Shown: in pieces, positions 1 to 61,030 of the stretch
Numbering within the stretch: the stretch's first letter is position 1
Layout: each line of letters starts with the position of its first letter
From: a virus
Length of the DNA stretch: 61,030 nucleotides
IMG/VR virus record: IMGVR_UViG_3300045942_000039
Location: 1 to 61,030 of that record
Direction: 5' to 3' (one strand)
Translations under genes and position numbers: made by a program
Notes under the pieces: model-generated
The model's database searches: none
Told to the model about the DNA's origin: nothing
The model's input: only the letters and a program-made list of their open reading frames with translations

Positions 1-127
1 GGCCGGCACGTACTCGGCGGCCGGGCAGTCGTCGAGCGTGAGCTCGGGCGCGTGCACGTCGTGCTTGGCGAGCCAGTCGGCGAGCATCCGGCGGTGGCAC
101 CAGTCGCCCTTCGCGACGTTGCACCAA
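1..127. repeat. terminal direct repeat, copy 1 (identical to 60904..61030)
   Basis: base-by-base comparison of both window ends, 127/127 identical. Confidence 0.95.
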
Positions 128-426
128 CACAGGAGGACGAGACGCTGACCGGGATGACGCGCGGACATGGCCTCGAGATCGGACCGCACCTGGTCGGCGT
201 GGTCGTCGAGACGACGTTCGTACGCGACGCGGAACGGGAACTCGGTGTCGTACTGACCGAACACGCCGAACGGGGTGACCGAGTTGATCTTGTCGATGCC
301 GGGCATCCACTTGGGCTTGCCGATCGACGTCGCGATGGGCACGCCCATCCACGGCTGCCAGAGGCGGTAGTTCGAGGTGCCCAGCTGGTTGATGACGGGG
401 CCGGAGGTGGTTTCGGGGGTGGTCAC
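1..426 (-). CDS. DUF488-like protein, 5' part (ORF continues across the circular junction into 60903..60844)
   Basis: GTG at 426 overlaps upstream stop (GTGA); frame is open to nt 1 and in phase with 60903..60844; LVLLCWC-x6-DWCHRRMLADWL resembles the DUF488 LLC..CHR motif. Confidence 0.6.
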   Translation of the reverse strand, partial: MTTPETTSGPVINQLGTSNYRLWQPWMGVPIATSIGKPKWMPGIDKINSVTPFGVFGQYDTEFPFRVAYERRLDDHADQVRSDLEAMSARHPGQRLVLLCWCNVAKGDWCHRRMLADWLAKHDVHAPELTLDDCPAAEYVPA

Positions 427-620
427 TGCTGTTCCTTCGTGGTGGTGTCGTCGACGGTGGCGGCGCGGTCGGGGAGGGTGGCGAGCTTCCAGATGGACAC
501 CATGAGGAGGATCCCGAGGAGGAGGTCGCCGCCGTCGAAGCGGGGGCCGCTGTTGGCCTGCAGGATCATGCCGACAACCGCGGCGATGAACAGGGTGGCC
601 CAGATAGCGAAGCGGATCAC
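423..620 (-). CDS. small membrane protein (65 aa, two hydrophobic helices)
   Basis: ORF track; FAIWATLFIAAVVGMIL and LLLGILLMVSIW segments; 4-nt overlaps with both neighbours. Confidence 0.6.
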   Translation of the reverse strand: MIRFAIWATLFIAAVVGMILQANSGPRFDGGDLLLGILLMVSIWKLATLPDRAATVDDTTTKEQQ

Positions 621-790
621 AGCGCCCCCTCGTGCTGACGGACGCGGACGTCGCGGATGTTGCCCATCTGCCGGGAGGCGATGGCCGGGGAGATGGGTCC
701 GAGCAGCACGACACCGTCAGCCGAGACGATATCGAACTCGGTGACGGTGTCGGGGAACTGCTGCAGGTAGGGCAGGTCGTGGTTGGGCAA
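617..790 (-). CDS. hypothetical protein (57 aa, TTG start)
   Basis: TTG follows the conserved GAAGGAAGGAAC SD of promoter-leader copy 1; the longer 352-aa track ORF is Arg-rich junk upstream of this point. Confidence 0.5.
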   Translation of the reverse strand: MPNHDLPYLQQFPDTVTEFDIVSADGVVLLGPISPAIASRQMGNIRDVRVRQHEGAL

Positions 791-848
791 GATCGTTCCT
801 TCCTTCGGCCCGCGCCGGGGCGCGGTGGTGGTGCCGGTGTACGTATTC

Positions 849-877
849 ATACTATGGGCTAACGCTTGCTGAGTCCA
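849..877 (-). promoter_or_regulatory. conserved phage promoter copy 1 (-35 TGGACT, spacer TTAGCCCA, -10 TAGTAT)
   Basis: member of 8-copy motif family; overlaps the stop of the RuvC-like gene; heads the 617..790 cassette. Confidence 0.6.
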
Positions 878-1428
878 GTCGGCTTCTTCCGCACGCGGGG
901 CGTCGGATACCCGTCCTGATCCGGCCACTGCATCTTGTCGAGCTCGTGCGGGTACCGGAGACGGTGCGCGTCGACGAAGAGCTTGAGGTTGCGGCACATC
1001 ACGGTCGCGAGCGCCAGGGCGTCGGCCTCGTCGTCGCTGCCGATCGTGAGCGCCGGGAAGGTGCGCTGCATTTCGCGGAGCATGTCGAGCTTGCCGGCGT
1101 TCGCGTTCCCGGTGACGTACCCCTTGAGGTTGGACGGTGGGCAGATCCCGTACGGGACGCCGCGGCGCGCGAGCACGTTGTGCTTGATGAGGCCGGTCAT
1201 CTCGTGGATCTCCGCGGTTGGCGTGCGCGACGCGTAGGCGTAGCCCTCGACCATGGCGACGTTCACGCCGCGGAGGAACTCGGTGGTCTCGGTGATGACG
1301 TACTCGATTCGGGCGTGGCCGCGGCGCGTGCCCGGGTCGACCCGCCGGAGCCGAGCCTGGCCCGTCTGAATGTCCAGACGGGCCAGGCCGGTGCCGTTCA
1401 GGCTGACGTCGAGTCCTCCGACGATCAC
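859..1428 (-). CDS. RuvC-like Holliday junction resolvase
   Basis: GTG start overlapping upstream stop (GTGA); VIVGGLDVSLNGTG, MVEGYAY and SDDEADALALA acidic motifs typical of RuvC fold. Confidence 0.7.
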   Translation of the reverse strand: MIVGGLDVSLNGTGLARLDIQTGQARLRRVDPGTRRGHARIEYVITETTEFLRGVNVAMVEGYAYASRTPTAEIHEMTGLIKHNVLARRGVPYGICPPSNLKGYVTGNANAGKLDMLREMQRTFPALTIGSDDEADALALATVMCRNLKLFVDAHRLRYPHELDKMQWPDQDGYPTPRVRKKPTGLSKR

Positions 1429-2141
1429 TCGTCCCGCTCGTCGTCGGGGTCGTCGATGTACTCGCCCTCGGCGGGAGCCGGGATCTCCGGCGCCGCGGCG
1501 TCCCATGCCTCGTCGTCGGCATCCGGGATCGACGTGTCGACCGGTCCCTGCGCGTAGCTCGGCACCTCGGGGTCGCGGTCTTCGTCGACGTCGCCGTCAT
1601 CCACCGGCGGGACGAAGTTCGACCCGTCCTGGAACATCGCCGTGACGTTGGACGGCGGTGCCGTGTCGTCGCCATCGGCGGCCTCGAGACGACTGATGAG
1701 CTCCGTCTTCGTCGCCTTGCGGTGGTCCAGGCCGCGCTTCTTGAGGAGTTTCTGCAGCGCGTCGATGTTCATCTTCACGTAGCCGCCCTCGGGCACGATG
1801 ACCTCCTCGTCGACGGGCGTCTCCGGGATGTACGTGTCGACGCCCTTGAGCGCTTCCTTCACGTCGTTCTCGAGCTCGATCGGGAGCGTCGAATCGCCGG
1901 TGCGCGACTCGAACGACCGCTGGATGAGCCGCGTGGCCGCCTCGATGTCGTCCTGCAGGACGGGCTCGACGCGACGGATTCCCATGCGGACGGTCTGCTG
2001 ACCGCTGGTGAGATCCTGATCGACGTGCGTGGGCTCGAGGATCATCATGACCACGACGGGCTGACGCTTCTTGAGCACGATCGCTTCGAGCGAGCTCAGG
2101 CCGTCTGCGTCCCCCTGGGGGAGCTTTCCGTTGACCTTCAT
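1425..2141 (-). CDS. hypothetical protein with SAP/Rho-N-like helix motif and acidic tail
   Basis: ORF track 238 aa; IDALQKLLKKRGLDHRKATKTELISRLE; Asp/Glu-rich C-terminus. Confidence 0.65.
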   Translation of the reverse strand: MKVNGKLPQGDADGLSSLEAIVLKKRQPVVVMMILEPTHVDQDLTSGQQTVRMGIRRVEPVLQDDIEAATRLIQRSFESRTGDSTLPIELENDVKEALKGVDTYIPETPVDEEVIVPEGGYVKMNIDALQKLLKKRGLDHRKATKTELISRLEAADGDDTAPPSNVTAMFQDGSNFVPPVDDGDVDEDRDPEVPSYAQGPVDTSIPDADDEAWDAAAPEIPAPAEGEYIDDPDDERDE

Positions 2142-2161
2142 TCCTGGTTCCTTTCGTGCCG

Positions 2162-2662
2162 TCAGAACGGCGTGTCGTCACCGTACGACGTGCTGCTGTC
2201 GTAGCTGGTGGGGGTCGACCAGGCGTCGCCGCCCGCGTTCGCGGGGGCGTTGGCGGCTGCCCAGTCGGTGCCCTGCTGGCGGTCGCCTGCAGAGTTGGAG
2301 GCCGCGCGGGTGACTTGCGCGGTGGCGTAGCGGAGCGAGGGGCCGATCTCGTCGACTTCGAGCTCGATCGAGGTGCGGTTGTTGCCTTCGCGGTCCTGGT
2401 AGCTGCGCTGCTTGAGGCGGCCCGTGGCGATGACGCGGGAGCCCTTCTGCAGCGATCCGGCGACGTGCTCGGCGAACTCGCGCCAGACCGACGCGCGGAG
2501 GAAGAGGGCGTCGCCGTCCTTCCACTCGTTCGCCTGACGGTCGAACGTGCGCGGCGTCGACGCGATGGTGAAGTTCGCGACCGGGAGCCCGTTCTGCGTG
2601 TAACGGAGCTCGGGATCGGCCGTCAGGTTCCCGACGACGGTGATGACGGTTTCGCCGGCCAT
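2162..2662 (-). CDS. ssb: single-stranded DNA-binding protein
   Basis: [19 protein letters not shown]-fold signature, Gly/Ser-rich linker, acidic DDTPF tail. Confidence 0.9.
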
Positions 2663-3267
2663 CAGCTGCCGGTCTTCTTCCGGGTGGGCATGGTGCCTCC
2701 TGTCGTGCGTAGGTAGTACCCCGACGGTATCTGCCTGATCTGACGTCGGGCGCCGACGTAGCGCTTCGTCAGCCCGAGGCGGTGGCCGATCTCCGAGTCG
2801 GAGAGCTTGTCGCTGGCGAGCTTGCGGATCTTCTCGTCATAGTGAGCCGTGCGCCGCTCGCGCGCGCTCGGGATGCCGAGGTTCTTCCTCAGCGTCTCGA
2901 CGTGGCTCGTGACAACGCCGAGGCGGGTCGCGATCTCGCCGTCGGTCTCGAACGTGGTGTCCAGCGCGGCTTTGATCTGGTGGTCAATGCGGTTGCGGAG
3001 CACGCCGCGCGGCGGGGCGTCGTCTACGACGGTCTGCGCGCGCCAGACGAGGTAGTCGACGACGGAATCCATCCCGACCGCGTGAGCGCGGGCGGCGAGG
3101 TTCCAATAGGTCTCAGCCGGCAGCGAGAACGGTTCGATGGTGACGACGGCGTCGGTGCGCGGGCCCGGCGCGGTGATTTGCCGCACCCACACGCTGCACG
3201 TCTCGCAGAGGGGCTCGTTCTTCGCGTGGTGGATCGCCACCGTCGACGAGTCAGGCTGTGAGTGCAA
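2662..3267 (-). CDS. DNA-binding protein with two HTH-like repeats
   Basis: TTG after GAGGGGG SD (GTG 3240 is an alternative start); [25 protein letters not shown] and [25 protein letters not shown]. Confidence 0.55.
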
Positions 3268-3604
3268 GAAGCACCCCCTCGGGGATGACGTGATGCTTCG
3301 ACACGCAGTCGCGGTACCCGCAGATTCGTTCGCCCGGCATGACGGCAAACCCGTTCTCGTCGACCGGCTGATCGTCGTCGGTGAAGTCGCCCATCCACGC
3401 GCGGCACGGGGTCGTGATGCCAGGGCGCGCGGTCGAGATCTCGCGGGACCGGCGGAGAGGCGGCTCATTCTCGGCCTCACGGCACGACGGGCACGCACCG
3501 GACGCCGGCGGCTTCCCGGAGAGGGATTCGGCGCCGCACCGCCAGCATTCCCACCGGCAGGAGGGATGCTCGCGGAGCGGGGCGGATGTGGCGAACACGC
3601 TCAT
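3251..3604 (-). CDS. Cys-rich protein (zinc-ribbon-like)
   Basis: ATGA overlap with upstream gene; CRWECWRCG...CPSC and CGYRDC motifs. Confidence 0.55.
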   Translation of the reverse strand: MSVFATSAPLREHPSCRWECWRCGAESLSGKPPASGACPSCREAENEPPLRRSREISTARPGITTPCRAWMGDFTDDDQPVDENGFAVMPGERICGYRDCVSKHHVIPEGVLLALTA

Positions 3605-3945
3605 GGGAGCTTCTCCTTCGTTCCATCGGTGTTGAGCTTCCACCGGTACCCGAGCGCGTCGACGAACGAGATCTCGTCGATCGGTCGGTCGTCGTACCGG
3701 GAGATCGCGGTGCCTTCGAGGGGGTCGGGGCCGTGCGCGCGGCCGTGGCATCCGGCGACGTTCCCGGGGCCGCACGCGGCGAGCAGGTTCTCGATCGTGT
3801 GGATGCTGCTGTCGCGCCGGTGCGCGCGCGACCGGAACAGACGGTGGTGCTTGTCGGTCGCTCGGCGCCGGTGGCAGATCTCGCACATGCCCTGCGAGCG
3901 CTCAACCAGCTGCGCGGTGACCCGGGGTGAGACGTCATCGGCCAT
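3601..3945 (-). CDS. HNH endonuclease
   Basis: CEICHRRRATDKHHRLF...ENLLAAC...GCH spacing typical of HNH. Confidence 0.75.
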   Translation of the reverse strand: MADDVSPRVTAQLVERSQGMCEICHRRRATDKHHRLFRSRAHRRDSSIHTIENLLAACGPGNVAGCHGRAHGPDPLEGTAISRYDDRPIDEISFVDALGYRWKLNTDGTKEKLP

Positions 3946-4301
3946 CAGCCTTGCCCCCGGGTGGTGTGGAGCGCGTCCTGCGCGCGCTCGGTGACCGAGA
4001 GAGACCGGAGGCGATCTGCCTCGGCTTCGAACCACTTCGCACGGAGCTTCATGGCCTCGACGTCGGCGGCTTTCACGAGCCGATCCAGGAGGAGTTCACC
4101 AATCTGCTCGGATCCGTCGGTCATCGCCTCAGCACGGGTCACGGGCATCTTGTCGTCGAACACGAGGGTTCGAATCTCTTTTGCGCGCGTGCGTCGGTAC
4201 TCGCCTTCTGCGCGCGCAGCCGCCGGAAACCCCGTCCGCATCTCCTGCGTGAGAGCTTCCCACTGACGAAGAAGCTGCTGCAGGTCGTGCTCGGCGCTCA
4301 C
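3945..4301 (-). CDS. hypothetical protein (118 aa)
   Basis: GTGA overlap with recT stop; charged helical sequence; the track ORF upstream of this GTG is Arg-rich. Confidence 0.55.
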   Translation of the reverse strand: MSAEHDLQQLLRQWEALTQEMRTGFPAAARAEGEYRRTRAKEIRTLVFDDKMPVTRAEAMTDGSEQIGELLLDRLVKAADVEAMKLRAKWFEAEADRLRSLSVTERAQDALHTTRGQG

Positions 4302-5173
4302 TGCTGGGGAGCCGGGTTCTCGAGCTCGATCTGCGACGTGCCGTTCTCGCCGGCCGCGGTGATCTCGCGGGGCGCCTCTTTGGTCGCGGTGAGCGTGGTT
4401 TCGTCGACGGCCATGGCGAGGGCGAGGTGCGCGCTGCGCGGCGCGAACCGGAGGCCGTTGATCAGCCCGGTCTTCTCGACCATCTCGCGATAGTTCGACT
4501 TCCACGGCGTGTTCGGGATGTACGTGCCGTTCCGCCCGGTCTGCTCTTTGGTGTGTTGTGGGCGGCGCTCTTCGACCTGATCGAGGGTGAGGTATCGCCA
4601 GGTCGGACGCTCGGTGCCCCGGACCCAGAACATCCCGAGGACGCCCATGATCTGCGCGTCCGGGTTGTCGTGCTCAGCGCCGTAATCGAGGTCGTAGAAC
4701 GGGCCCCGCTCGCTGTTCGACCCGCGCTTGAACTTGTCGCCAACCATCACGAGCTCGGACGCGGCACCGGTAATCATGCCCGTGCGGTAGGTGAGGGCGA
4801 GCAGGCCCTTGTACCCGATCTGGAACGACGCCTCCATCCCGCCGAAGTCGTTCTCCCGCTTCGACCACGTCTGTCGGGGGATGAGGAAGCACTGCCCGAG
4901 GGCGGTGCCGATTTCGAGGTCCAGCTGCGCCGCGGTGAACATGCCGCCGAACACGGTCGCGGGGTCGCATTTGTTCAGGTCCGGGGCGGCTTTGATCTGG
5001 TTGACGACCGAGCGGAGGAAGACCCCCGCGTCGCGCTTCGGGCCGAGCTGTTTCTGCACCTCGTCGAGCACCCACGACTGGGAGATGAGGGACTGCAGCG
5101 ACGGGCGTTCGCCTGCTTGCTTGTTGCGCTGCTCGACGGACTGGGCAGCACGATCGGTGAGGCTCTGAGCCAT
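4298..5173 (-). CDS. recT: RecT-family single-strand annealing recombinase
   Basis: 291 aa; FLIPRQ...FQIGYKGLLALTYRTG core; preceded by promoter-leader copy 2. Confidence 0.8.
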   Translation of the reverse strand: MAQSLTDRAAQSVEQRNKQAGERPSLQSLISQSWVLDEVQKQLGPKRDAGVFLRSVVNQIKAAPDLNKCDPATVFGGMFTAAQLDLEIGTALGQCFLIPRQTWSKRENDFGGMEASFQIGYKGLLALTYRTGMITGAASELVMVGDKFKRGSNSERGPFYDLDYGAEHDNPDAQIMGVLGMFWVRGTERPTWRYLTLDQVEERRPQHTKEQTGRNGTYIPNTPWKSNYREMVEKTGLINGLRFAPRSAHLALAMAVDETTLTATKEAPREITAAGENGTSQIELENPAPQQ

Positions 5174-5224
5174 GGTTTCGTTCCTTCTCCGGCCCGGTGA
5201 GGGCCTGACGTTGGTGGTGTGTTC

Positions 5225-5254
5225 AGTCTATGGGCTAATCTTCGGCGGATGCCA
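5225..5254 (-). promoter_or_regulatory. conserved phage promoter copy 2 (most divergent: TTAGCCCA-TAGACT)
   Basis: motif family member upstream of recT; overlaps the methyltransferase stop codon. Confidence 0.45.
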
Positions 5255-5852
5255 CCCCGGGGAGAGAGAGCATCCCGTCGGCCGCCGCGGCGATCGCGCC
5301 GGATCCGGGGAAGAGATCGTCGACGACGTCGGTCGCCGGGTCGTACCCGAGGGCATCGAGCACCCACCGGGTCCACTCCGGCGGCTTCGCGCCCGTGAAG
5401 CCCGACCGGGGCGGGTTTGCCACCAGGACGTCACTCACGGCCAGGCCCGACGTGCGCGGGCGGCGTTCTTCCGGCGTGAAGACGATGACCGGCTCCCACT
5501 TCGAGAGCAGCCGGCCGCCGCCGGGCATCCCGCGCGGCTTGACCCACGACATGATTCGCGCGGAGACGGGCAGCGGGAAGTACGCCTGCAGGCCGTCGGG
5601 GGTCGTTGCGATCGCCCAGCCGTCGTACCGCGCGATGAGCCGCTCGAGGAGTGCGCGGTGCGCGCCGAGGTCGTCCCAGTCGCCAGCGTCGGGGTGGAAA
5701 TCGGCCGCGGGGTGGTCGCTGTGCCCGCGGGGGCCGTCACCGTACCAGCGGAGGGCGCGAGACCGCGCGGTGAGCCGGAGTCGGCCCCCCGGGCGGTCCC
5801 GACGCTCGCCGTACATCGGGGGGTACGGCGGATCCGCAATCGCGAGTCTCAC
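5235..5852 (-). CDS. DNA methyltransferase (N6-A/N4-C type, motif IV before motif I)
   Basis: N-terminal ADPPYP and C-terminal DLFPGSG motifs. Confidence 0.75.
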   Translation of the reverse strand: MRLAIADPPYPPMYGERRDRPGGRLRLTARSRALRWYGDGPRGHSDHPAADFHPDAGDWDDLGAHRALLERLIARYDGWAIATTPDGLQAYFPLPVSARIMSWVKPRGMPGGGRLLSKWEPVIVFTPEERRPRTSGLAVSDVLVANPPRSGFTGAKPPEWTRWVLDALGYDPATDVVDDLFPGSGAIAAAADGMLSLPGVASAED

Positions 5853-6904
5853 GGCTTGGCGAACCGCATGGTTCGTCGACCGAGCACGGGGCGCGTGTAC
5901 TCCGCTGCGATGTCCGGGTGCGCGGCCTCGAGACGCTCGCGGTCGAAGACGCGGGGCCCGGGGTGGGAGAACTCGGCGAACAGGTTCGGCTCGTCGGATC
6001 GGAACGCGTCAACGTCGAAGGAGTCGGCGGCCTTGCCGGCGTACCAGGACACCAGGAGCTTCCCGTCCTCGTCGACAAGCTCGGTGCGGTCGCCCATGAA
6101 CGCGCGGATCTCGTTCTTGACCGTCTCGTCGCGCTTCGACATCGCCGAGATCTGCGGCTGGATGGTGTTCCGCTCGGCAACGAGCGCGCGCACCGCGGCG
6201 GATGCCGTGATCTGCGCGTCCGGGGCACCCTTGGGCGCGCCGCGGAAGCGGTGGACGTCGCGCGCCGTGGCCGGCGGTCGCTCCCCCCCGAGGATGTAGC
6301 GCGCGCGCCACTCCTCGAGCTCGGCGAGCAGGAGCTCGGCGAACGACGGGCTGTACTCGACCTCGCGCATGATGAGCTCGTTGCCGCCGATGAGTGCGGC
6401 GATGAAGCCTCGGCGGAGGCCGCGGACGATCATCTGCTGCTGGACCTGCACCTCGTAGTACGGGGGCACGGTCTCTTCGCCGTCCTCGAACCAGGCAGCG
6501 CGGCCGAACGCGGATCCGGTCTTGAGCTCCGTGACCGCGGTGACGAACCCGTCGGGCGTGTAGGTGTTCTCGCGGTCGGGGGTCGCTGACAGCCACGGCA
6601 GGGCGTCGAACGACAAGAGACCCGGGGATGGGAGCAGCGTGCCCAGCTGCTCACCGAAGTCGGCCTGAGCCCACTGTGCGACGACGGGTTCGAGGCGCTT
6701 GCCCCACGTCATGAAACGGTTCTCGGCGATCGGCTGCGCGCCGTCCTGCTTCGATTCCCAGACGTCCATCGGCGTCGACCACGGCGAGAGGCCGAGGATT
6801 GCGGCCGACTCGGACGCGCCGAAGAAGTTCGGGCGCTGCGCGAGCCAGATCTCTTCGGCCTCCGGGGTCTCCGGCGCTTCGGCGATGACGGTGTAGGTGC
6901 TCAT
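5849..6904 (-). CDS. YqaJ/lambda-Exo-like recombination exonuclease with C-terminal extension
   Basis: ATGA overlap; SESAAILGLSPWSTPMDVW and ATPD...TELKT (PD-(D/E)XK) motifs. Confidence 0.7.
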   Translation of the reverse strand: MSTYTVIAEAPETPEAEEIWLAQRPNFFGASESAAILGLSPWSTPMDVWESKQDGAQPIAENRFMTWGKRLEPVVAQWAQADFGEQLGTLLPSPGLLSFDALPWLSATPDRENTYTPDGFVTAVTELKTGSAFGRAAWFEDGEETVPPYYEVQVQQQMIVRGLRRGFIAALIGGNELIMREVEYSPSFAELLLAELEEWRARYILGGERPPATARDVHRFRGAPKGAPDAQITASAAVRALVAERNTIQPQISAMSKRDETVKNEIRAFMGDRTELVDEDGKLLVSWYAGKAADSFDVDAFRSDEPNLFAEFSHPGPRVFDRERLEAAHPDIAAEYTRPVLGRRTMRFAKP

Positions 6905-7110
6905 GTGAGGCCTTTCAGGTGTTGGGTGACAAGCACGCGACGCTCGTCCATGTCTCGGGTTCGGGGAGCAATCGTGCCGTGCGTTGCGCACGTCGCCCAG
7001 TAGTCGTGCACGCCTGGACGATCTCGGACGGGCTCGGCGTAGAGGGTGATTTCGTCGACATGCGGCCCGTACTTCGCAAGCAGCTGCACTCGACGCTCTT
7101 CCGGCGTCAT
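6901..7110 (-). CDS. hypothetical protein (69 aa)
   Basis: internal ATG of track ORF 6901..7347; ATGA overlap with the upstream small ORF. Confidence 0.55.
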   Translation of the reverse strand: MTPEERRVQLLAKYGPHVDEITLYAEPVRDRPGVHDYWATCATHGTIAPRTRDMDERRVLVTQHLKGLT

Positions 7111-7286
7111 TCGAGGCCCGCCGTAGCCGCGATGGTGGACCGGACCTGACGGCAGTAGCAACACCGCTGCGCTTGGCCGACGAGGTGATGGGTGACGCGG
7201 CGTTCGTCGGGCGTGCCGACGTTCTGCCGGGGCCCTTTCGGGCACTCGATGTCGGTGACGCCGTTGGGGCGCACGGCGACCTTCAC
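7107..7286 (-). CDS. hypothetical Cys-rich protein (59 aa)
   Basis: hand translation VKVAVRPNG...RCCYCRQV...; GTGA and ATGA overlaps couple it to both neighbours; below the track length cutoff. Confidence 0.5.
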   Translation of the reverse strand: MKVAVRPNGVTDIECPKGPRQNVGTPDERRVTHHLVGQAQRCCYCRQVRSTIAATAGLE

Positions 7287-7579
7287 TGGCTTTCCCCGCG
7301 CGGGTGAGAGATGAACTCGGCGAGGTCTTTGATGACGCTGGCGACATCTGCGCGCGTTCCCGAGGTGTCGAAGATCGGCTCGGTTCCGATGTACGCCATC
7401 TGCATGCTGACGATCTCTTCGTAGAAGCCGAGGATGAACTCGGCCTGCTCGGGAGATCCCAACTTGGCTACGTACCGGCCGAGGTCGGCCGGGTCGATGG
7501 CGATGGTGACGTCGAGCGCGCCGACGTCGAGCGTGTCGGGTTTAGTGGCGCTGCCGACCTCGAGTTGGATGCTGGGCAT
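7283..7579 (-). CDS. hypothetical acidic protein (98 aa)
   Basis: ATG preceded by GGAGGAAGGAAC SD. Confidence 0.65.
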   Translation of the reverse strand: MPSIQLEVGSATKPDTLDVGALDVTIAIDPADLGRYVAKLGSPEQAEFILGFYEEIVSMQMAYIGTEPIFDTSGTRADVASVIKDLAEFISHPRGESQ

Positions 7580-7823
7580 TGGTGTTCCTTCCTCCGTGGA
7601 TCTCGAACGATCGCACGCACCGCTGACATTGCAGCGATTCGTGCAGGAGGAGCCATTCCGACTCGGGGATGCGCCGTGCACCGATGCCGACGACGATCTC
7701 ATCGCCGCACAGCATCGTGAGGTTGGCCCCGATCTTCACAGTGCGCGCCGCCGACAGGTGGAATCGGAGCGCGTGAGCGGGGAGAAGTGGATACATCGGG
7801 CGTGAGCCCAGCTTCATAACCAT
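7542..7823 (-). CDS. hypothetical protein (93 aa)
   Basis: ORF track; AGGAGG SD upstream; the C-terminal 12 codons overlap the next gene. Confidence 0.45.
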   Translation of the reverse strand: MVMKLGSRPMYPLLPAHALRFHLSAARTVKIGANLTMLCGDEIVVGIGARRIPESEWLLLHESLQCQRCVRSFEIHGGRNTNAQHPTRGRQRH

Positions 7824-7850
7824 CAGGAATGTTCCTCCTATGGTTATATC

Positions 7851-8240
7851 CTATTCCGCGTCGCCGTCCCGGGACAATTCGGAGCGCAAAAGTCGCAGCA
7901 CGCCCTTCGTTCCCTCGGCTTTGAACGCCGCCCGGATCGTCGCCGCGGCGTGCCCACCCCACGTGCCGTAACGCTCCCCAGCGATGGCCGCATACAGCGC
8001 GCACTCGGCCTGAGCCTGGCATCCGCCGCACAGAGCCTTCGCCGCCGGCGACACCCCCCGATACCCGAGGGACTTCGCGTGGAAGAACTCCTCCGGCGCG
8101 ATCGTGCACGGCGGATCCATCCGGTACCGAGTCTGCGTGATCGGATCATCGACCATCAGGGCGGCCGTCAACGCGGCCTCCGCGTCTCGCGCGGCCTGCA
8201 ACTGATCGTCGGCGGGATTCGCGGCGTCGTAGACGCTCAT
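7851..8240 (-). CDS. whiB: WhiB-like Fe-S transcription factor
   Basis: four Cys (PPC...CGGCQAQAEC) followed by GTWGG turn motif. Confidence 0.8.
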   Translation of the reverse strand: MSVYDAANPADDQLQAARDAEAALTAALMVDDPITQTRYRMDPPCTIAPEEFFHAKSLGYRGVSPAAKALCGGCQAQAECALYAAIAGERYGTWGGHAAATIRAAFKAEGTKGVLRLLRSELSRDGDAE

Positions 8241-8467
8241 CCCGCGGACAGGAGCTTGTAGACCGCCTGCGTGCCGATACCGGCGCGCTTCGCAATCTGC
8301 TCGACTGTCGCGAGTGGAGTCGCGCCTTCACGGAGCTTCTTGGCAACGGCCTGTCGCTTCGCCCCGAGCTCGATGACCTGCTGCTGTCGTGCTTTCAGGA
8401 TCGTGGTGAGAGCGGCGAACTCGTCGAGGAGTGCCGTCGCTTCGCTCGACTGCTGCTGTTGCCCCAT
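8237..8467 (-). CDS. HTH DNA-binding protein (76 aa; alternative start 8548)
   Basis: C-terminal TVEQIAKRAGIGTQAVYKLL helix-turn-helix. Confidence 0.55.
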   Translation of the reverse strand: MGQQQQSSEATALLDEFAALTTILKARQQQVIELGAKRQAVAKKLREGATPLATVEQIAKRAGIGTQAVYKLLSAG

Positions 8468-8531
8468 GCCGCCGAGATTAGCACCGGGTTCCGAAGGCAA
8501 CCGGAGCGCGGAGCGCGGAGGGCGGCAGCCC

Positions 8532-8541
8532 GTTTCCACAG
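8532..8541. repeat. direct repeat GTTTCCACAG, copy 1
   Basis: exact 10-mer also present at 8666..8675; flanks the A+T-rich region. Confidence 0.8.
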
Positions 8542-8610
8542 ATCGCATTCCACACCACAGATGGTTACCTCTGTAAGTCTTTAGTTCATTGTCTTCTGGA
8601 AAGAAGTTAG

Positions 8611-8653
8611 TAGCTCAATTTGACCTGGGGGAGGGGTAGGTCAAATTGAGCTA
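8611..8653. repeat. perfect 16-bp inverted repeat TAGCTCAATTTGACCT / AGGTCAAATTGAGCTA around an 11-nt G-rich centre
   Basis: read directly; lies in the only clearly A+T-rich stretch of the window. Confidence 0.9.
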
Positions 8654-8665
8654 TTGGTCCCACCT

Positions 8666-8675
8666 GTTTCCACAG
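8666..8675. repeat. direct repeat GTTTCCACAG, copy 2
   Basis: exact match to 8532..8541. Confidence 0.8.
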
Positions 8676-8688
8676 GGTTATGCACAGA

Positions 8689-8976
8689 TCATTGCAATCT
8701 CAGCGTGTAGTGATTCGACGTCTGCCCGGTGTCTGAACGCCATCGCGCGCGCCACGTGACGACCCCCTGCTCGCGCAGCTGCTCGAGCGCCCGCTTCACC
8801 GTCGAGACCGACAGCGCGGATCGTGCCGCGATCGCCGTGTGAGCGGGCCAGCATTCGCCGTTCCGGTCGATGAACGTCAGCAACGCCAGGTAGACGATCT
8901 TCGCTTTCGGAGCGACGTCGGGGTCGGCGAGCAGCCAGACGGGAATCGAGGATGTGCCGGTGAGATCGTCAGCCAT
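8689..8976 (-). CDS. winged-helix DNA-binding protein (replication-initiator/DnaD-N-like wHTH)
   Basis: KAKIVYLALLTFIDRNGECWPAHTAIAARSALSVSTVKRALEQLREQGVV pattern. Confidence 0.65.
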   Translation of the reverse strand: MADDLTGTSSIPVWLLADPDVAPKAKIVYLALLTFIDRNGECWPAHTAIAARSALSVSTVKRALEQLREQGVVTWRARWRSDTGQTSNHYTLRLQ

Positions 8977-9099
8977 GAGTGTTCCTTCGTGATGGCACGC
9001 TGAACGCCGCTGTGACGCGACGGGAGCGAGTTGGTGGGTTGGTGGGAGCCTATGCCCCAGATCCGCCGTGTGGCGAGCGTGGAGCGCGCGGGACGGGCG

Positions 9100-9981
9100 T
9101 TACAGGGCGGCGGTGGATGCCGCGGTGACCTCGGGGCCGAGGAGGAGGGCCCATTCCGGTGCGCGCACGAACTGTGCCGGCCGGAGGCTGTACGTCTTCT
9201 GCAGCTGGGCGACGTCGCGATTCGTGAGCACTCCCCAGATTCCGGTGACCTTCGTGTCGGTGCCTTCGTACGCGGCGAGAGCGGCCTGCAGCACACGCAC
9301 GTTGTACCCGGCGTCGCCCTGGGCAACGTAGGGGCGACCCTTCGGGAGGATTCGCCGCCAGAGGGTCGCGTCGACGCGCGGGTTGGCGAGGTCGATCATT
9401 TCGACGTCGGGGGCACCTCGGCGACGCTGGAAGCCGTGGAGCACGACGAAGACGTCGTCGCCCATCGGGTCGATGTCGTCGCCGACGCCGAACAGGAGGC
9501 GGAGGAAACGGACGTCCTGACCGTTGTCGCCGAGGACGAGCTCGCGAGATCCCGGCCAGTGAGCGGGGTTCGGGCCTGAGACGTCTGCAGAGTCGAGGTT
9601 GTCGATCCGCGCGGCGAGCGCCTGGTCGTTGAGGTCGGATGCCTCTTCCGGCGTGCCGAGGAACCGGAGCTCGACGGTGCCGTCCTCGAGCGGGTACCCG
9701 TCGAAGTTCCACCGCTCGACGAGCGCCTGCAGTTTCGCGGTCGGCTCGACCGCCGGGATGATGAGGGACAGCCCGAGACGCTGCCCCTCGGTGCCGTCGC
9801 TGGCGTACGACGGCACCGAGTCGGGCAAATCGACGTGGAGCTCAGTGAGGCCCTCGACCAGGCGGCCCATGACGGCCACCAGCTTGAGATTCACCTGCAT
9901 CTGATGACCGGCTGCGCGGCCCTGTCGGATGTTCTTTCGAGCGAACGAGTCGCTCTGGGGGTCGCCCCACGTCGATGCCAT
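9100..9981 (-). CDS. protein with C-terminal peptidoglycan-binding-like repeat
   Basis: QGDAGYNVRVLQAALAAY...VTGIWGVLTNRDVAQLQKTYSL resembles PG_binding_1; N-terminal 200 aa unknown. Confidence 0.6.
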   Translation of the reverse strand: MASTWGDPQSDSFARKNIRQGRAAGHQMQVNLKLVAVMGRLVEGLTELHVDLPDSVPSYASDGTEGQRLGLSLIIPAVEPTAKLQALVERWNFDGYPLEDGTVELRFLGTPEEASDLNDQALAARIDNLDSADVSGPNPAHWPGSRELVLGDNGQDVRFLRLLFGVGDDIDPMGDDVFVVLHGFQRRRGAPDVEMIDLANPRVDATLWRRILPKGRPYVAQGDAGYNVRVLQAALAAYEGTDTKVTGIWGVLTNRDVAQLQKTYSLRPAQFVRAPEWALLLGPEVTAASTAAL

Positions 9982-9983
9982 CG

Positions 9984-10226
9984 TTACTTCCGTCCGTTGT
10001 CGCGCAGCTTGTAGATCCGAGCCACCGTGAGACCCGACGCTTCGCTGATGACTCGGGCGACGGTCTTCGCGTCCATCTCCTCGACGATGAGCGCGTTGCG
10101 TCGCTGCGAGTTAGCCTCGAGCGCCGCGTAGAGCTCTTTGCCCTTCTCTGTCAGCTGTCGGATCTCTTTCAGTCGAGCTTGGCTCGCCTCAGAGAGCTCG
10201 GTCTCTGCCGGCGCGGTGTCAGCCAT
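9984..10226 (-). CDS. small HTH protein (80 aa)
   Basis: internal ATG of the track ORF; TVARVISEASGLTVARIYKLRDNG. Confidence 0.6.
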   Translation of the reverse strand: MADTAPAETELSEASQARLKEIRQLTEKGKELYAALEANSQRRNALIVEEMDAKTVARVISEASGLTVARIYKLRDNGRK

Positions 10227-10734
10227 GTGGTGTCCCTTCGATACGTCCGCCCATAGTGTAATCGGCGGGCCAGTCGTCGCCCCGCGCGATCGCCTGCAGG
10301 ATCTCCCGACCGTTCGCGTGCTGCTTAGCAATGGTCACGGCCGCCGCAAGCGTGGGGTACACGCGAGCGAGCATGTCGAAGTTGTGCGGATCCGCGCGGG
10401 ACATCGTCGTGAGGAGTGAAACGCGGAACCCGCCAGGCTCTTCCCGAGCCGGGCCGATGTCGAAGAACCAGGAGACCTGCGCGGCATCCGTCGCGCTGAT
10501 GTCTTCGGTCATGGCGAGCGCCATCGGAAGACCGAAGAGGTCTTCGCAGAACCCGTCGAACACAGCGCCGTCGTTGACGTACACGCGGAGGCGCCCCGTG
10601 GCGTCGCCGGTGTCGATCTGCACGACAACGGAGCCGTCTTCGCTGCCTTCGCGGTCCCGAGGCCAGAGCTCGACGTGGAGATCAGCGTCTTCGAGGTCGA
10701 CGGAGGGGGAGCGCGGGTCAGAAGTCGGGGACAT
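10219..10734 (-). CDS. hypothetical protein (171 aa)
   Basis: ORF track; non-repetitive composition; overlaps neighbours. Confidence 0.6.
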   Translation of the reverse strand: MSPTSDPRSPSVDLEDADLHVELWPRDREGSEDGSVVVQIDTGDATGRLRVYVNDGAVFDGFCEDLFGLPMALAMTEDISATDAAQVSWFFDIGPAREEPGGFRVSLLTTMSRADPHNFDMLARVYPTLAAAVTIAKQHANGREILQAIARGDDWPADYTMGGRIEGTPHG

Positions 10735-10987
10735 GCTTCGGCCCTCCCACCGCGGCGAAACGCTCGGCGGCCGCGCGGGCGGACTTGGCGAGCTTCACGG
10801 ACTCGACGCCGGCCGAGCGGATGGCGTCGGCGAGCACGGATGCCTCGCCCGGCGTGAGACGGACGTTTGCGGGGAGCGCGACCTGCACGGCAGGCGTGTT
10901 CCCCTCATCGACGAACGCTTCGACGTGTCCCTCGGAGCCGTCGGCAAAGACGGGGAGGGGGAAGATGGTGGACTGGTCGTCAGCCAC
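10718..10987 (-). CDS. hypothetical protein (89 aa)
   Basis: ORF track. Confidence 0.6.
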   Translation of the reverse strand: MADDQSTIFPLPVFADGSEGHVEAFVDEGNTPAVQVALPANVRLTPGEASVLADAIRSAGVESVKLAKSARAAAERFAAVGGPKHVPDF

Positions 10988-11450
10988 GGTGGGCTCCTTT
11001 CGTGCGGCTAGCGATCTGCTTGCGCGCGTTGTCTACTTCGGTGGTGGAGACGGGCATTGACCAGAGCGAGACGAGCGCGAACGCCCGGATCGAGGTCACG
11101 GCTTCGTTCAGGTCGGCGCCGTCGGTGCTGACGCCGCCCGCGACCCACTGGAACGAGACACCGCTGCCTGTCGTTGCCCAGAGCGCGCGGTGCACGCGGA
11201 ACATCTCGAGGAGGCGAAGTTCGAGCTCCTCGCGGATCGCGGAGTCCGGATCCGGGACGCGGTCGGCCGGGTCGTCGTCGTCGGTCTGCGCCGCGCGGGC
11301 GTCGACGTAGGGGTCGATGAACGCGAGCTCGTCGGGGTCGACGTCGACGTACGCAATGCGCGTGCGCCCGATGCAGATGATCTCGTTGTCGGTGAGGGCC
11401 TTGCCGCCGTACCAGGGGCCTGCGCACGCGTGCTGCTGCCAGGTGTTCAC
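10980..11450 (-). CDS. hypothetical protein (156 aa)
   Basis: GTGA overlap start inside track ORF 10980..11585. Confidence 0.55.
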   Translation of the reverse strand: MNTWQQHACAGPWYGGKALTDNEIICIGRTRIAYVDVDPDELAFIDPYVDARAAQTDDDDPADRVPDPDSAIREELELRLLEMFRVHRALWATTGSGVSFQWVAGGVSTDGADLNEAVTSIRAFALVSLWSMPVSTTEVDNARKQIASRTKGAHRG

Positions 11451-11803
11451 TGCTTGTCTCCTAGGTCTGCCCCGTCGACGAGGCGGTTGACGTCGGTGCC
11501 GTTGACGAACGTCCAGCGGGCGTGTGGTTCGTCGTCGACGCCGCCAACGGGCACTGTCCCGAGGTCGAATCGAGCCGTCGGCCATGTGCGGGACGCGGCC
11601 TGCAGGGACGGCGGGGGGAGCGCGGGCCCTGACCAGGCCATGCGCAGCGACGATGAGGCGTGCACGTCGACGCGGACGCTGTAGTGGATCGCGTGCTCGG
11701 GGATGGGTCCGTAGCCGACGCGCTCGAGCTCGGCGAGCAGGGGTCCGCGGTCGGGGACGCCGGTGGCGCGGCTGGACGTGACGCTGAGCGAGTGGAGAGT
11801 CAC
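11447..11803 (-). CDS. hypothetical protein (118 aa)
   Basis: GTGA overlap start inside track ORF 11447..12163. Confidence 0.55.
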   Translation of the reverse strand: MTLHSLSVTSSRATGVPDRGPLLAELERVGYGPIPEHAIHYSVRVDVHASSSLRMAWSGPALPPPSLQAASRTWPTARFDLGTVPVGGVDDEPHARWTFVNGTDVNRLVDGADLGDKQ

Positions 11804-12024
11804 GTCAGACCGGCCACGGATACGGGCGTGGAGCGGAGAAGACCGTCCCACTGAGCGACGGTGAGGCGTGAGCCCGACTTGATGTCGTGCGCGACGAGCG
11901 TCGCGTTCAGGCGAGACGTCATGCGGAACCGCGCGCGGTTCGTGTCGGGGATGGTCGCTCGGTCGGTGAGCACCGCGGCGAATGCCGAGGCGGTGATCGG
12001 TTTGGGGTCGCTGGTGGACAGCAT
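11800..12024 (-). CDS. hypothetical protein (74 aa), first gene after promoter copy 3
   Basis: ORF track; ATG 6 nt after the GAAGGAGC SD of the conserved leader. Confidence 0.6.
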   Translation of the reverse strand: MLSTSDPKPITASAFAAVLTDRATIPDTNRARFRMTSRLNATLVAHDIKSGSRLTVAQWDGLLRSTPVSVAGLT

Positions 12025-12080
12025 GTTGCTCCTTCGTTCGGCCCCCGGTGCGGGGTGGTGGTGCCGGATTGCTTGCTTTC

Positions 12081-12110
12081 ATACTATGGGGTAACGCCAC
12101 CTGGCGTCCA
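12081..12110 (-). promoter_or_regulatory. conserved phage promoter copy 3 (-35 TGGACG, TTACCCCA, -10 TAGTAT)
   Basis: motif family; directly downstream of terminator 12116..12155; heads the early block. Confidence 0.65.
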
Positions 12111-12115
12111 CCGGG

Positions 12116-12155
12116 CAAAAAGATGGCCGGCATCCCCCACCAAGAGGATGCCGGC
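12116..12155 (-). terminator. intrinsic terminator (10-bp stem GCCGGCATCC/GGATGCCGGC followed by CTTTTTG)
   Basis: hairpin plus T-tract on the minus strand after the lysis block. Confidence 0.75.
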
Positions 12156-12216
12156 CGGCGCACGAAGGAACATTCGAGCGAGATACCAGTCTAGGGCGCG
12201 AGTCCGACGTCGCCGA

Positions 12217-12675
12217 TTAGGGCGGCTGCGCCTGCACCGGGCCCGAGCGCGCGTCACGCCGCCGCATCCACCCGACGGGGAGCGTGTCTTCGACCTCGGC
12301 CATGTCGAGCGGGTTGATATCGGGCCCGTTCGGAGTCGGCCACTGCGCGGCAATCTGCTTGAAGATCCGCACAAACGCCGCGTTTTTCCGCTCGGCGGCG
12401 AGCTTCACGTCCTCGAGCTCACGAGCCTGCCTGCGGATCGTCTCGTCCTGAGTTTCGATCGTCGCGTTCATCGTTGCGATCTCGGCTTTGAGGGTTTGGA
12501 TCTCGGCCCACGCGTCGTCCAGCTGCTTCGTGACGCGCGCGTCGATGCGCGCGTTGAGCGCTGTCATAGCGTCGGATTTCGTCTTGCCTCGCGTCGCGGC
12601 CACACCGGCGAGCACGCCGATGAGCGCGAGAACGGCGCCAGCGAGGACGACCAGCTGTCCAGGTTCGAGCATCAC
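12217..12675 (-). CDS. N-terminal TM + coiled-coil protein (lysis accessory candidate)
   Basis: LVVLAGAVLALIGVLAGVAA helix, then heptad-like charged region; last gene of the lysis block. Confidence 0.6.
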   Translation of the reverse strand: MMLEPGQLVVLAGAVLALIGVLAGVAATRGKTKSDAMTALNARIDARVTKQLDDAWAEIQTLKAEIATMNATIETQDETIRRQARELEDVKLAAERKNAAFVRIFKQIAAQWPTPNGPDINPLDMAEVEDTLPVGWMRRRDARSGPVQAQPP

Positions 12676-13187
12676 TCCTCGCCGTCTGCAGTGCTCGGGG
12701 CAGCGCGCTCAGCGCGCCGCTCTTTGATCTCCTCACCGAGGATCGATAGATGCATGGGCGGGACGATGAGCCCGAGCGCCAGGATGAACACGATGAACCC
12801 GGCGGACGGGTCGGGGTTGAGGCGGAAGAACATCACGGCCGCCGCGTAGGTGCCGAGCAGGAGCATGATGAGCACGTTGCCGCCGAACGCGATGTGCCAG
12901 AGCGTGGGGAGCACGGATCCGCACAGGAGAAGCATCCCGGAGGCCGCGAGCACCATGCCCATGAAGTCGATCGTGTCCTCGTCGAAGAGGCGGTGCAGCA
13001 CCGGTGAGCCGTACGCCACGGCCCAGATGCCGGCGCCGATCACGATGGCCGCGTACAGGGGGAAGTAGATCCGCTTCTGCTGCCGGTACTTGTGCTCCTC
13101 GGGCGGCAGGGCGTCCGGGTGCCAGATGGTGGTTCGGAGGACGCGCTCCCAGAGGGAGGGAGGCGCGTCCTCGGTCGAGTTGTCCAC
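12672..13187 (-). CDS. polytopic membrane protein (171 aa, about 4 TM)
   Basis: GTG start inside track ORF 12672..13853; several hydrophobic helices; weak SD, start uncertain. Confidence 0.5.
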   Translation of the reverse strand: MDNSTEDAPPSLWERVLRTTIWHPDALPPEEHKYRQQKRIYFPLYAAIVIGAGIWAVAYGSPVLHRLFDEDTIDFMGMVLAASGMLLLCGSVLPTLWHIAFGGNVLIMLLLGTYAAAVMFFRLNPDPSAGFIVFILALGLIVPPMHLSILGEEIKERRAERAAPSTADGEE

Positions 13188-13213
13188 AGAGTTATTCCCA
13201 GGTGTGGAGAACG

Positions 13214-13627
13214 TCAGCGCGCGCGGCGGTCGCGGCGGAGGCTGCCCTCGGTGAGCTTCGTCGCGATGGACGGCTGGCCGCCCTTGCCCTCGGCGCGCCA
13301 GATGCCGAAGTACGACGCCACGGCCCAGACGAACGTGCCGCCGAACAGGAGGATGTTCTGGCCGAGGTCGTACGGGCTGGCCGTGAGCAGCGCGTCGAGG
13401 ATGCCGGATGCGATCGACGTCACGAGGGAGAGCAGGGCGAGCAGGATGCCCTTCGCTTTCGCGCTGGTGACCTTCGTCGAGACGATGGCGACGACCAGGG
13501 GCAGGAACGTGCCGACGAGGAACGTGAGGACGTAGGTCCAGTCGATGTCGAAGACGATGGCGGGCTGCTGGCCGTCGGGGAACGCGGACGCCCCAGCGAC
13601 GATGACGATGGTGGTCTGAGCGATCAT
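13214..13627 (-). CDS. holin-like membrane protein (137 aa, about 3 TM, basic tail)
   Basis: GGAGGGAAG SD; hydrophobic helices and RRDRRAR C-terminus; adjacent to the endolysin. Confidence 0.6.
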   Translation of the reverse strand: MIAQTTIVIVAGASAFPDGQQPAIVFDIDWTYVLTFLVGTFLPLVVAIVSTKVTSAKAKGILLALLSLVTSIASGILDALLTASPYDLGQNILLFGGTFVWAVASYFGIWRAEGKGGQPSIATKLTEGSLRRDRRAR

Positions 13628-13731
13628 GGGTCTTCCCTCCGAGGGGCGCCGGCGGCGCGAACGGGTGCAATCCTGCCCGCTCGAGGTGCTGCACGGAGCC
13701 GCGACAGGCCGATACCCCTTGACATGCAGAA

Positions 13732-13767
13732 CCGCCCGGCCAGGTAACCAGGAACCCGGCCGGGCGG
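13732..13767 (-). terminator. hairpin CCGCCCGGCC/GGCCGGGCGG
   Basis: 10-bp inverted repeat between endolysin and holin-like genes; no T-tract. Confidence 0.45.
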
Positions 13768-13772
13768 CGTAT

Positions 13773-13824
13773 CTGCAGGCGGGGCGGTAGCACCCCCGCG
13801 CGGCCCGCCAAGGCCGCCTGCAGG
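13773..13824 (-). terminator. hairpin CTGCAGGCGG/CCGCCTGCAG immediately after the endolysin stop
   Basis: 10-bp inverted repeat with additional inner pairing. Confidence 0.5.
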
Positions 13825-13825
13825 C

Positions 13826-14725
13826 TTACGAGGGGTTTCGGACGTGCGCCCACAGCTGACCGTCGGTGCGCACCCCCGATTCCCCGGGTCGGATCGAGTC
13901 CCAGATGCTCTGCAGCATGTCGTGCTGCGCCTGAACTTCGTCGGCGTAGACGATCTCCGTCGAGTCGGTGGGCAGGCTCTCGGGGGTGAAACGCGCGAAG
14001 CCGTAGTACGGCAGCATCCAGAGCACGTGATCGCGGTTGAGGTCGCGGAGGCCAGATGCGTACCGGTCCTCAAGGCTTTCGGATGCGGGCCACGAGCCGT
14101 CGTTGACGAAGTTCGTGAGCCGCTCGCCGAACGCATTGTGGTGCGCGCGGATCGAGTATCCCGGGACCATCGTGTAGGTGACGCCGGTGACGGGGTTGCG
14201 GAAGTTGATGGGCATGTCGCGGTCCTGTTCGATCAGTTCGGAGACGGGGGTGGGGGTGCCGGTGGCCGCCGGCTGTGCGGGTGCGTTCTGGGCGCGGAGG
14301 ATGCGCTGGATTACGGGTATCGGGTCGACGTAACCGACGCCGTGCACGTAGATCTCGATGTGGCAGCACGGGCCGTCGGTGAAGCCGGAGAGGCCCTCGT
14401 GGAGGATGCCCTGCCCCTGAGCTACGCGCTCGCCGACGCGCTGACTCGAGTCCCACGGGCCGTGCGAGTAGCTGATGTCGAGCGTCTTGCCTTCGAAGCC
14501 AGAACGAACGGTGATGCCCCATCCGAAGCCGTGCTGGTTCGACGGGCGAGTCTTGCTGATCACCTCGCCGGCAAGCAGGGCAAGCGCGGGGACGGTGCCC
14601 GACCGCCGCGAGTGGGAGAAGTCCTGACCCCGGTGGCGGCGACCGCAGGGGTTGGTGCCAACGGGGCGGCAGTCGCCGAACGGGGACGTGCGCCCGCTGT
14701 TGTAGTAGTCGTCGAGGGCGGTCAC
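13826..14725 (-). CDS. endolysin, M23-type metallopeptidase with C-terminal domain of unknown type
   Basis: HRGQDF and CCHIEIYVHG (HxxxD / HxH-like) motifs; sits upstream of the holin-like and membrane-protein genes. Confidence 0.7.
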   Translation of the reverse strand: MTALDDYYNSGRTSPFGDCRPVGTNPCGRRHRGQDFSHSRRSGTVPALALLAGEVISKTRPSNQHGFGWGITVRSGFEGKTLDISYSHGPWDSSQRVGERVAQGQGILHEGLSGFTDGPCCHIEIYVHGVGYVDPIPVIQRILRAQNAPAQPAATGTPTPVSELIEQDRDMPINFRNPVTGVTYTMVPGYSIRAHHNAFGERLTNFVNDGSWPASESLEDRYASGLRDLNRDHVLWMLPYYGFARFTPESLPTDSTEIVYADEVQAQHDMLQSIWDSIRPGESGVRTDGQLWAHVRNPS

Positions 14726-14886
14726 GAGGTGGGCTCCGTAGGTGCCGTCGGGTCACCGGCGGCGATGCGCGCCGAGATGACGTCGGGAGCGTCGGGTTCG
14801 AGGGTCTCTCCCTCGGCGGGGTCGAGCTCCCACTCACCGTCGTCGCCGTCGATGGCGAGCTCGGGGTCGTACGGGTCGTCTGACAT
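14722..14886 (-). CDS. small acidic protein (54 aa)
   Basis: hand translation MSDDPYDPELAIDGDD...; GTGA overlap with the endolysin start; below the track cutoff. Confidence 0.45.
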   Translation of the reverse strand: MSDDPYDPELAIDGDDGEWELDPAEGETLEPDAPDVISARIAAGDPTAPTEPTS

Positions 14887-14925
14887 GGTGTTCCTCTCGT
14901 GCGGGGTTGGACGAACGGGCTCAGA

Positions 14926-15030
14926 TTAGGCCGGAATCCGGTCTGGGCGCCGCGAGGGCGCGCCGTACACCAGAACGAGGGAGAGGATGAGGGTCAGCAC
15001 GAGAACGGGCCGGAGAACGCGCCTGAGCAT
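14926..15030 (-). CDS. small single-TM protein (34 aa)
   Basis: hand translation MLRRVLRPVLVLTLILSLVLVYG...; TAATG overlap with the upstream gene. Confidence 0.4.
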   Translation of the reverse strand: MLRRVLRPVLVLTLILSLVLVYGAPSRRPDRIPA

Positions 15031-15212
15031 TATTCGAGGGGCGCCGTCGTCTCGGCCTGACCGGTCGTCGTGCCCGTGAAGCACTCAGCGCAGTATGGTC
15101 CCGCCTCAGATGGCTCAGCGACGTCGACGTCGAAGTCTGGGTCGAGCACGTCGTAGCGAGGGGAGTCGTCTCGGCTGACGTTCTGGCGACCACATCCGCG
15201 GCAGGTTTCCAT
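15030..15212 (-). CDS. small zinc-ribbon-like protein (60 aa)
   Basis: CRGC...CAEC pairs; internal ATG of track ORF 15030..16001. Confidence 0.5.
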   Translation of the reverse strand: METCRGCGRQNVSRDDSPRYDVLDPDFDVDVAEPSEAGPYCAECFTGTTTGQAETTAPLE

Positions 15213-15223
15213 GGCTGCTCCGA

Positions 15224-16048
15224 TCACTGGAATGCGAGAGGCGGGCCGAGGTAGGTAGCGGCCAGCTGACCGCCGACGAGGCGCTCTTCGGCGGCGGTGC
15301 TGCCGCCGATGTGCACCACCAGCGACCCGTTGTTGCAGTAGACGCCGACCTTGTCGCCGGCGCCGAGAACTGCGGCGTTGAGCTCGCCGTGCGCGTGCGT
15401 GTAGAACGAGCTCGACAGGGTGTACGCCAGACCGTCGATGAGGTATCGGTGCTTCGCCGGGGTGTCGTGGATCACGAACCAGAAGTTGGCGGTCCCGGAT
15501 CCGACCTGCATCGTCGTCCACCAGCTGAGATCGTAGACGCCAGCTTTCTTGACGGTGAGCAACCCGTCGGGCGTGTACTCGAACCAGTCGGATCCGCCGC
15601 GGCGCCGGTCTCGAGGGCTGGACCAGTTGCCGAGGAAGTTCCCCGAGGTCGCGCCGAACTGCGCGTTCGGGTGCAAGGCCACGTAGGGACCGGGGCCGAC
15701 GGGGTACCAGCCGGCCGCGACCTTCGTGACGTTCGGCGCTAGGCCCCTGGCAGTGAGCCCCGGGGCGCCGGCAACCATGAAGTACGACTCGACGAAACCG
15801 GTGTCGGTGTTCAGCCAGGAGACCTGACGGTTCGCGAGCTCGACGCGGTCGGCATCCGTCGACGGGATGCCGTAAAGCAGGTCGCGCTCGGCGGTAGACC
15901 CGGACGACGGAGCACGTGAGACGCGTCGAGCGACCTCGTTCGTCGCGCGGCGGACCTCGTCGATCTTTTCGCGGAGCCGGGACAGCTGGTTTTTGAACCA
16001 TGACGGGCCGCCGCTGGGGATGTTGTAGCCCGTGGTCGAGCCGCTCAC
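15224..16048 (-). CDS. minor tail protein / fibre-tip candidate
   Basis: ORF track 274 aa; N-terminal helical segment then beta-rich C-terminal domain; last gene of the tail block. Confidence 0.6.
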   Translation of the reverse strand: MSGSTTGYNIPSGGPSWFKNQLSRLREKIDEVRRATNEVARRVSRAPSSGSTAERDLLYGIPSTDADRVELANRQVSWLNTDTGFVESYFMVAGAPGLTARGLAPNVTKVAAGWYPVGPGPYVALHPNAQFGATSGNFLGNWSSPRDRRRGGSDWFEYTPDGLLTVKKAGVYDLSWWTTMQVGSGTANFWFVIHDTPAKHRYLIDGLAYTLSSSFYTHAHGELNAAVLGAGDKVGVYCNNGSLVVHIGGSTAAEERLVGGQLAATYLGPPLAFQ

Positions 16049-17205
16049 GTAGTCACCCGGCGTGGCTGCGCCGACACCTTGGCCCAGTCGTTCGCGAGAG
16101 TCGTGTTGATCTCGAGGAGCCGCAGCCGGTTCTCGGCGGTGCCCACACCTGGGTCGTCTTTCGTCGAGACGCGCGCGTAGTCACCAGCGCTGACGTCACT
16201 GATCTTCGTCGCGCCTGACTTGCGGACCTCGAACGACCACGTTTCGAGCACGCGATCGCCGGTGAGTACGGCCTGGTCGGCGTACTGCTGCAGCACGGGC
16301 AGGTTGATCACCGACGAGCGGTCTTCGCTGGTCTCCATGCGCCGCACGAGCGGGTCCATGTTCGGGCGCACGGCTTTCGCCATGAGCGGTTCCGCGTCGA
16401 CGCCCGGAGATCCTTCGTCCTCGGGCACGGATCCGGTCTGGTAGTTGTCGGTCGCGAGCACGGTGGCGTCGCGCGTGATCGACGCGCCGCGGATGTCAGG
16501 GCGCGGGATGCCGGTCATGTCCCACTTGTGGTCGGCGCCGGGAGCCTGGCTGATCTCGGGCTTGCCCGTGGTCATCACCCACTCGATGTGCGTGCGCTCG
16601 GGGTTGGCGTACCGCGGCTTGAACATGATGTCGGGGCCGCCGAGCACCTCGGACAGCTGCTGCAGCTTCTCGTCGAGCACGTGGAGGTCGGAGGCGCGGT
16701 AGGTGCGCTCGTTGTCGCCGAGAACGTCGGCCTCGAACACCAGCGGAACGGATCCGTTCGTCCACCCCTGAGCCTGCTGCACCAGGCGCTTCGCGATCGT
16801 CCCGAGGGAGAGCCCCGTGTAGCGGGTCTGCTTTCCCGAGGGCAGGCTGTTCTTGTCGGCGTCGACGAGCAGGGGGATGACGTAGCGGTACTGGAAGTAC
16901 GAGCGCAGCCCGGCGGCGTTGAGCGTCAACCGCTGCTTGTCGAACGCGTAGGAGTCGGTCCAGATCGGACCCGCGTTGCGGATTACGCCGTCTTCGTCCC
17001 ACGCGAGGTACGACTGCGCGGGGAGGAGCAGGGAGCGGATCGCCACGACCTTGTCGGAGCCGGGCACCTTCATCGGCAGGGGGATCGTCGCGCCGATCGA
17101 CCCCGCGGCGCCGAGTGTTTCGTTGCAGTTGCCGGCCGCCGCGGGGATGTTTCGCACGCGGATGAGGCCCGTGCTGAGGTCGCCCCCGAAGATCGTCACC
17201 GTCAC
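16045..17205 (-). CDS. minor tail protein (baseplate/Tal-like)
   Basis: ORF track 386 aa; position downstream of TMP and Dit-like gene. Confidence 0.6.
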   Translation of the reverse strand: MTVTIFGGDLSTGLIRVRNIPAAAGNCNETLGAAGSIGATIPLPMKVPGSDKVVAIRSLLLPAQSYLAWDEDGVIRNAGPIWTDSYAFDKQRLTLNAAGLRSYFQYRYVIPLLVDADKNSLPSGKQTRYTGLSLGTIAKRLVQQAQGWTNGSVPLVFEADVLGDNERTYRASDLHVLDEKLQQLSEVLGGPDIMFKPRYANPERTHIEWVMTTGKPEISQAPGADHKWDMTGIPRPDIRGASITRDATVLATDNYQTGSVPEDEGSPGVDAEPLMAKAVRPNMDPLVRRMETSEDRSSVINLPVLQQYADQAVLTGDRVLETWSFEVRKSGATKISDVSAGDYARVSTKDDPGVGTAENRLRLLEINTTLANDWAKVSAQPRRVTT

Positions 17206-17206
17206 G

Positions 17207-18286
17207 CTATTTCGTCACTTTCCACTCGGTGCCGGTCCAGGTCTTGACCTTCGCGATCTTCCAGGCCCCGGCAGCCGTCCAGACTTTCCACAGGGCAGTC
17301 TTCCACGCGGATCCGGTCCACGCTTTGCCCCCTGCAGGCATGAGGAACGGGCCCGCAAACGCCCAGTACCCGGTGTTGTCGACGTTGTTCGCCCGCACGC
17401 TGAGATAGAACGTCGACCCGGGCTTGATCTGGTCGTTGCCGGTGAATGTCTGGGAGCGCGCCGCGGCGTCGACGTCCTGCTGGGTGACTCCGGTCGTGAA
17501 GTCGGACGACGTCGACAGGCGCGTGGTGAAGCTCGAGATCGGCTTGCCGCCCGTGTCCGCCGGCGCGGTCCACGAGAGAGTGACCTTGTCGGGCGGAACG
17601 ATAACAACCTGCGGGTCGCCGGGAGCCGCGGGGTTCGATCCGAGCGTGCGACCCGACACGACGCCCGACCAGGGGCCCGCGCCGTTGTCGTTGACGCCTC
17701 GAGCGCGGAAGAACACCTCGGCGCCGGGGTTGAGGCCGGTCGCGTAGTAGGTGCCGTCGCTGGCGGCGACGCCGACGGGGAACGACGGGTCGTACGCGGC
17801 CTGCACCTCCCACCGACGAATCGGAGCGCCACCGTCGTAGTTTCCCGAGAAGCGGTAACGGAGGCTGGTCGTCGTGGGCTGGTCCACACCGATCGGGGTG
17901 GGAGCGTCGGGCGCGCGCGTGATTCGCGGCAGCTGGATTCCCGAGTTGACCTCGGTGTAACCCATCTGGTCGACGTTGGCCGAGCCCTTGATGGAGAAGT
18001 ACCGGTTGCCGTTGGCGTCGTGGTACAGCTGATCGATGTAGACGTCGCACAGTTGAAGCTCGTCGCTGTTGCGGAAGTCGTAGGAGAAGCTGTTTCCGGC
18101 GCGCTGCACACCGTCGAGGCTGAACGCGTACGACGAGTTGTTGCTACCGGACCACGTAGGCGAGTAGCTGTTCTTGCGGATCCACATGCGTCCGCGCGCG
18201 GCCGAACGGTTCTCGGCGTAGAACGTCTGCGTGTCGACCTGCTCCTCGAGGCGGAACGGCCGGTTGGGGAAATTGCTCGAGACCAT
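17207..18286 (-). CDS. minor tail protein with two fibronectin-III-like repeats
   Basis: APDAPTPIGVDQPTTTSLRYRF...W and AAPGDPQVVIVPPDKVTLSWTAPADTGGKPISSF motifs. Confidence 0.7.
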   Translation of the reverse strand: MVSSNFPNRPFRLEEQVDTQTFYAENRSAARGRMWIRKNSYSPTWSGSNNSSYAFSLDGVQRAGNSFSYDFRNSDELQLCDVYIDQLYHDANGNRYFSIKGSANVDQMGYTEVNSGIQLPRITRAPDAPTPIGVDQPTTTSLRYRFSGNYDGGAPIRRWEVQAAYDPSFPVGVAASDGTYYATGLNPGAEVFFRARGVNDNGAGPWSGVVSGRTLGSNPAAPGDPQVVIVPPDKVTLSWTAPADTGGKPISSFTTRLSTSSDFTTGVTQQDVDAAARSQTFTGNDQIKPGSTFYLSVRANNVDNTGYWAFAGPFLMPAGGKAWTGSAWKTALWKVWTAAGAWKIAKVKTWTGTEWKVTK

Positions 18287-18287
18287 G

Positions 18288-18959
18288 TCAGCTGCCGTCG
18301 ACCCAGATGTCGCCGACAGAGGGCGACGACGGGGCGGACCCGTTGAAATTCACGGTGATCTTCTTGCCGCTGATCTTGCCGGCGTTGATGTTCTCCGGGT
18401 CGGTGATCTGCGAGGCCGACACCGAGCCGATGTTGATGCTCGTGCGCGCCGGCGGGTTCGTGATGGCCGTGCCGAGTGCCGTGTTCCCGGCTCCGGCGGG
18501 CACGAGCTTTCGGCCGAGCTCGAGCGCACCCGTGGGGAGAGCCGGAAGAGACGGGGTGGACGCCGGCGTGCCCTGGACTACGTCGATGCGCGGGTCGCCA
18601 GTCTCGCTGAGCTCGTAGTCGGGCTGCACGATGTAGACCCGGTCGATGCGCGAGAGCGTCGAGTGCCCGGTCGCGGTCGGGATGTCCAGCTGATCGGGCG
18701 TGCCAAGGATGTACGCGCCCTGCCCGGTGCGGGTCGTGACGGCATAGCCCGCGCGCACGACGTACTTCATCTCGCTCGAGGACGTGAGCACCTCGAGCGG
18801 GACGTAGCTGCCTTCCTGCGCGTTCAGGACGCCGGCGACGGGCACGCCGGGGGCCGTCTGCCGGAGCAGGGCCGCGAGGATGCGCCGCATGGAGCTCGCG
18901 GGCGCGCGCTGCGCGGTGTTCGGGGAGTTGACAGCCAGGCCAGGGGCGATTGCAACCAT
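18288..18959 (-). CDS. minor tail protein (223 aa)
   Basis: ORF track; position. Confidence 0.6.
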   Translation of the reverse strand: MVAIAPGLAVNSPNTAQRAPASSMRRILAALLRQTAPGVPVAGVLNAQEGSYVPLEVLTSSSEMKYVVRAGYAVTTRTGQGAYILGTPDQLDIPTATGHSTLSRIDRVYIVQPDYELSETGDPRIDVVQGTPASTPSLPALPTGALELGRKLVPAGAGNTALGTAITNPPARTSINIGSVSASQITDPENINAGKISGKKITVNFNGSAPSSPSVGDIWVDGS

Positions 18960-18962
18960 GGT

Positions 18963-19832
18963 TTACCACCATGCCTCTCGGTACTGGGCGAGCATCGACG
19001 CGTTCGCGTCGGTGGCGCCGATCGGGTTGAAAGCGTAGGACCGCTTCGACTCCGGGAGGATGCTGCTCCACTCGGATCGGGTGAGGTACTCGCCGGTGAC
19101 GTCGTTGCCGTTGAGGAACGCGCGGCCACCGGCGTACGGGTCGAGGAGCACGGACTGTCCGACGGCGAGCGGGCCGCGGTACTCGATGATGTTCGACCCG
19201 GAGATGATCTGGAAGCCGGCGGCGCCGATCATGCCGGTCACGAGGAACCGCGGCCAGGTTTCGGCGGTGCCGCTGTTCGCGAGCTCGACGAGGCCGGTGG
19301 GGGAGAACGGGCCGAAGTCGAGGGTGCCGCCGATGGGGCCGACGAGGGGGAAGGTGAGGCCGTTCTTGTTGCTCACGCCGGGGGCGTCCGCGCGCTGCTC
19401 AATCGGGGGGCCGTACTTGCGCCCGTCCGCGGCGACGAGCGGGATCAGGAACTTCGCCTTAGTCGCGGTGAACGGGTCGACGCTGATCTGCCCGTTGACG
19501 CGGCACGTGGTGGTGCGCACGCGGCCGCTCAGCGCCGTCACCTGGACGTCGAACCGCGTCCCGAGGGGTGCGAGGCCCGAGATGTCGTCCCAGAGATCCT
19601 CAGCGTCGCTGACGCTGCTCGCCGTGGCGAATCCGGTGATCGACATGACCTTCGATCCGCGGTAGGTCCGCTCGGGGTCGAAGGCGCCGTCGGCCTGGGG
19701 CATGTTCTCGACGTTCGCGGCCACAGGCGGCGACGAGTGCCACCCGGTGAAAGCCTGCAGCTTGAGCTTCTGCCCGCCGGGGCCCGCGTCGGGCGCCGTC
19801 TCGATGCGCTTCCCGAGGAGGTCGATAATCAC
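18963..19832 (-). CDS. distal tail protein (Dit-like)
   Basis: immediately follows the tape measure gene with a 4-nt overlap; size and composition typical. Confidence 0.65.
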   Translation of the reverse strand: MIIDLLGKRIETAPDAGPGGQKLKLQAFTGWHSSPPVAANVENMPQADGAFDPERTYRGSKVMSITGFATASSVSDAEDLWDDISGLAPLGTRFDVQVTALSGRVRTTTCRVNGQISVDPFTATKAKFLIPLVAADGRKYGPPIEQRADAPGVSNKNGLTFPLVGPIGGTLDFGPFSPTGLVELANSGTAETWPRFLVTGMIGAAGFQIISGSNIIEYRGPLAVGQSVLLDPYAGGRAFLNGNDVTGEYLTRSEWSSILPESKRSYAFNPIGATDANASMLAQYREAWW

Positions 19833-22558
19833 GGGGCCACCGCTCCGCCCATTGCGTACTGCACCTTCTGCATGATGATCTCCGCGAGGTTGTCGACGTC
19901 GAGATCCTGGATCTCAGAGCGCTCGACCTTGACCTCGATCGTGATGGGTGCGGAGCCCGTCGACGACCCGGGGCTCGCCGATGACCACGGCGGCGTTCCG
20001 TACGTCCCCGTGTTCGCGTTGATGCTCCACGCCGCGGTAAGCGCCTTCGGATCCGGGATCTCCGGGATCAGGAGCGCCGACGCGCGCTGGATGCTGCGCG
20101 CCTTGTTCTGGATGCCGACTTCCATGCCCTCGCCGGTGTACTCACCGATCTCGACGAACACGCGCGACGGCGAGTGAATCTGCAGCACGTTCTTGGCCCA
20201 GTCGATCGCGCCGTTGACCGTGTCGCTGATCGCGCCGATGACGCCGTCGATCATGGACGTGATGCCGTTGATGAGCCCCTGGATGATGTCGGTTCCGACG
20301 TCGAAGAGCCACTGCCCGGCGCCCGAGAAGAACCCCATGATCTGATCCCAGAGGCCCGACACTGTGGACACGACGGTGTCGATCGCGGAGCGTACGGCGT
20401 TCACGATGTTGTTCCACACGTCGGTCAGGAACGACGAGATCGCCGACCACGTGCTGTTCCAGATGCTCGAGATCGTGTTGACGGCGTTCGTGATCGCGTT
20501 CTGCACGGACTGCACAATCGGCGTGATGAACGACACGATGGCGTTCCAGATCGTCGTGAAGAAGTCCGAGATCGCCTGCCACACGGTGTTCCACGTCGAC
20601 GAGACCATCTCGACGTACGCGGTGATGTACGCCGCGAGCCAGGCAGCAATCGGCGTGATGAAGTCGACGATGCCGTTCCAGACGCCGACGAAGAACGACG
20701 ACACGGCCTCCCACACGCCCGTCCAGAACGACACGAGGCCGGTGATGTAGTTCGTGATCATTTCGACGATGAACGTCACGATGGGCGTCAGGAAGGCAAC
20801 GATCGCGTTCCACACGGTCGTGACGACGTCGACGATCGCGTTCCAGATCGTCACCATGACCGCGGCGAAGATCAGGAAGATGTTCTGCCATGTCTCGATG
20901 TAGACGCGGATCAGCGTCGCGATGAACTCGAAGATCGGCGTGAGGAAGCCGACGATGCCGTTCCAGATGTCCATGAACGTCGTGCTGACGGCCGTCCACA
21001 CGCCGATGAAGAACGACGACACGTTGGTCCAGGCGTCGGTGAAGAACGACACGATGCCGCCGACGACGGTGGTCACGAACGAGGAGATGTTGTTCCACGT
21101 GTCGGTGAAGAACGACGCGAGCGCTCCGAAGACGGTCGTGGCGACGTTGACGATGTTCGTCCACGCCTCGCCGAGGAAGCGGGAGAACTCGGCCCAGATT
21201 GCCTGCCCGAGCTCGGTCTGCGTGAAGAAGTAGATCAGCGCGCCGACGAGGAGCATGATGATCGCGACGATCTTGATGATCGGGTTCGCTTCCATCACCG
21301 CGTTGAAGATGCCCTGCGCGACGGCGCCGGCTTTCGCGGCTCCGGCCTGGACCGTGGTCGCGCCGGTGAGGACGCTCTGCGCCGCGGCAGCGCCGGCGGA
21401 TGCCAGCTTCCAGCCGTTGATGAACGCGGTGACGCCGGAGATGACGGTCATGAGCGCGCTGATGCCGGTCGCGATCTTGCCGACGACGATGAGCACGGGG
21501 CCCGCGGCGATCGCGATGCCTGCGAACGCGAGCGCGGCGCCCTTGGCTTCGGGGGAGAGCGACTGGAACCAGTTGAGGACGTCGCGGACGCCGTTGACGA
21601 TCGTGCGGAAGGTGTCGGCCAGCACGCGTCCGATGTCGGCCGCCGCGGCCTTCATCTCGGGCGACTTGAACATGGCGGTGAGCTCGCCGAAGACCTCTTT
21701 CAGCTGGGGGTAGACCTCGTTGAGCGCCGTCGCTCCGAGGTTCGAGAACGAGGTCTTGAGGTTGGCGAGCGCGCCCTGCGCGGTGTCGCCGCTCTTGAGC
21801 GCCGCGCCCGCGACGTTCTTCTCGAGGATGTCTTTGAACTGAGCCGCCGAGATGTCGCCCTTCGACACCATGTCCTGGATCTCGGTCGCGGTCTTCCCGA
21901 ACTCCTTCTGCAGCATCGGCAGGACAAAGAGACCGTTCTCGGTCATCTGGGTCATCATGCCGACGGTGAGCTTGCCGGCGCCGTCGACCTGCGTGAGCAT
22001 GTTCGCCATCGACCCGAAGTCGGTGTTAGCGCGGGTCGCGGAGTCGCCGATGAGGGTCAGCTGGCGCGTGAGCTCCTGACCAGGTGCGATGCCGGATGCC
22101 AGAGCGGCTCCGGCCCACGTGCCCGCGTCCTGCAGAGCGAACGCGGTGCCCTCGACGGACTTGAGCACGTCGGTGCCGATGATCCGCCCGGCCTCCTCGG
22201 AGCTATACCCGAGGGATTCGATCTGCTTCGTCGCGTTCTCGATCGAGGTGAGGCGCCCCCAGCCGCCGGCAATCGCGATGCCACCGAGTGCACCGGCCGC
22301 GCCGACGGCTGGGAGGGTGATGCCCTTCGTGAGCTTGCCGCCCACGGATTCGGCCATCTTGGCGACGGAGTCGAACCCCTTCGAGATGTCCGCCCCCATG
22401 TCGGACACCTTCGCCCAGGCGGAGCGAGCCTTACGAGACTCGTCCTCCTGCTGCTGACGGAACTTCTCGGACGCCTTCTGAGCGTCGTTGAACGCCTTGA
22501 TGATGCTGGTCGGATCGCCCTGCAGATCCGCAGTCACCACGAGGACCGTCGTGCTCAC
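19829..22558 (-). CDS. tape measure protein
   Basis: 909 aa; Ala/Gly-rich helical N-terminus, long hydrophobic repeat core (WNAIV/FITPI repeats); follows the G/GT chaperones. Confidence 0.9.
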   Translation of the reverse strand: MSTTVLVVTADLQGDPTSIIKAFNDAQKASEKFRQQQEDESRKARSAWAKVSDMGADISKGFDSVAKMAESVGGKLTKGITLPAVGAAGALGGIAIAGGWGRLTSIENATKQIESLGYSSEEAGRIIGTDVLKSVEGTAFALQDAGTWAGAALASGIAPGQELTRQLTLIGDSATRANTDFGSMANMLTQVDGAGKLTVGMMTQMTENGLFVLPMLQKEFGKTATEIQDMVSKGDISAAQFKDILEKNVAGAALKSGDTAQGALANLKTSFSNLGATALNEVYPQLKEVFGELTAMFKSPEMKAAAADIGRVLADTFRTIVNGVRDVLNWFQSLSPEAKGAALAFAGIAIAAGPVLIVVGKIATGISALMTVISGVTAFINGWKLASAGAAAAQSVLTGATTVQAGAAKAGAVAQGIFNAVMEANPIIKIVAIIMLLVGALIYFFTQTELGQAIWAEFSRFLGEAWTNIVNVATTVFGALASFFTDTWNNISSFVTTVVGGIVSFFTDAWTNVSSFFIGVWTAVSTTFMDIWNGIVGFLTPIFEFIATLIRVYIETWQNIFLIFAAVMVTIWNAIVDVVTTVWNAIVAFLTPIVTFIVEMITNYITGLVSFWTGVWEAVSSFFVGVWNGIVDFITPIAAWLAAYITAYVEMVSSTWNTVWQAISDFFTTIWNAIVSFITPIVQSVQNAITNAVNTISSIWNSTWSAISSFLTDVWNNIVNAVRSAIDTVVSTVSGLWDQIMGFFSGAGQWLFDVGTDIIQGLINGITSMIDGVIGAISDTVNGAIDWAKNVLQIHSPSRVFVEIGEYTGEGMEVGIQNKARSIQRASALLIPEIPDPKALTAAWSINANTGTYGTPPWSSASPGSSTGSAPITIEVKVERSEIQDLDVDNLAEIIMQKVQYAMGGAVAP

Positions 22559-22564
22559 GGGGTC

Positions 22565-23289
22565 TCACTTTCTTTTCGCCGCCTGCATCCGCTCTTCCTG
22601 CTCGGCGTTCTCGATGGTGTAGAGCGCCGACCAGAGCGCGAGCTCGTACTCGGATATGGGGTTGTAGGCGTCGGACCCGTAGAGCAGTTCGTCGAGCGTC
22701 CGCCCTAGCTCACGGGCGAGGGAGAGGAGGAACCGAGTGCGCCCGTCGAGGGCGACTCTTTTCCCGGCTCCGAGTTGCTCCCGTTCACGATCGAGATGGC
22801 CTGCATGATCACCGCGAGGTCGGACATCGGCATCGCCGAGAGCTCCTCATCGGTCCAGTCCTCGAAGACCTTCTCGGTGCGGTTCTCGGGGTCGAAGCAC
22901 ATGAGGCGGAGCATGTTGTTGTTCAGCTGCGTGGGGTCGAGCTCCGACGGGTCGTCGCCGTCGCGCGACATCGCCCGGATCTCGTCCATCTGCCCGGCCT
23001 GCAGGCCCTTGACGTAGACCTGCTCGCCGTCGTCGAACTGGGCGATGGCGTCTTTCACGCGGCGCTTCTTGAGGCGGTCGCTGAGGCGCGCACGCGCGGC
23101 TTCGGGAACAGCGGAGGGGGTGGGTTCCGCCGGAAGCGCCTCGGAGACGGGCTGGGCGGGGGCAGGAATCGTCGGAAACGTCTGCTCGGGGGTGGTGGGG
23201 GGTTCGGCAGCCACGGGCGCCTGTACGACGTGCTCGACGTCGGCGGGGATGACGCCTACGGCAGTGCCGGCGGGAAATTCGGTGGACAT
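22565..23289 (-). CDS. tail assembly chaperone GT (product of -1 frameshift at 22759..22765)
   Basis: the -1 frame is open from the slippery site to TGA at 22565..22567 and encodes ...GRTLDELLYGSDAYNPISEYELALWSALYTIENAEQEERMQAAKRK. Confidence 0.7.
22705..23289 (-). CDS. tail assembly chaperone G
   Basis: ORF track 194 aa between the tail tube and tape measure genes. Confidence 0.8.
   Translation of the reverse strand: MSTEFPAGTAVGVIPADVEHVVQAPVAAEPPTTPEQTFPTIPAPAQPVSEALPAEPTPSAVPEAARARLSDRLKKRRVKDAIAQFDDGEQVYVKGLQAGQMDEIRAMSRDGDDPSELDPTQLNNNMLRLMCFDPENRTEKVFEDWTDEELSAMPMSDLAVIMQAISIVNGSNSEPGKESPSTGALGSSSPSPVS
22759..22765 (-). other. -1 programmed frameshift slippery heptamer G_GGA_AAA
   Basis: plus-strand ttttccc; in the correct X_XXY_YYZ phase of the G frame. 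Confidence 0.7.
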
Positions 23290-23316
23290 GGTTCCTCCTG
23301 GTTAGGGATGGGTGGT

Positions 23317-23341
23317 GGGGCGCCGCGGTGTGCGACGCCCC
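23317..23341 (-). terminator. hairpin GGGGCG/CGCCCC after the tail tube genes (attenuator candidate)
   Basis: 6-bp G+C stem with a 13-nt loop between 23351 and 23289. Confidence 0.35.
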
Positions 23342-23350
23342 GGGGGTGGC

Positions 23351-23785
23351 TTACGCGAAGACGCCGTCGTCGTTCGGGCCCGTGCGCTGGAACTCGATCG
23401 ACGCGGTGACGATGTCGCCGACGGGGGCGGACCAGTTGTACGCGGTGATGATCGTCTCGCGCTGCGTGCGCGGCTTGCCCGACTTGTTGCCCGCGGGGCC
23501 GATGACGAGCGTGCACGTCTCGAGGGTGCCCGCGTTCATCGCGTCGATGAGCGCGATCATGTGCGTGTGAAGGGCGATGTCGAAGTTGCCCGAGATCGAC
23601 GCGGTCTCGTCGTTCAGGCCCATGACGTACGTCTTGGCGCCCTTGGTCGCGCCGAAGGTCGTCGTCTCGGCCGTGTCGATCGACCGGTCGGCGCTGGCCT
23701 CCTTGAGGTACGTCGACAGCGGCACGAGCGTGCCGGAGGCGTCGTCGAAGGCAACGTACGTGTTCTTACCGTGGATTCCGGGCAT
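23351..23785 (-). CDS. tail tube protein paralog, short form (144 aa)
   Basis: N-terminus MPGIHGKNTYVAF...SADRSIDTAETTTFGA..GAKTYV aligns by eye with the neighbouring 242-aa protein. Confidence 0.65.
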   Translation of the reverse strand: MPGIHGKNTYVAFDDASGTLVPLSTYLKEASADRSIDTAETTTFGATKGAKTYVMGLNDETASISGNFDIALHTHMIALIDAMNAGTLETCTLVIGPAGNKSGKPRTQRETIITAYNWSAPVGDIVTASIEFQRTGPNDDGVFA

Positions 23786-23786
23786 C

Positions 23787-24515
23787 TCATGCTCCTCGTC
23801 GTGCGATCGCCACTCGGGCGGTTACGGCGCCGGCGGATCCGGCGAGAATGACCTGCACGCGGGCGTAGCGCTGCAGGGCGGTCGTGGATTCGCGGCTGAT
23901 GGCGTCCAGCTGGCCGGCCGGGACGGTGAAGGTGTCGTAGTCGACCCACGTGGAATTGTTCGCGGAGTGCTGCACGCGGAGGGTGACGAGACCGTTTCGA
24001 CCGTTCGCAACCACGTGGTAATGCAGGCGCGCGCCGATGCCGGGGGCGCCGAGGTCGACGCTCGCGCCGTTCACGGATGCCGCGCTGTAGTCGGCCTTCG
24101 TGGTGAGCATCTTGCCGAGCTCGATGGGCCCGTCGGCCTGGAAATCGCCGGAGGACGACACGACGTCGGCGACCGGGGAGGAGATGTTGATGCCGGTGGA
24201 GAGGATCGAGCCCATCTCGGCGATGCGTCCCGCCTCGAAGCCGCGGTCGGGGCCGACGGTGAACGGGGCGCCGAGGTCGAGGTCGGCGATACCGCCGATG
24301 CGCGAGCGGACGGAGTCGATCTTGCCGGACTCGATGCCCGACCATGAGAACGTCGCGTCCTGGCCGCCGAGCACGTAGGTCTTGGCGCCGCCGGGCTCGT
24401 CGAAGCACGTGGTCTCCGCGGTGTCGAAGCTGCGATCAGCCGACACCTCCTTGAGGGAGCGCGTGATGTCGTACTGCCCGAGGGCGACGTTCGTGTTCTT
24501 GCCGTGAATCGGCAT
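23787..24515 (-). CDS. major tail (tube) protein, long form (242 aa)
   Basis: MPIHGKNTNVAL...SADRSFDTAETTCFDEPGGAKTYV; position upstream of the chaperones. Confidence 0.7.
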   Translation of the reverse strand: MPIHGKNTNVALGQYDITRSLKEVSADRSFDTAETTCFDEPGGAKTYVLGGQDATFSWSGIESGKIDSVRSRIGGIADLDLGAPFTVGPDRGFEAGRIAEMGSILSTGINISSPVADVVSSSGDFQADGPIELGKMLTTKADYSAASVNGASVDLGAPGIGARLHYHVVANGRNGLVTLRVQHSANNSTWVDYDTFTVPAGQLDAISRESTTALQRYARVQVILAGSAGAVTARVAIARRGA

Positions 24516-24727
24516 CAGGCGTCCACTCCCGGCGCGCTGGCGTCCACCGCGGCATCCGTGGCGTCCACCTCGAGCGCTTTCGTGTCCTGTTCGACCTTCT
24601 CGAGCACGCCTTCGCGCACCAGGAAGTCGCGATCGCGCTTCGGCAGCGCGGAGTCGTCGATGGTGTCGCCGGCGTCGACGCGCGTACCGTCCGGGCCGTA
24701 GTTGAACCCGCGAGTGGCTGTGAGCAT
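24515..24727 (-). CDS. hypothetical protein (70 aa)
   Basis: ORF track; 1-nt overlap with the tail tube gene start. Confidence 0.55.
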   Translation of the reverse strand: MLTATRGFNYGPDGTRVDAGDTIDDSALPKRDRDFLVREGVLEKVEQDTKALEVDATDAAVDASAPGVDA

Positions 24728-24769
24728 GGCTCCTCCTCGCGGTCGAGACTAGGAGCGCTCGCCCCCCCG

Positions 24770-25024
24770 TTACTGACCCGACACGCCGCCATCCGGGTCG
24801 TCGAGGTCCGTCTCGCAGTCGAGGCAGAAGCTCGGCATACTCGGCGCGCGGTGCTCGTGCGGGCATCCCTGCTGCTCGGTCTCCATGACCAGCGCGGCGT
24901 CCTCGGGCCAGTTCTTCGCGATCAGCATCCGAGCCGTGGCGATCGTGCCCATGGCAGTGTCGAGCGCCAGGAGCACTTCGTCACGGGTGAGGACCGTCGG
25001 GTCGCTCGGGGTCTGGTTGCTCAC
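24770..25024 (-). CDS. hypothetical protein (84 aa, CPHEH...CLDC)
   Basis: ORF track. Confidence 0.55.
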   Translation of the reverse strand: MSNQTPSDPTVLTRDEVLLALDTAMGTIATARMLIAKNWPEDAALVMETEQQGCPHEHRAPSMPSFCLDCETDLDDPDGGVSGQ

Positions 25025-25437
25025 GAGCTCTCCTCTTCGTAGCCCAGCATGACCGACACCTCGAAGGTGTAGTCCGTCCGCATCTTCGAGTCTTTGCGGA
25101 GCCGCTCAGGGTAGGCCAACGGCTGCACGCGCACGAAGTGGGTTTCGCCGTAGGTCTCGTTCACCAGCCGGTTCGTGGTCCGCCAGACGTCGACGGCAGC
25201 GTCGTACGCCTCCTTCGGCTTGTTCGGCTCCGACCGCACGACAACGGTGAGGTTCGGGCGTCCGCTGATCGACGTGTAGGTCTCGTCAATCGGGCCGGGC
25301 CGGGCCACCAGGCCCACGCAGAGGTCGTCGGTGCTGTCGTCGTCTTCGGGAGGGCCGATGACGATGCTCCGCCCGTTCTCGAGCGGCGTCGACGCGTGCT
25401 CGATGATGTAGTCGGCCAGGTCGCTGTGCCAGGTCAC
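25021..25437 (-). CDS. neck / tail-terminator candidate (138 aa)
   Basis: position between the gp10-like gene and the tail tube genes. Confidence 0.5.
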   Translation of the reverse strand: MTWHSDLADYIIEHASTPLENGRSIVIGPPEDDDSTDDLCVGLVARPGPIDETYTSISGRPNLTVVVRSEPNKPKEAYDAAVDVWRTTNRLVNETYGETHFVRVQPLAYPERLRKDSKMRTDYTFEVSVMLGYEEESS

Positions 25438-25844
25438 GATACGGACCCCTTCCCGAGGATGCCGCCGATGCGCTTCGCGAGGCGCCCCTGAATCTCGACG
25501 GTCGCCGCGGCGAGCGGATCCGAGAGAAAGTGGGACTTCGTGCCCGGCTTCGTCCAGTTCTTCTCGTACGGCGAGTTGTGCACGTACAGAGCGTACTTCG
25601 ACGCCGCGCCGCCGTAGCCCATGGTCACCTTGACGAACCCGTTCGAGAACTTCGGCTCATTCACCGTGCCCGAGCCGATGAGGTACCCGTCGCGCACGGG
25701 CACCTGACGCTGCGACTCCCGCATGACCAGCTGCGCCGACTCCGAGAGCGACTGCCCGACGGCCCGGACGATGTCACCCGACGAGACCTTGAGGGTCGTC
25801 GTCATGTTGTCGATGCCGTTCCACTTCCACCCCTGGCTAACCAT
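25434..25844 (-). CDS. HK97 gp10-like head-tail joining protein
   Basis: QVPVRDGYLIGSG...YALYVHNSPYEKN...SHFLSDPL pattern; position. Confidence 0.55.
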   Translation of the reverse strand: MVSQGWKWNGIDNMTTTLKVSSGDIVRAVGQSLSESAQLVMRESQRQVPVRDGYLIGSGTVNEPKFSNGFVKVTMGYGGAASKYALYVHNSPYEKNWTKPGTKSHFLSDPLAAATVEIQGRLAKRIGGILGKGSVS

Positions 25845-26157
25845 GGTGGATCTCGGATCCGTACGGCCCTTCCTCGTCGCGGTAGTTCTTCACGCGGATG
25901 ATGTCGCCGAGCTCGCGGCCGTCGCGGGTCAGCCGGTCGCCGGGCTGGATGCCGTACACGTCGGCCGTGTAGACCGTGCCGGCGGCGGTCTGCTTCACGC
26001 CGTTCTGGTCCTCGACGACGTGGGTCTCGTCGTCGCAGTACGCGCGGATCGGGACCGGCTCGGCGTAGCGCGCGTTCTGCCAGACGTCCTGACCGTTCTT
26101 CCGCTCCCACATGACCTCGTCGACCATGAGCTCGAGGAGCCCGGGATCAACGGGCAC
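25837..26157 (-). CDS. head-closure candidate (106 aa)
   Basis: GTG after GGAGG SD inside track ORF 25837..26409. Confidence 0.5.
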   Translation of the reverse strand: MPVDPGLLELMVDEVMWERKNGQDVWQNARYAEPVPIRAYCDDETHVVEDQNGVKQTAAGTVYTADVYGIQPGDRLTRDGRELGDIIRVKNYRDEEGPYGSEIHHG

Positions 26158-26605
26158 GGAAGCCTCCGAGCTCGGGCGGGAGGTTGCGGTCGCCGCCGAG
26201 GTTCTGCCCCGGGGCGTTGTCGTGCATCCCGATCGCGAACTGGATCGGCGGGCGGGTGGGGACGAGCGTTTCGATGTCGATCGCCACGCCCCCACCCGTG
26301 CTGCCGGCGCGGAGCGCGCGCGCCTTGTCGCGCCACGCGGCGGCCATGTCGTTCCCGTCGCGCCGGGAGATCGAGAACGGGCCCACCTTCTTGTCGCCGC
26401 CCACCGCACCGGCGTTCGTCATCCACCAGTCGGCGATCCGCTCTGCAGCGTGAGCAGCTGCGGATTCCGTCGTGGCGTCCGGGAACGACAGGAGGTAGTC
26501 GAGATCCTCGTCGGAGATCGAGTGAGGCTTCTCAACCGTGTCCCCGAGGAGGAAACGCACCTCGTCGCGCGGAGACTGCGGCGGTGCGGCGTACGTGAAG
26601 ACCAT
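26147..26605 (-). CDS. head-tail connector (gp6-like) candidate
   Basis: EVRFLLGDT...SDEDLDYLL N-terminus typical of connector/adaptor proteins. Confidence 0.55.
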   Translation of the reverse strand: MVFTYAAPPQSPRDEVRFLLGDTVEKPHSISDEDLDYLLSFPDATTESAAAHAAERIADWWMTNAGAVGGDKKVGPFSISRRDGNDMAAAWRDKARALRAGSTGGGVAIDIETLVPTRPPIQFAIGMHDNAPGQNLGGDRNLPPELGGFRAR

Positions 26606-26623
26606 GGGCCCGTTCTCTCTGGG

Positions 26624-27076
26624 TTACTGCGCGGTCTTGGCCGAGTCGTCGGCCGTCTGCGCGGCATCCGCGCTGTCGCCGGCGGTGGCCGCGGCGGTCT
26701 TCCGCTTGCGAGCCGTCGTGGTCGCGGCGGGAGTCTCCTCCGCGGGCGTCTCCTCGGCGCCCGGCGTCGACGTCTCTTCGACGGACGGCGTCGCCTCGGG
26801 GGTGACCTCCGAAGCGGCCTCTGCAGCGGTGGCCGCGGGGGTCTCCTCGGCGGGCAGGGTTTCGCCGCCTGCACCCGGGGTCTCGTCCTCGTCGGGCGTG
26901 GTCTCGGCGACGGGGATGGACACCCAGCCGATCACGCCATCGTCGTCGACCGCGAGCATGCTGCGCGGGGCGAAGCCGGGGAAGCCCTTGAGCACCTCGG
27001 CGAACGGGGACTCGCCGTTGAGGATGCGGGCGCTGCTGGTGAACTTGAGCGATTCGACTGTCAGCCGGTCGGGCAT
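26624..27076 (-). CDS. hypothetical protein with Glu/Thr/Pro/Ala-rich tail (150 aa)
   Basis: ATG after AAGGAG SD (ATG 27106 is an alternative start). Confidence 0.55.
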   Translation of the reverse strand: MPDRLTVESLKFTSSARILNGESPFAEVLKGFPGFAPRSMLAVDDDGVIGWVSIPVAETTPDEDETPGAGGETLPAEETPAATAAEAASEVTPEATPSVEETSTPGAEETPAEETPAATTTARKRKTAAATAGDSADAAQTADDSAKTAQ

Positions 27077-27168
27077 GATGACTCCTTTGGTCGTGGTTCG
27101 CGCCATAGTCTCACACCCCCGCGGAGGACCATCCAGGAGCGGCGCGCCGATCGCCGCTCCTGGATGGC

Positions 27169-30162
27169 TCACGCCGCGATGGCGGGGTACCCAGTCGACG
27201 TCGACACGTTCGGGACGCCACGCCAGACCACGCGGGGGCTGTTCCCGTCGAAGTAGGCCCCGTCGTACTTGCCGTCGATGAGCAGGAAGTTCTCGAACCA
27301 GACGTCGCCGGCCGTGGCAAACCCGCCGTTGTAGAGCCGGATGAACGCCTCGCTTGCGTCGACCGGCAGTGTGAACGTCACGCGCAGCACGTAGCGCCCG
27401 GGCACCAACGGTGCATCCGCGATCGTGGTGACGTACCCGCCGCCCGACGCGGACCGCGTGTAGGCGCGTAGTCCCGGGCGATTGGTGGAGTCACGAGCGT
27501 CGGCGTAGCGGACCGTCGCGAGCGCGGTGTACGTGCGTCCCGGGAGCATTCCGAGGCGCAACCCGCCAACGTCGCCCGACGCATTAGCGAACGTGTCTTT
27601 GCTGGTCATGCTCGTGTTGATCAGACGGATGGCTTTTGACTCCGGCGTTGCTCCTGTCGACTGGACCGCTTTGTTGATCGTCGAGTTGTACCCGTACTGG
27701 TTGACCGAGATCCCAGAGAGGATGCTGTCGCTTCCCGAATCGGCGCCGACAAACGATGGCCAGAGGTCCGCGTCCTGCGAGATCGCGCCGTCGAAGTAGG
27801 GCCTCGAGATGGGCGACTGCTCGATGACCGGATCTCCCACCTCGAAGACGTTGCCGGCACCGAAAGCAACCGTGTTGTTCGAGGTGATGACGGTGAAACT
27901 GGCCGAGGGCGTGGCCCCCGCCGGGATGGTGAAAGTCGACGTGATCTCCTGCGCCGTCGGACCGATCGTGAACAAACTCGAGACCAAATCACCTCCACCG
28001 TTTAGCATCCGAAGGCGAATGATGACCTGCCGGCTGACGTCGGATCGGACTTTTGCGGTGACAGTCCACACCTGGCCGGCCGAAATCGGCACTTCCTGCG
28101 GTGTGGGGCTCGCTTCCACGTTGAGGTAGGTCGACGTGGAGCTACCCGCCACCCGGAAAGCGCGCCCCGAGGTCGCCCACGTGGCGTCGATGTAGGACGT
28201 GGTGACGTCGGGGTTTGTCGGCGTTCCGCCTCGGGTGCGCCACATGATCGACGCGTTCCGGCACCCCGGGTCGGTCGCAACGTTCCGGCGCACTTCGACG
28301 AGCGCGGCCTTGATGGTCGACGCCGAGCTGTGTGCGGTGCTTTCCCAGCCGTAGACCATGCCGCTGTCATCGGTGGTGTCGCCGTCGAAGTAGGTGCCGT
28401 CGTAGCGGCCCTCGATGATGTTGAGGCGCTCCCACACGACGGACCCGGGGTCGGTGACCGAGGCTCCGTTGAACAGGCGGAGGAACGTCTGCGTGGTCGG
28501 CGGCACCGTGAACGTGAACCGGAGGTCGTAGACACCGGGTACGTTCGGCGCGGCCTCCGACACCATCGGCACGTAGTTGCCGTTGAGCAGGTAGTACAGC
28601 ACCATCCGCCGCGGCGTGGTCGTGGCGCCCGCTTGCGCAACGAGCACGCGGATCCGCCCGAGGGCGGTGTAGGTGCGTCCGGGCATCATGCCGAACTGGA
28701 AGGCGGAGAACTCGCCGCTGAACCGCATGGACGTGTCCGACGACGACGACACGGGAATGATCCGCGCGCCGCCGTTCCAGGAGCGCACGGTGACGGCCTG
28801 TCCGGTGATGACAGCTTGCTCGACGCGGACGCCCTGCAGGATGCTGGCGCTGGCATCCGGGGTGCCGGTCCACGCGGGCGTGAGGTCGGCATCCGGCGTG
28901 CTGTAACCGTCGAACCAGGCGTTGTCGCGCTTCGGGCCCGCGTAGATGACCGCGTTCGAGATCTGCAGGTAGTCGCCGGCCTGCTTCTTGGTGACGGTCT
29001 GCACGATGCGCGCGCCCGCGGCAATTGCCGCAGCGTCAGCGGTGAACGTGGCCCAGCGGCGCGTGACGGCCCCGGGGGCGACGGTGATGCTCGTCGTGTG
29101 CGATCGCCCCTGCGTGGTGATGACGCCCGAGGGGGAGAACGGCTGCGGGATCGTGAGCTCGCCGCCGCGGCTGGACACGATGTCGTACTCGACAGTGAAC
29201 TGCTGGTCGGCCGTGACCTGAGTGAGAGCCACTCCGATGTCGCCGTTGTCGGCGTTGTCGGCGTTGGTCCAGGTGACCTGATAGGCCTTCCCGCTTCGCG
29301 ACCACGTGACATCCGGCGCCGACGGTGTAATCGCGTTCGGCGTTGGTCCTGCCCAGTTGGTGAAGTCGGCGCCGCTCGGGTTCCGCGCGCCCGGGTTGCG
29401 GTGAATGTTGCGGAACACCTCGAAGGTGAGAGCTCGAGCAATCGACGCAGAGCCGTTGGCTGTGGCCTCCCACTCGTAGGTGATGCCGCGGTCGTTCGTC
29501 GTACCGCCGTCGAAGTAGGGCAGGACGGCCGGACGCTCTTCGATCAGCACTCGGCGGACGTCCACGGTCTCGCCCATGACGCGGTCGAAGACGTCGTTGA
29601 AGCCCATCTCGTAGCCGACGCGCGCGGCGCCGGCGGGAGCGATGAAGACGATCGAGGCGCGCTGCCATGCGCCAGGCGTGGCGTCGATGATCGTGGCGGC
29701 GCCGCTGACCACCTGATACCCGGCGCCAGGGTTCCACAGGCCAACGAGGCGCAGCTGATGAGCGCGCTCGGTGCGAACATCGAAGCTGACGGCGTAGGTG
29801 CGGTAGGGCGTGCACGGGGCGCCGTTGGTGCTGCCCATGTTCCCGGGGTACACGGCCCACCGCTGAGCGTTGGCCCCCAGGGCGGTGTCGGTAACCGCGT
29901 GCCGCACGAAGCCCCCGCCATCGGTCGTCGTCATGCGTGTCGCTGCGAAGCCCCCGGAGATGCCTGACGGAGCGGGGTTGGAGAAGAGGTTGCGACGGAC
30001 GGCGGTCGTGCCCGCCACGGCACGCTCCATCCGCGGGTTCGGGAAGACGTTGCGTCGCGCTGTGACGAACGTGCCACCTCCCACGCGTCGGAACGCGGGG
30101 TTGGTGGCGAGGTTCTCGACGATGCGGGAGCGGCGCTCGAGGAGCGCGGAGCGCATGAGCAT
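27169..30162 (-). CDS. 997-aa modular beta-rich protein with five [YW]FDG-terminated modules (glycan-binding / fibre candidate)
   Basis: GGAGGA SD; repeated modules ending LPYFDGG, AWFDGY, TYFDGD, RPYFDGA, AYFDGN. Confidence 0.75.
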   Translation of the reverse strand: MLMRSALLERRSRIVENLATNPAFRRVGGGTFVTARRNVFPNPRMERAVAGTTAVRRNLFSNPAPSGISGGFAATRMTTTDGGGFVRHAVTDTALGANAQRWAVYPGNMGSTNGAPCTPYRTYAVSFDVRTERAHQLRLVGLWNPGAGYQVVSGAATIIDATPGAWQRASIVFIAPAGAARVGYEMGFNDVFDRVMGETVDVRRVLIEERPAVLPYFDGGTTNDRGITYEWEATANGSASIARALTFEVFRNIHRNPGARNPSGADFTNWAGPTPNAITPSAPDVTWSRSGKAYQVTWTNADNADNGDIGVALTQVTADQQFTVEYDIVSSRGGELTIPQPFSPSGVITTQGRSHTTSITVAPGAVTRRWATFTADAAAIAAGARIVQTVTKKQAGDYLQISNAVIYAGPKRDNAWFDGYSTPDADLTPAWTGTPDASASILQGVRVEQAVITGQAVTVRSWNGGARIIPVSSSSDTSMRFSGEFSAFQFGMMPGRTYTALGRIRVLVAQAGATTTPRRMVLYYLLNGNYVPMVSEAAPNVPGVYDLRFTFTVPPTTQTFLRLFNGASVTDPGSVVWERLNIIEGRYDGTYFDGDTTDDSGMVYGWESTAHSSASTIKAALVEVRRNVATDPGCRNASIMWRTRGGTPTNPDVTTSYIDATWATSGRAFRVAGSSTSTYLNVEASPTPQEVPISAGQVWTVTAKVRSDVSRQVIIRLRMLNGGGDLVSSLFTIGPTAQEITSTFTIPAGATPSASFTVITSNNTVAFGAGNVFEVGDPVIEQSPISRPYFDGAISQDADLWPSFVGADSGSDSILSGISVNQYGYNSTINKAVQSTGATPESKAIRLINTSMTSKDTFANASGDVGGLRLGMLPGRTYTALATVRYADARDSTNRPGLRAYTRSASGGGYVTTIADAPLVPGRYVLRVTFTLPVDASEAFIRLYNGGFATAGDVWFENFLLIDGKYDGAYFDGNSPRVVWRGVPNVSTSTGYPAIAA

Positions 30163-30163
30163 G

Positions 30164-30484
30164 TCAGTCCTCCGTGGGCTGTGGGATGACGGCGTCCGGG
30201 TCGGCGGGTTCGACGGGCGCCGGCGTCCAGTCGATGAGCTCGGCGGCGACGTCGACGGCGGTGGCGGCCTCGAGCTCATCGAGCCGGTACCGGGTGCGTC
30301 GGGTGGGCTCGAGGACGTCGAGCCGGTACGCGACGATGACGTGCGGATCCGCGGAATCGGCGAGCGGGTGGGAGCCCTGCACGACGAGCCCCGCTTCGAC
30401 GAGGATCGCGATCTGTTCGTCGCGGCGTTCCTCGGGGGTCTGCCAGTCGGGGGCGGGGCGGCCGGCTTCGGTGGTGTCGCTCAT
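30164..30484 (-). CDS. hypothetical acidic protein (106 aa)
   Basis: internal ATG of track ORF 30164..30544. Confidence 0.6.
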   Translation of the reverse strand: MSDTTEAGRPAPDWQTPEERRDEQIAILVEAGLVVQGSHPLADSADPHVIVAYRLDVLEPTRRTRYRLDELEAATAVDVAAELIDWTPAPVEPADPDAVIPQPTED

Positions 30485-30486
30485 GG

Positions 30487-31908
30487 TCACACCACCCACG
30501 ATGCCGGGACGCCGAGCATGGGCGCGCCGAGAAACGCCGTCCACACGGAGCCGTTCCAGAGCAGCTGCACGATGTCGATCGCGTTGGCCGAGGTGGAGAG
30601 CGGGATGACGTTACCCATCGGCGTGCGCGCGTTGTTGACGCGGAGCGCGCGCGGCGTCGCGCTGGCGTCCTGCTGCAGTTCGAGGGTGCAGGAGTACGCA
30701 ATGCCTGCCACGCCTGCGGCCACGGTGAGCACGACGTCGCCGGTGAGGGTGCGCTTCACGTACTTCGACCGGGACTCGGTCTGAGCGAGGGTCACGGCCC
30801 CCGTCCACGACGCCGACGCCGGTACGTTCACCATCGCTTCGTCGCGCGCGGTGCGCGTGTCGGCGAGCACCTGGTCAGCCGCGGTCTTCGAGCCGGCCGC
30901 CGCGGTAGCTGACGTGCCCGCTGCCGTCGCAGATCCCGCCGCGGCGTCCCGAGCCCCCTCCGCGCCCGTCCGAGCCGTCTCAGCCCCCGTGCGCGCCGTC
31001 TCCGCACCGGTCTTCGCCGTCTCCGCCCCGGTGCGCGCGGTCTCGGCGCCCGTCTTCGCCGTCTCGGCGCCCGTGCGCGCGGTCTGAGCAGCTGCGCGCT
31101 CCGTGGTCGCCGTCGATGCGGATCCCGCCGCGGCCGTCGCCGACCCGGATGCCGCGGTCGCAGATCCCGACGCCGCGGCGGCCGACCCAGCGGCCGCGGT
31201 CGCCGAGCCGTCTGCAGCGCCCTTCGCGGTCTCAGCGCCCGTCTTCGCGAGCGCGGCATCCGTGGCCGACTGCGCCGCCGCGGTCTTCGACGCCGACGCC
31301 TGGCCCGCGCTGGTGGACGCCGCCGCTGCGGATCCAGCTGCGGCGGTCGCGGATCCGGCGGCCCCCTGAGCAATCGTGAGGGCCTGAGCTCGCGCGTCGA
31401 CGGCTCCCGCCTCGGCGGCCTCGGCGCGCACAGCGGATCCGAACGCCTCGCCCCAGTAGTCGGGGACCGAGACGATGTCGCCGGCCACGGTGCCGACGGG
31501 GATGAGCTTGTCCAGGTCGACGACGGTGCCGTCGCCAGCCGGAAGAGGGAAGGGGCCGTACGTGCGGATCGGGCCCGAGATGCGCTTGCCGGTGCCGTCC
31601 TCCCAGTGCACGGTGATCGAGTACAGGTGCGTGAACGAGCCGGGCACGTCGACCTCGATCAGGTCGTTCGAGTCTTCGTCCTTCCACCCGGCGACGTCGG
31701 TGCGCGCGAGCGTGATCTCGATGTCCGCGCCGGCAGCGCCGCGCTCGGTGCGGGCCTGCTTCTGGAAGCGGTAGCCGGTCGCGTCCCAGATCAGCGAGCG
31801 GGATGCCTCGATCTTCGCGACCGCGGTGAGCTTGTCACCTCCCTCGAGCGTCTGGGAGCCGCCGAGGCGCACGCGCCGCGTCTGGACGTAGTCGGGGTAG
31901 TCAGGCAT
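30487..31908 (-). CDS. fibre-like protein with Ala-rich and TGAETA[KR] heptad repeats (473 aa)
   Basis: globular N- and C-terminal parts flank a roughly 200-aa Ala/Ser/Thr/Gly repeat region. Confidence 0.7.
   Translation of the reverse strand: MPDYPDYVQTRRVRLGGSQTLEGGDKLTAVAKIEASRSLIWDATGYRFQKQARTERGAAGADIEITLARTDVAGWKDEDSNDLIEVDVPGSFTHLYSITVHWEDGTGKRISGPIRTYGPFPLPAGDGTVVDLDKLIPVGTVAGDIVSVPDYWGEAFGSAVRAEAAEAGAVDARAQALTIAQGAAGSATAAAGSAAAASTSAGQASASKTAAAQSATDAALAKTGAETAKGAADGSATAAAGSAAAASGSATAASGSATAAAGSASTATTERAAAQTARTGAETAKTGAETARTGAETAKTGAETARTGAETARTGAEGARDAAAGSATAAGTSATAAAGSKTAADQVLADTRTARDEAMVNVPASASWTGAVTLAQTESRSKYVKRTLTGDVVLTVAAGVAGIAYSCTLELQQDASATPRALRVNNARTPMGNVIPLSTSANAIDIVQLLWNGSVWTAFLGAPMLGVPASWVV
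30959..31084 (-). repeat. in-frame tandem repeat, six 21-nt units (alternating, effectively three 42-nt units)
   Basis: encodes TGAETA(K/R) x6; seen as SAPV(R/F)AV x6 in the plus-frame shadow ORF. Confidence 0.85.
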
Positions 31909-31932
31909 GGCGGTGCTCCGTTCAATCGCGAA

Positions 31933-31963
31933 AGCCCCGCCCCGCGTAATGCAGGACGGGGCT
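31933..31963 (-). terminator. hairpin AGCCCCG/CGGGGCT after the major capsid gene
   Basis: 7-bp stem with a 17-nt loop, 19 nt after the capsid stop. Confidence 0.5.
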
Positions 31964-31981
31964 CTCGGTTCAGCTGTTGTG

Positions 31982-32968
31982 TCAGGCGACGACGTCGGTG
32001 AAGAACGCGCCGAGCTCGGCAGACACGACCTTGGGGGAGACGGCGATCTCACCCTCGACGCGGTCGGCCTTGAGGTGCTCCATGCGGAACTTCGAGACGC
32101 CGACGGTCTGGCCGAGGCCGCCCGAGACGCCCTTCCAGGCGAACGAGTAGCCGGCCGACGGGACGAACATGCCCGGCGTGGGGGCCACGTAGCCGAGCCA
32201 CATGACCTTGCCGAGCGCGAAGTCGAACGAGTCGGCCTCGCCCTCCTTGCCCGAGTTGAGCACGGCCGACGACACGAGGATCTTCTCGACGTCGAAGTAG
32301 CGGGCGACGTCGGCGAGGTTCGTCGGGTCGGCGCTCGTGTACTTCATGCGGTCGATGAAGATCGGGTGCTCGGAGAGCGCATCCCACACATCGAAGCCGA
32401 GCACGAGCGTGTTGGGCTTCATGCCCGTCGTGCGGAGGATTTTCTTCGACGCGGCCTTGATGACGGCGGTCGGGTTCGAGTTGTCGTAGTCCGACCACTT
32501 GATGAACTGCGACGCCGACGGCGCGGCGCCGCCCGAGGCGATGCCGGCGTAGTCGGCGGCCCACACGTTGGTCTTGAACATCTTCGAGATGAACGAGACC
32601 TCCTTGCGGATGAGCAGACGCGTGGTGACGAACTCGGTGGCCTGCGAGTCCAGGTTGAACGGGGCGTCCGCGTTGGCGCGAGCCTGGTCGCCGATGTCCT
32701 TGTGGATGGCCTCGACGATCGCGTTGTACGCGTCGTCGCCGACCTCGTAGCCGGAGCCCACCGACTCGGTGGCGTCGGCGCGGGGGCGCGCCTCGTCACG
32801 GAGCCAGTCGCCACGGGGGATGACCCAGTAGCTGTCGGACTTCTTGTCGACGGGGATCTCCGGGAAGACCTTGTCGGCGATGAACTGGTCGGTGTCGAGC
32901 TTGAACCCGACGGCGACGTTGGTGAGCGGCGCGTTGATGTGCAGCGCGTTTGCATTGGGCTGAGGCAT
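31982..32968 (-). CDS. major capsid protein
   Basis: 328 aa; follows the scaffold and DUF2190-like decoration genes; composition typical of capsid proteins. Confidence 0.8.
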   Translation of the reverse strand: MPQPNANALHINAPLTNVAVGFKLDTDQFIADKVFPEIPVDKKSDSYWVIPRGDWLRDEARPRADATESVGSGYEVGDDAYNAIVEAIHKDIGDQARANADAPFNLDSQATEFVTTRLLIRKEVSFISKMFKTNVWAADYAGIASGGAAPSASQFIKWSDYDNSNPTAVIKAASKKILRTTGMKPNTLVLGFDVWDALSEHPIFIDRMKYTSADPTNLADVARYFDVEKILVSSAVLNSGKEGEADSFDFALGKVMWLGYVAPTPGMFVPSAGYSFAWKGVSGGLGQTVGVSKFRMEHLKADRVEGEIAVSPKVVSAELGAFFTDVVA

Positions 32969-32981
32969 GGCGGTCGCTCTC

Positions 32982-33380
32982 TTACTTAGCCAGGTACGGG
33001 TTGGTGAAGTTGATCGCCGCGGAGATGACCCGGCCGGCGGCGCCGCCCTCGAGCGCACGTCCGATGACGTACTTCGTGGCGTCGGTGCCGACGGTGGCCT
33101 TCACGATGCGACCGTCGGCCGCGATCGTGAGGAGGTCGTCGCGAGCGACGGTGCCACCGAGGCGGACCTTCTGGATGCCGAACAGCTTGACGTCGGCCTC
33201 CTCGCCCTTCTTGGGGGCGTTGTTCAGGATGCCCAGCGGCAGGTCGGTCGCGCCGCTGATGGCGACGACGGTGTCGGAGCCACCACCGTTGAACTTCACA
33301 GCGGTGAACTGGGCGGACTTGGCGAAGTCGGCGTTCGCCAGGACGGTCCAATCGAGGTACGGACCCTTTTCGACAGCCAT
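32982..33380 (-). CDS. head decoration protein (DUF2190-like)
   Basis: 132 aa; GILNNAPKKGEEADVKLFGIQKV...IGRALEGGAAG pattern. Confidence 0.65.
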   Translation of the reverse strand: MAVEKGPYLDWTVLANADFAKSAQFTAVKFNGGGSDTVVAISGATDLPLGILNNAPKKGEEADVKLFGIQKVRLGGTVARDDLLTIAADGRIVKATVGTDATKYVIGRALEGGAAGRVISAAINFTNPYLAK

Positions 33381-34273
33381 CAGCTGTTCTCCTTCTCGTA
33401 TTCGGCGTAGAGCTCGGGCGAGTCGGCGAACGCCTTGGCGAGCCCCTGCTCGATGGTCTTGACGGTGCCGGCGGCGACGAGCGCGGTGGCGATGCCGGAG
33501 GCCTTCGCCATGGCGGTGCCCTCACCCGAACCGCCGGAGCGGACGGTGCCGAGCTCCTTGAACAGGTCGGCGGCTTCCAGCTGGCCTTCGGCCTTCTCGA
33601 GCGTCTCGCGGACCTGCTTGGCGCCCTCGGGGTCGACCAGAGCCATCTTGCGCAGCATGGGCGCGACGACGTCGTGGTCGATGGCGACGTGCTTGAACTC
33701 GCCGCGGGACTTCTGCACGGCCTCGGCGTCGAGGCGAGCGTCGCGCTCCTCGGCGGCCTTGGCGAGGGCTTCCTTCGCGACGCCACCGATGGCGCCGAGC
33801 GCCTTCGCCAGGTCAGGGTTGCCCTCGGTCGCCTTCGCGAGCGCGGCCTGCGTGTCGGCGTCGAGCGACTTGAAGATGTCGGCACCCACGGCGGGGACGG
33901 CGGGGACGGCAGCGGCGGCGGCGGCGGGCGTCTCGGTCGTCGACGGGGTCTCGGGGTCGTCCTGCTCCGACTTGGCCCGGAGGGACTGCCACAGCTTCGC
34001 AGCCGCGTCGATGTCCTCGGTCAGGTCGACGGACTTCTTGAGGAACGACTTCTCGCCGGCCGACAGCTTGGAGCCCTCGATCTCGGCGAGCAGCGATTCC
34101 TTCGTCGGCTGCGGCATGGTGGTTCCCTTCATCAGGTGCGTAAGACGGGCGACGCTACCGGCGCCCGCGGACTTGCGAACGAGCCAGCCCTCGTGCCCGT
34201 GGGCGGGGTGGTCAACGCCCGACGTCTCGATGACGGTCATGTCGACCATCTGACGCTGCGGCTTCTCCGGCAT
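33380..34273 (-). CDS. head scaffolding protein
   Basis: helical Ala/Glu/Lys-rich 297 aa directly upstream of the decoration and capsid genes; N-terminal ETSGVDHPAHGHEGW. Confidence 0.65.
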   Translation of the reverse strand: MPEKPQRQMVDMTVIETSGVDHPAHGHEGWLVRKSAGAGSVARLTHLMKGTTMPQPTKESLLAEIEGSKLSAGEKSFLKKSVDLTEDIDAAAKLWQSLRAKSEQDDPETPSTTETPAAAAAAVPAVPAVGADIFKSLDADTQAALAKATEGNPDLAKALGAIGGVAKEALAKAAEERDARLDAEAVQKSRGEFKHVAIDHDVVAPMLRKMALVDPEGAKQVRETLEKAEGQLEAADLFKELGTVRSGGSGEGTAMAKASGIATALVAAGTVKTIEQGLAKAFADSPELYAEYEKENS

Positions 34274-34348
34274 CGTGTTCCTCTCGATCCGCACTCACGA
34301 TAGGTGCGCGGCGGAGAGACGGAATCGGACGACACGCCGTGAAACGAC

Positions 34349-34382
34349 GAGACCCCCTGACCGTAGGGGGTCAAGGGGTCTC
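34349..34382 (-). terminator. strong hairpin GAGACCCC(C)TGACC...GGTCA(A)GGGGTCTC
   Basis: 13 paired positions; separates the accessory block from the scaffold gene. Confidence 0.6.
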
Positions 34383-34442
34383 GGGGCGCCCGAACGCCGG
34401 AGGAGCCGTCACAGAGCCAGCGAGATCAGTGACGGGGCGACT

Positions 34443-34703
34443 CTACTCGACGTCGGCGGGGTCGGCGAACGTGATCGCGATGTCTTCGCCGAGGCGTTCC
34501 TCGAACCACGTGCCGGCGGCCTCCGCCGTGATGTTGAGCGAGATCGTGCCCGAGGGCGTGTACTTCGACCACTCGACGTTCCCGTCGCTGCCCGGGAGCG
34601 GGGTCGCGCGGACGACGGGGGCGAGCTCGACCAGGCGGACGATGCCGCCGGAGACCTTCTGCGAGGTGATCTTCTGGACCCAGAAGCGAGCGGATACGGA
34701 CAT
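34443..34703 (-). CDS. hypothetical protein (86 aa)
   Basis: ORF track; AGGAGG SD. Confidence 0.6.
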   Translation of the reverse strand: MSVSARFWVQKITSQKVSGGIVRLVELAPVVRATPLPGSDGNVEWSKYTPSGTISLNITAEAAGTWFEERLGEDIAITFADPADVE

Positions 34704-34775
34704 GGGTGAACCTCCTGTGAGCGGTGTGCGTGGGAGGTCTGCGAACCCGTCTGGCGTCCGAACCTGACCGAGAGT

Positions 34776-35072
34776 CTAGATCAGCGCGAGGGCGTTCTCG
34801 AGGATGCGTCCGTTGCGGATCTGCACCCACAGGCGGTCCTCGGCGAGGACGTACCGCATGATCGTGGCGCGGACGGTGAGGATCTGCCCGGCCTGCAGGG
34901 AGTGGGCGAGCTCCCAGTTGGAGGAGAGCCACCAGGCGAGGACGCCGTCGTCGTTCTCGAGCTTGATCCGGCACGACGCGCCGTAGTGGTGCTCGACGAG
35001 CTCGTGGCAGAGGACGCGGCCGACGATCTCGACGCGGGTGCCCACGTCGCCGATGTGCTTGGTCTTCTCCAT
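34776..35072 (-). CDS. hypothetical protein (98 aa)
   Basis: ORF track. Confidence 0.6.
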   Translation of the reverse strand: MEKTKHIGDVGTRVEIVGRVLCHELVEHHYGASCRIKLENDDGVLAWWLSSNWELAHSLQAGQILTVRATIMRYVLAEDRLWVQIRNGRILENALALI

Positions 35073-35111
35073 ATCCCTATGGTCGCACCCCTATGGGGGT
35101 ACCGCAACCGG

Positions 35112-35384
35112 TCAGGAGATGGTTGACACGCTCGGCTGTTCGTCGCCGCGGCACGGCCGCCACGAGATCTCGAACCGGCGGGTGGCGAGCACGTGCTCGA
35201 CTTTGAGCACGGCGTTCAGGTGTTCGGCGCGCTGCTGCAACGCGCGGAGGAAGTCGGAGAACGGGGCGTCCATGTTGACGACGTCGATCTCGTCGACGAC
35301 GACGAAGCCGAAGGTGTGGCGGTCGCGCACGTGCTTCTCGGCGAGCTCGGTCATCTCGGGGGCGGGGGAGGTGAGATCAGTCAT
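35112..35384 (-). CDS. hypothetical protein (90 aa)
   Basis: ORF track. Confidence 0.6.
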   Translation of the reverse strand: MTDLTSPAPEMTELAEKHVRDRHTFGFVVVDEIDVVNMDAPFSDFLRALQQRAEHLNAVLKVEHVLATRRFEISWRPCRGDEQPSVSTIS

Positions 35385-35583
35385 CGGTGCATCCTCTGCA
35401 GTCGGGGTCGTGGCGGATGCCGCCGTGCGCTTCGTCGTCGGCGCGGACGGAGGCGAGGAACGCGGCGAGCGACATGCGCGGGTCGCGTGGTGTGCGGGGC
35501 CGGGGGACGGTCTGGGACGTGCTGGCGAGGGCCATGGGCGCGCTTTCGGAGTCGACGTGGGTTCCCGGAGGGGTGGTGGTCAT
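35377..35583 (-). CDS. hypothetical protein (68 aa)
   Basis: internal ATG with ATGA overlap. Confidence 0.5.
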   Translation of the reverse strand: MTTTPPGTHVDSESAPMALASTSQTVPRPRTPRDPRMSLAAFLASVRADDEAHGGIRHDPDCRGCTDD

Positions 35584-35777
35584 CGGCGGCGGGAGATGTC
35601 GCTGGTCGCGGCGATCGCGGTGCACAGGATGAACGCGATGCCGAGGCCGGTGATGATCCAGCCGACGGTGTCGGTGCCTTCCCGGAGGATGTAGGCGACG
35701 GCGGCGAGACCTGCCAGGGCCACGGCCCAGACCACCACGATCGCGATGGCCGGGCCGCGGCGCCGGAGGTCAGTCAT
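35580..35777 (-). CDS. small membrane protein (65 aa, 2 TM)
   Basis: AIAIVVVWAVALAGLAAVAYIL and WIITGLGIAFILCTAIAA. Confidence 0.6.
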   Translation of the reverse strand: MTDLRRRGPAIAIVVVWAVALAGLAAVAYILREGTDTVGWIITGLGIAFILCTAIAATSDISRRR

Positions 35778-36216
35778 GGTCGTTCTCGGCGGGCATGAGC
35801 GTCGCGTGGTCGTTGGCGACGACGGATGCTACGAGGTCGGTGGCCATTTCCATGAACGTGTCGGCGAACGCTTCCCACTGCGTGAGGTCGGCGCCGACGG
35901 TGGTGAGCGCCACGATGCTCGAGTACATGAGGTCGAGAAGCGAGCGCAGCGGCGGGTGCTCAGTGATCTGGTTGCGCGTGTGGTCGAGGTGACGAGCCAT
36001 GCGCTGCATCTTCACGACGCGCTCGGGGGTGGCCGGGGCGGCGTGCACGTACTGCAGGCGGGCAACGGCCATCGCGGCGACGCCGTTGATGTCGGAGATC
36101 TCCTGCATCGACGGCTCGGCGAGGAAGCCGCCGGCGGCGTTGGAGCGGCGGCTCCACTCCCAGTCCCACGCCGACTTCCACTGCTCGGCGACCTGCTCGA
36201 TGGTGAGGGCGGGCAT
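35770..36216 (-). CDS. hypothetical protein (148 aa)
   Basis: internal ATG, 1-nt TGATG overlap. Confidence 0.55.
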   Translation of the reverse strand: MPALTIEQVAEQWKSAWDWEWSRRSNAAGGFLAEPSMQEISDINGVAAMAVARLQYVHAAPATPERVVKMQRMARHLDHTRNQITEHPPLRSLLDLMYSSIVALTTVGADLTQWEAFADTFMEMATDLVASVVANDHATLMPAENDHD

Positions 36217-36488
36217 CAGACGTCTGCCTGGTAGACCGCGGTGCGCGTGGAGTGCTCGGCGAGGCGGTAGACGACGAACGCGTTGTACGCGGGGCCGTCG
36301 TAGTCCGGCATCTCGCGGGCGGGGATCTCGGCGACCCACTGGTCGTAGGACTGCGTGTTCGGGTGGGAGATCCACTCGGGCAGGGCCATGTACGGCGACA
36401 TGTCCATCCGGGCGACGATCTCGCCGTCGGCGGCGCGGAGCTCGGCGTGAATGTAGGCGGGCACGCCACCGGTGGGCGGCGGGATCAT
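36216..36488 (-). CDS. hypothetical protein (90 aa; alternative start 36509)
   Basis: ATG preceded by GACGAAGGAAC SD. Confidence 0.55.
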   Translation of the reverse strand: MIPPPTGGVPAYIHAELRAADGEIVARMDMSPYMALPEWISHPNTQSYDQWVAEIPAREMPDYDGPAYNAFVVYRLAEHSTRTAVYQADV

Positions 36489-36538
36489 GGGCGTTCCTTC
36501 GTCGGTCATGGTGTCGATTCTTCCATGGGGGTACGACG

Positions 36539-36570
36539 AAGCCCCCGACCTGTGCGGAGGTCGGGGGCTT
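36539..36570 (-). terminator. hairpin AAGCCCCCGACC/GGTCGGGGGCTT
   Basis: 12-bp stem with an 8-nt loop, 6 nt after the 36577 stop. Confidence 0.6.
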
Positions 36571-36576
36571 GGCGTC

Positions 36577-36852
36577 TCACTCGGACTGGACCCGCCCGAG
36601 GGAATCGCGTCCCGGTTGGTGCTGCGCGCACAGCCCCGATTGGTGACGGGTGCCACGGTAGCACCGCGACGTCGGCGAGTGCATGTGCGTGCACCGCGGC
36701 GCTCGGGAGGTCCGGGGTCCGCCGCCGACCGTAGCGATCGGTGCGATGAGCTCGTCGGCGCGGACGCCGAGAGTCTGCAGCGCCGCGGCGGCCGAGGCCG
36801 TCCCGTCGTTCAGCCGGCGGATCGCAGCTGCTCGGGTTGCGGCGTCGGTCAC
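36577..36852 (-). CDS. hypothetical protein with Cys/His-rich C-terminus (91 aa)
   Basis: ORF track; RCTHMH...RCYRG...GLCAQH. Confidence 0.5.
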   Translation of the reverse strand: MTDAATRAAAIRRLNDGTASAAAALQTLGVRADELIAPIATVGGGPRTSRAPRCTHMHSPTSRCYRGTRHQSGLCAQHQPGRDSLGRVQSE

Positions 36853-37061
36853 CGAGACCTCTTCGGGTGGAGCGCGGTCTGCGCCTCGATCTCGTCGGCG
36901 AAGATGTCGAAGCCCTCCGCGGTGGCGTTTGCTCGGCGGACGTCGTCGATGTCGACGGGCACGTCGAACCCGGGCTCGGCCTTCTTGCGGAGCACTTCGG
37001 CGGTCTTCCGGGCGGCGGTCGCGATGCTTGCTGCGGTCAGCTTGGGGGTGGTGTCAGCCAT
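36849..37061 (-). CDS. hypothetical protein (70 aa)
   Basis: ORF track. Confidence 0.6.
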   Translation of the reverse strand: MADTTPKLTAASIATAARKTAEVLRKKAEPGFDVPVDIDDVRRANATAEGFDIFADEIEAQTALHPKRSR

Positions 37062-37070
37062 GGTGCCTCC

Positions 37071-37529
37071 TCAGGCGTAGGGGCTCGTGAGCCCGGTGAT
37101 GATCGCGCGGAGCCGTTCGGCGTGCCCGCGGGACGTGGTGGAGTGATTCTCGACGGCGGTGGCCGCGGCGTCCAGGGCCTCGGTCCACACGTCGTCGGCT
37201 GGTAGCTCGAGCTTCGGCTTCGACGGATCCGGGATCCAGTCGGGGCAGTACCGCTGCGCGAGGTCGCGGAGTTCGGGCGACGTGGCCCGGATCTCGGTGC
37301 GCACGCTGGACCGTGCGCCCTTCCGGTACCCGGCCGGCACGAGGGATGCCACGCCCCACGTCGCGGCCTGCGCGTCGAACGCGTACGTGATCCGCACCTC
37401 CCACACCTCGTAGAGCGTGATGTTCTGCGACACCGGGTCGGCGGCGTTCAGGTACATCGGCTCGTCGAGACGGTGGAGGGTGACTTCCTGACGCACGTAG
37501 ACGCTGGCGGGACGATCGAGCCACGGCAT
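37071..37529 (-). CDS. hypothetical protein (152 aa)
   Basis: internal ATG, TGATG overlap. Confidence 0.55.
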   Translation of the reverse strand: MPWLDRPASVYVRQEVTLHRLDEPMYLNAADPVSQNITLYEVWEVRITYAFDAQAATWGVASLVPAGYRKGARSSVRTEIRATSPELRDLAQRYCPDWIPDPSKPKLELPADDVWTEALDAAATAVENHSTTSRGHAERLRAIITGLTSPYA

Positions 37530-37831
37530 CAGCTGTCCCCCGTCCAGGAGTGATCGCCGTCGCCGCGCGCGACCGTGTTGCCGTCGAAGTACGCAGGGAG
37601 CGGTGACGACGTGATGGAGAGGTTCCCCGTCTGGGCGGCGACGCCTTTCGCGGGGACACGGAACCGCACGCTGTACGTGTACCACTCGCCGACGCGGAGC
37701 TCCGGGATGTCGACGACGCCGGGCCCGAGGAGGGACGGCGGAAGCAGCACGTGCGCGCGGACGAGCTTGGTCTTAGCTTCGACCAGATCCGCTTCGAGCT
37801 CGCGGATCCGGCGGGCCTTCTTGCCGAACAT
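37529..37831 (-). CDS. hypothetical protein (100 aa)
   Basis: ORF track. Confidence 0.6.
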   Translation of the reverse strand: MFGKKARRIRELEADLVEAKTKLVRAHVLLPPSLLGPGVVDIPELRVGEWYTYSVRFRVPAKGVAAQTGNLSITSSPLPAYFDGNTVARGDGDHSWTGDS

Positions 37832-38091
37832 CAGTAGGAGCCGATCTCGACGAGAGGGAACGTCGGAGCCGAACCGGACGGCAGGTCGTCGGAGAGCACG
37901 CCGCGGTTCTGGTCGACGTCCGTGCCGTCTTCGTCCGTCGCGACGGGGATGCCAACGTAGACGAGGTCGCCGCCGAAGCTCACGAACAGGAAGAACGGGT
38001 CGTTGTTGTCGTCACGGACGGCGAGCCAGGAGACGTCGTCCTGGTCGAAGCGGCTGCGGACGGTGTCGGTGTTTCCGAGCAGGGGGTTCAT
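37831..38091 (-). CDS. hypothetical protein (86 aa)
   Basis: internal ATG, ATGA overlap. Confidence 0.55.
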   Translation of the reverse strand: MNPLLGNTDTVRSRFDQDDVSWLAVRDDNNDPFFLFVSFGGDLVYVGIPVATDEDGTDVDQNRGVLSDDLPSGSAPTFPLVEIGSY

Positions 38092-38372
38092 TCGGTTCCT
38101 TCGATCGGGGTGGGGATGCCGCCCGAGGGGGCGACACGGGTGATGGTGCCGGAGGCGACGTGAGCCGACGAGTACGCGACGACGGTCCATTCGGGGTTCT
38201 GGCCTCCGGTCCAGGGGAGCCAGGTGTCGTCGCCGGCGCGGGTCCAGACGACGCCATTCGACCAGACGACCTGCGCGCCGCGGTGGCGCGGGAGCGAGAG
38301 GATGCCGTCGAGCTCAGACTGAGCGGCAGCGAGCTTGCGGCGCGCGTTGCGGAGCTCGCGGGGGTTACTCAC
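38088..38372 (-). CDS. hypothetical protein (94 aa)
   Basis: ORF track. Confidence 0.6.
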   Translation of the reverse strand: MSNPRELRNARRKLAAAQSELDGILSLPRHRGAQVVWSNGVVWTRAGDDTWLPWTGGQNPEWTVVAYSSAHVASGTITRVAPSGGIPTPIEGTE

Positions 38373-38727
38373 CGGGCACCTCGTCGAGGTTCTCGGGGAG
38401 CTCCCACAGGTGCAGGGTCCGCGGGTGGACGTTCACGAACTCGGCGCGCGGGGGGAGCATCATCGCCATGTGCACGCGGTCCGGGATGAACCGGTACCGG
38501 GCGTCGGCGATCTCGTCCCACGTGGGGAGCCGGGAGGAGTGGGACACGGACAGGTGCCAGAGGCCGTCGACTTCGCGGGAGCGGAGCGCGCGCAGTCGCC
38601 CGTCGGGCACGGACGCGTCCCACATGCCAGCGCCGGGGAGCGCGGCGATCGTCGACGGCGTATCCTGCTGGGTCCAGGCGGGCGTGATGTCGTGCCGGGT
38701 GCCCGGCGCCGCGGTGCCGAAGCTCAC
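38365..38727 (-). CDS. hypothetical protein (120 aa) with WHLSVSH...LPTWDEI motif
   Basis: GTGA overlap start inside track ORF 38365..39567. Confidence 0.55.
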   Translation of the reverse strand: MSFGTAAPGTRHDITPAWTQQDTPSTIAALPGAGMWDASVPDGRLRALRSREVDGLWHLSVSHSSRLPTWDEIADARYRFIPDRVHMAMMLPPRAEFVNVHPRTLHLWELPENLDEVPGE

Positions 38728-39188
38728 CGGAGAACCCCGGCGTCGGTGAGGTCGTCCCGGTCTTCGACGAGCGCGTGCCGGAAGAGGCAGGGCTCGCAGT
38801 ACCGGTCGGCCAAGTACCGCGCGGTCGGGGTGCGGCCCGTGCCGCCGTCCGAGCACCGGTACGTCGTGGAGATCTCGCACGGCAGCGTCCGCGCCAGGGA
38901 CTCGACGCGGGTTTCTATCCGGGACCAGCCGACGCCGTATCCGATCGAGGCGAGACGCTGCGCCTGCAGTTCGAGGAGGCCCGCCCGGATCTGGGCCTGG
39001 GACGCCGGGGCGAGCGCTGTGGCGATCTCGATGAACGGTCGGGGGGTGGTGGAGAGGGTCGCGTAGATGGAGGGCAGGAGGACGGCCACCATGGCTTCGT
39101 CGTCGACGGGCGCCGGCGGCGCCGGGACCGAGATCGCTTCGGCGGGACGGCGGCCGGCGAGGAGCGCGGCCCAGCGCGAGAGGGTCAC
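38724..39188 (-). CDS. putative DNA-binding protein (wHTH-like region plus C-x8-C...C-x2-C)
   Basis: FIEIATALAPASQAQIRAGLLELQAQRLAS; CEISTTYRC...CEPC. Confidence 0.5.
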   Translation of the reverse strand: MTLSRWAALLAGRRPAEAISVPAPPAPVDDEAMVAVLLPSIYATLSTTPRPFIEIATALAPASQAQIRAGLLELQAQRLASIGYGVGWSRIETRVESLARTLPCEISTTYRCSDGGTGRTPTARYLADRYCEPCLFRHALVEDRDDLTDAGVLR

Positions 39189-39577
39189 AGTCCCAGCCCC
39201 TCTCGGATCTGGTCGACGACGAATCCGAAGTCGACGGTCCTGCTCTCGTAGCCAGATTCGACCTCGCCAGTCGAGCCGTAGACGGCGATGAGGTTGGCGA
39301 TGCGCTGCTGCTCGACGAGCGCGAGGGTCGCGTGCACCTGGGCGGTGGCGAGGACTTGGGGCAGGGGGAGGCCGCCAATCTCGATCGAGTGGGCTGCAGC
39401 CCTCGTGAGGAGCTCGCCTGCGCCTTTCGCCCAGTCGATGCGAGCGTTTTCGCGGAGGTGCTCGCGGACGGCTTCGGCGAGGTCGGCGACCTCGGCGGGG
39501 AGCTCGTCGGCGGGGATGTTGTCGATCGCGCCTTCGAACTCGGTGAGCGCTCGCTCAAGGGGGTCACGGCTGGGCAT
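39185..39577 (-). CDS. hypothetical protein (130 aa), first gene after promoter copy 4
   Basis: ATG after the GGAAGGAAC SD of the conserved leader. Confidence 0.6.
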   Translation of the reverse strand: MPSRDPLERALTEFEGAIDNIPADELPAEVADLAEAVREHLRENARIDWAKGAGELLTRAAAHSIEIGGLPLPQVLATAQVHATLALVEQQRIANLIAVYGSTGEVESGYESRTVDFGFVVDQIREGLGL

Positions 39578-39632
39578 GGGTGTTCCTTCCGGTCGGGGCG
39601 CCGCGGGGTGCGGCTGGTGGCCCGTGTCTTTC

Positions 39633-39661
39633 ACACTATGGGGTAATTCTACCGGCGTCCA
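39633..39661 (-). promoter_or_regulatory. conserved phage promoter copy 4 (-35 TGGACG, TTACCCCA, -10 TAGTGT)
   Basis: motif family; directly after terminator 39668..39701. Confidence 0.65.
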
Positions 39662-39667
39662 ACGACG

Positions 39668-39701
39668 GAGCCCCCGCGCTCCGAGGTGGAGGCGGGGGCT
39701 C
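39668..39701 (-). terminator. hairpin GAGCCCCCGC/GCGGGGGCTC with inner CTCC/GGAG pairing
   Basis: 10-bp stem, 11 nt after the 39713 stop. Confidence 0.6.
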
Positions 39702-39712
39702 GAGGAGGTGGG

Positions 39713-39871
39713 TCAGTCGGCGTCGGAGTCAGGGCCGATCATCAGGAACGACTCGGCGCCTTTCTCGAGCGCGAATCCTGCCGCGACCGCGGCGAACCGC
39801 TCAGCGGCCGCGGCGATGACGGTGGCGTCGTCGGACACAACGGACAGGCCAACGCGCATTCGCTCAGGCAT
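39713..39871 (-). CDS. small hypothetical protein (52 aa; starts 39880 or 39859 also possible)
   Basis: hand translation MPERMRVGLSVVSDDATVIAAAAERF...; below the track cutoff. Confidence 0.4.
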   Translation of the reverse strand: MPERMRVGLSVVSDDATVIAAAAERFAAVAAGFALEKGAESFLMIGPDSDAD

Positions 39872-40271
39872 GGGCCTCATCCAGCCACGTTGCGCGGCGG
39901 AGGCGGCCGAGCACGGCGTGGAAGTGCTCGGACTGCGCTGCGGTGAATGCGATCATCGGGCCGCCTTGAATCACGCCGATCGACACCGCGGTCATGGTGG
40001 CGTCGTACTGGCTGAGCACGAAGTCGGCCGCGGCGGCGCGGTGCCCGGGTCGGGAGATCTTGCGGAACCAGACGAGCAGCGGGTTCTCCTCGAGCAGCCG
40101 CGCCTCGGGCGTGGCGTCCCGGCCGACGCGGGGCGTGTACGCGTAGTGCTCGCGGATGTGGTTCGGCAGCATCGCGTACGACGTCGGGGCGATGCGGTGC
40201 TCGACGCCGGCCGTCCAGCGGGAGTACGGCGTGGGGTCGAACGCGGGGCGTTCCGTCGAGGCGAACATCAT
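39864..40271 (-). CDS. hypothetical protein (135 aa)
   Basis: internal ATG, ATGA overlap. Confidence 0.55.
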   Translation of the reverse strand: MMFASTERPAFDPTPYSRWTAGVEHRIAPTSYAMLPNHIREHYAYTPRVGRDATPEARLLEENPLLVWFRKISRPGHRAAAADFVLSQYDATMTAVSIGVIQGGPMIAFTAAQSEHFHAVLGRLRRATWLDEAHA

Positions 40272-40693
40272 GCGTCGATCCCGCTGACCAGCTGGCGCAG
40301 CGCGTTGGTGACGCGGGTGAGCTCGACGCGTACGGCGTCCCGGCTCTCGGCGATCTCGCGCACGAACTTGTCGTAGACCTCGTCGCGCTCGAGGCGGACC
40401 CAGGGGGCGTCGCGCTGCAACTCCCACTGTGCGCGCTCGTTGCCGCCGTGGCCGCGGTAGATCATGCCGGTGCGGACGGACACCCAGACCCCGTCGCCGC
40501 ACGGGCAGGCGTAGAGCCGGTCCCGCACGAGTTCGACGGCCGCGGCGTCGGCGAGGGTCAGCTGGTCGTACTCGAAGCCAACGCGGATGCCGGTGCGCGC
40601 CGAGGTCTGCTCGTCGGTCTCGGCCTCGGGCTTGGGGCGGGCGGGGCTCTTCGGCGCGAGGCGCTCGCCGATGGGCTTGCGTTCTTCGGTCAC
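40268..40693 (-). CDS. hypothetical protein (141 aa)
   Basis: GTGA overlap start. Confidence 0.55.
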   Translation of the reverse strand: MTEERKPIGERLAPKSPARPKPEAETDEQTSARTGIRVGFEYDQLTLADAAAVELVRDRLYACPCGDGVWVSVRTGMIYRGHGGNERAQWELQRDAPWVRLERDEVYDKFVREIAESRDAVRVELTRVTNALRQLVSGIDA

Positions 40694-41133
40694 TGGTCTG
40701 CCTTTCGGATGTGGGTGAGTACGGCGAGGTCGGGCAGGAGCCGCGCACACGTCTGGATCATGAGGGTGAGGTGGCGGGCGAGCTCGTCGTCGTCGACGTC
40801 TACCCACCAGGTGCGCCATCCCGGGTGCTGCGGGTCGTCGGGGTAGCTGCGGAACACGCGCTGCACGACAGCCACTTCGCCGGGCTGCGGGAGCGTGCCG
40901 CCGTCGCCGTCGTGCTGGGAGAGGAGGGCGTTGATCGCGTCGATCACGTCCATGGAGTGCAAGACCATCCCGTCGGGCGAGATCTCGTCGCCGAGCACGT
41001 AGTAGCTGCTGTCGCCCTCGAGGCGGGGCTCGTGCCGCCACGGCTGACCGTCGAGGCGGCGCACGCCCCACTGATGCAGCACGCCGTCTTTGGTCTCTTC
41101 GTACGGGATGCGGAACGGTTCGAGGTCGGTCAC
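40690..41133 (-). CDS. hypothetical protein (147 aa)
   Basis: GTGA overlap start. Confidence 0.55.
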   Translation of the reverse strand: MTDLEPFRIPYEETKDGVLHQWGVRRLDGQPWRHEPRLEGDSSYYVLGDEISPDGMVLHSMDVIDAINALLSQHDGDGGTLPQPGEVAVVQRVFRSYPDDPQHPGWRTWWVDVDDDELARHLTLMIQTCARLLPDLAVLTHIRKADQ

Positions 41134-41429
41134 TGGTCGCCTGCTTTCTCGTCGGTCTTGAGGATGATGTCGTACGTGTTCTCTCGCACGCGGATCGCGC
41201 GGAGCAGCACGCCCGCGTGCTCGGGGCACCGGTGGAGGACGACGGTCTTCGTGTCACCCGGTCGGTCGGGGAGGAACGGGTTCGGCACCCGCGTCTTCGT
41301 CCACCCGTTCGGCGCGCCGCGCACCGCGAACAGGTCCGCCGGCGACCAGCCGAGGAAAGGCGACGGCGCAGCGTCCAACGTCATCGGGCACAGGGGCACG
41401 TCGCACTGGATCGAGACGGACGCGCTCAC
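41130..41429 (-). CDS. hypothetical protein (99 aa)
   Basis: GTGA overlap start. Confidence 0.55.
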   Translation of the reverse strand: MSASVSIQCDVPLCPMTLDAAPSPFLGWSPADLFAVRGAPNGWTKTRVPNPFLPDRPGDTKTVVLHRCPEHAGVLLRAIRVRENTYDIILKTDEKAGDQ

Positions 41430-41803
41430 CGGTTCGGATCCTTCCAGACCACGAAGCGCTCGTCGCCGTGAGCTTCGAGGGGAGGCGACTGCAGGAACGA
41501 CTCGGCTTCGTCCCACGTGCCTGCCTCCATGTCGTTCGCGACGCCGTCGATCTCACCCCACGTGTCGTCGTTCATGTCGTACACGTCGGCGTCGTCGTCG
41601 ATCGAGTCGTCGAGGAGGATCGGCGCGAACAGCGAGAGCCGCGGGGTGTCGTTGATCTCGAGCAGCACACCGGCGTGGGTGTCGGGGATGAGGTCGCGGA
41701 TCCGCTGGATGGCGGCGACGCGGAACACTTCCTGCGCGTCCCAGTACGCCTTGCGCGCGGTTTCGTACGCGGCGAACGCTGCAGCACTGTCGGCGGTCAT
41801 CAT
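41426..41803 (-). CDS. hypothetical acidic protein (125 aa)
   Basis: ATGA overlap start. Confidence 0.55.
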   Translation of the reverse strand: MMTADSAAAFAAYETARKAYWDAQEVFRVAAIQRIRDLIPDTHAGVLLEINDTPRLSLFAPILLDDSIDDDADVYDMNDDTWGEIDGVANDMEAGTWDEAESFLQSPPLEAHGDERFVVWKDPNR

Positions 41804-42438
41804 GCCGTCACCCCCGCGCGGATCTGCAGGGCGCGGAGCGCGGCGGCCTTGGCTTCGTCGGCGATCGACTGGGCCTCGTCGGCGCTGTACTCGTTGCGGA
41901 TCCAGTGGGCTCGGATGCCGCCGGCGGCCTGCGCGGCGATCTGCTCGTCGGTGAGGGGTTCGGGCGTGGTGGAGGAGTAGGCGGGATGCCCGGGGCTGTA
42001 GACGTCGCCCGACCACTGGTCGCGCCAGGGCCCGCCGACTTCGACGACGAGGCGTTCGTACAGGTCGCGGACCTCCTGCAGGAGCGCAATCTCGGCGTCA
42101 TTGCTGTCGCCCTCGGCGGCCTCGTACGTGTTGTCGATGTGGTGCCGGACGACGTCGAGGTCGCCGACGAGCGCGGCGAGGCGGGAGCGGCGGTCGCGGA
42201 TGATCGCTTCGGCGATGAGATCGCGGACCTGTGCGCCGTTGCGGTTCCAGTCGTCGCGGATGTGGTGGGCGTCGAGGGTCAGCTGCGCGACGTCCTCGGG
42301 GCGGTTCGCGGCGGGCCCGGTCTGGCGGCGGTCGTACGCGATCGCCTCGGTCGCGATGTTGAGGTCGCGTTCGTAGCCGACGCCGGCGAGGGCGTCAGCG
42401 CCGATGAAGTCGCGGGCGGTCTGTTCGGGGGTCTTCAC
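41800..42438 (-). CDS. hypothetical protein (212 aa)
   Basis: ORF track. Confidence 0.6.
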   Translation of the reverse strand: MKTPEQTARDFIGADALAGVGYERDLNIATEAIAYDRRQTGPAANRPEDVAQLTLDAHHIRDDWNRNGAQVRDLIAEAIIRDRRSRLAALVGDLDVVRHHIDNTYEAAEGDSNDAEIALLQEVRDLYERLVVEVGGPWRDQWSGDVYSPGHPAYSSTTPEPLTDEQIAAQAAGGIRAHWIRNEYSADEAQSIADEAKAAALRALQIRAGVTA

Positions 42439-42818
42439 GGTGTCGTTCCTTCGGTGAGGGCGTGGCGGATGCGGTGGAGGAGGTTGGACGCGGCGTCGCG
42501 CGCGTCGAGCACGGGCTCGAGGTCGTTGGCTTGTTCGGACTCGACTATCTCGGCGAGCACGGCGTCGATGTCGGCGAGGTGCGCGGATCGCAGCTGCTCG
42601 CGTTGCATGTCGAGTGCGTCGAGGATCATGGCGTCGATCTTTGAGTCGACCGGCGCGAGGACGAGAGCGAAGTAACGGCGTCGGACCTCAGCGGCGATTC
42701 GAGCGCCGCCAAAGGGAGTGGTGGAGGGCCAGTGGCCGGTGCGGTCGGCGTGGTCGCCAGCGTCTTCGACGTTGCGTTCGCCGCACGTGGAGCACGTGGG
42801 GAACTGCTCGGCGCTCAC
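42435..42818 (-). CDS. hypothetical protein (127 aa, N-terminal CSTCG)
   Basis: GTGA overlap start inside track ORF 42435..43076. Confidence 0.55.
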   Translation of the reverse strand: MSAEQFPTCSTCGERNVEDAGDHADRTGHWPSTTPFGGARIAAEVRRRYFALVLAPVDSKIDAMILDALDMQREQLRSAHLADIDAVLAEIVESEQANDLEPVLDARDAASNLLHRIRHALTEGTTP

Positions 42819-42922
42819 CGGCGGGCATCCCAGATCGCGGTCACGACGCTCACGCCAGCGAGCGCGAGGGCGACCCCGATGACCCAGGGGTTCGCGATGG
42901 TCCAGTCGGTGATCGCGGCCAT
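42815..42922 (-). CDS. small single-TM protein (35 aa)
   Basis: hand translation MAAITDWTIANPWVIGVALALAGVSVVTAIWDARR; GTGA overlap downstream. Confidence 0.45.
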   Translation of the reverse strand: MAAITDWTIANPWVIGVALALAGVSVVTAIWDARR

Positions 42923-42942
42923 GACGTCCGACGCGAAGGCGA

Positions 42943-43182
42943 TCACGAACGGTCCGCCGTCGCGAAGCGCGTGGCCTCGATCTCGGTGTCGCACACCGCG
43001 AGGACCGTGAACGCTTCACCAGGTGCGAGGTCTTCGAACACGGCGAGCGCGTCCGCGGCCGTGGCTTCGAACACACCGTCGTTCGTCTCGAGCACGAACC
43101 AACGCTCCGGGTTCGCCTTGATGAAGTCGGCGCTGTACCAGTACGGCAGGTTCGGGATGGTGGGGATGATGATGGTCGCCAT
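42943..43182 (-). CDS. hypothetical protein (79 aa), first gene after promoter copy 5
   Basis: ORF track; ATG after the GAAGGAAGGAAC SD. Confidence 0.6.
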   Translation of the reverse strand: MATIIIPTIPNLPYWYSADFIKANPERWFVLETNDGVFEATAADALAVFEDLAPGEAFTVLAVCDTEIEATRFATADRS

Positions 43183-43238
43183 GGCGATGTTCCTTCCTTC
43201 GCACCCCCGGGGCGGGGTTGGTGGTGTGCGGTGTTTTC

Positions 43239-43268
43239 ATACTATGGGGTAACGGGCACCCGCGTCCA
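43239..43268 (-). promoter_or_regulatory. conserved phage promoter copy 5 (-35 TGGACG, TTACCCCA, -10 TAGTAT)
   Basis: motif family. Confidence 0.65.
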
Positions 43269-43296
43269 GTCAACCACCCGTCAAACAACCCGATTC

Positions 43297-43311
43297 TGAG
43301 CACAATGCTCA
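43297..43311. promoter_or_regulatory. operator-like palindrome TGAGCA-CAA-TGCTCA
   Basis: perfect 6-bp arms; about 30 nt upstream of the -35 of promoter copy 5. Confidence 0.4.
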
Positions 43312-43331
43312 CCCGACCGGTTACCGGCCCG

Positions 43332-43354
43332 TGAGCAACCGAGACAACTGCTCA
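43332..43354. promoter_or_regulatory. operator-like inverted repeat TGAGCA-N11-TGCTCA
   Basis: same half-sites as 43297..43311; a third half-site CACAATGCTCA lies at 43376..43386. Confidence 0.35.
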
Positions 43355-43383
43355 ACAGAATCCGGCTCGCCGACGCACAATGC

Positions 43384-44034
43384 TCAGCGCCAAGTCATCC
43401 AGATCAGGAACGCGGCGTACGCAATCAAGCAAGTCACGATGAGCCCGACCCACGCCGTCTCCACCCGCCAGAACGCCCGCCAAATGTCGGCGAACGGCCT
43501 GCCCAGCCGGACGAGCTCACTCAACACCGCACGCCGAACCGGCCCTCTACGCGCGCGCGCGCGAGGCGAGACCGACCCCGCGCCGAACTTTTCGCCCATG
43601 GTGTTATCCGTGTCGTGGGGCGGGTAGTGCTTGTCGGGGTGGGGTCCGGGTGCGGGGTTCGGGTTGCGGAGGGTGTTCGTGAGGAGGTTGCGGCGGGTGG
43701 TGGCGAGGTCGGGGGGTGGGGGTGGCGTGTTGATGAGGGTGGGGCGGGTCCAGTGGCCGGCGGGGGGTGCGGGGATGCGGGCGACGCGGGTGCCGCGGGG
43801 GAGGGCGCGTTCGAGTGCGGCAATGGGGCTCTGTCGGCCGAGGGCGAGGAAGTCGCGGAAGACGTCGGCGGGGTGGGGGGCTTCGGGGTCGCGTGAGGCT
43901 TGGGCGATGGTGCGGATGTCGATGGCGGCGGTTTCGGGGTCGCGGTCGGGGTGGAGGATGCGGGCGCGGGCGGTGGCGACGGCGTCGTCGAAGTTGCGTT
44001 GCAGGGCGCGGTACTGCTTGCGGGTGAGGGTCAT
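43384..44034 (-). CDS. Pro-rich protein with C-terminal TM helix (216 aa)
   Basis: ATGA overlap start; WVGLIVTCLIAYAAFLIWMTW. Confidence 0.5.
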   Translation of the reverse strand: MTLTRKQYRALQRNFDDAVATARARILHPDRDPETAAIDIRTIAQASRDPEAPHPADVFRDFLALGRQSPIAALERALPRGTRVARIPAPPAGHWTRPTLINTPPPPPDLATTRRNLLTNTLRNPNPAPGPHPDKHYPPHDTDNTMGEKFGAGSVSPRARARRGPVRRAVLSELVRLGRPFADIWRAFWRVETAWVGLIVTCLIAYAAFLIWMTWR

Positions 44035-44288
44035 CGGGTGGGGCTCTCGGTGTCGATGAGCCGGAGCTCGAGGCGGATCGGGATGTCGGGCGGGAAGTCG
44101 CCGGCGCGGGTTTCGGTGAGCTCGGAGACGGTGTAGGTGTTCATCCCCCCGAAGAGGGAGCCGACGCCGTTGGCAATCGCGAGCTCTCCGTCGACGACGG
44201 TGACGATCAGCTGTTCTCCGTCGATGGAGTCGACGTCGACGGGGCCTTTCGAGGTGTCGGCAACGAGGACGAGGCTGGGGATCTTCAT
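44031..44288 (-). CDS. hypothetical protein (85 aa)
   Basis: ATGA overlap start. Confidence 0.55.
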   Translation of the reverse strand: MKIPSLVLVADTSKGPVDVDSIDGEQLIVTVVDGELAIANGVGSLFGGMNTYTVSELTETRAGDFPPDIPIRLELRLIDTESPTR

Positions 44289-44614
44289 GCGGGGGTTCCG
44301 TTCTGGGAGCGCGGGATGCGGGGCGAGCTTGTTGGGCACGTGTCGAGGTGTCGGTCAAACGCGGATCCGGGCCAGACGTCGCCGTCGATCGAGACGTCGA
44401 CGCCGGGCTGCAGGCCGATCGCGAAGGGGTACTCGCACTTCTCGGGGGAGCAGCCGATCTGCTGGGTGACGATGCGGCGCGCGAGGCGGCGGGCGAGCTC
44501 GTCGAGGAGGAACACGGCGCGGTCCCGCTGGGCGGTTGTCGACCGTGAGGTGAGGCGCGTCTCTTGGGCCTCGGTCTGCAGTTCGGCGTCGGTCATGGTG
44601 TGCAGCTGCTTCAT
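44285..44614 (-). CDS. hypothetical protein (109 aa)
   Basis: ORF track. Confidence 0.55.
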   Translation of the reverse strand: MKQLHTMTDAELQTEAQETRLTSRSTTAQRDRAVFLLDELARRLARRIVTQQIGCSPEKCEYPFAIGLQPGVDVSIDGDVWPGSAFDRHLDTCPTSSPRIPRSQNGTPA

Positions 44615-44895
44615 GCGGGGACTCCCTGATTTGATGTGGCGTTTCTTTCACGGTGGGCTCTGACGCGAGGGCGGCAATCGGCGGTGTTCGCCGCGGTGCA
44701 CTCGGGGCAGTGGCATCCGTAGTTCTTGTAGCCGTTCGCGGTGCCGTGGACGTACGACGGCATGTTCTGGCGGCGGAGCTCGCGACGGTCGGCGCAGTAG
44801 ACGCGGTGGGCGGTCTTGCACGCGGGGCACCCGGTGGCGCCGCGGCATCCTTGGTCGTACCGGCGCTTCGTGCCGTGCGGGGCTAGGTCAATCAC
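44611..44895 (-). CDS. protein with two HGT-x-Y-x-GC-x-C-x2-C repeats (zinc-finger-like; ATG 44919 is an alternative start)
   Basis: HGTKRRYDQGCRGATGCPACK and HGTANGYKNYGCHCPECT. Confidence 0.5.
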   Translation of the reverse strand: MIDLAPHGTKRRYDQGCRGATGCPACKTAHRVYCADRRELRRQNMPSYVHGTANGYKNYGCHCPECTAANTADCRPRVRAHRERNATSNQGVPA

Positions 44896-45220
44896 CGTGC
44901 GCCTCGTGCTGATGAACATGGAGGTCGGCGAACAGCGCGCGCATTCTGGACCATCCACAGGGGCAGGAGACGAAGCCGTAGGTCTCGCCGTCGGCGGTTT
45001 CGTTGCGGTGGTTCGGGTCTTCGTCGTCGTCGGCGGGGTCGCGTTCCCACGTGACCTTTGGCCGCCGCGCGACAAACAGGTACGAGAGGTCTTCGTGCAC
45101 GGCCTGCATCCGCTCGAGGTCGCGGTAGGCGTCCTCGCGGACAACGGTCGACGTGCCGGAGAACGCGACGACGTTGCCGTTGCCGGCTTCGTAGGCGACG
45201 CGGTACTCGAAGTCGCTCAT
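44888..45220 (-). CDS. hypothetical protein (110 aa)
   Basis: ATGA overlap start. Confidence 0.55.
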   Translation of the reverse strand: MSDFEYRVAYEAGNGNVVAFSGTSTVVREDAYRDLERMQAVHEDLSYLFVARRPKVTWERDPADDDEDPNHRNETADGETYGFVSCPCGWSRMRALFADLHVHQHEAHGD

Positions 45221-45330
45221 GCCGGCGCTTCCCATCCGCACTCGGGGCAAGACCACATGGCGACTTCGGTGTCGTCTTCGGCGTCGTACAGGATCGGATC
45301 CGGCTCGCCACAGTTCGGGCACTCAGACAT
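45217..45330 (-). CDS. mini zinc-ribbon protein (37 aa)
   Basis: CPNC-x20-CPEC; overlaps both neighbours. Confidence 0.5.
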   Translation of the reverse strand: MSECPNCGEPDPILYDAEDDTEVAMWSCPECGWEAPA

Positions 45331-45913
45331 CGGCGTTCTCTTTCGTGGTGGGGATGAGGCGGGACAGGGGGCCTTCGTGCTCGCCGGGCGGGCATCCGTA
45401 CGGGCCGCACGAGTGGCCGGGGCGAGGCGGGTCGACTTCGATGAGCCAGTCGCCGGCGATCTGCCAGTCGGTCTTGCGGAGCCCGAGGCCGCCGGTGTGC
45501 GGGATCGGGTCGGCGAGCGCGCGGGGGTTCTCGAGCACAAGGTGGAACTGCCCCATCTCGGACCAGGGCGTGCAGTCGCCATGACATCCGGTGAGCCCGA
45601 AGAGAGGATCGGTCGGGTCGTGCACGTCGACGAGGTCGACGACGCCGATGATGTGCCCGGTCAGCATCCAGGGGGATCCCTTGAGCGGGTCGGTGTTCTG
45701 CTCGGTGTACGCCGCTGCCGCGGTGCGGAACTCGGGGTGGATCCGTGAGGGCGTGGCGACAGCGTCGGTGTCGATCTGGCTCGAGGCGTGGATGAGCACG
45801 GGGCCGCGGTAGGGGCCGAGGCTGCGTGAGCGGTTCTCGACGGTCTTGCCGGCGTGGATGATGCTCCACGCCCACGGCTGGCGGACGGTGAGGATGCGGA
45901 GGTGGTCGGTCAC
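45323..45913 (-). CDS. ASCH (PUA-like) domain protein with Cys/Pro-rich C-terminal extension
   Basis: LTVRQPWAWSIIHAGKTVENRS N-terminal signature. Confidence 0.65.
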   Translation of the reverse strand: MTDHLRILTVRQPWAWSIIHAGKTVENRSRSLGPYRGPVLIHASSQIDTDAVATPSRIHPEFRTAAAAYTEQNTDPLKGSPWMLTGHIIGVVDLVDVHDPTDPLFGLTGCHGDCTPWSEMGQFHLVLENPRALADPIPHTGGLGLRKTDWQIAGDWLIEVDPPRPGHSCGPYGCPPGEHEGPLSRLIPTTKENADV

Positions 45914-45982
45914 GGTCGTTCCTTCGTGCGCGGTGTGCGCCTCTGTGACGCGTTGGGCGTCCTGGTGGAGTGGGAAGAGGTG

Positions 45983-46040
45983 GGCCCCCGATATCTCGCG
46001 AGGACGGGGCGGGGAGCGCCGGGGCGAGGTATCGGGGGCC
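45983..46040 (-). terminator. long imperfect hairpin GGCCCCCGATA...TATCGGGGGCC after metK
   Basis: 11-bp outer stem plus inner CTCGC/GCGAG pairing; 9 nt after the metK stop. Confidence 0.5.
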
Positions 46041-46049
46041 GAGGGTGGA

Positions 46050-47267
46050 TCAGATGAATGCGCGGAGGGTCTCGGCCATGTCGGTGCGCTCCCACGTGAA
46101 GTCGTCGAGCTCGCGGCCGAAGTGGCCGTACGCGGCGGTCTGCTGGTAGATGGGCCGGAGGAGGTCGAGGCGGTCGATGATCGCGGCGGGGCGGAGGTCG
46201 AACGCGTGGGATACGGCGGACGCGATGCGGTCGTCGCTGTGGATGCCGGTGCCGAAGGTGTCGACGTAGAGGCCGACGGGCTCGGCCTTGCCGATCGCGT
46301 AGGCGACCTGCACCTCGGCGCGGCTTGCGAGGTCGGCGGCGACGATGTTCTTCGCGACCCAGCGCATCGCGTAGGCGGCGGAGCGGTCGACCTTGGACGG
46401 ATCCTTCCCGGAGAACGCGCCGCCTCCGTGGCGGCCGACGCCGCCGTACGTGTCGACGATGATCTTCCGGCCGGTCAACCCGGCGTCGCCCATGGGTCCG
46501 CCGACGATGAACGGGCCCGCGGGGTTGACGATGACGCGGACGCCGCCTGTGCGGATGTTGTCGGGCACGTGCTCGGCAAGCACGGGGTCGATGACCTGCG
46601 CCGTGACGAGCTCGGTGAGCTCGCGAATGCTGGTGCCTTCACTGTGCTGCGTCGAGACGACGATCGTGTCGATCGCGTCGATGACGCCGTACGGGTCGAC
46701 GGACACGGTGACCTGCGTCTTCCCGTCGGGGCGGAGCGGGCCAGTGACGCCGAGGCGGTGGCGGACGTCCTCAAGACGCTCGGCGAGGCGGTGCGCGAGG
46801 TACGGCGCGAGGGGGTAGAGCTCGGGGGTCGTGGTGTCGGCGTAGCCGAACATGAGGCCCTGGTCGCCGGCGCCCTGCGCCCCGTACTGGTCGACGTCGA
46901 CGGCCGGCTCGCCGCCGCGGCGCCAGTCGCGGAGCTCGAGCGCGGTGTTCACGCCGCCTGCAATGTCGGGGGACTGCTGGCCGATGGCGACGTTGACGCC
47001 CGCGGTGCGCCCGTCGAAGCCGTACGCGCTCGAGGTGTAGCCGATGCCGGTGACGACCTCGCGGACGATCTGGGGGATCTCGACGTAGGCGGACGTGGTG
47101 ACCTCGCCCATGACGTGCACCTGACCGGTGGTGACGGCGGTCTCGACGGCGACGCGCGCGCCAGGGTCTTGGGCGAGGATCGCGTCGAGGATCGCGTCGC
47201 TGATCTGATCGCACATCTTGTCGGGGTGGCCGCTGGTGACGGACTCGGACGTGAACAGGCGGGTCAT
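46050..47267 (-). CDS. metK: S-adenosylmethionine synthetase
   Basis: 405 aa; [56 protein letters not shown] signatures, full length. Confidence 0.93.
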
Positions 47268-47605
47268 GCGTTCTCCTGGTGGGTGAGCCCGGGCACGCTT
47301 TCGGCGAGCTCACGGGCGGCGTAGTGGATGGAGGGCCTGGACATCCAGAACGCGACGGCGTCGCGCTGGCGGTCCTCCGGGCCGTGCGGAGGTGTGAGCA
47401 CGATGCCGCGCGCGGGGTGGCGGATGACGCCGGCGTCGTGGCGCGTGCCGTCGGGCATCCAACACGTGACGTCGATGTCGTTGCCTTCGCGGATGAACTC
47501 GAGGCGGACGCCATCGTCGCGGACGTGCGAGGCGAGCAGGTCGACTACGGACGCCGCACGTTGGAACGTGTTCGTCTCAGTCCAGTCGCGGAGCAGGAAC
47601 GTCAT
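47264..47605 (-). CDS. hypothetical protein (113 aa)
   Basis: internal ATG; ATGA overlap with the metK start. Confidence 0.55.
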
Positions 47606-48050
47606 GGGCCACCTCCTCCACGAGCTCGGCGAGGATGTCGGCGTCGACGAGAAGCAGCGTGCGCCGGGAGTACCAGCGGGGAGCGGGAGAGTCGGAGAAC
47701 TGGATCTTGTAGACGCGGAGGCCGCTGTCGCGGGTGCGCGAGATGACGTCGACGCGGCCCGTGACGGCCTCGCGGTATCGCTCGGAGTTGGGGTCGTCCC
47801 ACGAGCGGCGGACGACGATCGACCCGATCTCGAGCGGGGGGAACGGCGTGTAGTGCACGACGTGCTCGTCGGGGACACGGATGGTGTCGACGAGATTGCG
47901 GTTGCGGAAGTCTTCCATCTGCAGGGTGACCCACCCCCGCGCGCCGCGGGCCTGGATGAGCCAGCCGACGTACGTGCGGAGGTGGGTCGAGATGACCACT
48001 TCGGTGCCGGGCTCGACGCCGACGAGGTCATGGGCGTGCGCGGTCTTCAT
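47577..48050 (-). CDS. hypothetical protein (157 aa)
   Basis: ORF track. Confidence 0.6.
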   Translation of the reverse strand: MKTAHAHDLVGVEPGTEVVISTHLRTYVGWLIQARGARGWVTLQMEDFRNRNLVDTIRVPDEHVVHYTPFPPLEIGSIVVRRSWDDPNSERYREAVTGRVDVISRTRDSGLRVYKIQFSDSPAPRWYSRRTLLLVDADILAELVEEVAHDVPAPRLD

Positions 48051-48439
48051 CCGTAGATCGTGTCACCGAAGATGGCGGTCTGGACCATGCCGTCGCCGAC
48101 GTCGGAGTCGCCGGCCAGGTCGCCGTCCCGGATCTCGCGGATCCACCAGTCGGGCCCGTACTTCACCGTCCAGGCCATGAGCGCGTCGCGCAGCTGGTCG
48201 TGGGTGAGGGTGAACCAGCGCTCACCCGAGGGGTGGTCGTCCTTGCACTCTTCGCTGAGGCGGATCCGGTAGGTCTCCGCGTCGTCGTCGACTTCCGCGC
48301 GGTCGGCCCAGTAGCGGATGCCGAACCCGGCGCACTCGATGAGGTTGACCATCACGTCTTTCGTGAGGTCGACGTCGATGGTGAACTGCCGCACGGTTGC
48401 GGGCTTGGCTTCGGGCTTTGCAGGCGTGGTGGTGCTCAT
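48047..48439 (-). CDS. hypothetical protein (130 aa), first gene after promoter copy 6
   Basis: ATG after the GAAGGGAC SD; the track start at 48493 lies inside the -10 element. Confidence 0.6.
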   Translation of the reverse strand: MSTTTPAKPEAKPATVRQFTIDVDLTKDVMVNLIECAGFGIRYWADRAEVDDDAETYRIRLSEECKDDHPSGERWFTLTHDQLRDALMAWTVKYGPDWWIREIRDGDLAGDSDVGDGMVQTAIFGDTIYG

Positions 48440-48491
48440 GGTGTGTCCCTTCGTCGCATGCGCCCCGGTGGGGCTGGTGGATGCACGATTC

Positions 48492-48521
48492 ATACTATGG
48501 GGTAAAGCGGGCTGGCGTCGA
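48492..48521 (-). promoter_or_regulatory. conserved phage promoter copy 6 (-35 TCGACG, TTACCCCA, -10 TAGTAT)
   Basis: motif family. Confidence 0.65.
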
Positions 48522-48522
48522 G

Positions 48523-49158
48523 TCAGAGGCGCTCGTAGCTGACGCCTCCCCGGGGGCCGACCTTGACGAGCACGTCGGGGTGGGAGTCGCCGATGTCGGG
48601 GACCGCAGTGGACGAGCGGTAGAGCGCCATCTGCACGTCGTCGGACTGCGCACCGACGAACGACGTCGTCGACTCGACGATCGTGCCAGCGCGGTACTCG
48701 CGGACGGTGACGCCGGCGCGGCCGTCGCGGATCGCGGCGACAAGCTCGCGGCCCTCCTGGATCGACCCGAGAACGAACGGGGTCTCATTGATGGTCGACA
48801 GGCTGGGCGCGTAGGCGTAGCCGAAGTAGCGCTCTTCGACGAGCACGTCAGCGTCCGGTGCTTCGGCGCCGGGCGGGGCCACCAGCGTCGTCCCGTGCTC
48901 AGAGATCACTTCGACGGATGCCGTGAAGTCGTGGAGGTAGACGTGCAGCGTGTAGGTGCCGTCGGCGTTGCGAACGCCGTGCACGGTGCCGATGGTGTTC
49001 TTCGTGTCGTCGTCGAAGTCGACGCGGCCGAAGTCGTCGGGCTCGGCGGCGCGGGTGCCGCCTGTTCCCGCGCGCCACTCGTCGCCGCGGCGGCCAACCC
49101 AGATCAGGGGCTCGGCGCGCTCGCCCGTGTCGTACGGGGTGCGGTTGCTGGTGTTCAT
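48523..49158 (-). CDS. hypothetical protein (211 aa)
   Basis: ATGA overlap start. Confidence 0.55.
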   Translation of the reverse strand: MNTSNRTPYDTGERAEPLIWVGRRGDEWRAGTGGTRAAEPDDFGRVDFDDDTKNTIGTVHGVRNADGTYTLHVYLHDFTASVEVISEHGTTLVAPPGAEAPDADVLVEERYFGYAYAPSLSTINETPFVLGSIQEGRELVAAIRDGRAGVTVREYRAGTIVESTTSFVGAQSDDVQMALYRSSTAVPDIGDSHPDVLVKVGPRGGVSYERL

Positions 49159-49718
49159 CGTTCGGCCTTTCGGGGGAGGGTCTGCAGGGCTGCGCGGAGC
49201 GCGTCGAGACGGTCGGCGGGGATGGTGCGGGCAAGCCAGGCGCTTCCCCACCGGTACCCGGTTTCGGGGCAAACGACGTTGTCGATGCGCCAGCTGGACA
49301 ACGCATTGCTGCGCCCGTAGCGGCCGCGCTCGGGGTTCGCTTCGATGTACGCGTCGATGACCTCGGAGCCGGGGTTGAGCATCTCGGGCGTCATGTGATC
49401 GCACGCCGCGTTGAGCGTGTTCAGGTGGAACTCGGCCCACATGTCTTCGACGACGCGGGCGGCGTTCGGCGCTTTCGGGATGACCCGGTCTTCGGGCGAG
49501 GTCTGCCCAGCGCCTCGCAGATACCGGTCGGCGGCGAGCTCCGGATGCCGCGGGCTCGCGAGCACGGTCCACGAGATCCCGAGCTCGACGGGCCGAGGGC
49601 CCTGGCTGTGGTCGGTGAACGTCGTGCGCTCGAGGTGCTCGGGCTCGCGGATCTCGACGTGCGCCCACACGCGGTGCCCCTCGATGGTCTTCCCGAGGAA
49701 GTAGTCGTTGTCGGTCAT
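49155..49718 (-). CDS. hypothetical protein (187 aa)
   Basis: ATGA overlap start. Confidence 0.55.
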   Translation of the reverse strand: MTDNDYFLGKTIEGHRVWAHVEIREPEHLERTTFTDHSQGPRPVELGISWTVLASPRHPELAADRYLRGAGQTSPEDRVIPKAPNAARVVEDMWAEFHLNTLNAACDHMTPEMLNPGSEVIDAYIEANPERGRYGRSNALSSWRIDNVVCPETGYRWGSAWLARTIPADRLDALRAALQTLPRKAER

Positions 49719-50272
49719 GCTGATGCCTCTCGGATCATGTAGTGCGTGTTCGTGAAGAGGGTGCCGTCGAGCAGGACGTCGAGCGAGTAGCCACTCGGGC
49801 CGACGTTCGACTCGTGGAACGGCCAGACGTCGAACACGAGCCGGTCGTTGTGCACCCACGCCAAAACGATGTCGGCGTCGTCGCGATCGTCAGAGTGGTA
49901 GTTCCGCGACTTGGGCCCCTTGCCGCCCCACTTTTCGAGGAACACGGACGCTTCGGGGTACCTGACGATCGGGACGAGCTCGCCACCCCCGTCGATGCCT
50001 TCGGCCAGGACCGCGTGCAGGGTGACGTCTTCCGGGTACCCGCCGTCTTCGTCGTACACGCTGATGACGTACGTGCGCGGGTCGCCGGCGTTGACCCGGT
50101 CACCGAGTATGCCGTTCGTCATGAGCGCGACGCGCATGGATTCGGCGGCGCCGAGGGCGCGGCCTTGGACCTCAGTGCCGTTGGCGTCGATGCTGAACTT
50201 GGCCGAGTCGCCGTTGCCGAAGACGACCTCGCCGGTGACGGAGATGACGGTGCTGCGAGTGTCGATTGCCAC
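49715..50272 (-). CDS. hypothetical protein (185 aa)
   Basis: ORF track. Confidence 0.6.
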   Translation of the reverse strand: MAIDTRSTVISVTGEVVFGNGDSAKFSIDANGTEVQGRALGAAESMRVALMTNGILGDRVNAGDPRTYVISVYDEDGGYPEDVTLHAVLAEGIDGGGELVPIVRYPEASVFLEKWGGKGPKSRNYHSDDRDDADIVLAWVHNDRLVFDVWPFHESNVGPSGYSLDVLLDGTLFTNTHYMIREASA

Positions 50273-50275
50273 GGC

Positions 50276-50737
50276 TCAGTCCTCCGTCCGGGCGATGCCG
50301 AGCTCGTCGGCGATGTCGATCCACTGGGCCCGCGTCCCGTCGTGCTGCTCGCCGATGTCCGACACGAACCCGAGGTAGCTACCGTGCCGGGAGTTGAGCT
50401 CTTCGGCGATCATCTCGAGGTAGTCGGCGGCGCTGTCCCACTCGTCGTTCGCGCCGAGGAGGGCCATGAGGCGGATCACGGTCTCGCGGGACCGGAGGCC
50501 GTCAGCGCGACGGACGGCGCCGGTGTACCCGGGACGGTCCCGCACGTCGAAGCGCTGCGTCTTCCAGTCGCCGACGCGGAGGCCGTTGGCGTCGAGGATG
50601 CGGTACCCCTCGTCGCCCTTCGGGAGGCCCCGCTGGTTGATTGCTGCCGCGGCGTCGATGAGCGCGGCGGCGACGTCTTCGGGGGTCTTCATAGCATCGT
50701 TGCCGAGGCTGATGCGGAGGTTGAACTCGACGGACAT
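50276..50737 (-). CDS. hypothetical protein (153 aa), first gene after promoter copy 7
   Basis: ORF track; AGGAAGGAAC SD. Confidence 0.6.
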   Translation of the reverse strand: MSVEFNLRISLGNDAMKTPEDVAAALIDAAAAINQRGLPKGDEGYRILDANGLRVGDWKTQRFDVRDRPGYTGAVRRADGLRSRETVIRLMALLGANDEWDSAADYLEMIAEELNSRHGSYLGFVSDIGEQHDGTRAQWIDIADELGIARTED

Positions 50738-50794
50738 GATGTTCCTTCCTGGGCCCGCGCGGTGCGGTTGGTGGTGGCCCGTGTTGATGTTTTT

Positions 50795-50823
50795 ACACTA
50801 TGGGGTAAAACGGCTGGCGTCTA
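50795..50823 (-). promoter_or_regulatory. conserved phage promoter copy 7 (-35 TAGACG, TTACCCCA, -10 TAGTGT)
   Basis: motif family; shares an extra 20 nt (AAAAACATCAACACGG) with copy 8. Confidence 0.65.
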
Positions 50824-51231
50824 TTCGGGATCCTCGACGAGCTTGATGCGCTCGACGAACGGGAGGTTGCCGAGGTAGAGACGGCCGGCAACGTTGTAAC
50901 TGCGGCTGGTCACGTGCGACGTGAAGTGCCCCGATTCGATGCGGGCGGAGACGGTCCAGAGCTCGCCGAGGGACTCGTACTTCCAGGTCACGTCGGTGGC
51001 GCGGGACGACGCGCCGGCGACGATGGCGTCCATGATGCCGGGGCCGTACTGATCGCCGTCGACGTAGGGTCCGTCCTCGGGTGACTGTTCGACTGCGCCT
51101 TCGGGGAGGCGGACTTCGACCGTGACGCCGAGAGACGCGCCGAGGAGCATTCGGAGGGTGGTTGTGTACCGTCGCGCGGTTTCGTCGCCAGACGGGGCGT
51201 GTGGCGCGCGGGGCGGGGTGTTGTCGGTCAT
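50821..51231 (-). CDS. hypothetical protein (136 aa)
   Basis: internal ATG after GAGGAACC SD. Confidence 0.55.
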   Translation of the reverse strand: MTDNTPPRAPHAPSGDETARRYTTTLRMLLGASLGVTVEVRLPEGAVEQSPEDGPYVDGDQYGPGIMDAIVAGASSRATDVTWKYESLGELWTVSARIESGHFTSHVTSRSYNVAGRLYLGNLPFVERIKLVEDPE

Positions 51232-51258
51232 GGTGGTTCCTCTCGGGGCCGGAAATGG

Positions 51259-51302
51259 CACTGCCCCCGGACCGCAGGGGGCGGAGGGGTCCGGGGGCAG
51301 TG
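51259..51302 (-). terminator. hairpin CACTGCCCCCGGACC/GGTCCGGGGGCAGTG after the lipoprotein gene
   Basis: 15-bp perfect stem with a 14-nt loop. Confidence 0.65.
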
Positions 51303-51314
51303 GTCTGAGGGGCG

Positions 51315-51866
51315 TTACTTCGTCGCGAAGATCGCGGCGTCGTACGCGTAGCCGGGGGTGACCTGCAGGGTGAGGTCGGCGGGATCGACGACCGAGTACG
51401 CCTCGATCCACGAGACGCTCTTGCCGGGCAACACGGCGGTCGCGGGGGCGCCTTCGGTCGGCATGTCGTTGCCCGTGTCGAAGATCGAGCCGCCCTCGGC
51501 GCCGCCGGAGGAGAGCGAGGTGAGCACGAGGGGCTGCACGGGCTCATCGGTGCCGTTCGTGAGCGTGATCGTGAAGTAGATCGCGTTCGGGCCGTCGACG
51601 CCGGCGGCATACTCGGTGGGCGTGTACGCGGCGGGCTCGGAGATGGCGATCGCCAGTCCGTCTTCCCACTCGTTCGTTTGGCCGAAGGCGAGGGGCTGGA
51701 AGCCGCCTTCCTCGGCGGCCGGCTCGGCGGTGGCCTCGGCGGTGACCGGGGTGGGGAGCGCGGTGGGCGCGGCGTCGGCGTTCTGCTTGGCGGATCCACC
51801 GGTGCATCCGGCGAGGGTGATGGCGAGGGCGGATGCCGCGAGGAGGGCGACGAGCTTGCGGTTCAT
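51315..51866 (-). CDS. secreted lipoprotein (183 aa)
   Basis: MNRKLVALLAASALAITLAGC signal peptide with LAGC lipobox; beta-rich mature part (DUF4352-like by eye). Confidence 0.75.
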   Translation of the reverse strand: MNRKLVALLAASALAITLAGCTGGSAKQNADAAPTALPTPVTAEATAEPAAEEGGFQPLAFGQTNEWEDGLAIAISEPAAYTPTEYAAGVDGPNAIYFTITLTNGTDEPVQPLVLTSLSSGGAEGGSIFDTGNDMPTEGAPATAVLPGKSVSWIEAYSVVDPADLTLQVTPGYAYDAAIFATK

Positions 51867-51916
51867 GATGGTGCTGCTTTCTGCCCGGTGTGGGCGCTGG
51901 TGGTGCGGTGAGGGGA

Positions 51917-51953
51917 GCCGCCCGGGCTGAATGGGGGAAGCAGCCCGGACGGC
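51917..51953 (-). terminator. hairpin CCGGGCTG/CAGCCCGG (extended by GCCG/CGGC)
   Basis: between the 138-aa gene and the lipoprotein gene. Confidence 0.4.
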
Positions 51954-51964
51954 GGTCGGTGAGG

Positions 51965-52381
51965 TCAGAGGTGCGCGCTGACCTGGATGAGGTCGGCGGC
52001 GTCCGGGTAGCGCGCGGAGAGGATGTCGATCCACTCGGTGAGCACGGCGCGGTTGCGCTCGTGACGAGCGACGAAGCGGCGTGCGTTGTCGACGACCTGC
52101 GTGACGGAAGACGCCGAACGGCGAGCGGCTTCGACAAGGTGCGGGTTGTCAGCCAGGTACTGCTGAATCTCCGCCATCTTCTCCTGACCGTTCTCCGTGG
52201 TGAGGCCGTCGAACGCGGCAAAGTACCCGGCGCGATCGGCGTGACGGTTGTGGAGCAGGATCGTGTGGTGCTCGATCATGCGCAGCGGCTTCTTGTCGAT
52301 GTCGTGCTGCGACGTCTCCCAGCGGAGCTCAGCATCGAGGGCCGGGGAGATCGTGCTGACCGGCGTGGTGGTGTCGCTCAT
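51965..52381 (-). CDS. hypothetical protein (138 aa, TTG start), first gene after promoter copy 8
   Basis: ORF track; GAAGGAACG SD. Confidence 0.55.
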   Translation of the reverse strand: MSDTTTPVSTISPALDAELRWETSQHDIDKKPLRMIEHHTILLHNRHADRAGYFAAFDGLTTENGQEKMAEIQQYLADNPHLVEAARRSASSVTQVVDNARRFVARHERNRAVLTEWIDILSARYPDAADLIQVSAHL

Positions 52382-52438
52382 GTTCGTTCCTTCGTCTCGG
52401 CCCCCGGAATGGGGTGGTGGTGCCGTGTTGATGTTTTT

Positions 52439-52467
52439 ACACTATGGGGTAATTTCCTGACGTGCAA
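52439..52467 (-). promoter_or_regulatory. conserved phage promoter copy 8 (-35 TTGCAC, TTACCCCA, -10 TAGTGT)
   Basis: motif family; directly after terminator 52480..52508. Confidence 0.65.
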
Positions 52468-52479
52468 GTCGGAAAGAAC

Positions 52480-52508
52480 GGGGCGCCGGCCCCCTGCTCC
52501 GGCGCCCC
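52480..52508 (-). terminator. hairpin GGGGCGCCGG/CCGGCGCCCC after the 2H::XkdF gene
   Basis: 10-bp perfect stem with a 9-nt loop, 7 nt after the stop. Confidence 0.6.
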
Positions 52509-52515
52509 GTGGCTG

Positions 52516-53652
52516 CTACCCGCGGGCCTTCGCCACGGCCTCTTCGGGCAGGTCGACGAGGAGGCGCTTCGCGGATCCGCCGATCGAGAATCCCTTGATG
52601 AGATCCTGCTCGACAAGCGGCCAGGACCACTCCTCCCAGATCACGCCCATGAACGGCGTGCCAGGCGGGTAGGTGTACTTCTGCACGACGCCGGCTTCGT
52701 CGACCATCGGCACGGTGATCGGGAACGGCATGGTCGCGAGCTCCACCCAGCGGCCGGCGACGGTGTCGATGTCGTGCTGCAGGCGGATGTCACGGTCGCC
52801 GGTGTCGACGTACTTCCAGAGCGCTTCCTGCACGTCGTCGCGGGATGCCCACTCACCGTGCAAGTCGACCTGATCGGGCACGTACCAGGGGCCGTAGGTG
52901 TAGCGCTTCGCCACGTCCTTCACGGGCTCGGCGGCGTTCTTGAGGAGGGGCACGTACAGGTTGCCCTCGGGGATCCAGACGTCGGACCAGTCGGGACCGT
53001 CGAGCTCGACGCGGTACTCGAGACCCCCCCAGTAGATCGTGAGGTTGTCGATCTCGGTGTCGTACGGGTTGATCGTCACGGCGGGCATGGCGGCCTCGGC
53101 GTCAATCCACCCGATCGTGACGTGCGGCGTCCAGTCCGGGTGAGTGTCCTCCCACTCGATGCCAGCTTCGCGGAGCTCGCGCTCGAGCTTGTCGTGAAGC
53201 TCGCGGAGGCCGGGGAAGTCGCCCGACACCCAGAGGGGGTGCTCGTCGCCGTCGTTGAGGAACCGGCCGAGCTTGTTCATGCGGCCCGAGATGCGCGTGT
53301 GCTGCTGGGCGACCTGGGCAGTCACGCCGATGATGGTGCGCTGCTGCTCGTCGGTGAAGTTGGCGATGTCGCCGAGGTAGATCACCGTCATGTGGATGTC
53401 TTCGCCGGGCTCGCCGTTCGGGATCGCGATGCGGTAGCGCTCAGGGGTCGTCGGCTTCCAGGCGATCATCGCCGTGCGGGGCCGGAGGACGTAGATGTCT
53501 TCGCCGCCGTCCTCCTCGACCGTCACAACCTCGACGGTGCGCAGCTGCGCGGTACGGGCGGTCTCCACCGCGGCGCTGAACTCGCTGTCGCCGAGTTGCT
53601 CGGCGATCTCGACCGCCTTCTGAATCGTGAGGGTCTTCTGCATGGCCCCCAT
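52516..53652 (-). CDS. 2H-phosphoesterase (LigT-like) domain fused to XkdF-like phage protease/scaffold-type domain
   Basis: two H-x-T-x motifs (HMTV about aa 87, HVTI about aa 177); C-terminal YVPDQVDLHGEW...LQHDIDT...GFSIGGSAKR matches the XkdF pattern. Confidence 0.7.
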   Translation of the reverse strand: MGAMQKTLTIQKAVEIAEQLGDSEFSAAVETARTAQLRTVEVVTVEEDGGEDIYVLRPRTAMIAWKPTTPERYRIAIPNGEPGEDIHMTVIYLGDIANFTDEQQRTIIGVTAQVAQQHTRISGRMNKLGRFLNDGDEHPLWVSGDFPGLRELHDKLERELREAGIEWEDTHPDWTPHVTIGWIDAEAAMPAVTINPYDTEIDNLTIYWGGLEYRVELDGPDWSDVWIPEGNLYVPLLKNAAEPVKDVAKRYTYGPWYVPDQVDLHGEWASRDDVQEALWKYVDTGDRDIRLQHDIDTVAGRWVELATMPFPITVPMVDEAGVVQKYTYPPGTPFMGVIWEEWSWPLVEQDLIKGFSIGGSAKRLLVDLPEEAVAKARG

Positions 53653-53673
53653 CTTCGCGGGGGGTGGAGAGAT

Positions 53674-54597
53674 TCAGCCTGCCGACACGCCGCGGCCCTC
53701 GGCGCGCTGCCGAGCCATGATCTCGAGGAACTCGGGGTCGGGGGGCAGGAGGCCCGCTGTGCACCGGCACGACGGGTGCTCGGGCGGCATCATGTGACCG
53801 TTCGGGAACGGCTCGTCCCAGCGCACGATGACGCCGACGAACGGCGCGCACCGGTCGCACGGGTCACGGCCTTCGCGCCACTCCTTGAGCGAGTCGGGTG
53901 ACACCCACCCGTTCGCGACCTGCTGGTTCCACCCGGCGTACTTTCCCTCGTGCACCGCGGTCATCGACTCCGTGCGGGCGATGTTCTGCGCGCGCCGTCG
54001 GGTGAGGGCCTTCGCGCGGTTCGCGGTGACGCGGGCACCGGCGCGCTCGGCCTGCTCGACGGTCTTGCCGGCGGCGATCGCGGCATTGCGCGCGCGGATG
54101 CCAGCGCGGACGGTGGAGAGCGCCCACGCTTCGTGCAGGGGGATCGCCGCGGTGAGCATCGAGACCGCCGCGGCGGGGGTCATGCCGCCGGCTACGAGCT
54201 CGGCGGTGACCGCGGCGATAGTGAGGCGCATCTTCGTCGAGATCTCGATCGCCAGGCGCCCGGAGTGCTGGGCGGCGTACGAGACGGCCAGCTGGTCGAT
54301 CAGGGTGAAGTCGATCGCCGCGGTGACGTCCTTCCGCAGCTGCTCGGGCTCGAGCTCGTCGCGCGCGGCGTCCAAGATGATCCGCTCGAGCGGGGTGCCG
54401 ATGCCCATGAGCCGTTCGGCCACGACCATCCAGTCGAACGCGGCGAGGATCTTCGAGGTGTCGAGGGTCTTGAGGACGTCGACGGGCACGGCCGCGGCAA
54501 GACCGGTGAGCTCGCGGTGCACGATGCGCGCGACCGCGGCTTCCTCACGGGCCGGGTCGTGGGGGCCCGCGCCTACCTCACTGGGTGGGGGCGTCAT
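53674..54597 (-). CDS. MuF-like minor head (head morphogenesis) protein
   Basis: NIARTESMTAVHEGKY...WREGRDPCDRC...PPEHPSCRC C-terminal signature. Confidence 0.8.
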   Translation of the reverse strand: MTPPPSEVGAGPHDPAREEAAVARIVHRELTGLAAAVPVDVLKTLDTSKILAAFDWMVVAERLMGIGTPLERIILDAARDELEPEQLRKDVTAAIDFTLIDQLAVSYAAQHSGRLAIEISTKMRLTIAAVTAELVAGGMTPAAAVSMLTAAIPLHEAWALSTVRAGIRARNAAIAAGKTVEQAERAGARVTANRAKALTRRRAQNIARTESMTAVHEGKYAGWNQQVANGWVSPDSLKEWREGRDPCDRCAPFVGVIVRWDEPFPNGHMMPPEHPSCRCTAGLLPPDPEFLEIMARQRAEGRGVSAG

Positions 54598-55936
54598 CGA
54601 ACGGGAGAGTCTCGTCGGCGGGCAGCTTCGCGGCGTCGCGAACGAACTTCTCGAGCTCGGGGCCCGGGGTGAGGAGGCTCGCGTCGACCATGCTCGTCAG
54701 GAACGATCCGAGCGTCCCGAGATCCTGGTTCGCAACGTCGCCGTAGGCCAGGACGGGCAGCCGGCGCACCTGGATCCGATTAATGCGGAGCAGGAGGCGG
54801 ATCGCGTAGTCGCGGAACGTCTCGGCGATGCCACGGGCGAGCGCGTCAATCGACATCTGCCAGAGGTCGATCTTCGCGGTGCCGAGCGCGAACGAGCCGA
54901 CGTTCTGGTGGCCGAGCATCAGGAAGTCCATGATGATCGACATCGCCATCTCTTCGGACTTGCGCTTGATGATCGCGTTGGTGTCGATCTGCTTCGCGCC
55001 AGCTGAGGACATGAGCTCGACGTCGATCAGCTTGTTGCCGTGCGTGTCGTACGCGACGGGGAGCACCAGGCCGCCGGAGGCGTCGTTGCGGATGCTGGTG
55101 ACGAGCTCTTTCATCGCGGCGACGGTGCGCTTCATGCCGTCGTCGGCGTTCGGGGCGAAGTAGTCCATCGGCAGGGTCGCCTTCGGGAGCCCGGCGAGAT
55201 CTCGCTCGATGCCCATCGCCTCGTACTCTTCGATGCGCTTCTTGTAGAACCACGAGCGGTACGCGCCGCGGAGCAGCGAGCGCCCCTCGGGGTTGTCGCG
55301 CGCCGTCGTCGTGCGGAAGAGCAGCGCTTTCTTGAGCGGGATCGTGCGCATACCCCCCTGCGAGGGGTCCATCTGCTGCATCCCGAGCAGGTTGCCCTTC
55401 TCGTCGAACTCCCACTGCACGAGCGTGTCCTGAGCGCGGATGCGGAACGACTTCCAGCCCACCAGGCCGTCGGTGTAGTTCGACCGGCGCCAGTCCTCTT
55501 CCTCGTCGGGGCCGCCGCGGATCTTGAAGTTCTGCTCGAGCAGCGACCACCCGTAGGTGCCCATCGACGCGATGTCCTCGATGACGTTCGACCAGGGGGT
55601 CTCCATGTCTTCGAAGGCTTCCTGGCAGAGCCGGGTCGCGCGGAGCTCTTCGGCGTCCGGGTTCTCCGGCGGCTCGATCGACCAGGGGAGACGGCAGATC
55701 AGCCGGGAGAGGCTGAACGTCATCGCGGAGCCCACGGGGTCGTTCTCGCCGATCTCGCGGTAGGTGCGCGCACCTCGAGACCCGACGAGCTCGGTGAGGA
55801 ACTCCTCGGTGATGCGACCGCCCGACCGGGAGAGACCCGTCGACCCGAACTCCTGCAGCGCGGGGGGCAGCTGCGTCTCGGCGCTGTCCTGAGCGGCCGC
55901 GGCCGTCTGCAGAGCGGTGGTGGGCTGTTCGGGCAT
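54578..55936 (-). CDS. portal protein
   Basis: 452 aa directly downstream of terL; size and composition. Confidence 0.8.
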   Translation of the reverse strand: MPEQPTTALQTAAAAQDSAETQLPPALQEFGSTGLSRSGGRITEEFLTELVGSRGARTYREIGENDPVGSAMTFSLSRLICRLPWSIEPPENPDAEELRATRLCQEAFEDMETPWSNVIEDIASMGTYGWSLLEQNFKIRGGPDEEEDWRRSNYTDGLVGWKSFRIRAQDTLVQWEFDEKGNLLGMQQMDPSQGGMRTIPLKKALLFRTTTARDNPEGRSLLRGAYRSWFYKKRIEEYEAMGIERDLAGLPKATLPMDYFAPNADDGMKRTVAAMKELVTSIRNDASGGLVLPVAYDTHGNKLIDVELMSSAGAKQIDTNAIIKRKSEEMAMSIIMDFLMLGHQNVGSFALGTAKIDLWQMSIDALARGIAETFRDYAIRLLLRINRIQVRRLPVLAYGDVANQDLGTLGSFLTSMVDASLLTPGPELEKFVRDAAKLPADETLPFDDAPTQ

Positions 55937-56016
55937 GTGGCGTTCCTAACGGGGAGGCGACAACGTCCGCCCCATTCTTCCCCCCGGGGGTGAAACGGTC
56001 GCCACCCGACGCGCCG

Positions 56017-57726
56017 TCACCGGTCGGGGGTCGCCACCTGACGCCACGACTGTGCGGCCTTGCCGACGGCGGCCGGGGTGAACGCCCCGAGGGACACGGC
56101 CTGCGGAGGCTCGTAGAACGCGAGCAGGATCGCTTCACCGCGGTCAGGAGACCGGCCGCCGGTGCGCTTCTTGATCTCGGTCTTCTTCTCGATCGTTACG
56201 CGCCCCGAGGAGTCCGGGCGGTACTGCGGCGCCGACAGCTGCGCGAGGGTGCGCGTGTCGATGTCGAGGCGCACGGGGCCGGTGTACTCGTAGAGCTTCG
56301 CGACGGCTCCGCCACCGATGGGCTGCTCAACCCGCTTTGGCTGCAGGAGAGTGCGGAGGTTCCACCACATCTCGGCACGGATCTTGTCGAACTTCGTGTC
56401 GTTGCCGGCGCGCTCGGAGACGTTCACGCCGATGATGTCGGCGCGGATCTCGCCCCGCTCGCGTCGCTTCTTGAGGTTCGACACAACACCCCAGCCGACG
56501 CCGATCTCGTCGATTTTGACGCGCACCGTCTCGGTGATGCCCCACTCCTCGTGCTGGGCCTCGGCCTTCACGATCCACTTGAACACCTCGTCGGCGACGT
56601 CCTCGCTGTTCTCGTTCGCAGCGCCAGCGATCGCGTGCACAATCTCGGCGTACCAGCCGGTTCGTCGGGCGATGACGAACTCGTCGCCACCGTCGGATGC
56701 CACGTCGACGCCGAGCATGATCCGCGCCGGCACAACTTCCTCGTCGGGCCAGGCTTTCGCTTCGGCCATCTCGAGCCAGGTGAGGGGGATGACCTTGTCG
56801 GCCACCATGGACGGGAACCGAGCGTGCACGCGCGCTTCGACGTAGGCCGAGTCGGCGCCGAACTCGTCGATGACCTCGTTGTACCAGGCTTTGTCGACCA
56901 GGTGCGATGCGATCGGGTGCGGGGGCACGCCTGCAGGGCACGACGTGCAGTCCTGGAATCCAGCTGTCTCGCCGGAGAAGTTCGGGGTGTCGCCGACGGC
57001 GATGCGGACGACGTTCGTGTTCGCGCGACCGCTTTCACAGCGCTTCTGAAACCACGTGTTCTCTTCCTCCGTCGACGGGTTGCCGATGAGGAGCATCCGC
57101 GTGTGACCACCGGTGAGGAGGGAGTAGAGCGCCTTGCCCATCTCGTGCGAGATGCCGCCGGCCTCGTCGACGACGATGAGGAGGTGGGGCGCGTGGCGGC
57201 CCTGCACGGCGGATTCGTCGTTGTCGGAGCTCGAGAAGCCGTACGCCGCGAGGAACTCGCCCGCGTCCTCCGGCATGGGCACGATCCACTCGGTCGTGTT
57301 CGTGCGGCCGGGCAGCTTGTGGCGGGCCTGCATCCGGCGGATGTGCGGCCAGAGGATCGTCTTGACCTGCTGGAACGTCGTCGCCGTGGTGATGACCAGC
57401 GCGGTCCCGGGAGGGTGGACCGACGTCCACCAGGCCACCACGCGCGCCGCGGTGTGCGACTTCGAGACAGAGTGACCCGCGGGCACGCACGTGATCTTGT
57501 ACTTGAGCACCGAGTCGAGGATCGCTTCCATCTTCGACCACGTCGGCTCGCCGAGGCACTGGTTTACGAAGCCGATGGGGTCGTAGCGCCACCCGGCGTA
57601 CTTCGACCCCATCGCCTTGTTCAGGAGGTCGTCCCAGATCACTCGCTCCTGGCGAGACAGGGTCGACCAGAACTCTTCGCGATCGCGCTCAGTTAGAGCA
57701 GCGAGCTCCTCGAGCACGCCCGACAT
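56017..57726 (-). CDS. terL: terminase large subunit
   Basis: 569 aa; VPAGHSVSKSH Walker A-like, LLIVVDEAGGI Walker B, C-terminal nuclease-like acidic motifs. Confidence 0.88.
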   Translation of the reverse strand: MSGVLEELAALTERDREEFWSTLSRQERVIWDDLLNKAMGSKYAGWRYDPIGFVNQCLGEPTWSKMEAILDSVLKYKITCVPAGHSVSKSHTAARVVAWWTSVHPPGTALVITTATTFQQVKTILWPHIRRMQARHKLPGRTNTTEWIVPMPEDAGEFLAAYGFSSSDNDESAVQGRHAPHLLIVVDEAGGISHEMGKALYSLLTGGHTRMLLIGNPSTEEENTWFQKRCESGRANTNVVRIAVGDTPNFSGETAGFQDCTSCPAGVPPHPIASHLVDKAWYNEVIDEFGADSAYVEARVHARFPSMVADKVIPLTWLEMAEAKAWPDEEVVPARIMLGVDVASDGGDEFVIARRTGWYAEIVHAIAGAANENSEDVADEVFKWIVKAEAQHEEWGITETVRVKIDEIGVGWGVVSNLKKRRERGEIRADIIGVNVSERAGNDTKFDKIRAEMWWNLRTLLQPKRVEQPIGGGAVAKLYEYTGPVRLDIDTRTLAQLSAPQYRPDSSGRVTIEKKTEIKKRTGGRSPDRGEAILLAFYEPPQAVSLGAFTPAAVGKAAQSWRQVATPDR

Positions 57727-58346
57727 CAGTCCTCCGGTTCTGCCTCGGCCGCGGCGCCCGGTTCGCCGAGCTCGATGGTGTTCTCGGGGTCGCGCGCCAT
57801 CCGCCAGGCGGCCAGCTTGGCTTCGAGATCCGAGTCTGCCACTCCGCGCAGCTGCGGGCCCTCGTCAGCCGCCACAATCGCTTCGACGGTCGCCGGGACA
57901 CCGCGTGCCAGACGCTCGTTCTTCACGACGAGATCGAACATCTGGATCACCTGCAGGGGCGGGAGCTTCGTGAGATCCATCGCCTGGATCGCCGTGACGA
58001 TCTTCGCCTGCGTGGCGACGGCCATGGACGCGTGCCGGGCCTTCATATCCAGGATCGTCTTCGCGGTCTCTTGGTCGGTGAGCGCCTGCGACCAGTCGTC
58101 CCACGCCTCGGCGCGCGAAACCCATCGGTTCCGCGATGACCATTTCTCGAACTGGCGAACGCCGCCGCCCTTCGGGTCGAACTCGTCCTCGGGGATGTCG
58201 TAGTAGCGCAGCGCAGCCCTGCGGAGCGTGCGGATCGTCCCGAGATCTCGGTAGACGATGAACGCCGCGTACGCTTTCCCGGTCTCGTCGTCGAGCCGCT
58301 CCCACGGGTACGCGCCGAGGGCGTACCGGTCGTCATGCTGCGTCAT
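57726..58346 (-). CDS. terS: terminase small subunit
   Basis: 206 aa immediately upstream of terL with a 1-nt overlap; helical N-terminal DNA-binding-like region. Confidence 0.65.
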   Translation of the reverse strand: MTQHDDRYALGAYPWERLDDETGKAYAAFIVYRDLGTIRTLRRAALRYYDIPEDEFDPKGGGVRQFEKWSSRNRWVSRAEAWDDWSQALTDQETAKTILDMKARHASMAVATQAKIVTAIQAMDLTKLPPLQVIQMFDLVVKNERLARGVPATVEAIVAADEGPQLRGVADSDLEAKLAAWRMARDPENTIELGEPGAAAEAEPED

Positions 58347-59239
58347 TTCGCGAGGTAGGCGCGGCAGATGGCCGCGAGCGCGGCCTCAGCGGGCAGGGAG
58401 GAGTCGCCGGCGCGCTGCTTGTCGATGGCCTTGAGAATCGCCGCGGCGTTCTCTGCCGGCGCGTTGTGACCGGTGACTGTGGACAGGGGCACGTACTTCC
58501 CGTGGCGGGTCTTCTGGGCCTCGGCGTCCCACCAGCCCTCACGGATGTCGTCGACGTGCTTCTCGAAGAGGTCGAGCATGATCTCGAGGCCGGTGGCGAC
58601 GTTCTTCACGTCGTAGCTGGCCGAGATCTCGCTGAGCGCGGTGAGAAAACGCTGGTGCTCGCCCAGCTTCGCAACCCACGTGGTGTCGGCGCCGGATGCC
58701 ATCGTCATCGCGAGCTTCATGACCTCGCGGACGCGCTCCGCCTCGGGGGGCAGGAACACGATCGACATGGACTGAAACTCGAGGTTCGCTTCGCTGAGCG
58801 ACCCGATCTTCACGTCGGCGAGGAGGTCGAGGGCCTTGTCGTCGAGGCCGCTGTATTCGCGCCAGTCGATGTCGTCGAGGTCTTCGTAGAGAGCGGAGAG
58901 CACGGCGGGGTCGTCTTCGCCGGCAATCGCGTTGTGCGCGATCTGCATGGCGGTGCGCTGCGCCTGGGGGAGCACCTCGTCGACGAGCATGACGTCGATC
59001 TCGGGGAGACCGGCTTCCACCGCGGCCTGCGTGCGGTGGTTGCCCGAGATGACCTCGTAGCGGCCGTTCTCCATCTTCACGGCGAGAGGCACGGACGTCA
59101 GCCGGCCGTCGCGCTTTACGTTCTCGACGAGGCGGTTGAACTGCTCGTGCCGCATGAAACGCGCGTTGATCTCGAGCAGCACGAGCTCGCGCGGGTCCAT
59201 CCGCACGATTCGCGTCTCGAAGGGGAGGCCCTTAGCCAT
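58343..59239 (-). CDS. ParB/Srx-like nuclease-domain protein
   Basis: ELVLLEINARFM...VISGNHRTQAA N-terminal ParB-type motif. Confidence 0.7.
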   Translation of the reverse strand: MAKGLPFETRIVRMDPRELVLLEINARFMRHEQFNRLVENVKRDGRLTSVPLAVKMENGRYEVISGNHRTQAAVEAGLPEIDVMLVDEVLPQAQRTAMQIAHNAIAGEDDPAVLSALYEDLDDIDWREYSGLDDKALDLLADVKIGSLSEANLEFQSMSIVFLPPEAERVREVMKLAMTMASGADTTWVAKLGEHQRFLTALSEISASYDVKNVATGLEIMLDLFEKHVDDIREGWWDAEAQKTRHGKYVPLSTVTGHNAPAENAAAILKAIDKQRAGDSSLPAEAALAAICRAYLAK

Positions 59240-60617
59240 TGAATACTCCGCTCTTGTCTTGCCAGATCTGGTAGCCCTCGTCGAGCGACCACTGTCCGAG
59301 TTGCTGCCCGTACTGCAGTTCGTAGCGCTGCGCGTAGTAGGCGTCGGACGAGTCGATCGCGCCCTGGTGGGCAGCTTCGTTCTCGGTGCGCTTGAGGAGC
59401 TTGAACACGCCGCGGTACTTCATGCTCACGGGGTTCTTTGCGAACGCGGTCGTCGTGAGCGCGCGGTAGAGACGGTTCGACGCGCGCTCCGCGAGCGCCT
59501 TGGCCTCGTGGGAGAGGGAGGCGTAGAGCACGAGCTTCGCGAGGTGCTTGTAGCTGCTGTTCGCGACCGGGAAGTCGGACAGGAGGTAGGTGTGCGGGCC
59601 GTCGATGTAGCTGTCCCAGTTCGCCGTCGTCGGGGCGAACGAGAACGCGAACACGCCGACGAGCACGCCGTCGACGAGCACGGCAATGGGCAGCGACGCC
59701 GCGCCGGGCTTGATGTGGGGGTTCATGTACTTCGACCGGAGCGCTGAGAACTGCGACTCGGAGAGGACGGCGAGGGTCATCTTCTCGCCGAGCTTCTGCC
59801 CCTTGCGGAGATGCGGGGCCAGGAACGGCGACGTCGGCTGACGCGGCACGACGATGCGGATCGGGGCGTCCGAGGAGTACACGTGGATCGAGACGCCGCG
59901 GTTGGTCGTCTGCGTCATTCCTCGGCGGAGGTGGTCGATGTGGGGGAGGCGCGTGTGCACGCCCATCAGCCACTGCTTCCGATCCTGGATCTTCTCGAGC
60001 AGCTGGTCGCGGTGCTCCGACTGGATCTCTTCGTATCCGGGGCGCGCCGGCCAGTCGTACATCTTGTCGAGCTTCGCGAACTGGTTCGTATAGTCGCCGC
60101 CGAAGAACGGCGGGTACATCACCAACGGGGCGTCTTTCGGCACCTTGTCGATCCACGTGAACACGTCCTCCGGCGAGAACGACGCGAGCCTCATCGGCAG
60201 ATTCTCGATGCGGCGCTTCGTGACCTCGTGCATCCGAGCCCACTGCTGCCGGTGCGCCTCCACGATGCGCCGGTAGTAGGCGTTCGTCTTCCCGAGGGTC
60301 TCGACCAGACGGGAGAGGAGCATCATCGTCGCCAGCTGGTCGGTGGGCGTCTCGACGTAGTCGACGATCCACGGGTATGCCTCGATGGCGGCCGGCGTGA
60401 GCGTGTACGTCAGCGGCGTCCCGGCGAAATAGGAGCCGATCGCCGACGAATAGAGCAGGACGTCGTTGCCGTGCAGCCTCCACCCCTGCGTGAAGATCGC
60501 TCGTTCGATCGTGAGATTGCCGGAGCACCCGATGTAGAGATCACCGCGGTCCTCCCATGAGTCGGTGACCTCGGCGACGATGCGTTGCATGTCGCCCGGG
60601 ATGGATCCTCTGAACAC
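59232..60617 (-). CDS. Dam-like methyltransferase-fold N-domain (atypical YPPF motif IV) fused to an uncharacterised C-domain
   Basis: GTG after GGGAG SD; LYIGCSGN (motif I-like, about aa 27) and VMYPPFFGGDY (about aa 166); C-terminal 200 aa alpha/beta of unknown type. Confidence 0.5.
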   Translation of the reverse strand: MFRGSIPGDMQRIVAEVTDSWEDRGDLYIGCSGNLTIERAIFTQGWRLHGNDVLLYSSAIGSYFAGTPLTYTLTPAAIEAYPWIVDYVETPTDQLATMMLLSRLVETLGKTNAYYRRIVEAHRQQWARMHEVTKRRIENLPMRLASFSPEDVFTWIDKVPKDAPLVMYPPFFGGDYTNQFAKLDKMYDWPARPGYEEIQSEHRDQLLEKIQDRKQWLMGVHTRLPHIDHLRRGMTQTTNRGVSIHVYSSDAPIRIVVPRQPTSPFLAPHLRKGQKLGEKMTLAVLSESQFSALRSKYMNPHIKPGAASLPIAVLVDGVLVGVFAFSFAPTTANWDSYIDGPHTYLLSDFPVANSSYKHLAKLVLYASLSHEAKALAERASNRLYRALTTTAFAKNPVSMKYRGVFKLLKRTENEAAHQGAIDSSDAYYAQRYELQYGQQLGQWSLDEGYQIWQDKSGVFNG

Positions 60618-60640
60618 GCCGCTCCCTGGTGATGAAACGT

Positions 60641-60711
60641 TGGAGCGGCGCCCAGGACTTGAACCCAGACCTTCCCTCTGCTGAGGGACGTGCTCATTAC
60701 ACCAGCGCCGC
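60641..60711 (-). tRNA. tRNA-like element, non-canonical (5-nt D-loop, 6-nt anticodon loop CAGCAG, encoded CCA)
   Basis: hand fold: 7-bp acceptor GCGGCGC/GCGCCGC, canonical T-arm CTGGG-TTCAAGT-CCTGG, discriminator U, 3' CCA; D and anticodon arms atypical. Confidence 0.5.
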
Positions 60712-60760
60712 GTTCGATTACCGTAGCACGCCCGCCGGATGCCGCCCCGACACGAAGGAG

Positions 60761-60793
60761 CCCCCCACCTCGAGGCGCGAGCGAGGTGGGGGG
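60761..60793 (-). terminator. hairpin CCCCCCACCTCG/CGAGGTGGGGGG after the DUF488-like gene
   Basis: 12-bp perfect stem with a 9-nt loop. Confidence 0.6.
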
Positions 60794-60843
60794 CGAGGCG
60801 ACCGTTCAGGGTCTGATCGAATCAGGCAGGATTCGGGGAGAGC

Positions 60844-61030
60844 CTACTGGAAGTCGGAGCCGAACAGGAGCTCGGCGGTCGGTCCCTGCGGGCCAGGGCC
60901 GTCGGCCGGCACGTACTCGGCGGCCGGGCAGTCGTCGAGCGTGAGCTCGGGCGCGTGCACGTCGTGCTTGGCGAGCCAGTCGGCGAGCATCCGGCGGTGG
61001 CACCAGTCGCCCTTCGCGACGTTGCACCAA
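60844..61030 (-). CDS. DUF488-like protein, 3' part (60904..61030 duplicates 1..127)
   Basis: same frame as 426..1; ends ...DGPGPQGPTAELLFGSDFQ with TAG at 60844..60846. Confidence 0.6.
   Translation of the reverse strand, partial: WCNVAKGDWCHRRMLADWLAKHDVHAPELTLDDCPAAEYVPADGPGPQGPTAELLFGSDFQ
60904..61030. repeat. terminal direct repeat, copy 2 (identical to 1..127)
   Basis: base-by-base comparison. Confidence 0.95.

Follow-up and report, generated by a model that had tools for sequence, protein, structure and literature searches.

What reads a near-identical sequence element that recurs eight times along a phage genome, and what does that element do? The site at 12081–12110 belongs to such a set in the window (the whole 61,030-nucleotide stretch of viral DNA that was analyzed), which the initial annotation had described as eight intergenic promoters of a one-strand genome, each with an invariant block inside its spacer. 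Both the strand bias and the sites themselves proved correct: all genes lie on the minus strand, and the eight coordinate pairs listed for the sites are the exact spans from −35 to −10. When we built a position weight matrix (PWM) from the aligned copies and scanned both strands with it, we recovered eight sites, on the minus strand only. With a 20-nt PWM these sites scored 26–37 bits and the next best match on either strand scored 14.8 bits, and an nhmmer profile built from this phage and the relative introduced below gave eight matches at E ≤ 3e-6 and a next match at E = 4.5; neither the PWM nor the profile search found a ninth copy in the window. The core TTA(C/G)CCCA-TAG(T/A)(A/G/C)T is present in eight copies in the window, all on the coding (minus) strand, with 0.3–0.4 expected by chance, and the 8-mer TTASCCCA occurs eight times (0.34 expected) and is absent elsewhere on both strands. 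A whole-window pattern scan for TTACCCCATAGT at up to two mismatches likewise returned eight matches, on the minus strand only, at 851, 5227, 12083, 39635, 43241, 48494, 50797 and 52441; shuffled sequence contained 0.38 such matches, and none of 100 shuffles reached eight. The upstream decamer T(G/C/A)GACGCC(A/G)G, which had been described for all copies, is strict in four and loose in the remainder.

The initial annotation had compared the downstream hexamer to the actinobacterial TANNNT pattern and had placed a −35-like hexamer 17–18 nt upstream of it, and in all copies we found this sigma-A/sigma-70 geometry. The −10 hexamers are TAGTAT (n = 4), TAGTGT (n = 3) and TAGACT (n = 1), all of the TANNNT type, and they are separated by 17 nt (four copies) or 18 nt (four copies) from a −35-like hexamer (TGGACG, TCGACG, TAGACG, TGGACT, TTGCAC or TGGCAT) that matches TTGACA at 3–4 of 6 positions. 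Each −10 is followed by GAA and, in most copies, by C and a purine 6–7 nt past the −10, and every copy precedes a gene with a strong Shine-Dalgarno sequence. For comparison, the actinobacterial consensus from mapped transcription start sites has TANNNT in 91–97% of start sites and a −35 of nTGAC/ttgnca, and in it transcription starts at a purine that follows a C, while the spacing is 18–19 nt in Streptomyces (PMC6614810, PMC3890552). Because the sites match the E. coli consensus at only ~8 of 12 positions, a generic sigma-70 scan with a 9-of-12 threshold called none of them; an extended −10 TGn is absent at the sites. We consider the promoter reading of the eight sites well supported in silico; initiation, its timing, the acting polymerase and the reader of the spacer block are inferred, and the start site would likely lie ~7 nt past the −10.

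Our search for relatives that carry the same element identified one, Microbacterium phage ValentiniPuff (available on M. paraoxydans NRRL B-14843), whose portal protein is 67% identical at the amino-acid level. A tblastn search of phage records returned nothing above 50% identity except ValentiniPuff, and with the portal as query, IMG/VR, metagenome contigs and GTDB genomes yielded relatives at 35–46% identity only. A motif scan, confined to the IMG/VR loci, found no high-GC PWM match at the seven portal loci, and searching IMG/VR for the exact core of either type, window or ValentiniPuff, yielded single chance matches per contig. ValentiniPuff has the same module (cTTGCAc, 17 nt, TCATACC(C/A), TAGTAT, GAA and the same leader) at eight collinear positions and at one extra position. 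All eight units of the window are collinear with ValentiniPuff units, and the most divergent window copy, module 2, has its counterpart in a ValentiniPuff copy ahead of RecT that is likewise divergent. The two phages have 48 of 95 called genes in common, at 28–72% protein identity, so that the eight collinear orthologous copies, retained despite this divergence, offer a clean comparative signal.

A further question is which polymerase reads the motif. We found no sigma-factor or RNA polymerase (RNAP) domain when the non-structural genes were scanned against Pfam and PHROG, nor by Pfam in ten further genes that included ORFs of 997 and 473 amino acids; outside the scanned set lie some two dozen genes for capsid, tail and lysis functions (~14,700–27,100 and 32,000–33,400). 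The ValentiniPuff annotation lists no sigma factor or RNA polymerase. Because neither was found, host RNAP is the likely enzyme, and the eight sites would be promoters for this polymerase together with a primary sigma factor of the sigma-A/sigma-70 type. We regard it as highly improbable that a phage-encoded sigma factor or single-subunit RNA polymerase reads the motif instead, even though the motif is long, near-identical and asymmetric, lies upstream of genes on one strand only, and contains TTACCCCATAGT, which loosely recalls T7/T3-type promoters, and even though other Microbacterium clusters with repeated motifs encode a sigma factor, as stated in the cluster descriptions of PMC7302621. 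Besides the lack of a polymerase domain in the genes scanned, the unannotated 997-aa ORF has no homologue in ValentiniPuff, which nevertheless has the module, and the canonical layout of −35, 17–18 nt and −10 is kept in both phages. Moreover, the polymerase of the module, should the module drive the earliest genes, must pre-exist in the cell.

The element had been taken to extend from −35 to −10, and this span does form its upstream part, but the conserved sequence runs ~60 nt further downstream. From −35 to start codon it measures ~85–90 nt, including a leader of 48–55 nt in the window (48–68 nt across both phages) in which a two-tier stem-loop is followed by GAAGGAAC (the Shine-Dalgarno sequence) and then by the start codon. 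Each promoter would thus be the front end of an 85–90-nt module consisting of a −35, a box-bearing spacer, a −10, a leader and a Shine-Dalgarno sequence.

All eight modules lie on the minus strand. Module 1 (788–877) has its −35 TGGACT at 872–877, box TTAGCCCA at 855–862, −10 TAGTAT at 849–854, leader stem-loop at 806–836 and a TTG start codon at 788–790; by position it is orthologous to ValentiniPuff 60921, and the TAG at 859–861 inside its box is the stop codon of a gene homologous to the ValentiniPuff RuvC-like resolvase. Module 2 (5171–5254), with −35 TGGCAT at 5249–5254, box TTAGCCCA at 5231–5238 and −10 TAGACT at 5225–5230, has a single hairpin at 5191–5205 in its leader and the ATG of RecT at 5171–5173, and its box again contains the stop codon of the upstream gene (TAG, 5235–5237). 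Module 3 (12022–12110), to which the site at 12081–12110 belongs, has −35 TGGACG at 12105–12110, the box at 12087–12094, −10 TAGTAT at 12081–12086, a stem-loop at 12039–12066 and an ATG at 12022–12024; its counterpart by position is ValentiniPuff 48720, and the genes it opens are those of the right arm (replication/regulation). Module 4 (39575–39661) comprises −35 TGGACG at 39656–39661, box 39639–39646, −10 TAGTGT at 39633–39638, stem-loop 39596–39623 and ATG 39575–39577, and module 5 (43180–43268) comprises −35 TGGACG at 43263–43268, box 43245–43252, −10 TAGTAT at 43239–43244, a stem-loop at 43200–43230 in the centroid fold and ATG 43180–43182. The corresponding elements of module 6 (48437–48521) are TCGACG at 48516–48521, box 48498–48505, TAGTAT at 48492–48497, stem-loop 48455–48485 and ATG 48437–48439. 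In module 7 (50735–50823) the −35 TAGACG at 50818–50823 includes the TAG stop of the upstream gene and is followed by the box at 50801–50808, −10 TAGTGT at 50795–50800, stem-loop 50751–50780 and ATG 50735–50737. Module 8 (52379–52467), the copy orthologous by position to ValentiniPuff 8170, is preceded by the protease gene and a hairpin and has −35 TTGCAC at 52462–52467, box TTACCCCA at 52445–52452, −10 TAGTGT at 52439–52444, and a leader at 52379–52432 with a stem-loop at 52398–52425 and an ATG at 52379–52381.

As had been observed initially, three copies directly follow hairpins with T-containing tails. The hairpin at 12125–12156 (−30.5 kcal/mol; 14 bp, then AUCUUUUUG) is of the intrinsic-terminator type, closes the structural/lysis block shortly before module 3, and has a homologue ahead of ValentiniPuff 48720; the strong hairpin immediately before module 4, at 39668–39701 (−31.1 kcal/mol, z = −5.3), has the tail GUCGU, a weak U-tract; and that at 52478–52510 (−27.7 kcal/mol, tail GUUCUUUCC) closes the packaging/portal/protease block, with module 8 directly after it. 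In terms of the motif positions, strong hairpins thus lie upstream of 12083, 39635 and 52441, a weaker one (43307–43336) lies upstream of module 5, at 43241, and the other four copies have none. Two further minus-strand hairpins bound units at their far ends: a strong one at 34349–34382 (tail GUCGUUUCAC) closes the last cassette of a small-gene array ahead of the capsid genes, and one at 60760–60794 (tail UCCUUCGUGUC) separates the module 1 unit from a tRNA-like element and the packaging genes. The copy at 851 faces the packaging genes across the circular junction, with only the hairpin at 60760–60794 in between. Five of the eight modules punctuate this array, 18 kb of small genes mostly without known function, and the remaining three units are the replication/regulation arm, a RecT-SSB-resolvase operon and, beyond the resolvase gene, a short unit. 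In agreement with the initial annotation, the modules precede only non-structural blocks, and the motif is absent ahead of packaging, head, tail and lysis genes. This placement, together with the block-closing hairpins, implies transcription units distinct from those of packaging, head, tail and lysis, and because the non-structural units are insulated from the structural operons by hairpins, they most likely form an early (pre-late) class. The modules would accordingly be the heads of eight non-structural transcription units, insulated by strong hairpins and most likely early.

We then considered the box TTA(C/G)CCCA itself, which forms the last 8 nt of the spacer, at −20 to −13. It had been called invariant, but it is only near-uniform (0.95 identity), with a G at position 4 in two copies. 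The earlier description had assigned TTAGCCCA to the copy at 5227 alone, when in fact the copy at 851 has it too; both copies carry it because the TAG stop of the upstream gene lies inside the box, which also means that the −35 and the upstream spacer as far as the TAG are coding sequence. These two copies overlap the 3′ end of the upstream gene and are exceptions to the initial description of all copies as intergenic. Mean pairwise identity of the box is 0.95 among window copies, 0.86 among ValentiniPuff copies and 0.57 between the two phages, whereas the corresponding values for the −10 are 0.85, 0.85 and 0.84 and the flanking spacer and upstream sequence stay at ~0.3 in all comparisons. The box is the sole block that is uniform in each genome yet different between genomes: T−20, A−18, C−15 and C−14 are the same in both phages, and the other four of the eight positions are fixed differently. 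This pattern bears out the earlier proposal that the box is selected in its own right, and its uniformity within and divergence between genomes favor a lineage-specific, probably phage-encoded recognition factor, which is what we infer to read it; because the module is present in only two genomes, "lineage-specific" here refers to one comparison. Most likely, a factor of this kind would bind the box and act on all eight promoters together, for example in early shut-off or feedback modulation. On the basis of these sequence comparisons, we think it probable that the modules are host-RNAP promoters heading early units and that their box is bound by a phage-encoded factor.

Several properties of the box would also suit a possible but less likely arrangement in which the host RNAP holoenzyme itself reads it, through a spacer or extended −10-like contact and possibly with RbpA or CarD, so that the promoters would be very strong and factor-independent with no phage regulator, and the phage could take over host transcription early. 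In the window the box is never found without an adjoining −10, a finding equally consistent with an integral promoter element and with an operator; half of its positions are the same in both phages; and the −35 matches at only 3–4 of 6 positions, for which an extra contact could compensate. A host-specific RNAP preference is possible. Against direct contact by the holoenzyme, the other half of the box differs between the phages while the −10, the GAA and the leader motifs agree. Sigma-A is nearly invariant across Actinobacteria in the regions that read DNA, and two Microbacterium-type hosts should therefore not demand different boxes. In addition, the cluster EC motifs lack such a box, and the extended −10 TGn that such a contact would resemble is missing here.

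Symmetry of the box also bears on its reader. In ValentiniPuff the box, the −10 and the following GA form a perfect 6-bp palindrome, TCATAC-N4-GTATGA, whereas the window copies lack a conserved dyad, as would be expected of direct holoenzyme contact, and only copies 7 and 8 have a 6-bp TTTTAC/GTAAAA symmetry. We rejected a dimeric operator as a general model, since the perfect palindrome is found in ValentiniPuff alone; because the window box is not palindromic, a shared dimeric-repressor model transfers poorly between the phages. As to the phage-encoded factor that we favor, WhiB and three small HTH-type proteins are common to both phages and are encoded downstream of box promoters; the HTH-type proteins at 9984–10226, 8237–8539 and 2662–3267 are among those that both phages have. 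Of the regulators nominated initially, the WhiB protein is confirmed as such, at 7851–8171, and the protein at 8689–8976, a winged HTH of the replication-initiator type that adjoins the probable origin, looks like a replication initiator; the proteins at 2662–3267 and 38724–39188 have weak or no DNA-binding annotation.

Downstream of the predicted start site, the leader folds into a 4–5-bp outer stem around a 5′ internal loop, (A)CCACCA(A), and a 3–6-bp hairpin. This two-tier stem-loop appears in the minimum-energy fold of 11 of the 16 leaders and in the centroid fold of a twelfth, and by an architecture test defined post hoc it arises in only 0.46% of dinucleotide shuffles. All 11 base pairs vary on both sides in a hand-built alignment whose register was padded with N and fitted to each copy's own fold, so that its 100% pairing follows by construction; MAFFT by itself left the stems scrambled. 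The stability of individual leaders is unremarkable (z = +0.4 to −2.1), and because these single-sequence z-scores are weak, stability alone provides no evidence. Loop sequences vary among the window leaders, and none of the Rfam 15 covariance models reached its gathering score anywhere in the window. An intrinsic terminator or attenuator was ruled out, as no U-tract follows the hairpin.

Another conceivable role for the conserved block, which we judge very unlikely, is action at the RNA level in read-through transcripts instead of as a promoter, for instance as an RNase processing site between cassettes. Read-through is plausible at the copies without a terminator, since only 3–4 of the 8 follow one, and the box and −10 of ValentiniPuff would form a 6-bp RNA hairpin; the window copies are unable to form it. 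A site of this kind would also leave no role for the −35-like element, which is kept at a fixed distance in both phages, and the compensatory changes of the leader begin only downstream of the predicted start site.

Gene content between the modules raised the further question of whether they serve in exchange. ValentiniPuff shares 23 of 34 genes in the structural region and 8 of 8 in the RecT operon with the window, and only 11 of 38 in the array; the cassettes after modules 8 and 1 have no gene in common with ValentiniPuff, and yet orthologous modules flank both. Such high turnover, with two cassettes wholly different, would be expected if the modules were mainly recombination substrates, as in the promoter-early stem-loop (PeSL) cassettes described below, and if the uniformity of the box reflected concerted evolution by gene conversion. 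The location of five of the eight modules in the small-gene array, the 3–4 that follow hairpins, and the similarity of copies 7 and 8 over a further 18 nt (GTAAAAACATCAACACGG downstream in both; the initial annotation gave 20 nt) point in the same direction. We nonetheless consider recombination unlikely as their main role: conversion would homogenize the spacer and −35 flank too, yet their identity is ~0.3, and the identical core of only 17–20 nt is short for homologous recombination. Exchange of this kind is compatible with promoter function and no alternative to it.

Returning to host-RNAP promoters with a factor-bound box, we can tentatively envisage, with some doubt, a three-part device undescribed in actinobacteriophages that joins an operator box, a cis-acting structured leader and a PeSL-like cassette exchange point. 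The box could be the operator of a co-evolving, phage-encoded global regulator, which would explain the different boxes of the two lineages, and the ACCACCA-loop leader could influence every early unit through its antitermination, stability or translation. To our knowledge, transcription in Microbacterium phages is essentially unmapped. The modules provide a ready map of early-gene promoters whose −35, −10, box and leader stem-loop can be swapped between phages, and they could supply strong, compact promoter-plus-5′-UTR parts for Microbacterium genetics. If the box is an operator, it would represent a global early-gene switch in a lytic actinophage, and if the modules mediate cassette exchange, the PeSL mechanism would extend beyond T4-like phages.

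Other repeated phage elements resemble parts of this module. Start-associated sequences (SAS/ESAS) of Cluster K mycobacteriophages and Cluster EF Microbacterium phages are likewise conserved repeats ahead of a subset of genes with an unusually uniform ribosome-binding region, but an SAS replaces the ribosome-binding site at the start codon; we rejected this identity since the core here lies 54–63 nt upstream of the start codon, with a separate Shine-Dalgarno sequence (GAAGGAAC) and promoter geometry. The leader RNA elements of lambdoid phages, nut boxA/boxB of lambda and put of HK022, also combine a short linear motif with a stem-loop just past an early promoter, and they have internal hairpins in their operons. 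Here the loops are not conserved, no N-like protein was identified and there is no sequence similarity, so that the resemblance is one of analogy only.

Within the same host genus, the account of Microbacterium phages by Jacobs-Sera et al. (2020, PMC7302621) describes, in its passages on clusters EC and EI, repeated intergenic motifs of 18 bp (12 copies, EC) and 30 bp (5 copies, EI) with no function assigned, and a sigma factor encoded by phages of both clusters; its ValentiniPuff section and term-matched passages report no motif for ValentiniPuff. As described in those passages, the EC and EI motifs resemble ours in being asymmetric, in lying in short intergenic gaps along the direction of transcription, and in occurring among non-structural genes and small genes inserted in the structural operon; they differ in that a sigma factor accompanies them, whereas none was found here in the genes scanned. 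The EC motif of phage Quhwah also has a TANNNT −10 (TAGACT) and a conserved upstream block ~15–18 nt away, but its conserved region lies downstream of the −10, 21–30 nt from the start codon, and ours lies upstream of the −10, ahead of a 48–55-nt leader; the promoter-like motifs of EC phages have no such box upstream of TAGACT. Kinship with the EC motif TAGaCTATaGGTgTaAgC was rejected, its similarity to the box plus −10 being confined to the reverse complement: because the EC motif is on the coding strand, the resemblance is coincidental, and the Quhwah copies are a different coding-strand module.

In organization, the modules appear closest to the PeSL cassettes of T4-type phages (Arbiol et al., 2010, PMC2839356; Comeau et al., 2014, PMC4122927). 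Both are sets of near-identical repeats of a sigma-70-type promoter, some of them preceded by a terminator-type stem-loop, both are interspersed in regions rich in small, non-essential genes of unknown function that interrupt core genes, and in both the cassette content changes between conserved modules. PeSLs belong to T4-like myoviruses, whereas the window is a high-GC actinobacterial siphovirus-like genome of Microbacterium type in which a stem-loop accompanies only 3–4 of the 8 copies. Recombination between copies, which in PeSLs yields indels, replacements or mini-circles, is putative for the modules here. The modules also add a structured 5′ leader and a lineage-specific spacer box. The eight modules are a new instance of a familiar phage control element, made unusual by a short box that differs between lineages.

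The eight minus-strand sites that the initial annotation described as near-identical promoters (at 851, 5227, 12083, 39635, 43241, 48494, 50797 and 52441) form a real and statistically unambiguous family of promoter–leader modules, each with a −35-like hexamer, a spacer containing an 8-nucleotide box (TTA(C/G)CCCA) directly upstream of the −10 element (TAGTAT, TAGTGT or TAGACT), and a leader. Searching for TTACCCCATAGT with at most two mismatches returned exactly eight matches at the proposed positions, all on the minus strand (0.38 in shuffled sequences), and the 8-mer TTASCCCA occurs at these eight sites and nowhere else on either strand. A position weight matrix scored the sites at 26–37 bits and everything else at no more than 14.8 bits, and an nhmmer profile recovered eight matches at E ≤3e-6, the next being noise (E=4.5). 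The annotated ranges ran exactly from the −35 to the −10 element, and the spacer measured 17 nucleotides in four copies and 18 in the other four; the three hairpins upstream of copies were confirmed as strong, and the extra downstream sequence common to copies 7 and 8 (50797 and 52441) runs for a further 18 nucleotides. Two claims held in part. The box variant TTAGCCCA is present in the copy at 5227, as proposed, but also in that at 851, and these same two promoters, proposed as intergenic, overlap coding sequence. In both copies the TAG stop codon of the upstream gene sits inside the box (859–861 and 5235–5237), which accounts for the G variant. Elsewhere, after a hairpin at 36540–36569, the minus-strand sequence GTACCCCCATGGAAGAATCG (36515–36534) resembles box, −10 and GAA apart from an indel, has lost TANNNT and fell below threshold in both the matrix and nhmmer searches; it is possibly a decayed ninth copy.

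The window is 68% GC, and its minus strand holds all of the coding potential. Because its first 127 nucleotides are identical to its last (60904–61030, a k-mer overlap), it represents a circular assembly and a complete genome of ~60.9 kb. Microbacterium phage ValentiniPuff (MH825712), which Jacobs-Sera et al., 2020 (PMC7302621) described as a singleton, is the sole relative that could be detected; searches of phage records, IMG/VR, metagenome contigs and GTDB genomes yielded nothing closer. The two portal genes are 76% identical in nucleotides and 67% in amino acids, and 48 of 95 called genes are shared in collinear order (28–72% amino acid identity). In both phages a long array of small genes sits inside the structural operon, separating the protease gene from the capsid genes.

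ValentiniPuff contains the same module at 8170, 10167, 12161, 13391, 19210, 22382, 48720 and 60921, and its units correspond to those of the window one-to-one and collinearly: one behind the protease gene and the hairpin that follows it, four within the small-gene array, one behind the large hairpin at the lysis end (which also has a homologue in the other phage), one before RecT, which is the divergent copy in both phages, and one after the resolvase gene. The ValentiniPuff −35 element is a clear cTTGCAc exactly 17 nucleotides from TAGTAT, and window copy 8 likewise has TTGCAC at a distance of 17; the divergent ValentiniPuff copy upstream of RecT, additional to the eight positions listed, has TTGCCC, 17 nucleotides and TAGGAT, with TCACACCA. 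This geometry fits actinobacterial sigma-A promoters with mapped start sites, which have TANNNT, nTGAC/ttgnca, 17–19-nucleotide spacing and a purine start after C (PMC6614810, PMC3890552). Together with the strict bias in strand and position and the conservation across deep divergence, it makes promoters the best-supported reading of the modules. A scan of the non-structural genes and ten others (the two largest unassigned ORFs among them), covering all but some two dozen genes for capsid, tail and lysis (roughly 14,700–27,100 and 32,000–33,400), revealed no domain of a sigma factor or RNA polymerase. Host RNA polymerase is therefore the likely enzyme, which in turn argues for early expression.

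The box behaves differently from the rest of the promoter. Mean pairwise identity in the box (−20 to −13) was 0.95 among window copies and 0.86 among ValentiniPuff copies but only 0.57 between the phages, whereas the corresponding values were 0.85, 0.85 and 0.84 for the −10 hexamer and 0.86, 0.85 and 0.83 for the GAA that follows it, and ~0.3 in all three comparisons for the upstream half of the spacer and the upstream flank. When aligned on the −10 element, the window box (T-T-A-(C/G)-C-C-C-A) and the ValentiniPuff box (T-C-A-T-A-C-C-(C/A)) share four positions and differ by lineage at four, and even the otherwise divergent RecT-upstream copies keep the box of their own lineage, TTAGCCCA in the window and TCACACCA in ValentiniPuff. 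The common ancestor already had modules at the present positions, so the box must have changed in concert across the copies of each genome while the immediate flanks drifted freely. This pattern points to selection by a reader specific to each lineage and speaks against recent duplication or gene conversion without selection.

Across Actinobacteria the parts of sigma-A that read DNA hardly vary, which favors a phage-encoded factor as that reader over an element contacted by RNA polymerase. A box without a −10 element never occurs, however, and the perfect palindrome TCATAC-N4-GTATGA of ValentiniPuff has no window counterpart, both of which count against a phage factor; homogenization of the box like that of the promoter-early stem-loop (PeSL) cassettes of T4-type phages is another alternative. 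We give a phage-encoded factor roughly even chances. Candidates common to both phages and downstream of box promoters are the WhiB protein (7851–8171) and small HTH-type proteins (9984–10226, 8237–8539 and 2662–3267). The HTH protein at 8689–8976, also proposed as a regulator, is an unlikely one: this minus-strand gene encodes a replication-initiator-like winged-HTH protein (PHROG 270/391, Pfam HTH_36/DnaD_N) beside an AT-rich, iteron-containing gap (8540–8688) with a perfect 15-bp inverted repeat (8612–8626, 8638–8652) and CTGTGGAAA-type repeats, which is probably a replication origin. ValentiniPuff has three CTGTGGAAA copies at 52855–52900. Downstream of the WhiB gene, a 271-nucleotide gap contains a minus-strand inverted repeat, ATAACCAT...ATGGTTAT around AGGAGGAAC (7816–7847).

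Alignment of the copies showed that the element had been drawn too small in the initial annotation, as conservation continues past the −10 element into GAA and a CA-rich stretch, then across a GC hairpin whose sequence varies and the Shine-Dalgarno sequence GAAGGAAC to the start codon, giving a full module of ~85–90 nucleotides from the −35 hexamer. When the 16 leaders of both phages were folded singly, 11 adopted one common shape (and a twelfth did so in its centroid fold), with an outer stem of 4–5 bp, a 5′ internal loop (A)CCACCA(A) lacking a 3′ bulge, and an inner hairpin of 3–6 bp, ending 1–9 nucleotides before the Shine-Dalgarno GAAGG (21 in one ValentiniPuff leader). This architecture arose in 0.46% of dinucleotide shuffles, in a test defined after the data were seen. 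The stems vary by copy (CGGC/GCCG, GGGCC/GGCCC, CGCAC/GUGCG, UGCAU/AUGCG, GGUC/GACC, CGGU/ACCG), and in a register-preserving alignment, with the register fitted to each copy's own fold, 11 of 11 pairs had changed on both sides; the covariation score on that fitted register was 0.558, compared with 0.125 in shuffles and ≤0.076 with the partner slid. Stabilities of single leaders were unremarkable, and no Rfam family matched. An intrinsic terminator was ruled out, as no U-tract follows the hairpin. Two minus-strand gaps without a promoter core (51867–51964 and 45914–46049, the latter homologous to ValentiniPuff 14677–14816) have a similar layout of hairpin, CA-rich CCACCA stretch, second hairpin and the same Shine-Dalgarno sequence, so part of the leader pattern may be general to translation-initiation regions of this phage.

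The modules head five cassettes in the small-gene array (52441 down to 34383), the right arm from 12083 (HTH proteins, replication initiator and probable origin, WhiB and YqaJ exonuclease), the RecT, HNH, SSB and resolvase operon from 5227, and a short unit from 851 that crosses the circular junction to a hairpin at 60760–60794. Neither the packaging, portal and protease block (~60740 to 52516) nor the capsid, tail and lysis block (~34300 to 12217) contains the motif, and strong hairpins mark the limits of both; given the hairpin at 60760–60794, the claim that no copy precedes packaging, capsid, tail or lysis genes was correct. Just past that hairpin, heading the packaging operon, lies a minus-strand tRNA-like gene whose anticodon loop is aberrant (60641–60711; 'tRNA-???' in ARAGORN). 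ValentiniPuff, a phage published as lacking tRNAs, has a tRNA-like gene at the syntenic position (14355–14427 on L032). The element might act as a processing signal or be tRNA-like in some other way. Upstream of it in both phages stands GCTA(C/T)G(G/C)T(A/G)ATC, whose −10 is of the TANNNT type and which has no recognizable −35 (60712–60745, minus strand; ValentiniPuff 62305–62325), a candidate packaging-operon promoter that may be an activator-dependent late one.

Other minus-strand genes also stand out. Two large ORFs of 997 and 473 amino acids (27169–30162 and 30487–31908), which have no Pfam match or ValentiniPuff homologue, are inserted so as to separate the capsid genes from those for the head-tail connector; the tape-measure homologue is at 19829–22399. 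The small-gene array includes a full-length S-adenosylmethionine synthetase, MetK (46050–47267; three of three Pfam domains, E down to 2e-67), and one gene (59232–60617) joins a phage DAM-like domain to a GNAT-like domain, which together hint at a DNA-modification or counter-defense function.

In organization, the known system most like the modules is the PeSL of T4-type phages, in which early promoters of a sigma-70-like type, accompanied by stem-loops, are interspersed in hyperplastic regions and mediate the shuffling of modules (PMC2839356, PMC4122927). Between orthologous modules, two window cassettes differ wholly in content from ValentiniPuff, and that phage has homologues of 11 of 38 array genes compared with 8 of 8 in the RecT operon, a turnover pattern that would be compatible with a PeSL-like role; no recombination event between modules was demonstrable in this comparison. 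Among Microbacterium phages, clusters EC and EI already have published repeated motifs to which no function is assigned (PMC7302621); the searched passages of that paper mention none for ValentiniPuff. The EC motif in Quhwah is promoter-like, as the modules are, but differs in sequence and layout. What makes the modules worth experiments is their lineage-specific spacer box and their structured leader with compensatory stem changes.

Follow-up and report, generated by a model that had tools for sequence, protein, structure and literature searches.

The promoter copies and their leaders

The window is the whole 61,030-nt stretch of viral DNA that was analysed. Its genes all lie on one strand, and the late genes are downstream of an array of cassettes. 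The focal leader (43183–43238) precedes a 79-residue orphan that has no Pfam or PHROG family match. The unit is laid out on the minus strand as follows.

43263–43268, minus: −35-like hexamer TGGACG, 18 nt upstream of TAGTAT; element and spacing are present in 8/8 copies
43239–43244, minus: −10 hexamer TAGTAT within the conserved TTACCCCATAGTAT, from a pattern search of the promoter copies
43231–43238, minus: GAAAACAC, discriminator and predicted first transcribed bases, with +1 placed by the usual promoter geometry
43200–43230, minus: bulged hairpin CGCAC / ACCACCAA / CCCCG-CCC-CGGGG / GTGCG, from the parser, the centroid fold and covariance model R2 (30.0 bits, E = 1e-4)
43218–43225, minus: 5′-side bulge ACCACCAA, with CACCA at 43219–43223 (CACCA in 28/28 aligned leaders; mean P(unpaired) 0.93)
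43205–43217, minus: inner hairpin CCCCG-CCC-CGGGG, from the parser and the structural alignment
43189–43196, minus: GAAGGAAC, an extended, SAS-like Shine-Dalgarno motif 6 nt from the ATG; the strand has 18 sites of this kind
42943–43182, minus: open reading frame of the 79-aa orphan, first gene of the focal unit, ATG at 43180–43182

Eight exact matches to CCCATAG(W)NT are located on the minus strand at 849, 5225, 12081, 39633, 43239, 48492, 50795 and 52439; a ninth, on the plus strand (10250), has no such leader. All eight minus-strand copies carry a −35-like T(G/T)GAC(G)/TTGCAC followed after 17–18 nt by a TAGNNT hexamer, which gives the consensus T[G/T]GAC[G], 17–18 nt, TAGNNT. Terminator-like hairpins are found 5′ of several promoter copies. 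Actinobacterial SigA-type promoters usually initiate at the 7th nucleotide after the −10 hexamer. This geometry predicts that transcription of the focal unit starts at about the 7th nucleotide and leaves a 5′ tail of about 2 nt. The eight leader intervals of the initial annotation are all correct, but the transcript probably starts ~6 nt later than was assumed there, so the predicted 5′ untranslated region is ~6 nt shorter than its 45–55 nt. With the unmapped +1 set at the 7th nucleotide, the predicted tails of 26 leaders cluster at ~1 nt (12 leaders) and ~8 nt (14 leaders), with 12/26 at ≤3 nt and 14/26 at 5–11 nt. The distance between the box and the −10 hexamer varies by ~15 nt among leaders.

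The order of elements behind all eight minus-strand promoters is a short A/C-rich 5′ tail, a 3–5-bp outer helix, a 5′-side bulge with an invariant CACCA, a 4–6-bp inner G+C hairpin, a purine spacer, GAAGGRAC and the start codon; the outer helix is missing from the 5.2-kb copy. The element is a single bulged hairpin of 28–42 nt (typically ~32 nt) with helices of 3–9 bp and a bulge of 5–9 nt across the leaders. The hairpin ends 0–8 nt from the ribosome-binding site, and purines make up 84% of the gap between its 3′ end and the AGG, which measures 5.1 ± 2.7 nt. G is nearly absent from the unpaired tail, bulge and loop, and the inner loops vary among copies (CAC, CCC, ACC, ACCCC, AUUCC, AGACG and others). 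All accepted copies are on the coding strand, 3′ of a −10 hexamer. The units behind these leaders consist of non-structural genes, and three are in the recombination and replication arm. The seven other window copies are listed below.

52379–52467, minus: 52.4-kb copy, −35 to start codon; hairpin 52398–52425 CGGC/ACCACCA/CCCC-ATTCC-GGGG/GCCG; R2 31.3 bits
50735–50823, minus: 50.8-kb copy; hairpin 50751–50780 GGGC/CACCACCAA/CCGC-ACCGC-GCGG/GCCC; R2 33.1 bits
48437–48521, minus: 48.5-kb copy; hairpin 48457–48487 CGTGC/ATCCACCA/GCCCC-ACC-GGGGC/GCATG; R2 27.8 bits
39575–39661, minus: 39.6-kb copy; hairpin 39596–39623 GGGC/CACCA/GCCGC-ACCCC-GCGGC/GCCC; weak R2 match, 16.5 bits, E = 0.47
12022–12110, minus: 12-kb copy; hairpin 12039–12066 CGGC/ACCACCA/CCCCG-CAC-CGGGG/GCCG; R2 30.0 bits
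5171–5254, minus: 5.2-kb copy, upstream of the RecT gene; box CACCACCAA at the predicted 5′ end, then GGCCC-TCACC-GGGCC; no outer helix
788–877, minus: 0.85-kb copy; hairpin 806–836 CGGC/ACCACCA/CCGCGC-CCCG-GCGCGG/GCCG; R2 32.0 bits

The low score of the 39.6-kb copy is attributed to its short bulge, and the 5.2-kb copy, whose downstream RecT product is identified by Pfam and PHROG family matches, gave no covariance-model match. Two aligned leaders lack the outer helix, the 5.2-kb copy and that of ValentiniPuff gene 18, and both have the box predicted at the very 5′ end. The initial annotation described an outer helix that brackets the box in most copies; the box is indeed unpaired between two helices, with the 5.2-kb copy as the exception in the window. 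The hairpins it listed are present, except that the inner stem of the 0.8-kb copy is CCGCGC/GCGCGG with a 4-nt rather than a 2-nt loop, and CCGC-ACCGC-GCGG of the 50.8-kb copy was missing. Its CACCACC(A) box narrows to an invariant CACCA with variable flanks: the box is CACCACCA in six window copies and CCACCAG at 39.6 and 48.5 kb, with the overall consensus (A/U)(C/U)CACCA.

GAAGGRAC occurs at 18 sites and ends 3–6 nt before start codons, closer than the 5–8 nt first reported. It had been regarded as part of the leader; however, GAAGGAAC also precedes 10 internal genes that have neither promoter nor hairpin. A hairpin follows 8/8 promoters and is found at 0/10 internal GAAGGRAC sites. GAAGGAAC is a general strong ribosome-binding site of this phage and is not leader-specific, and the hairpin is tied to the promoter or 5′ end and not to GAAGGAAC. 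Both sequences are over-represented in the window, with 14 occurrences of GAAGGAAC against 1.1 expected and 12 of CACCACCA against 1.8 expected. In the window, CACCA is enriched 5′ of the internal GAAGGRAC sites (7/10, p = 2e-5), but the enrichment is not replicated in ValentiniPuff (1/9) and a general coupling of box and ribosome-binding site was not adopted. A role of the box as a sequestering anti-Shine-Dalgarno sequence was dropped because it is not complementary to GAAGGAAC.

A copy of box and hairpin without a promoter had been taken to show that the RNA element is separable from the promoter.

51867–51916, minus: CACCACCA with a 4-bp stem GCCC-ACACC-GGGC; z = −0.53; no outer helix and no GAAGGAAC

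This sequence has an ordinary folding energy (z = −0.5) and no covariance-model match at E ≤ 5. It is indistinguishable from chance and was rejected as a member of the element.

Pairing and covariation of the helices

Unguided MAFFT alignment of the eight window leaders followed by RNAalifold predicted no consensus structure. MAFFT misaligned the helices, and an explicit N-padded structural alignment (A2) of 28 leaders was therefore built by hand and evaluated with parser controls. CACCA is unchanged in 28/28 aligned leaders. In this alignment, 98.6% of the helix cells are paired compared to 58.5% after shuffling, and 13/17 helix pairs have changes on both sides. A first covariance model (R1) from N-padded seeds was weak and its matches were mixed with noise; it was rebuilt from its own top matches as R2. 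The covariance-model alignment took in 13 out-of-sample sequences and gave 90.7% paired cells versus 58.3% shuffled and 35–48% in slid controls, with double changes at 11/11 pairs. Two strong R2 matches (L001 1645 and L025 8658) fall inside a ParB-like gene at its G-H-H-R motif and were discarded as false positives.

The architecture is more frequent than expected by chance. Two helices around CACCA are found in 26/28 leaders compared to a mean of 2.4/28 (maximum 6) when the flanks are shuffled. The RNAfold minimum-energy structure, which is independent of the parser, contains the bulged hairpin in 22/28 leaders versus 0.31/28 (maximum 1) with shuffled flanks. The probability of being unpaired is 0.93 for the box compared to 0.69 in shuffled sequences, and 0.71 compared to 0.56 for the ribosome-binding site. 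The folding energy of single leaders is not exceptional relative to dinucleotide shuffles (z = −1.5 to 0.0), and single-sequence thermodynamics was dropped as evidence since these z-scores are not significant.

The leaders total ~35 from at least 10 phage genomes or contigs, and in the structural alignment with related phages the stems change with compensation. These comparisons point to selection on RNA structure rather than on sequence, and this part of the initial annotation holds. Judged by covariation, the leaders form a cis-acting structured RNA in the predicted 5′ untranslated region of transcripts from a repeated SigA-type promoter. The original observation is confirmed and its interpretation is partly supported.

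Relatives and known elements

The source phage is of the Microbacterium type, and the element is common to a small clade of phages. ValentiniPuff, which is the closest relative in culture, has the same layout with other helix sequences, and so do about nine uncultured relatives (L025, L027, L032, L033, L034, L036, L037, L047 and L055). In the more distant L030 the box is unstructured and lies a few nucleotides upstream of the same ribosome-binding site, which suggests that the box works as single-stranded RNA near that site. CACCACC resembles the 16S 3′ end CACCUCC, and the L027 leaders read GGAUCACCACC.

Other searches were negative. Rfam 15 gave 0 matches at gathering thresholds across the window and, at E ≤ 5 between 39400 and 52600, just three unrelated sub-threshold matches on the other strand. 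A terminase-based scan of IMG/VR for relatives gave one match at 27% identity, and a promoter-pattern search of IMG/VR gave only chance matches in low-G+C contigs. BLAST of one promoter and leader against GenBank phages found no match, and megablast of 8 kb found a sole match of 40 bp in ValentiniPuff. A scan of the genome collection for promoter, box and ribosome-binding site returned 12 loci with 0 true copies, which indicates that the collection holds no prophage or host version. No description of the motif was found in the published literature, and PMC7302621 does not mention ValentiniPuff's own motif. The element is an undescribed candidate regulatory RNA.

The closest parallels are the SAS and ESAS repeats of Cluster K mycobacteriophages and Cluster EF Microbacterium phages, which share a repeated, one-orientation and over-conserved ribosome-binding-site motif (PMC3203893, PMC11373665, PMC7302621). 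SAS lies 3–9 nt upstream of the start codon in some of the genes; its counterpart here is GAAGGRAC(AG) in 18 copies, and in both systems a longer conserved block with a SigA-like promoter stands in front of about half the copies. Position and over-conservation are analogous, but the SAS sequences GGGATAGGAGCCC (Cluster K, 13 bp, asymmetric) and GGGAAAGGACCCC (EF) are unrelated to GAAGGAAC, and the motif is not a SAS. ESAS consists of imperfect 17-bp inverted repeats of conserved sequence that overlap the promoter; according to its authors, departures from symmetry go uncompensated, so that an mRNA hairpin is unsupported, and an RNA structure was explicitly dismissed (PMC3203893, PMC11373665). 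Unlike ESAS, the helices here are 3–9 bp long, lie 3′ of the −10 hexamer and vary freely with compensation (double changes at 13/17 and 11/11 pairs) around an invariant CACCA bulge. The 18-bp TAGaCTATaGGTgTaAgC motif of Cluster EC, 21–30 bp upstream of start codons (PMC7302621), resembles the −10 region here (CCATAGTGTAA). Each is an asymmetric repeat with a single orientation that occupies short intergenic gaps upstream of genes that lie between the structural genes or follow them; for the EC motif the description is of a sequence repeat only, with no box, hairpin or covariation reported (PMC7302621).

The leaders also differ from the better known regulatory elements. An intrinsic terminator or attenuator is not indicated: what comes after the hairpin is not a U-tract but a purine spacer (84% A+G) and then a ribosome-binding site, and a terminator scan did not flag the leaders. 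The L5-type stoperator is a 13-bp asymmetric DNA site bound by the repressor of a temperate phage. Just 5 nt are invariant here, and no integrase family is among the 25 of 32 families listed from the window Pfam scan. ValentiniPuff is reported to be lytic, without repressor or integrase (PMC7302621).

Possible roles of the leader

The leader is tentatively read as a post-transcriptional element that would keep CACCA and the ribosome-binding site exposed and shield the 5′ end. It would act after transcription initiation, and expression of the first gene of each unit would be raised and coordinated. The helices would lock up G-rich and C-rich stretches, leaving the box and the ribosome-binding site unpaired. 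A hairpin at or near the predicted 5′ end may hinder 5′-end-dependent decay by RNase E or RNase J. The CACCA bulge, one short helix away from the ribosome-binding site, may contact a factor that the cell contains before infection; the simplest candidate is the 30S subunit or one of its associated proteins. A host partner is favored because a Pfam scan of the 83 window ORFs found no known RNA-binding domain among the 25 of 32 families listed. No RNA-binding protein is recognisable by Pfam or PHROG among the first genes of the units, and no ribosomal partner for CACCA was found.

This arrangement resembles 5′ mRNA stabilisers such as the E. coli ompA and B. subtilis aprE leaders, the phage SP82 polypurine sequence and cryIIIA STAB-SD. 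Stabilisers of this kind combine a 5′ stem-loop with a strong ribosome-binding site and occur on phage mRNAs or on mRNAs that are highly expressed. In them, as in the leaders, an extended Shine-Dalgarno motif rich in purines comes after a hairpin close to the 5′ end, which in the leaders is a predicted end. The ompA/aprE-type stabilisers need no conserved unpaired sequence and have the stem ~0–4 unpaired nt from the 5′ end; the leaders, in contrast, have an invariant bulge, and about half of the predicted tails are 5–11 nt. Several observations count against the post-transcriptional reading. An invariant pentamer is needless for a pure stabiliser or insulator, and these longer tails exceed what suits a classical 5′-terminal protective stem-loop. 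Single-leader energies are ordinary (z = −1.5 to 0.0) and the eight window leaders gave no RNAalifold consensus. CACCA is also enriched at the internal GAAGGRAC sites of the window (7/10), and a repressor operator fits the same anatomy equally well.

Such an operator, at which a trans-acting phage or host protein would bind the CACCA bulge on its stacked helices and block or gate the 30S subunit at the adjoining Shine-Dalgarno motif, is an unlikely alternative. All units of the promoter class would then be shut off together. T4 RegA, the MS2 coat protein hairpin and the thrS operator are examples of translation controlled by a protein bound near the ribosome-binding site. An invariant pentamer in a variable scaffold is what classically marks an RNA hairpin as a protein-binding site, and the hairpin ends 0–8 nt from the ribosome-binding site and is carried by every copy of one promoter class. 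T4 RegA sites, MS2/PP7 hairpins and the thrS operator likewise combine a small hairpin with sequence-specific unpaired nucleotides near the ribosome-binding site, and as in shared translational operators one factor could control many mRNAs. The bulge is 5–9 nt rather than the single bulged A of MS2, and the start codon is outside the hairpin, unlike in MS2/PP7-type operators. Variable loops also speak against an operator, as do the lack of a known RNA-binding domain in the 83 ORFs (Pfam; 25/32 families listed) and of a candidate gene co-varying with the presence of the element in the partial loci, although the mostly orphan phage genes could include an unrecognised RNA-binding protein. It is quite improbable that box and hairpin act co-transcriptionally by recruiting or forming an antitermination or pause-modifying complex on RNA polymerase, as modelled on lambda nut, HK022 put and HIV TAR. 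These are short RNA elements transcribed right after the promoters of one class, and here the complex would let transcripts pass the terminator-like hairpins that separate cassettes. The element occurs strictly next to promoters (8/8, versus 0/10 internal ribosome-binding sites), its linear box is 5′ of a hairpin as in the boxA-boxB order of nut, and like TAR, whose bulge is the recognition feature, it would place a bulged hairpin at the start of every transcript. The terminator-like hairpins before several promoter copies and the one-strand genes with late genes 3′ of the array fit this reading. A promoter for each cassette makes read-through redundant, however, and the element is closely tied to the ribosome-binding site. 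The box is not boxA-like (CGCUCUUUA-like consensus) and the loops vary, unlike the conserved boxB loop, which sets the element apart from lambda-type nut sites. HK022 put acts in cis on RNA polymerase through two adjacent stem-loops with a total length of ~70 nt, whereas a single bulged hairpin of 28–42 nt (~32 nt) that adjoins a ribosome-binding site is found here. No N-, Q- or Tat-like factor was identified, and the search for N- or Q-like proteins covered the 83 ORFs by Pfam; N-like proteins are small and diverse.

Cleavage by actinobacterial RNase E in the ACCACCA bulge or the A/C-rich tail, with loss of the 5′ triphosphate end so that the remaining mRNA would start at the inner hairpin, is very improbable. 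The mycobacterial enzyme prefers single-stranded C-rich sites (RN|CNU), with an enrichment of its cleavage sites in 5′ untranslated regions (PMC10641625). The single-stranded, C-rich bulge matches this preference and some tails contain AA|CAU, but the box has no U at +3 of the reported motif and the invariant CACCA is more specific than a loose RNase E preference. Cleavage would also create a 5′ monophosphate, which that enzyme prefers (bioRxiv 10.64898/2026.04.06.716707), and normally faster decay. Least credible, in either of two forms taken jointly, is an explanation at the DNA level: CACCA would be a transcription-factor site or downstream part of the promoter with incidental G+C palindromes as hairpins, or the block in its entirety would serve as a recombination linker and be copied along with the cassettes. 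Promoter and box always occur together, and single leaders fold with ordinary energies. Mosaicism among the cassettes is high, with an array of mostly orphams in ValentiniPuff (PMC7302621), and repeats conserved in other actinophages have been interpreted as sites in DNA (PMC11373665). The ~15-nt variation between box and −10 hexamer opposes this explanation. The helices differ in nearly every copy yet stay complementary (slid controls 35–48%), with double changes that neither DNA-site conservation nor simple copying predicts, and the architecture is almost absent after flank shuffling.

More broadly, Actinobacteria and their phages could have an RNA-directed control system, so far unknown, that recognises the CACCA-bulged hairpin, a proposal that is doubtful at present. 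The hairpin might be a leader that recruits the ribosome or RNA polymerase so that early and moron transcripts of the phage outcompete host mRNAs, or an operator for a new RNA-binding regulator that one of the phage's orphan genes encodes. If the proposal is correct, the genes of a post-transcriptional regulon would be defined by an RNA tag behind a shared promoter. Little of the gene regulation in actinobacteriophages has been charted, and the SAS, ESAS, EC, EG and EI repeats near start codons have been catalogued for 15 years without a mechanism. The present repeat has their general layout, its helices clearly covary and its unpaired pentamer is invariant, which makes it a candidate for a new RNA family. 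It marks the genes of one expression class in a phage of mostly orphan genes, and the ~90-nt cassette of promoter, leader and ribosome-binding site is a potential compact tool for expression in high-G+C Actinobacteria. Covariation and the pentamer together make the element a concrete, easily mutated RNA target, and each phage carries 3–8 natural variants of it.

Anatomy of the promoter-linked leader

The minus strand of the window contains eight copies of the -10 block CCCATAG(W)NT, and the eight promoter positions in the initial annotation are exact, with the block present at each. Every copy has a -35-like element, T(G/T)GAC(G) or TTGCAC, 17–18 nt 5' of the TAGNNT hexamer, an arrangement that classes the promoters as SigA-type by sequence. 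The common leader described behind these promoters is found at 8/8 copies; the annotated layout stands, and the list of hairpins and leaders needed minor corrections. The leader consists of an A/C-rich tail, an outer helix of 4–5 bp, a 5'-side bulge containing CACCA (the box), and an inner G+C hairpin of 4–6 bp with a C-rich loop of 3–5 nt, followed by a purine spacer, GAAGGRAC, 3–6 nt, and the start codon. The 5.2-kb copy lacks the outer helix. Because the 3' side is almost always free of bulges, the two helices can stack with ACCACCA extruded.

Leader extent was originally counted from the base after the -10 hexamer. Promoters usually have +1 at about the seventh base after this hexamer; if this geometry holds, the conserved GAA(A/T)AC is the promoter discriminator and the predicted RNA begins ~6 nt later. 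The predicted 5' tails form two groups of about 1 nt and about 8 nt, and the two aligned leaders lacking the outer helix are those with the box predicted at the very 5' end. Up to the 3' end of the hairpin, the unpaired segments contain hardly any G; A+C makes up 81% of the tail and 96% of the box, and C makes up 53% of the loops. Purines account for 84% of the spacer before the ribosome-binding site, and the gap between the hairpin 3' end and AGG is 5.1 ± 2.7 nt.

Two further window features concern the promoter:
Window 10250-10259, plus strand: ninth exact -10 block (CCCATAGTGT), just upstream of a minus-strand start at about 10226
Window 7851-8240, minus strand: WhiB-like protein with a CxxCxxxxxC motif (Pfam Whib, E = 1e-8)

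The ninth block, a possible antisense or divergent promoter, is followed by no box, hairpin, or ribosome-binding site. SigA region 4 is the binding target of WhiB proteins in Actinobacteria, and the WhiB-like protein could act on the repeated SigA-type promoter. A conserved chromosomal locus in Mycobacterium/Actinomycetota genomes (L068, L072, L074) and in the compared loci L044, L054, and L058 has a promoter-like (a/g)CTTGTC, 17 nt, and CCATAGTGTGACCCA, then CAACACCA and ATCAAATATCAAC. The -10 block of this locus closely resembles that of the phage, and mimicry of a host promoter class by the phage promoter is therefore possible.

Selection on the leader fold

Single-sequence folding energy was uninformative (z = -1.5 to 0.0 versus dinucleotide shuffles, nine sequences folded), and MAFFT plus RNAalifold predicted no structure for the eight window leaders because sequence alignment sets the variable helices out of register. 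The evidence for selection lies instead in the architecture and in comparison with relatives. ValentiniPuff, a lytic singleton Microbacterium phage, is the closest cultured relative (terminase 64.5% amino-acid identity); uncultured relatives in public assemblies are closer (terminase 71–82% identical), and the DNA around eight of them was retrieved. In ValentiniPuff, genes 8, 13, 18, 33, 40, 83, and 109 are preceded by the same layout with different helices, following that phage's own promoter (TCATACCCTAGTATGAA). The layout also occurs in the compared loci L025 (3 copies), L027 (6), L032 (4), L033, and L034 and in four metagenomic contigs.

CACCA does not vary among 28 leaders aligned explicitly by structure (alignment A2). 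Pairing across the 17 helix columns is 98.6% versus 58.5% with partners shuffled, it drops to 37–52% when the partner is shifted by 1–3 columns, and both sides have changed at 13 of the 17 pairs. Parser controls were run because A2 derives from our own helix-finding script. The script recovers the two-helix layout in 26/28 real leaders; with CACCA fixed and its flanks shuffled, the average is 2.4/28 (maximum 6), and other CACCA sites in the window give 18/114. RNAfold, which is independent of the script, gives a bulged hairpin with an unpaired CACCA in 22/28 leaders versus 0.31/28 (maximum 1) after shuffling. A covariance model refined on its own best-scoring matches (R2) returned 28 matches at E < 0.05 in 228 kb, all on the coding strand; 27 are leaders behind promoters, and 13 of these leaders are outside the model-building set. 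The R2-based alignment is 90.7% paired versus 58.3%, with slid controls at 35–48% and double changes at 11/11 pairs. The remaining match is a false positive inside a ParB gene, and the homologous ParB motif at L025 8658, below the cut-off (E = 0.22), was also rejected. The earlier proposal of compensated stem changes is thus supported by both structural alignments: in related phages the helices differ, yet pairing is kept. We conclude that the leader fold is under selection as RNA. In the folding model, the fold makes both the box and the ribosome-binding site more likely to be unpaired, with probabilities of 0.93 versus 0.69 in shuffles for the box and 0.71 versus 0.56 for the ribosome-binding site.

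GAAGGRAC, which the initial annotation listed as part of the leader layout, is not specific to the leader. The motif precedes 18 start codons on the minus strand, and 10 of these belong to internal genes with neither promoter nor hairpin; it is the phage's start-associated, over-conserved ribosome-binding site. The hairpin goes with the promoter, being present behind 8/8 promoters versus 0/10 internal GAAGGRAC sites. The supposed promoterless copy at 51867-51916 has only CACCACCA and a 4-bp stem (z = -0.5, no covariance-model match at E ≤ 5) and was rejected as indistinguishable from chance. The modularity it was taken to illustrate is real, judging from the sequences of two more distant relatives that keep the promoter and ribosome-binding site: L030 has the box without the hairpin, and L028 has no leader element. 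In the window, CACCA is over-represented in the 60 nt preceding the internal GAAGGRAC sites (7/10 versus 11% background), a result that was not replicated in ValentiniPuff (1/9).

Several first genes start with ATG-(AGC/GAC)-ACC-ACC-ACG, which creates a second CACCACC just past the start codon:
Window 48427-48434, minus strand: second CACCACC after the start codon
Window 52366-52373, minus strand: second CACCACC after the start codon

The same is seen in ValentiniPuff genes 8 and 94. Thr-Thr codon usage could account for it, or the second CACCACC could belong to the leader signal.

Predicted function

The leader is an RNA cis element that is strand-specific, promoter-proximal, and adjoins the ribosome-binding site, with an invariant single-stranded CACCA held in a covarying scaffold. 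Our preferred, though tentative, reading is an expression-boosting leader. The fold would keep the box and ribosome-binding site accessible and hamper decay from the 5' end, and CACCA would be presented to a host factor already present, the simplest candidate being the small ribosomal subunit. An operator bound by a repressor that silences the entire promoter class would have the same anatomy; this explanation is somewhat unlikely. By analogy, the element may act as a 5' stabilizer plus enhancer or as a translational operator.

The strict promoter link would suit a nut/TAR-like element acting on RNA polymerase, but the leader element lies close to the ribosome-binding site and every cassette has its own promoter, which makes this unlikely. 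An RNase E site is a still less probable identity, suggested by the mycobacterial enzyme cleaving single-stranded RNA 5' of C, chiefly in 5' UTRs (PMC10641625). A DNA-level or hitch-hiking origin is highly improbable given the variable distance from the box to the -10 hexamer and the compensated helix changes.

Three L027 leaders (16178-16211, 19986-20019, 21518-21551) share GAUCACCACC in a box plus flank of the form G(G/C)GAUCACCACC. Two of the three match the 16S rRNA 3' end, GGAUCACCUCC, at 10/11 bases, an anti-Shine-Dalgarno look-alike.

Novelty and genome context

Rfam contains no family match, even at permissive thresholds, and searches of 185,579 bacterial genomes and of IMG/VR recovered no copies. 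A Microbacterium phage survey gives repeats for clusters EC, EF, EG, and EI; the ValentiniPuff motif is absent (PMC7302621). The nearest described system is the start-associated and extended start-associated sequences (SAS/ESAS) of Cluster K mycobacteriophages, which likewise combine a promoter block with an over-conserved ribosome-binding site. Unlike the leader helices, ESAS repeats keep their sequence, overlap the promoter, and show no compensatory changes (PMC3203893, PMC11373665). By sequence and structure the leader is not SAS/ESAS, nut, put, a terminator, or a stoperator. The motif is real and reproducible, so far confined to ValentiniPuff-like lytic phages, and apparently undescribed. 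It is a variation on the actinophage promoter/start-associated theme and a candidate new RNA family with a predicted function.

The window (61 kb, G+C 68%) carries nearly all genes on the minus strand and shares with ValentiniPuff an odd layout in which small orphan genes form a long array separating the capsid protease gene from the major capsid gene (PMC7302621). The following features lie in the window:
Window about 34800-52400, minus strand: ~18-kb array of small, mostly orphan genes
Window 46050-47267, minus strand: full-length S-adenosylmethionine synthetase (MetK; N, central, and C domains, E down to 4e-67)
Window 52516-53652, minus strand: capsid maturation protease (Peptidase_S78_2) fused to a 2',5' RNA ligase/LigT-type 2H phosphoesterase domain
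Window 60641-60711 (context 60617-60740), minus strand: tRNA-like gene (ARAGORN 'tRNA-???')

Five promoter-leader copies lie inside the array, and terminator-like hairpins precede the 52.4-, 43.2-, and 39.6-kb copies as well as the 12-kb copy outside it; the array thus resembles a series of moron-like cassettes. MetK lies inside the array without its own promoter copy. RecT and a 57-aa ORF head two of the eight units, and orphans head the other six. A Pfam scan of 83 window ORFs detected WhiB, HTH proteins, RecT, YqaJ, SSB, and SAM synthetase and no known RNA-binding domain. The unusual protease fusion is found in the window and every relative examined; 2H phosphoesterases include degraders of cyclic-nucleotide immune signals. 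The tRNA-like gene is directly 5' of the GTG start of a 461-aa DAM-like/GNAT-like gene. Its acceptor stem is 7 bp long (GCGGCGC/GCGCCGC), its T-arm reads GGGTTCAAGTCC, and its 3' TCCA is encoded; the anticodon loop, CAGCAGA, is abnormal, with A replacing U33. A tRNA-like element occupies the same position in L025, L027, and L028.
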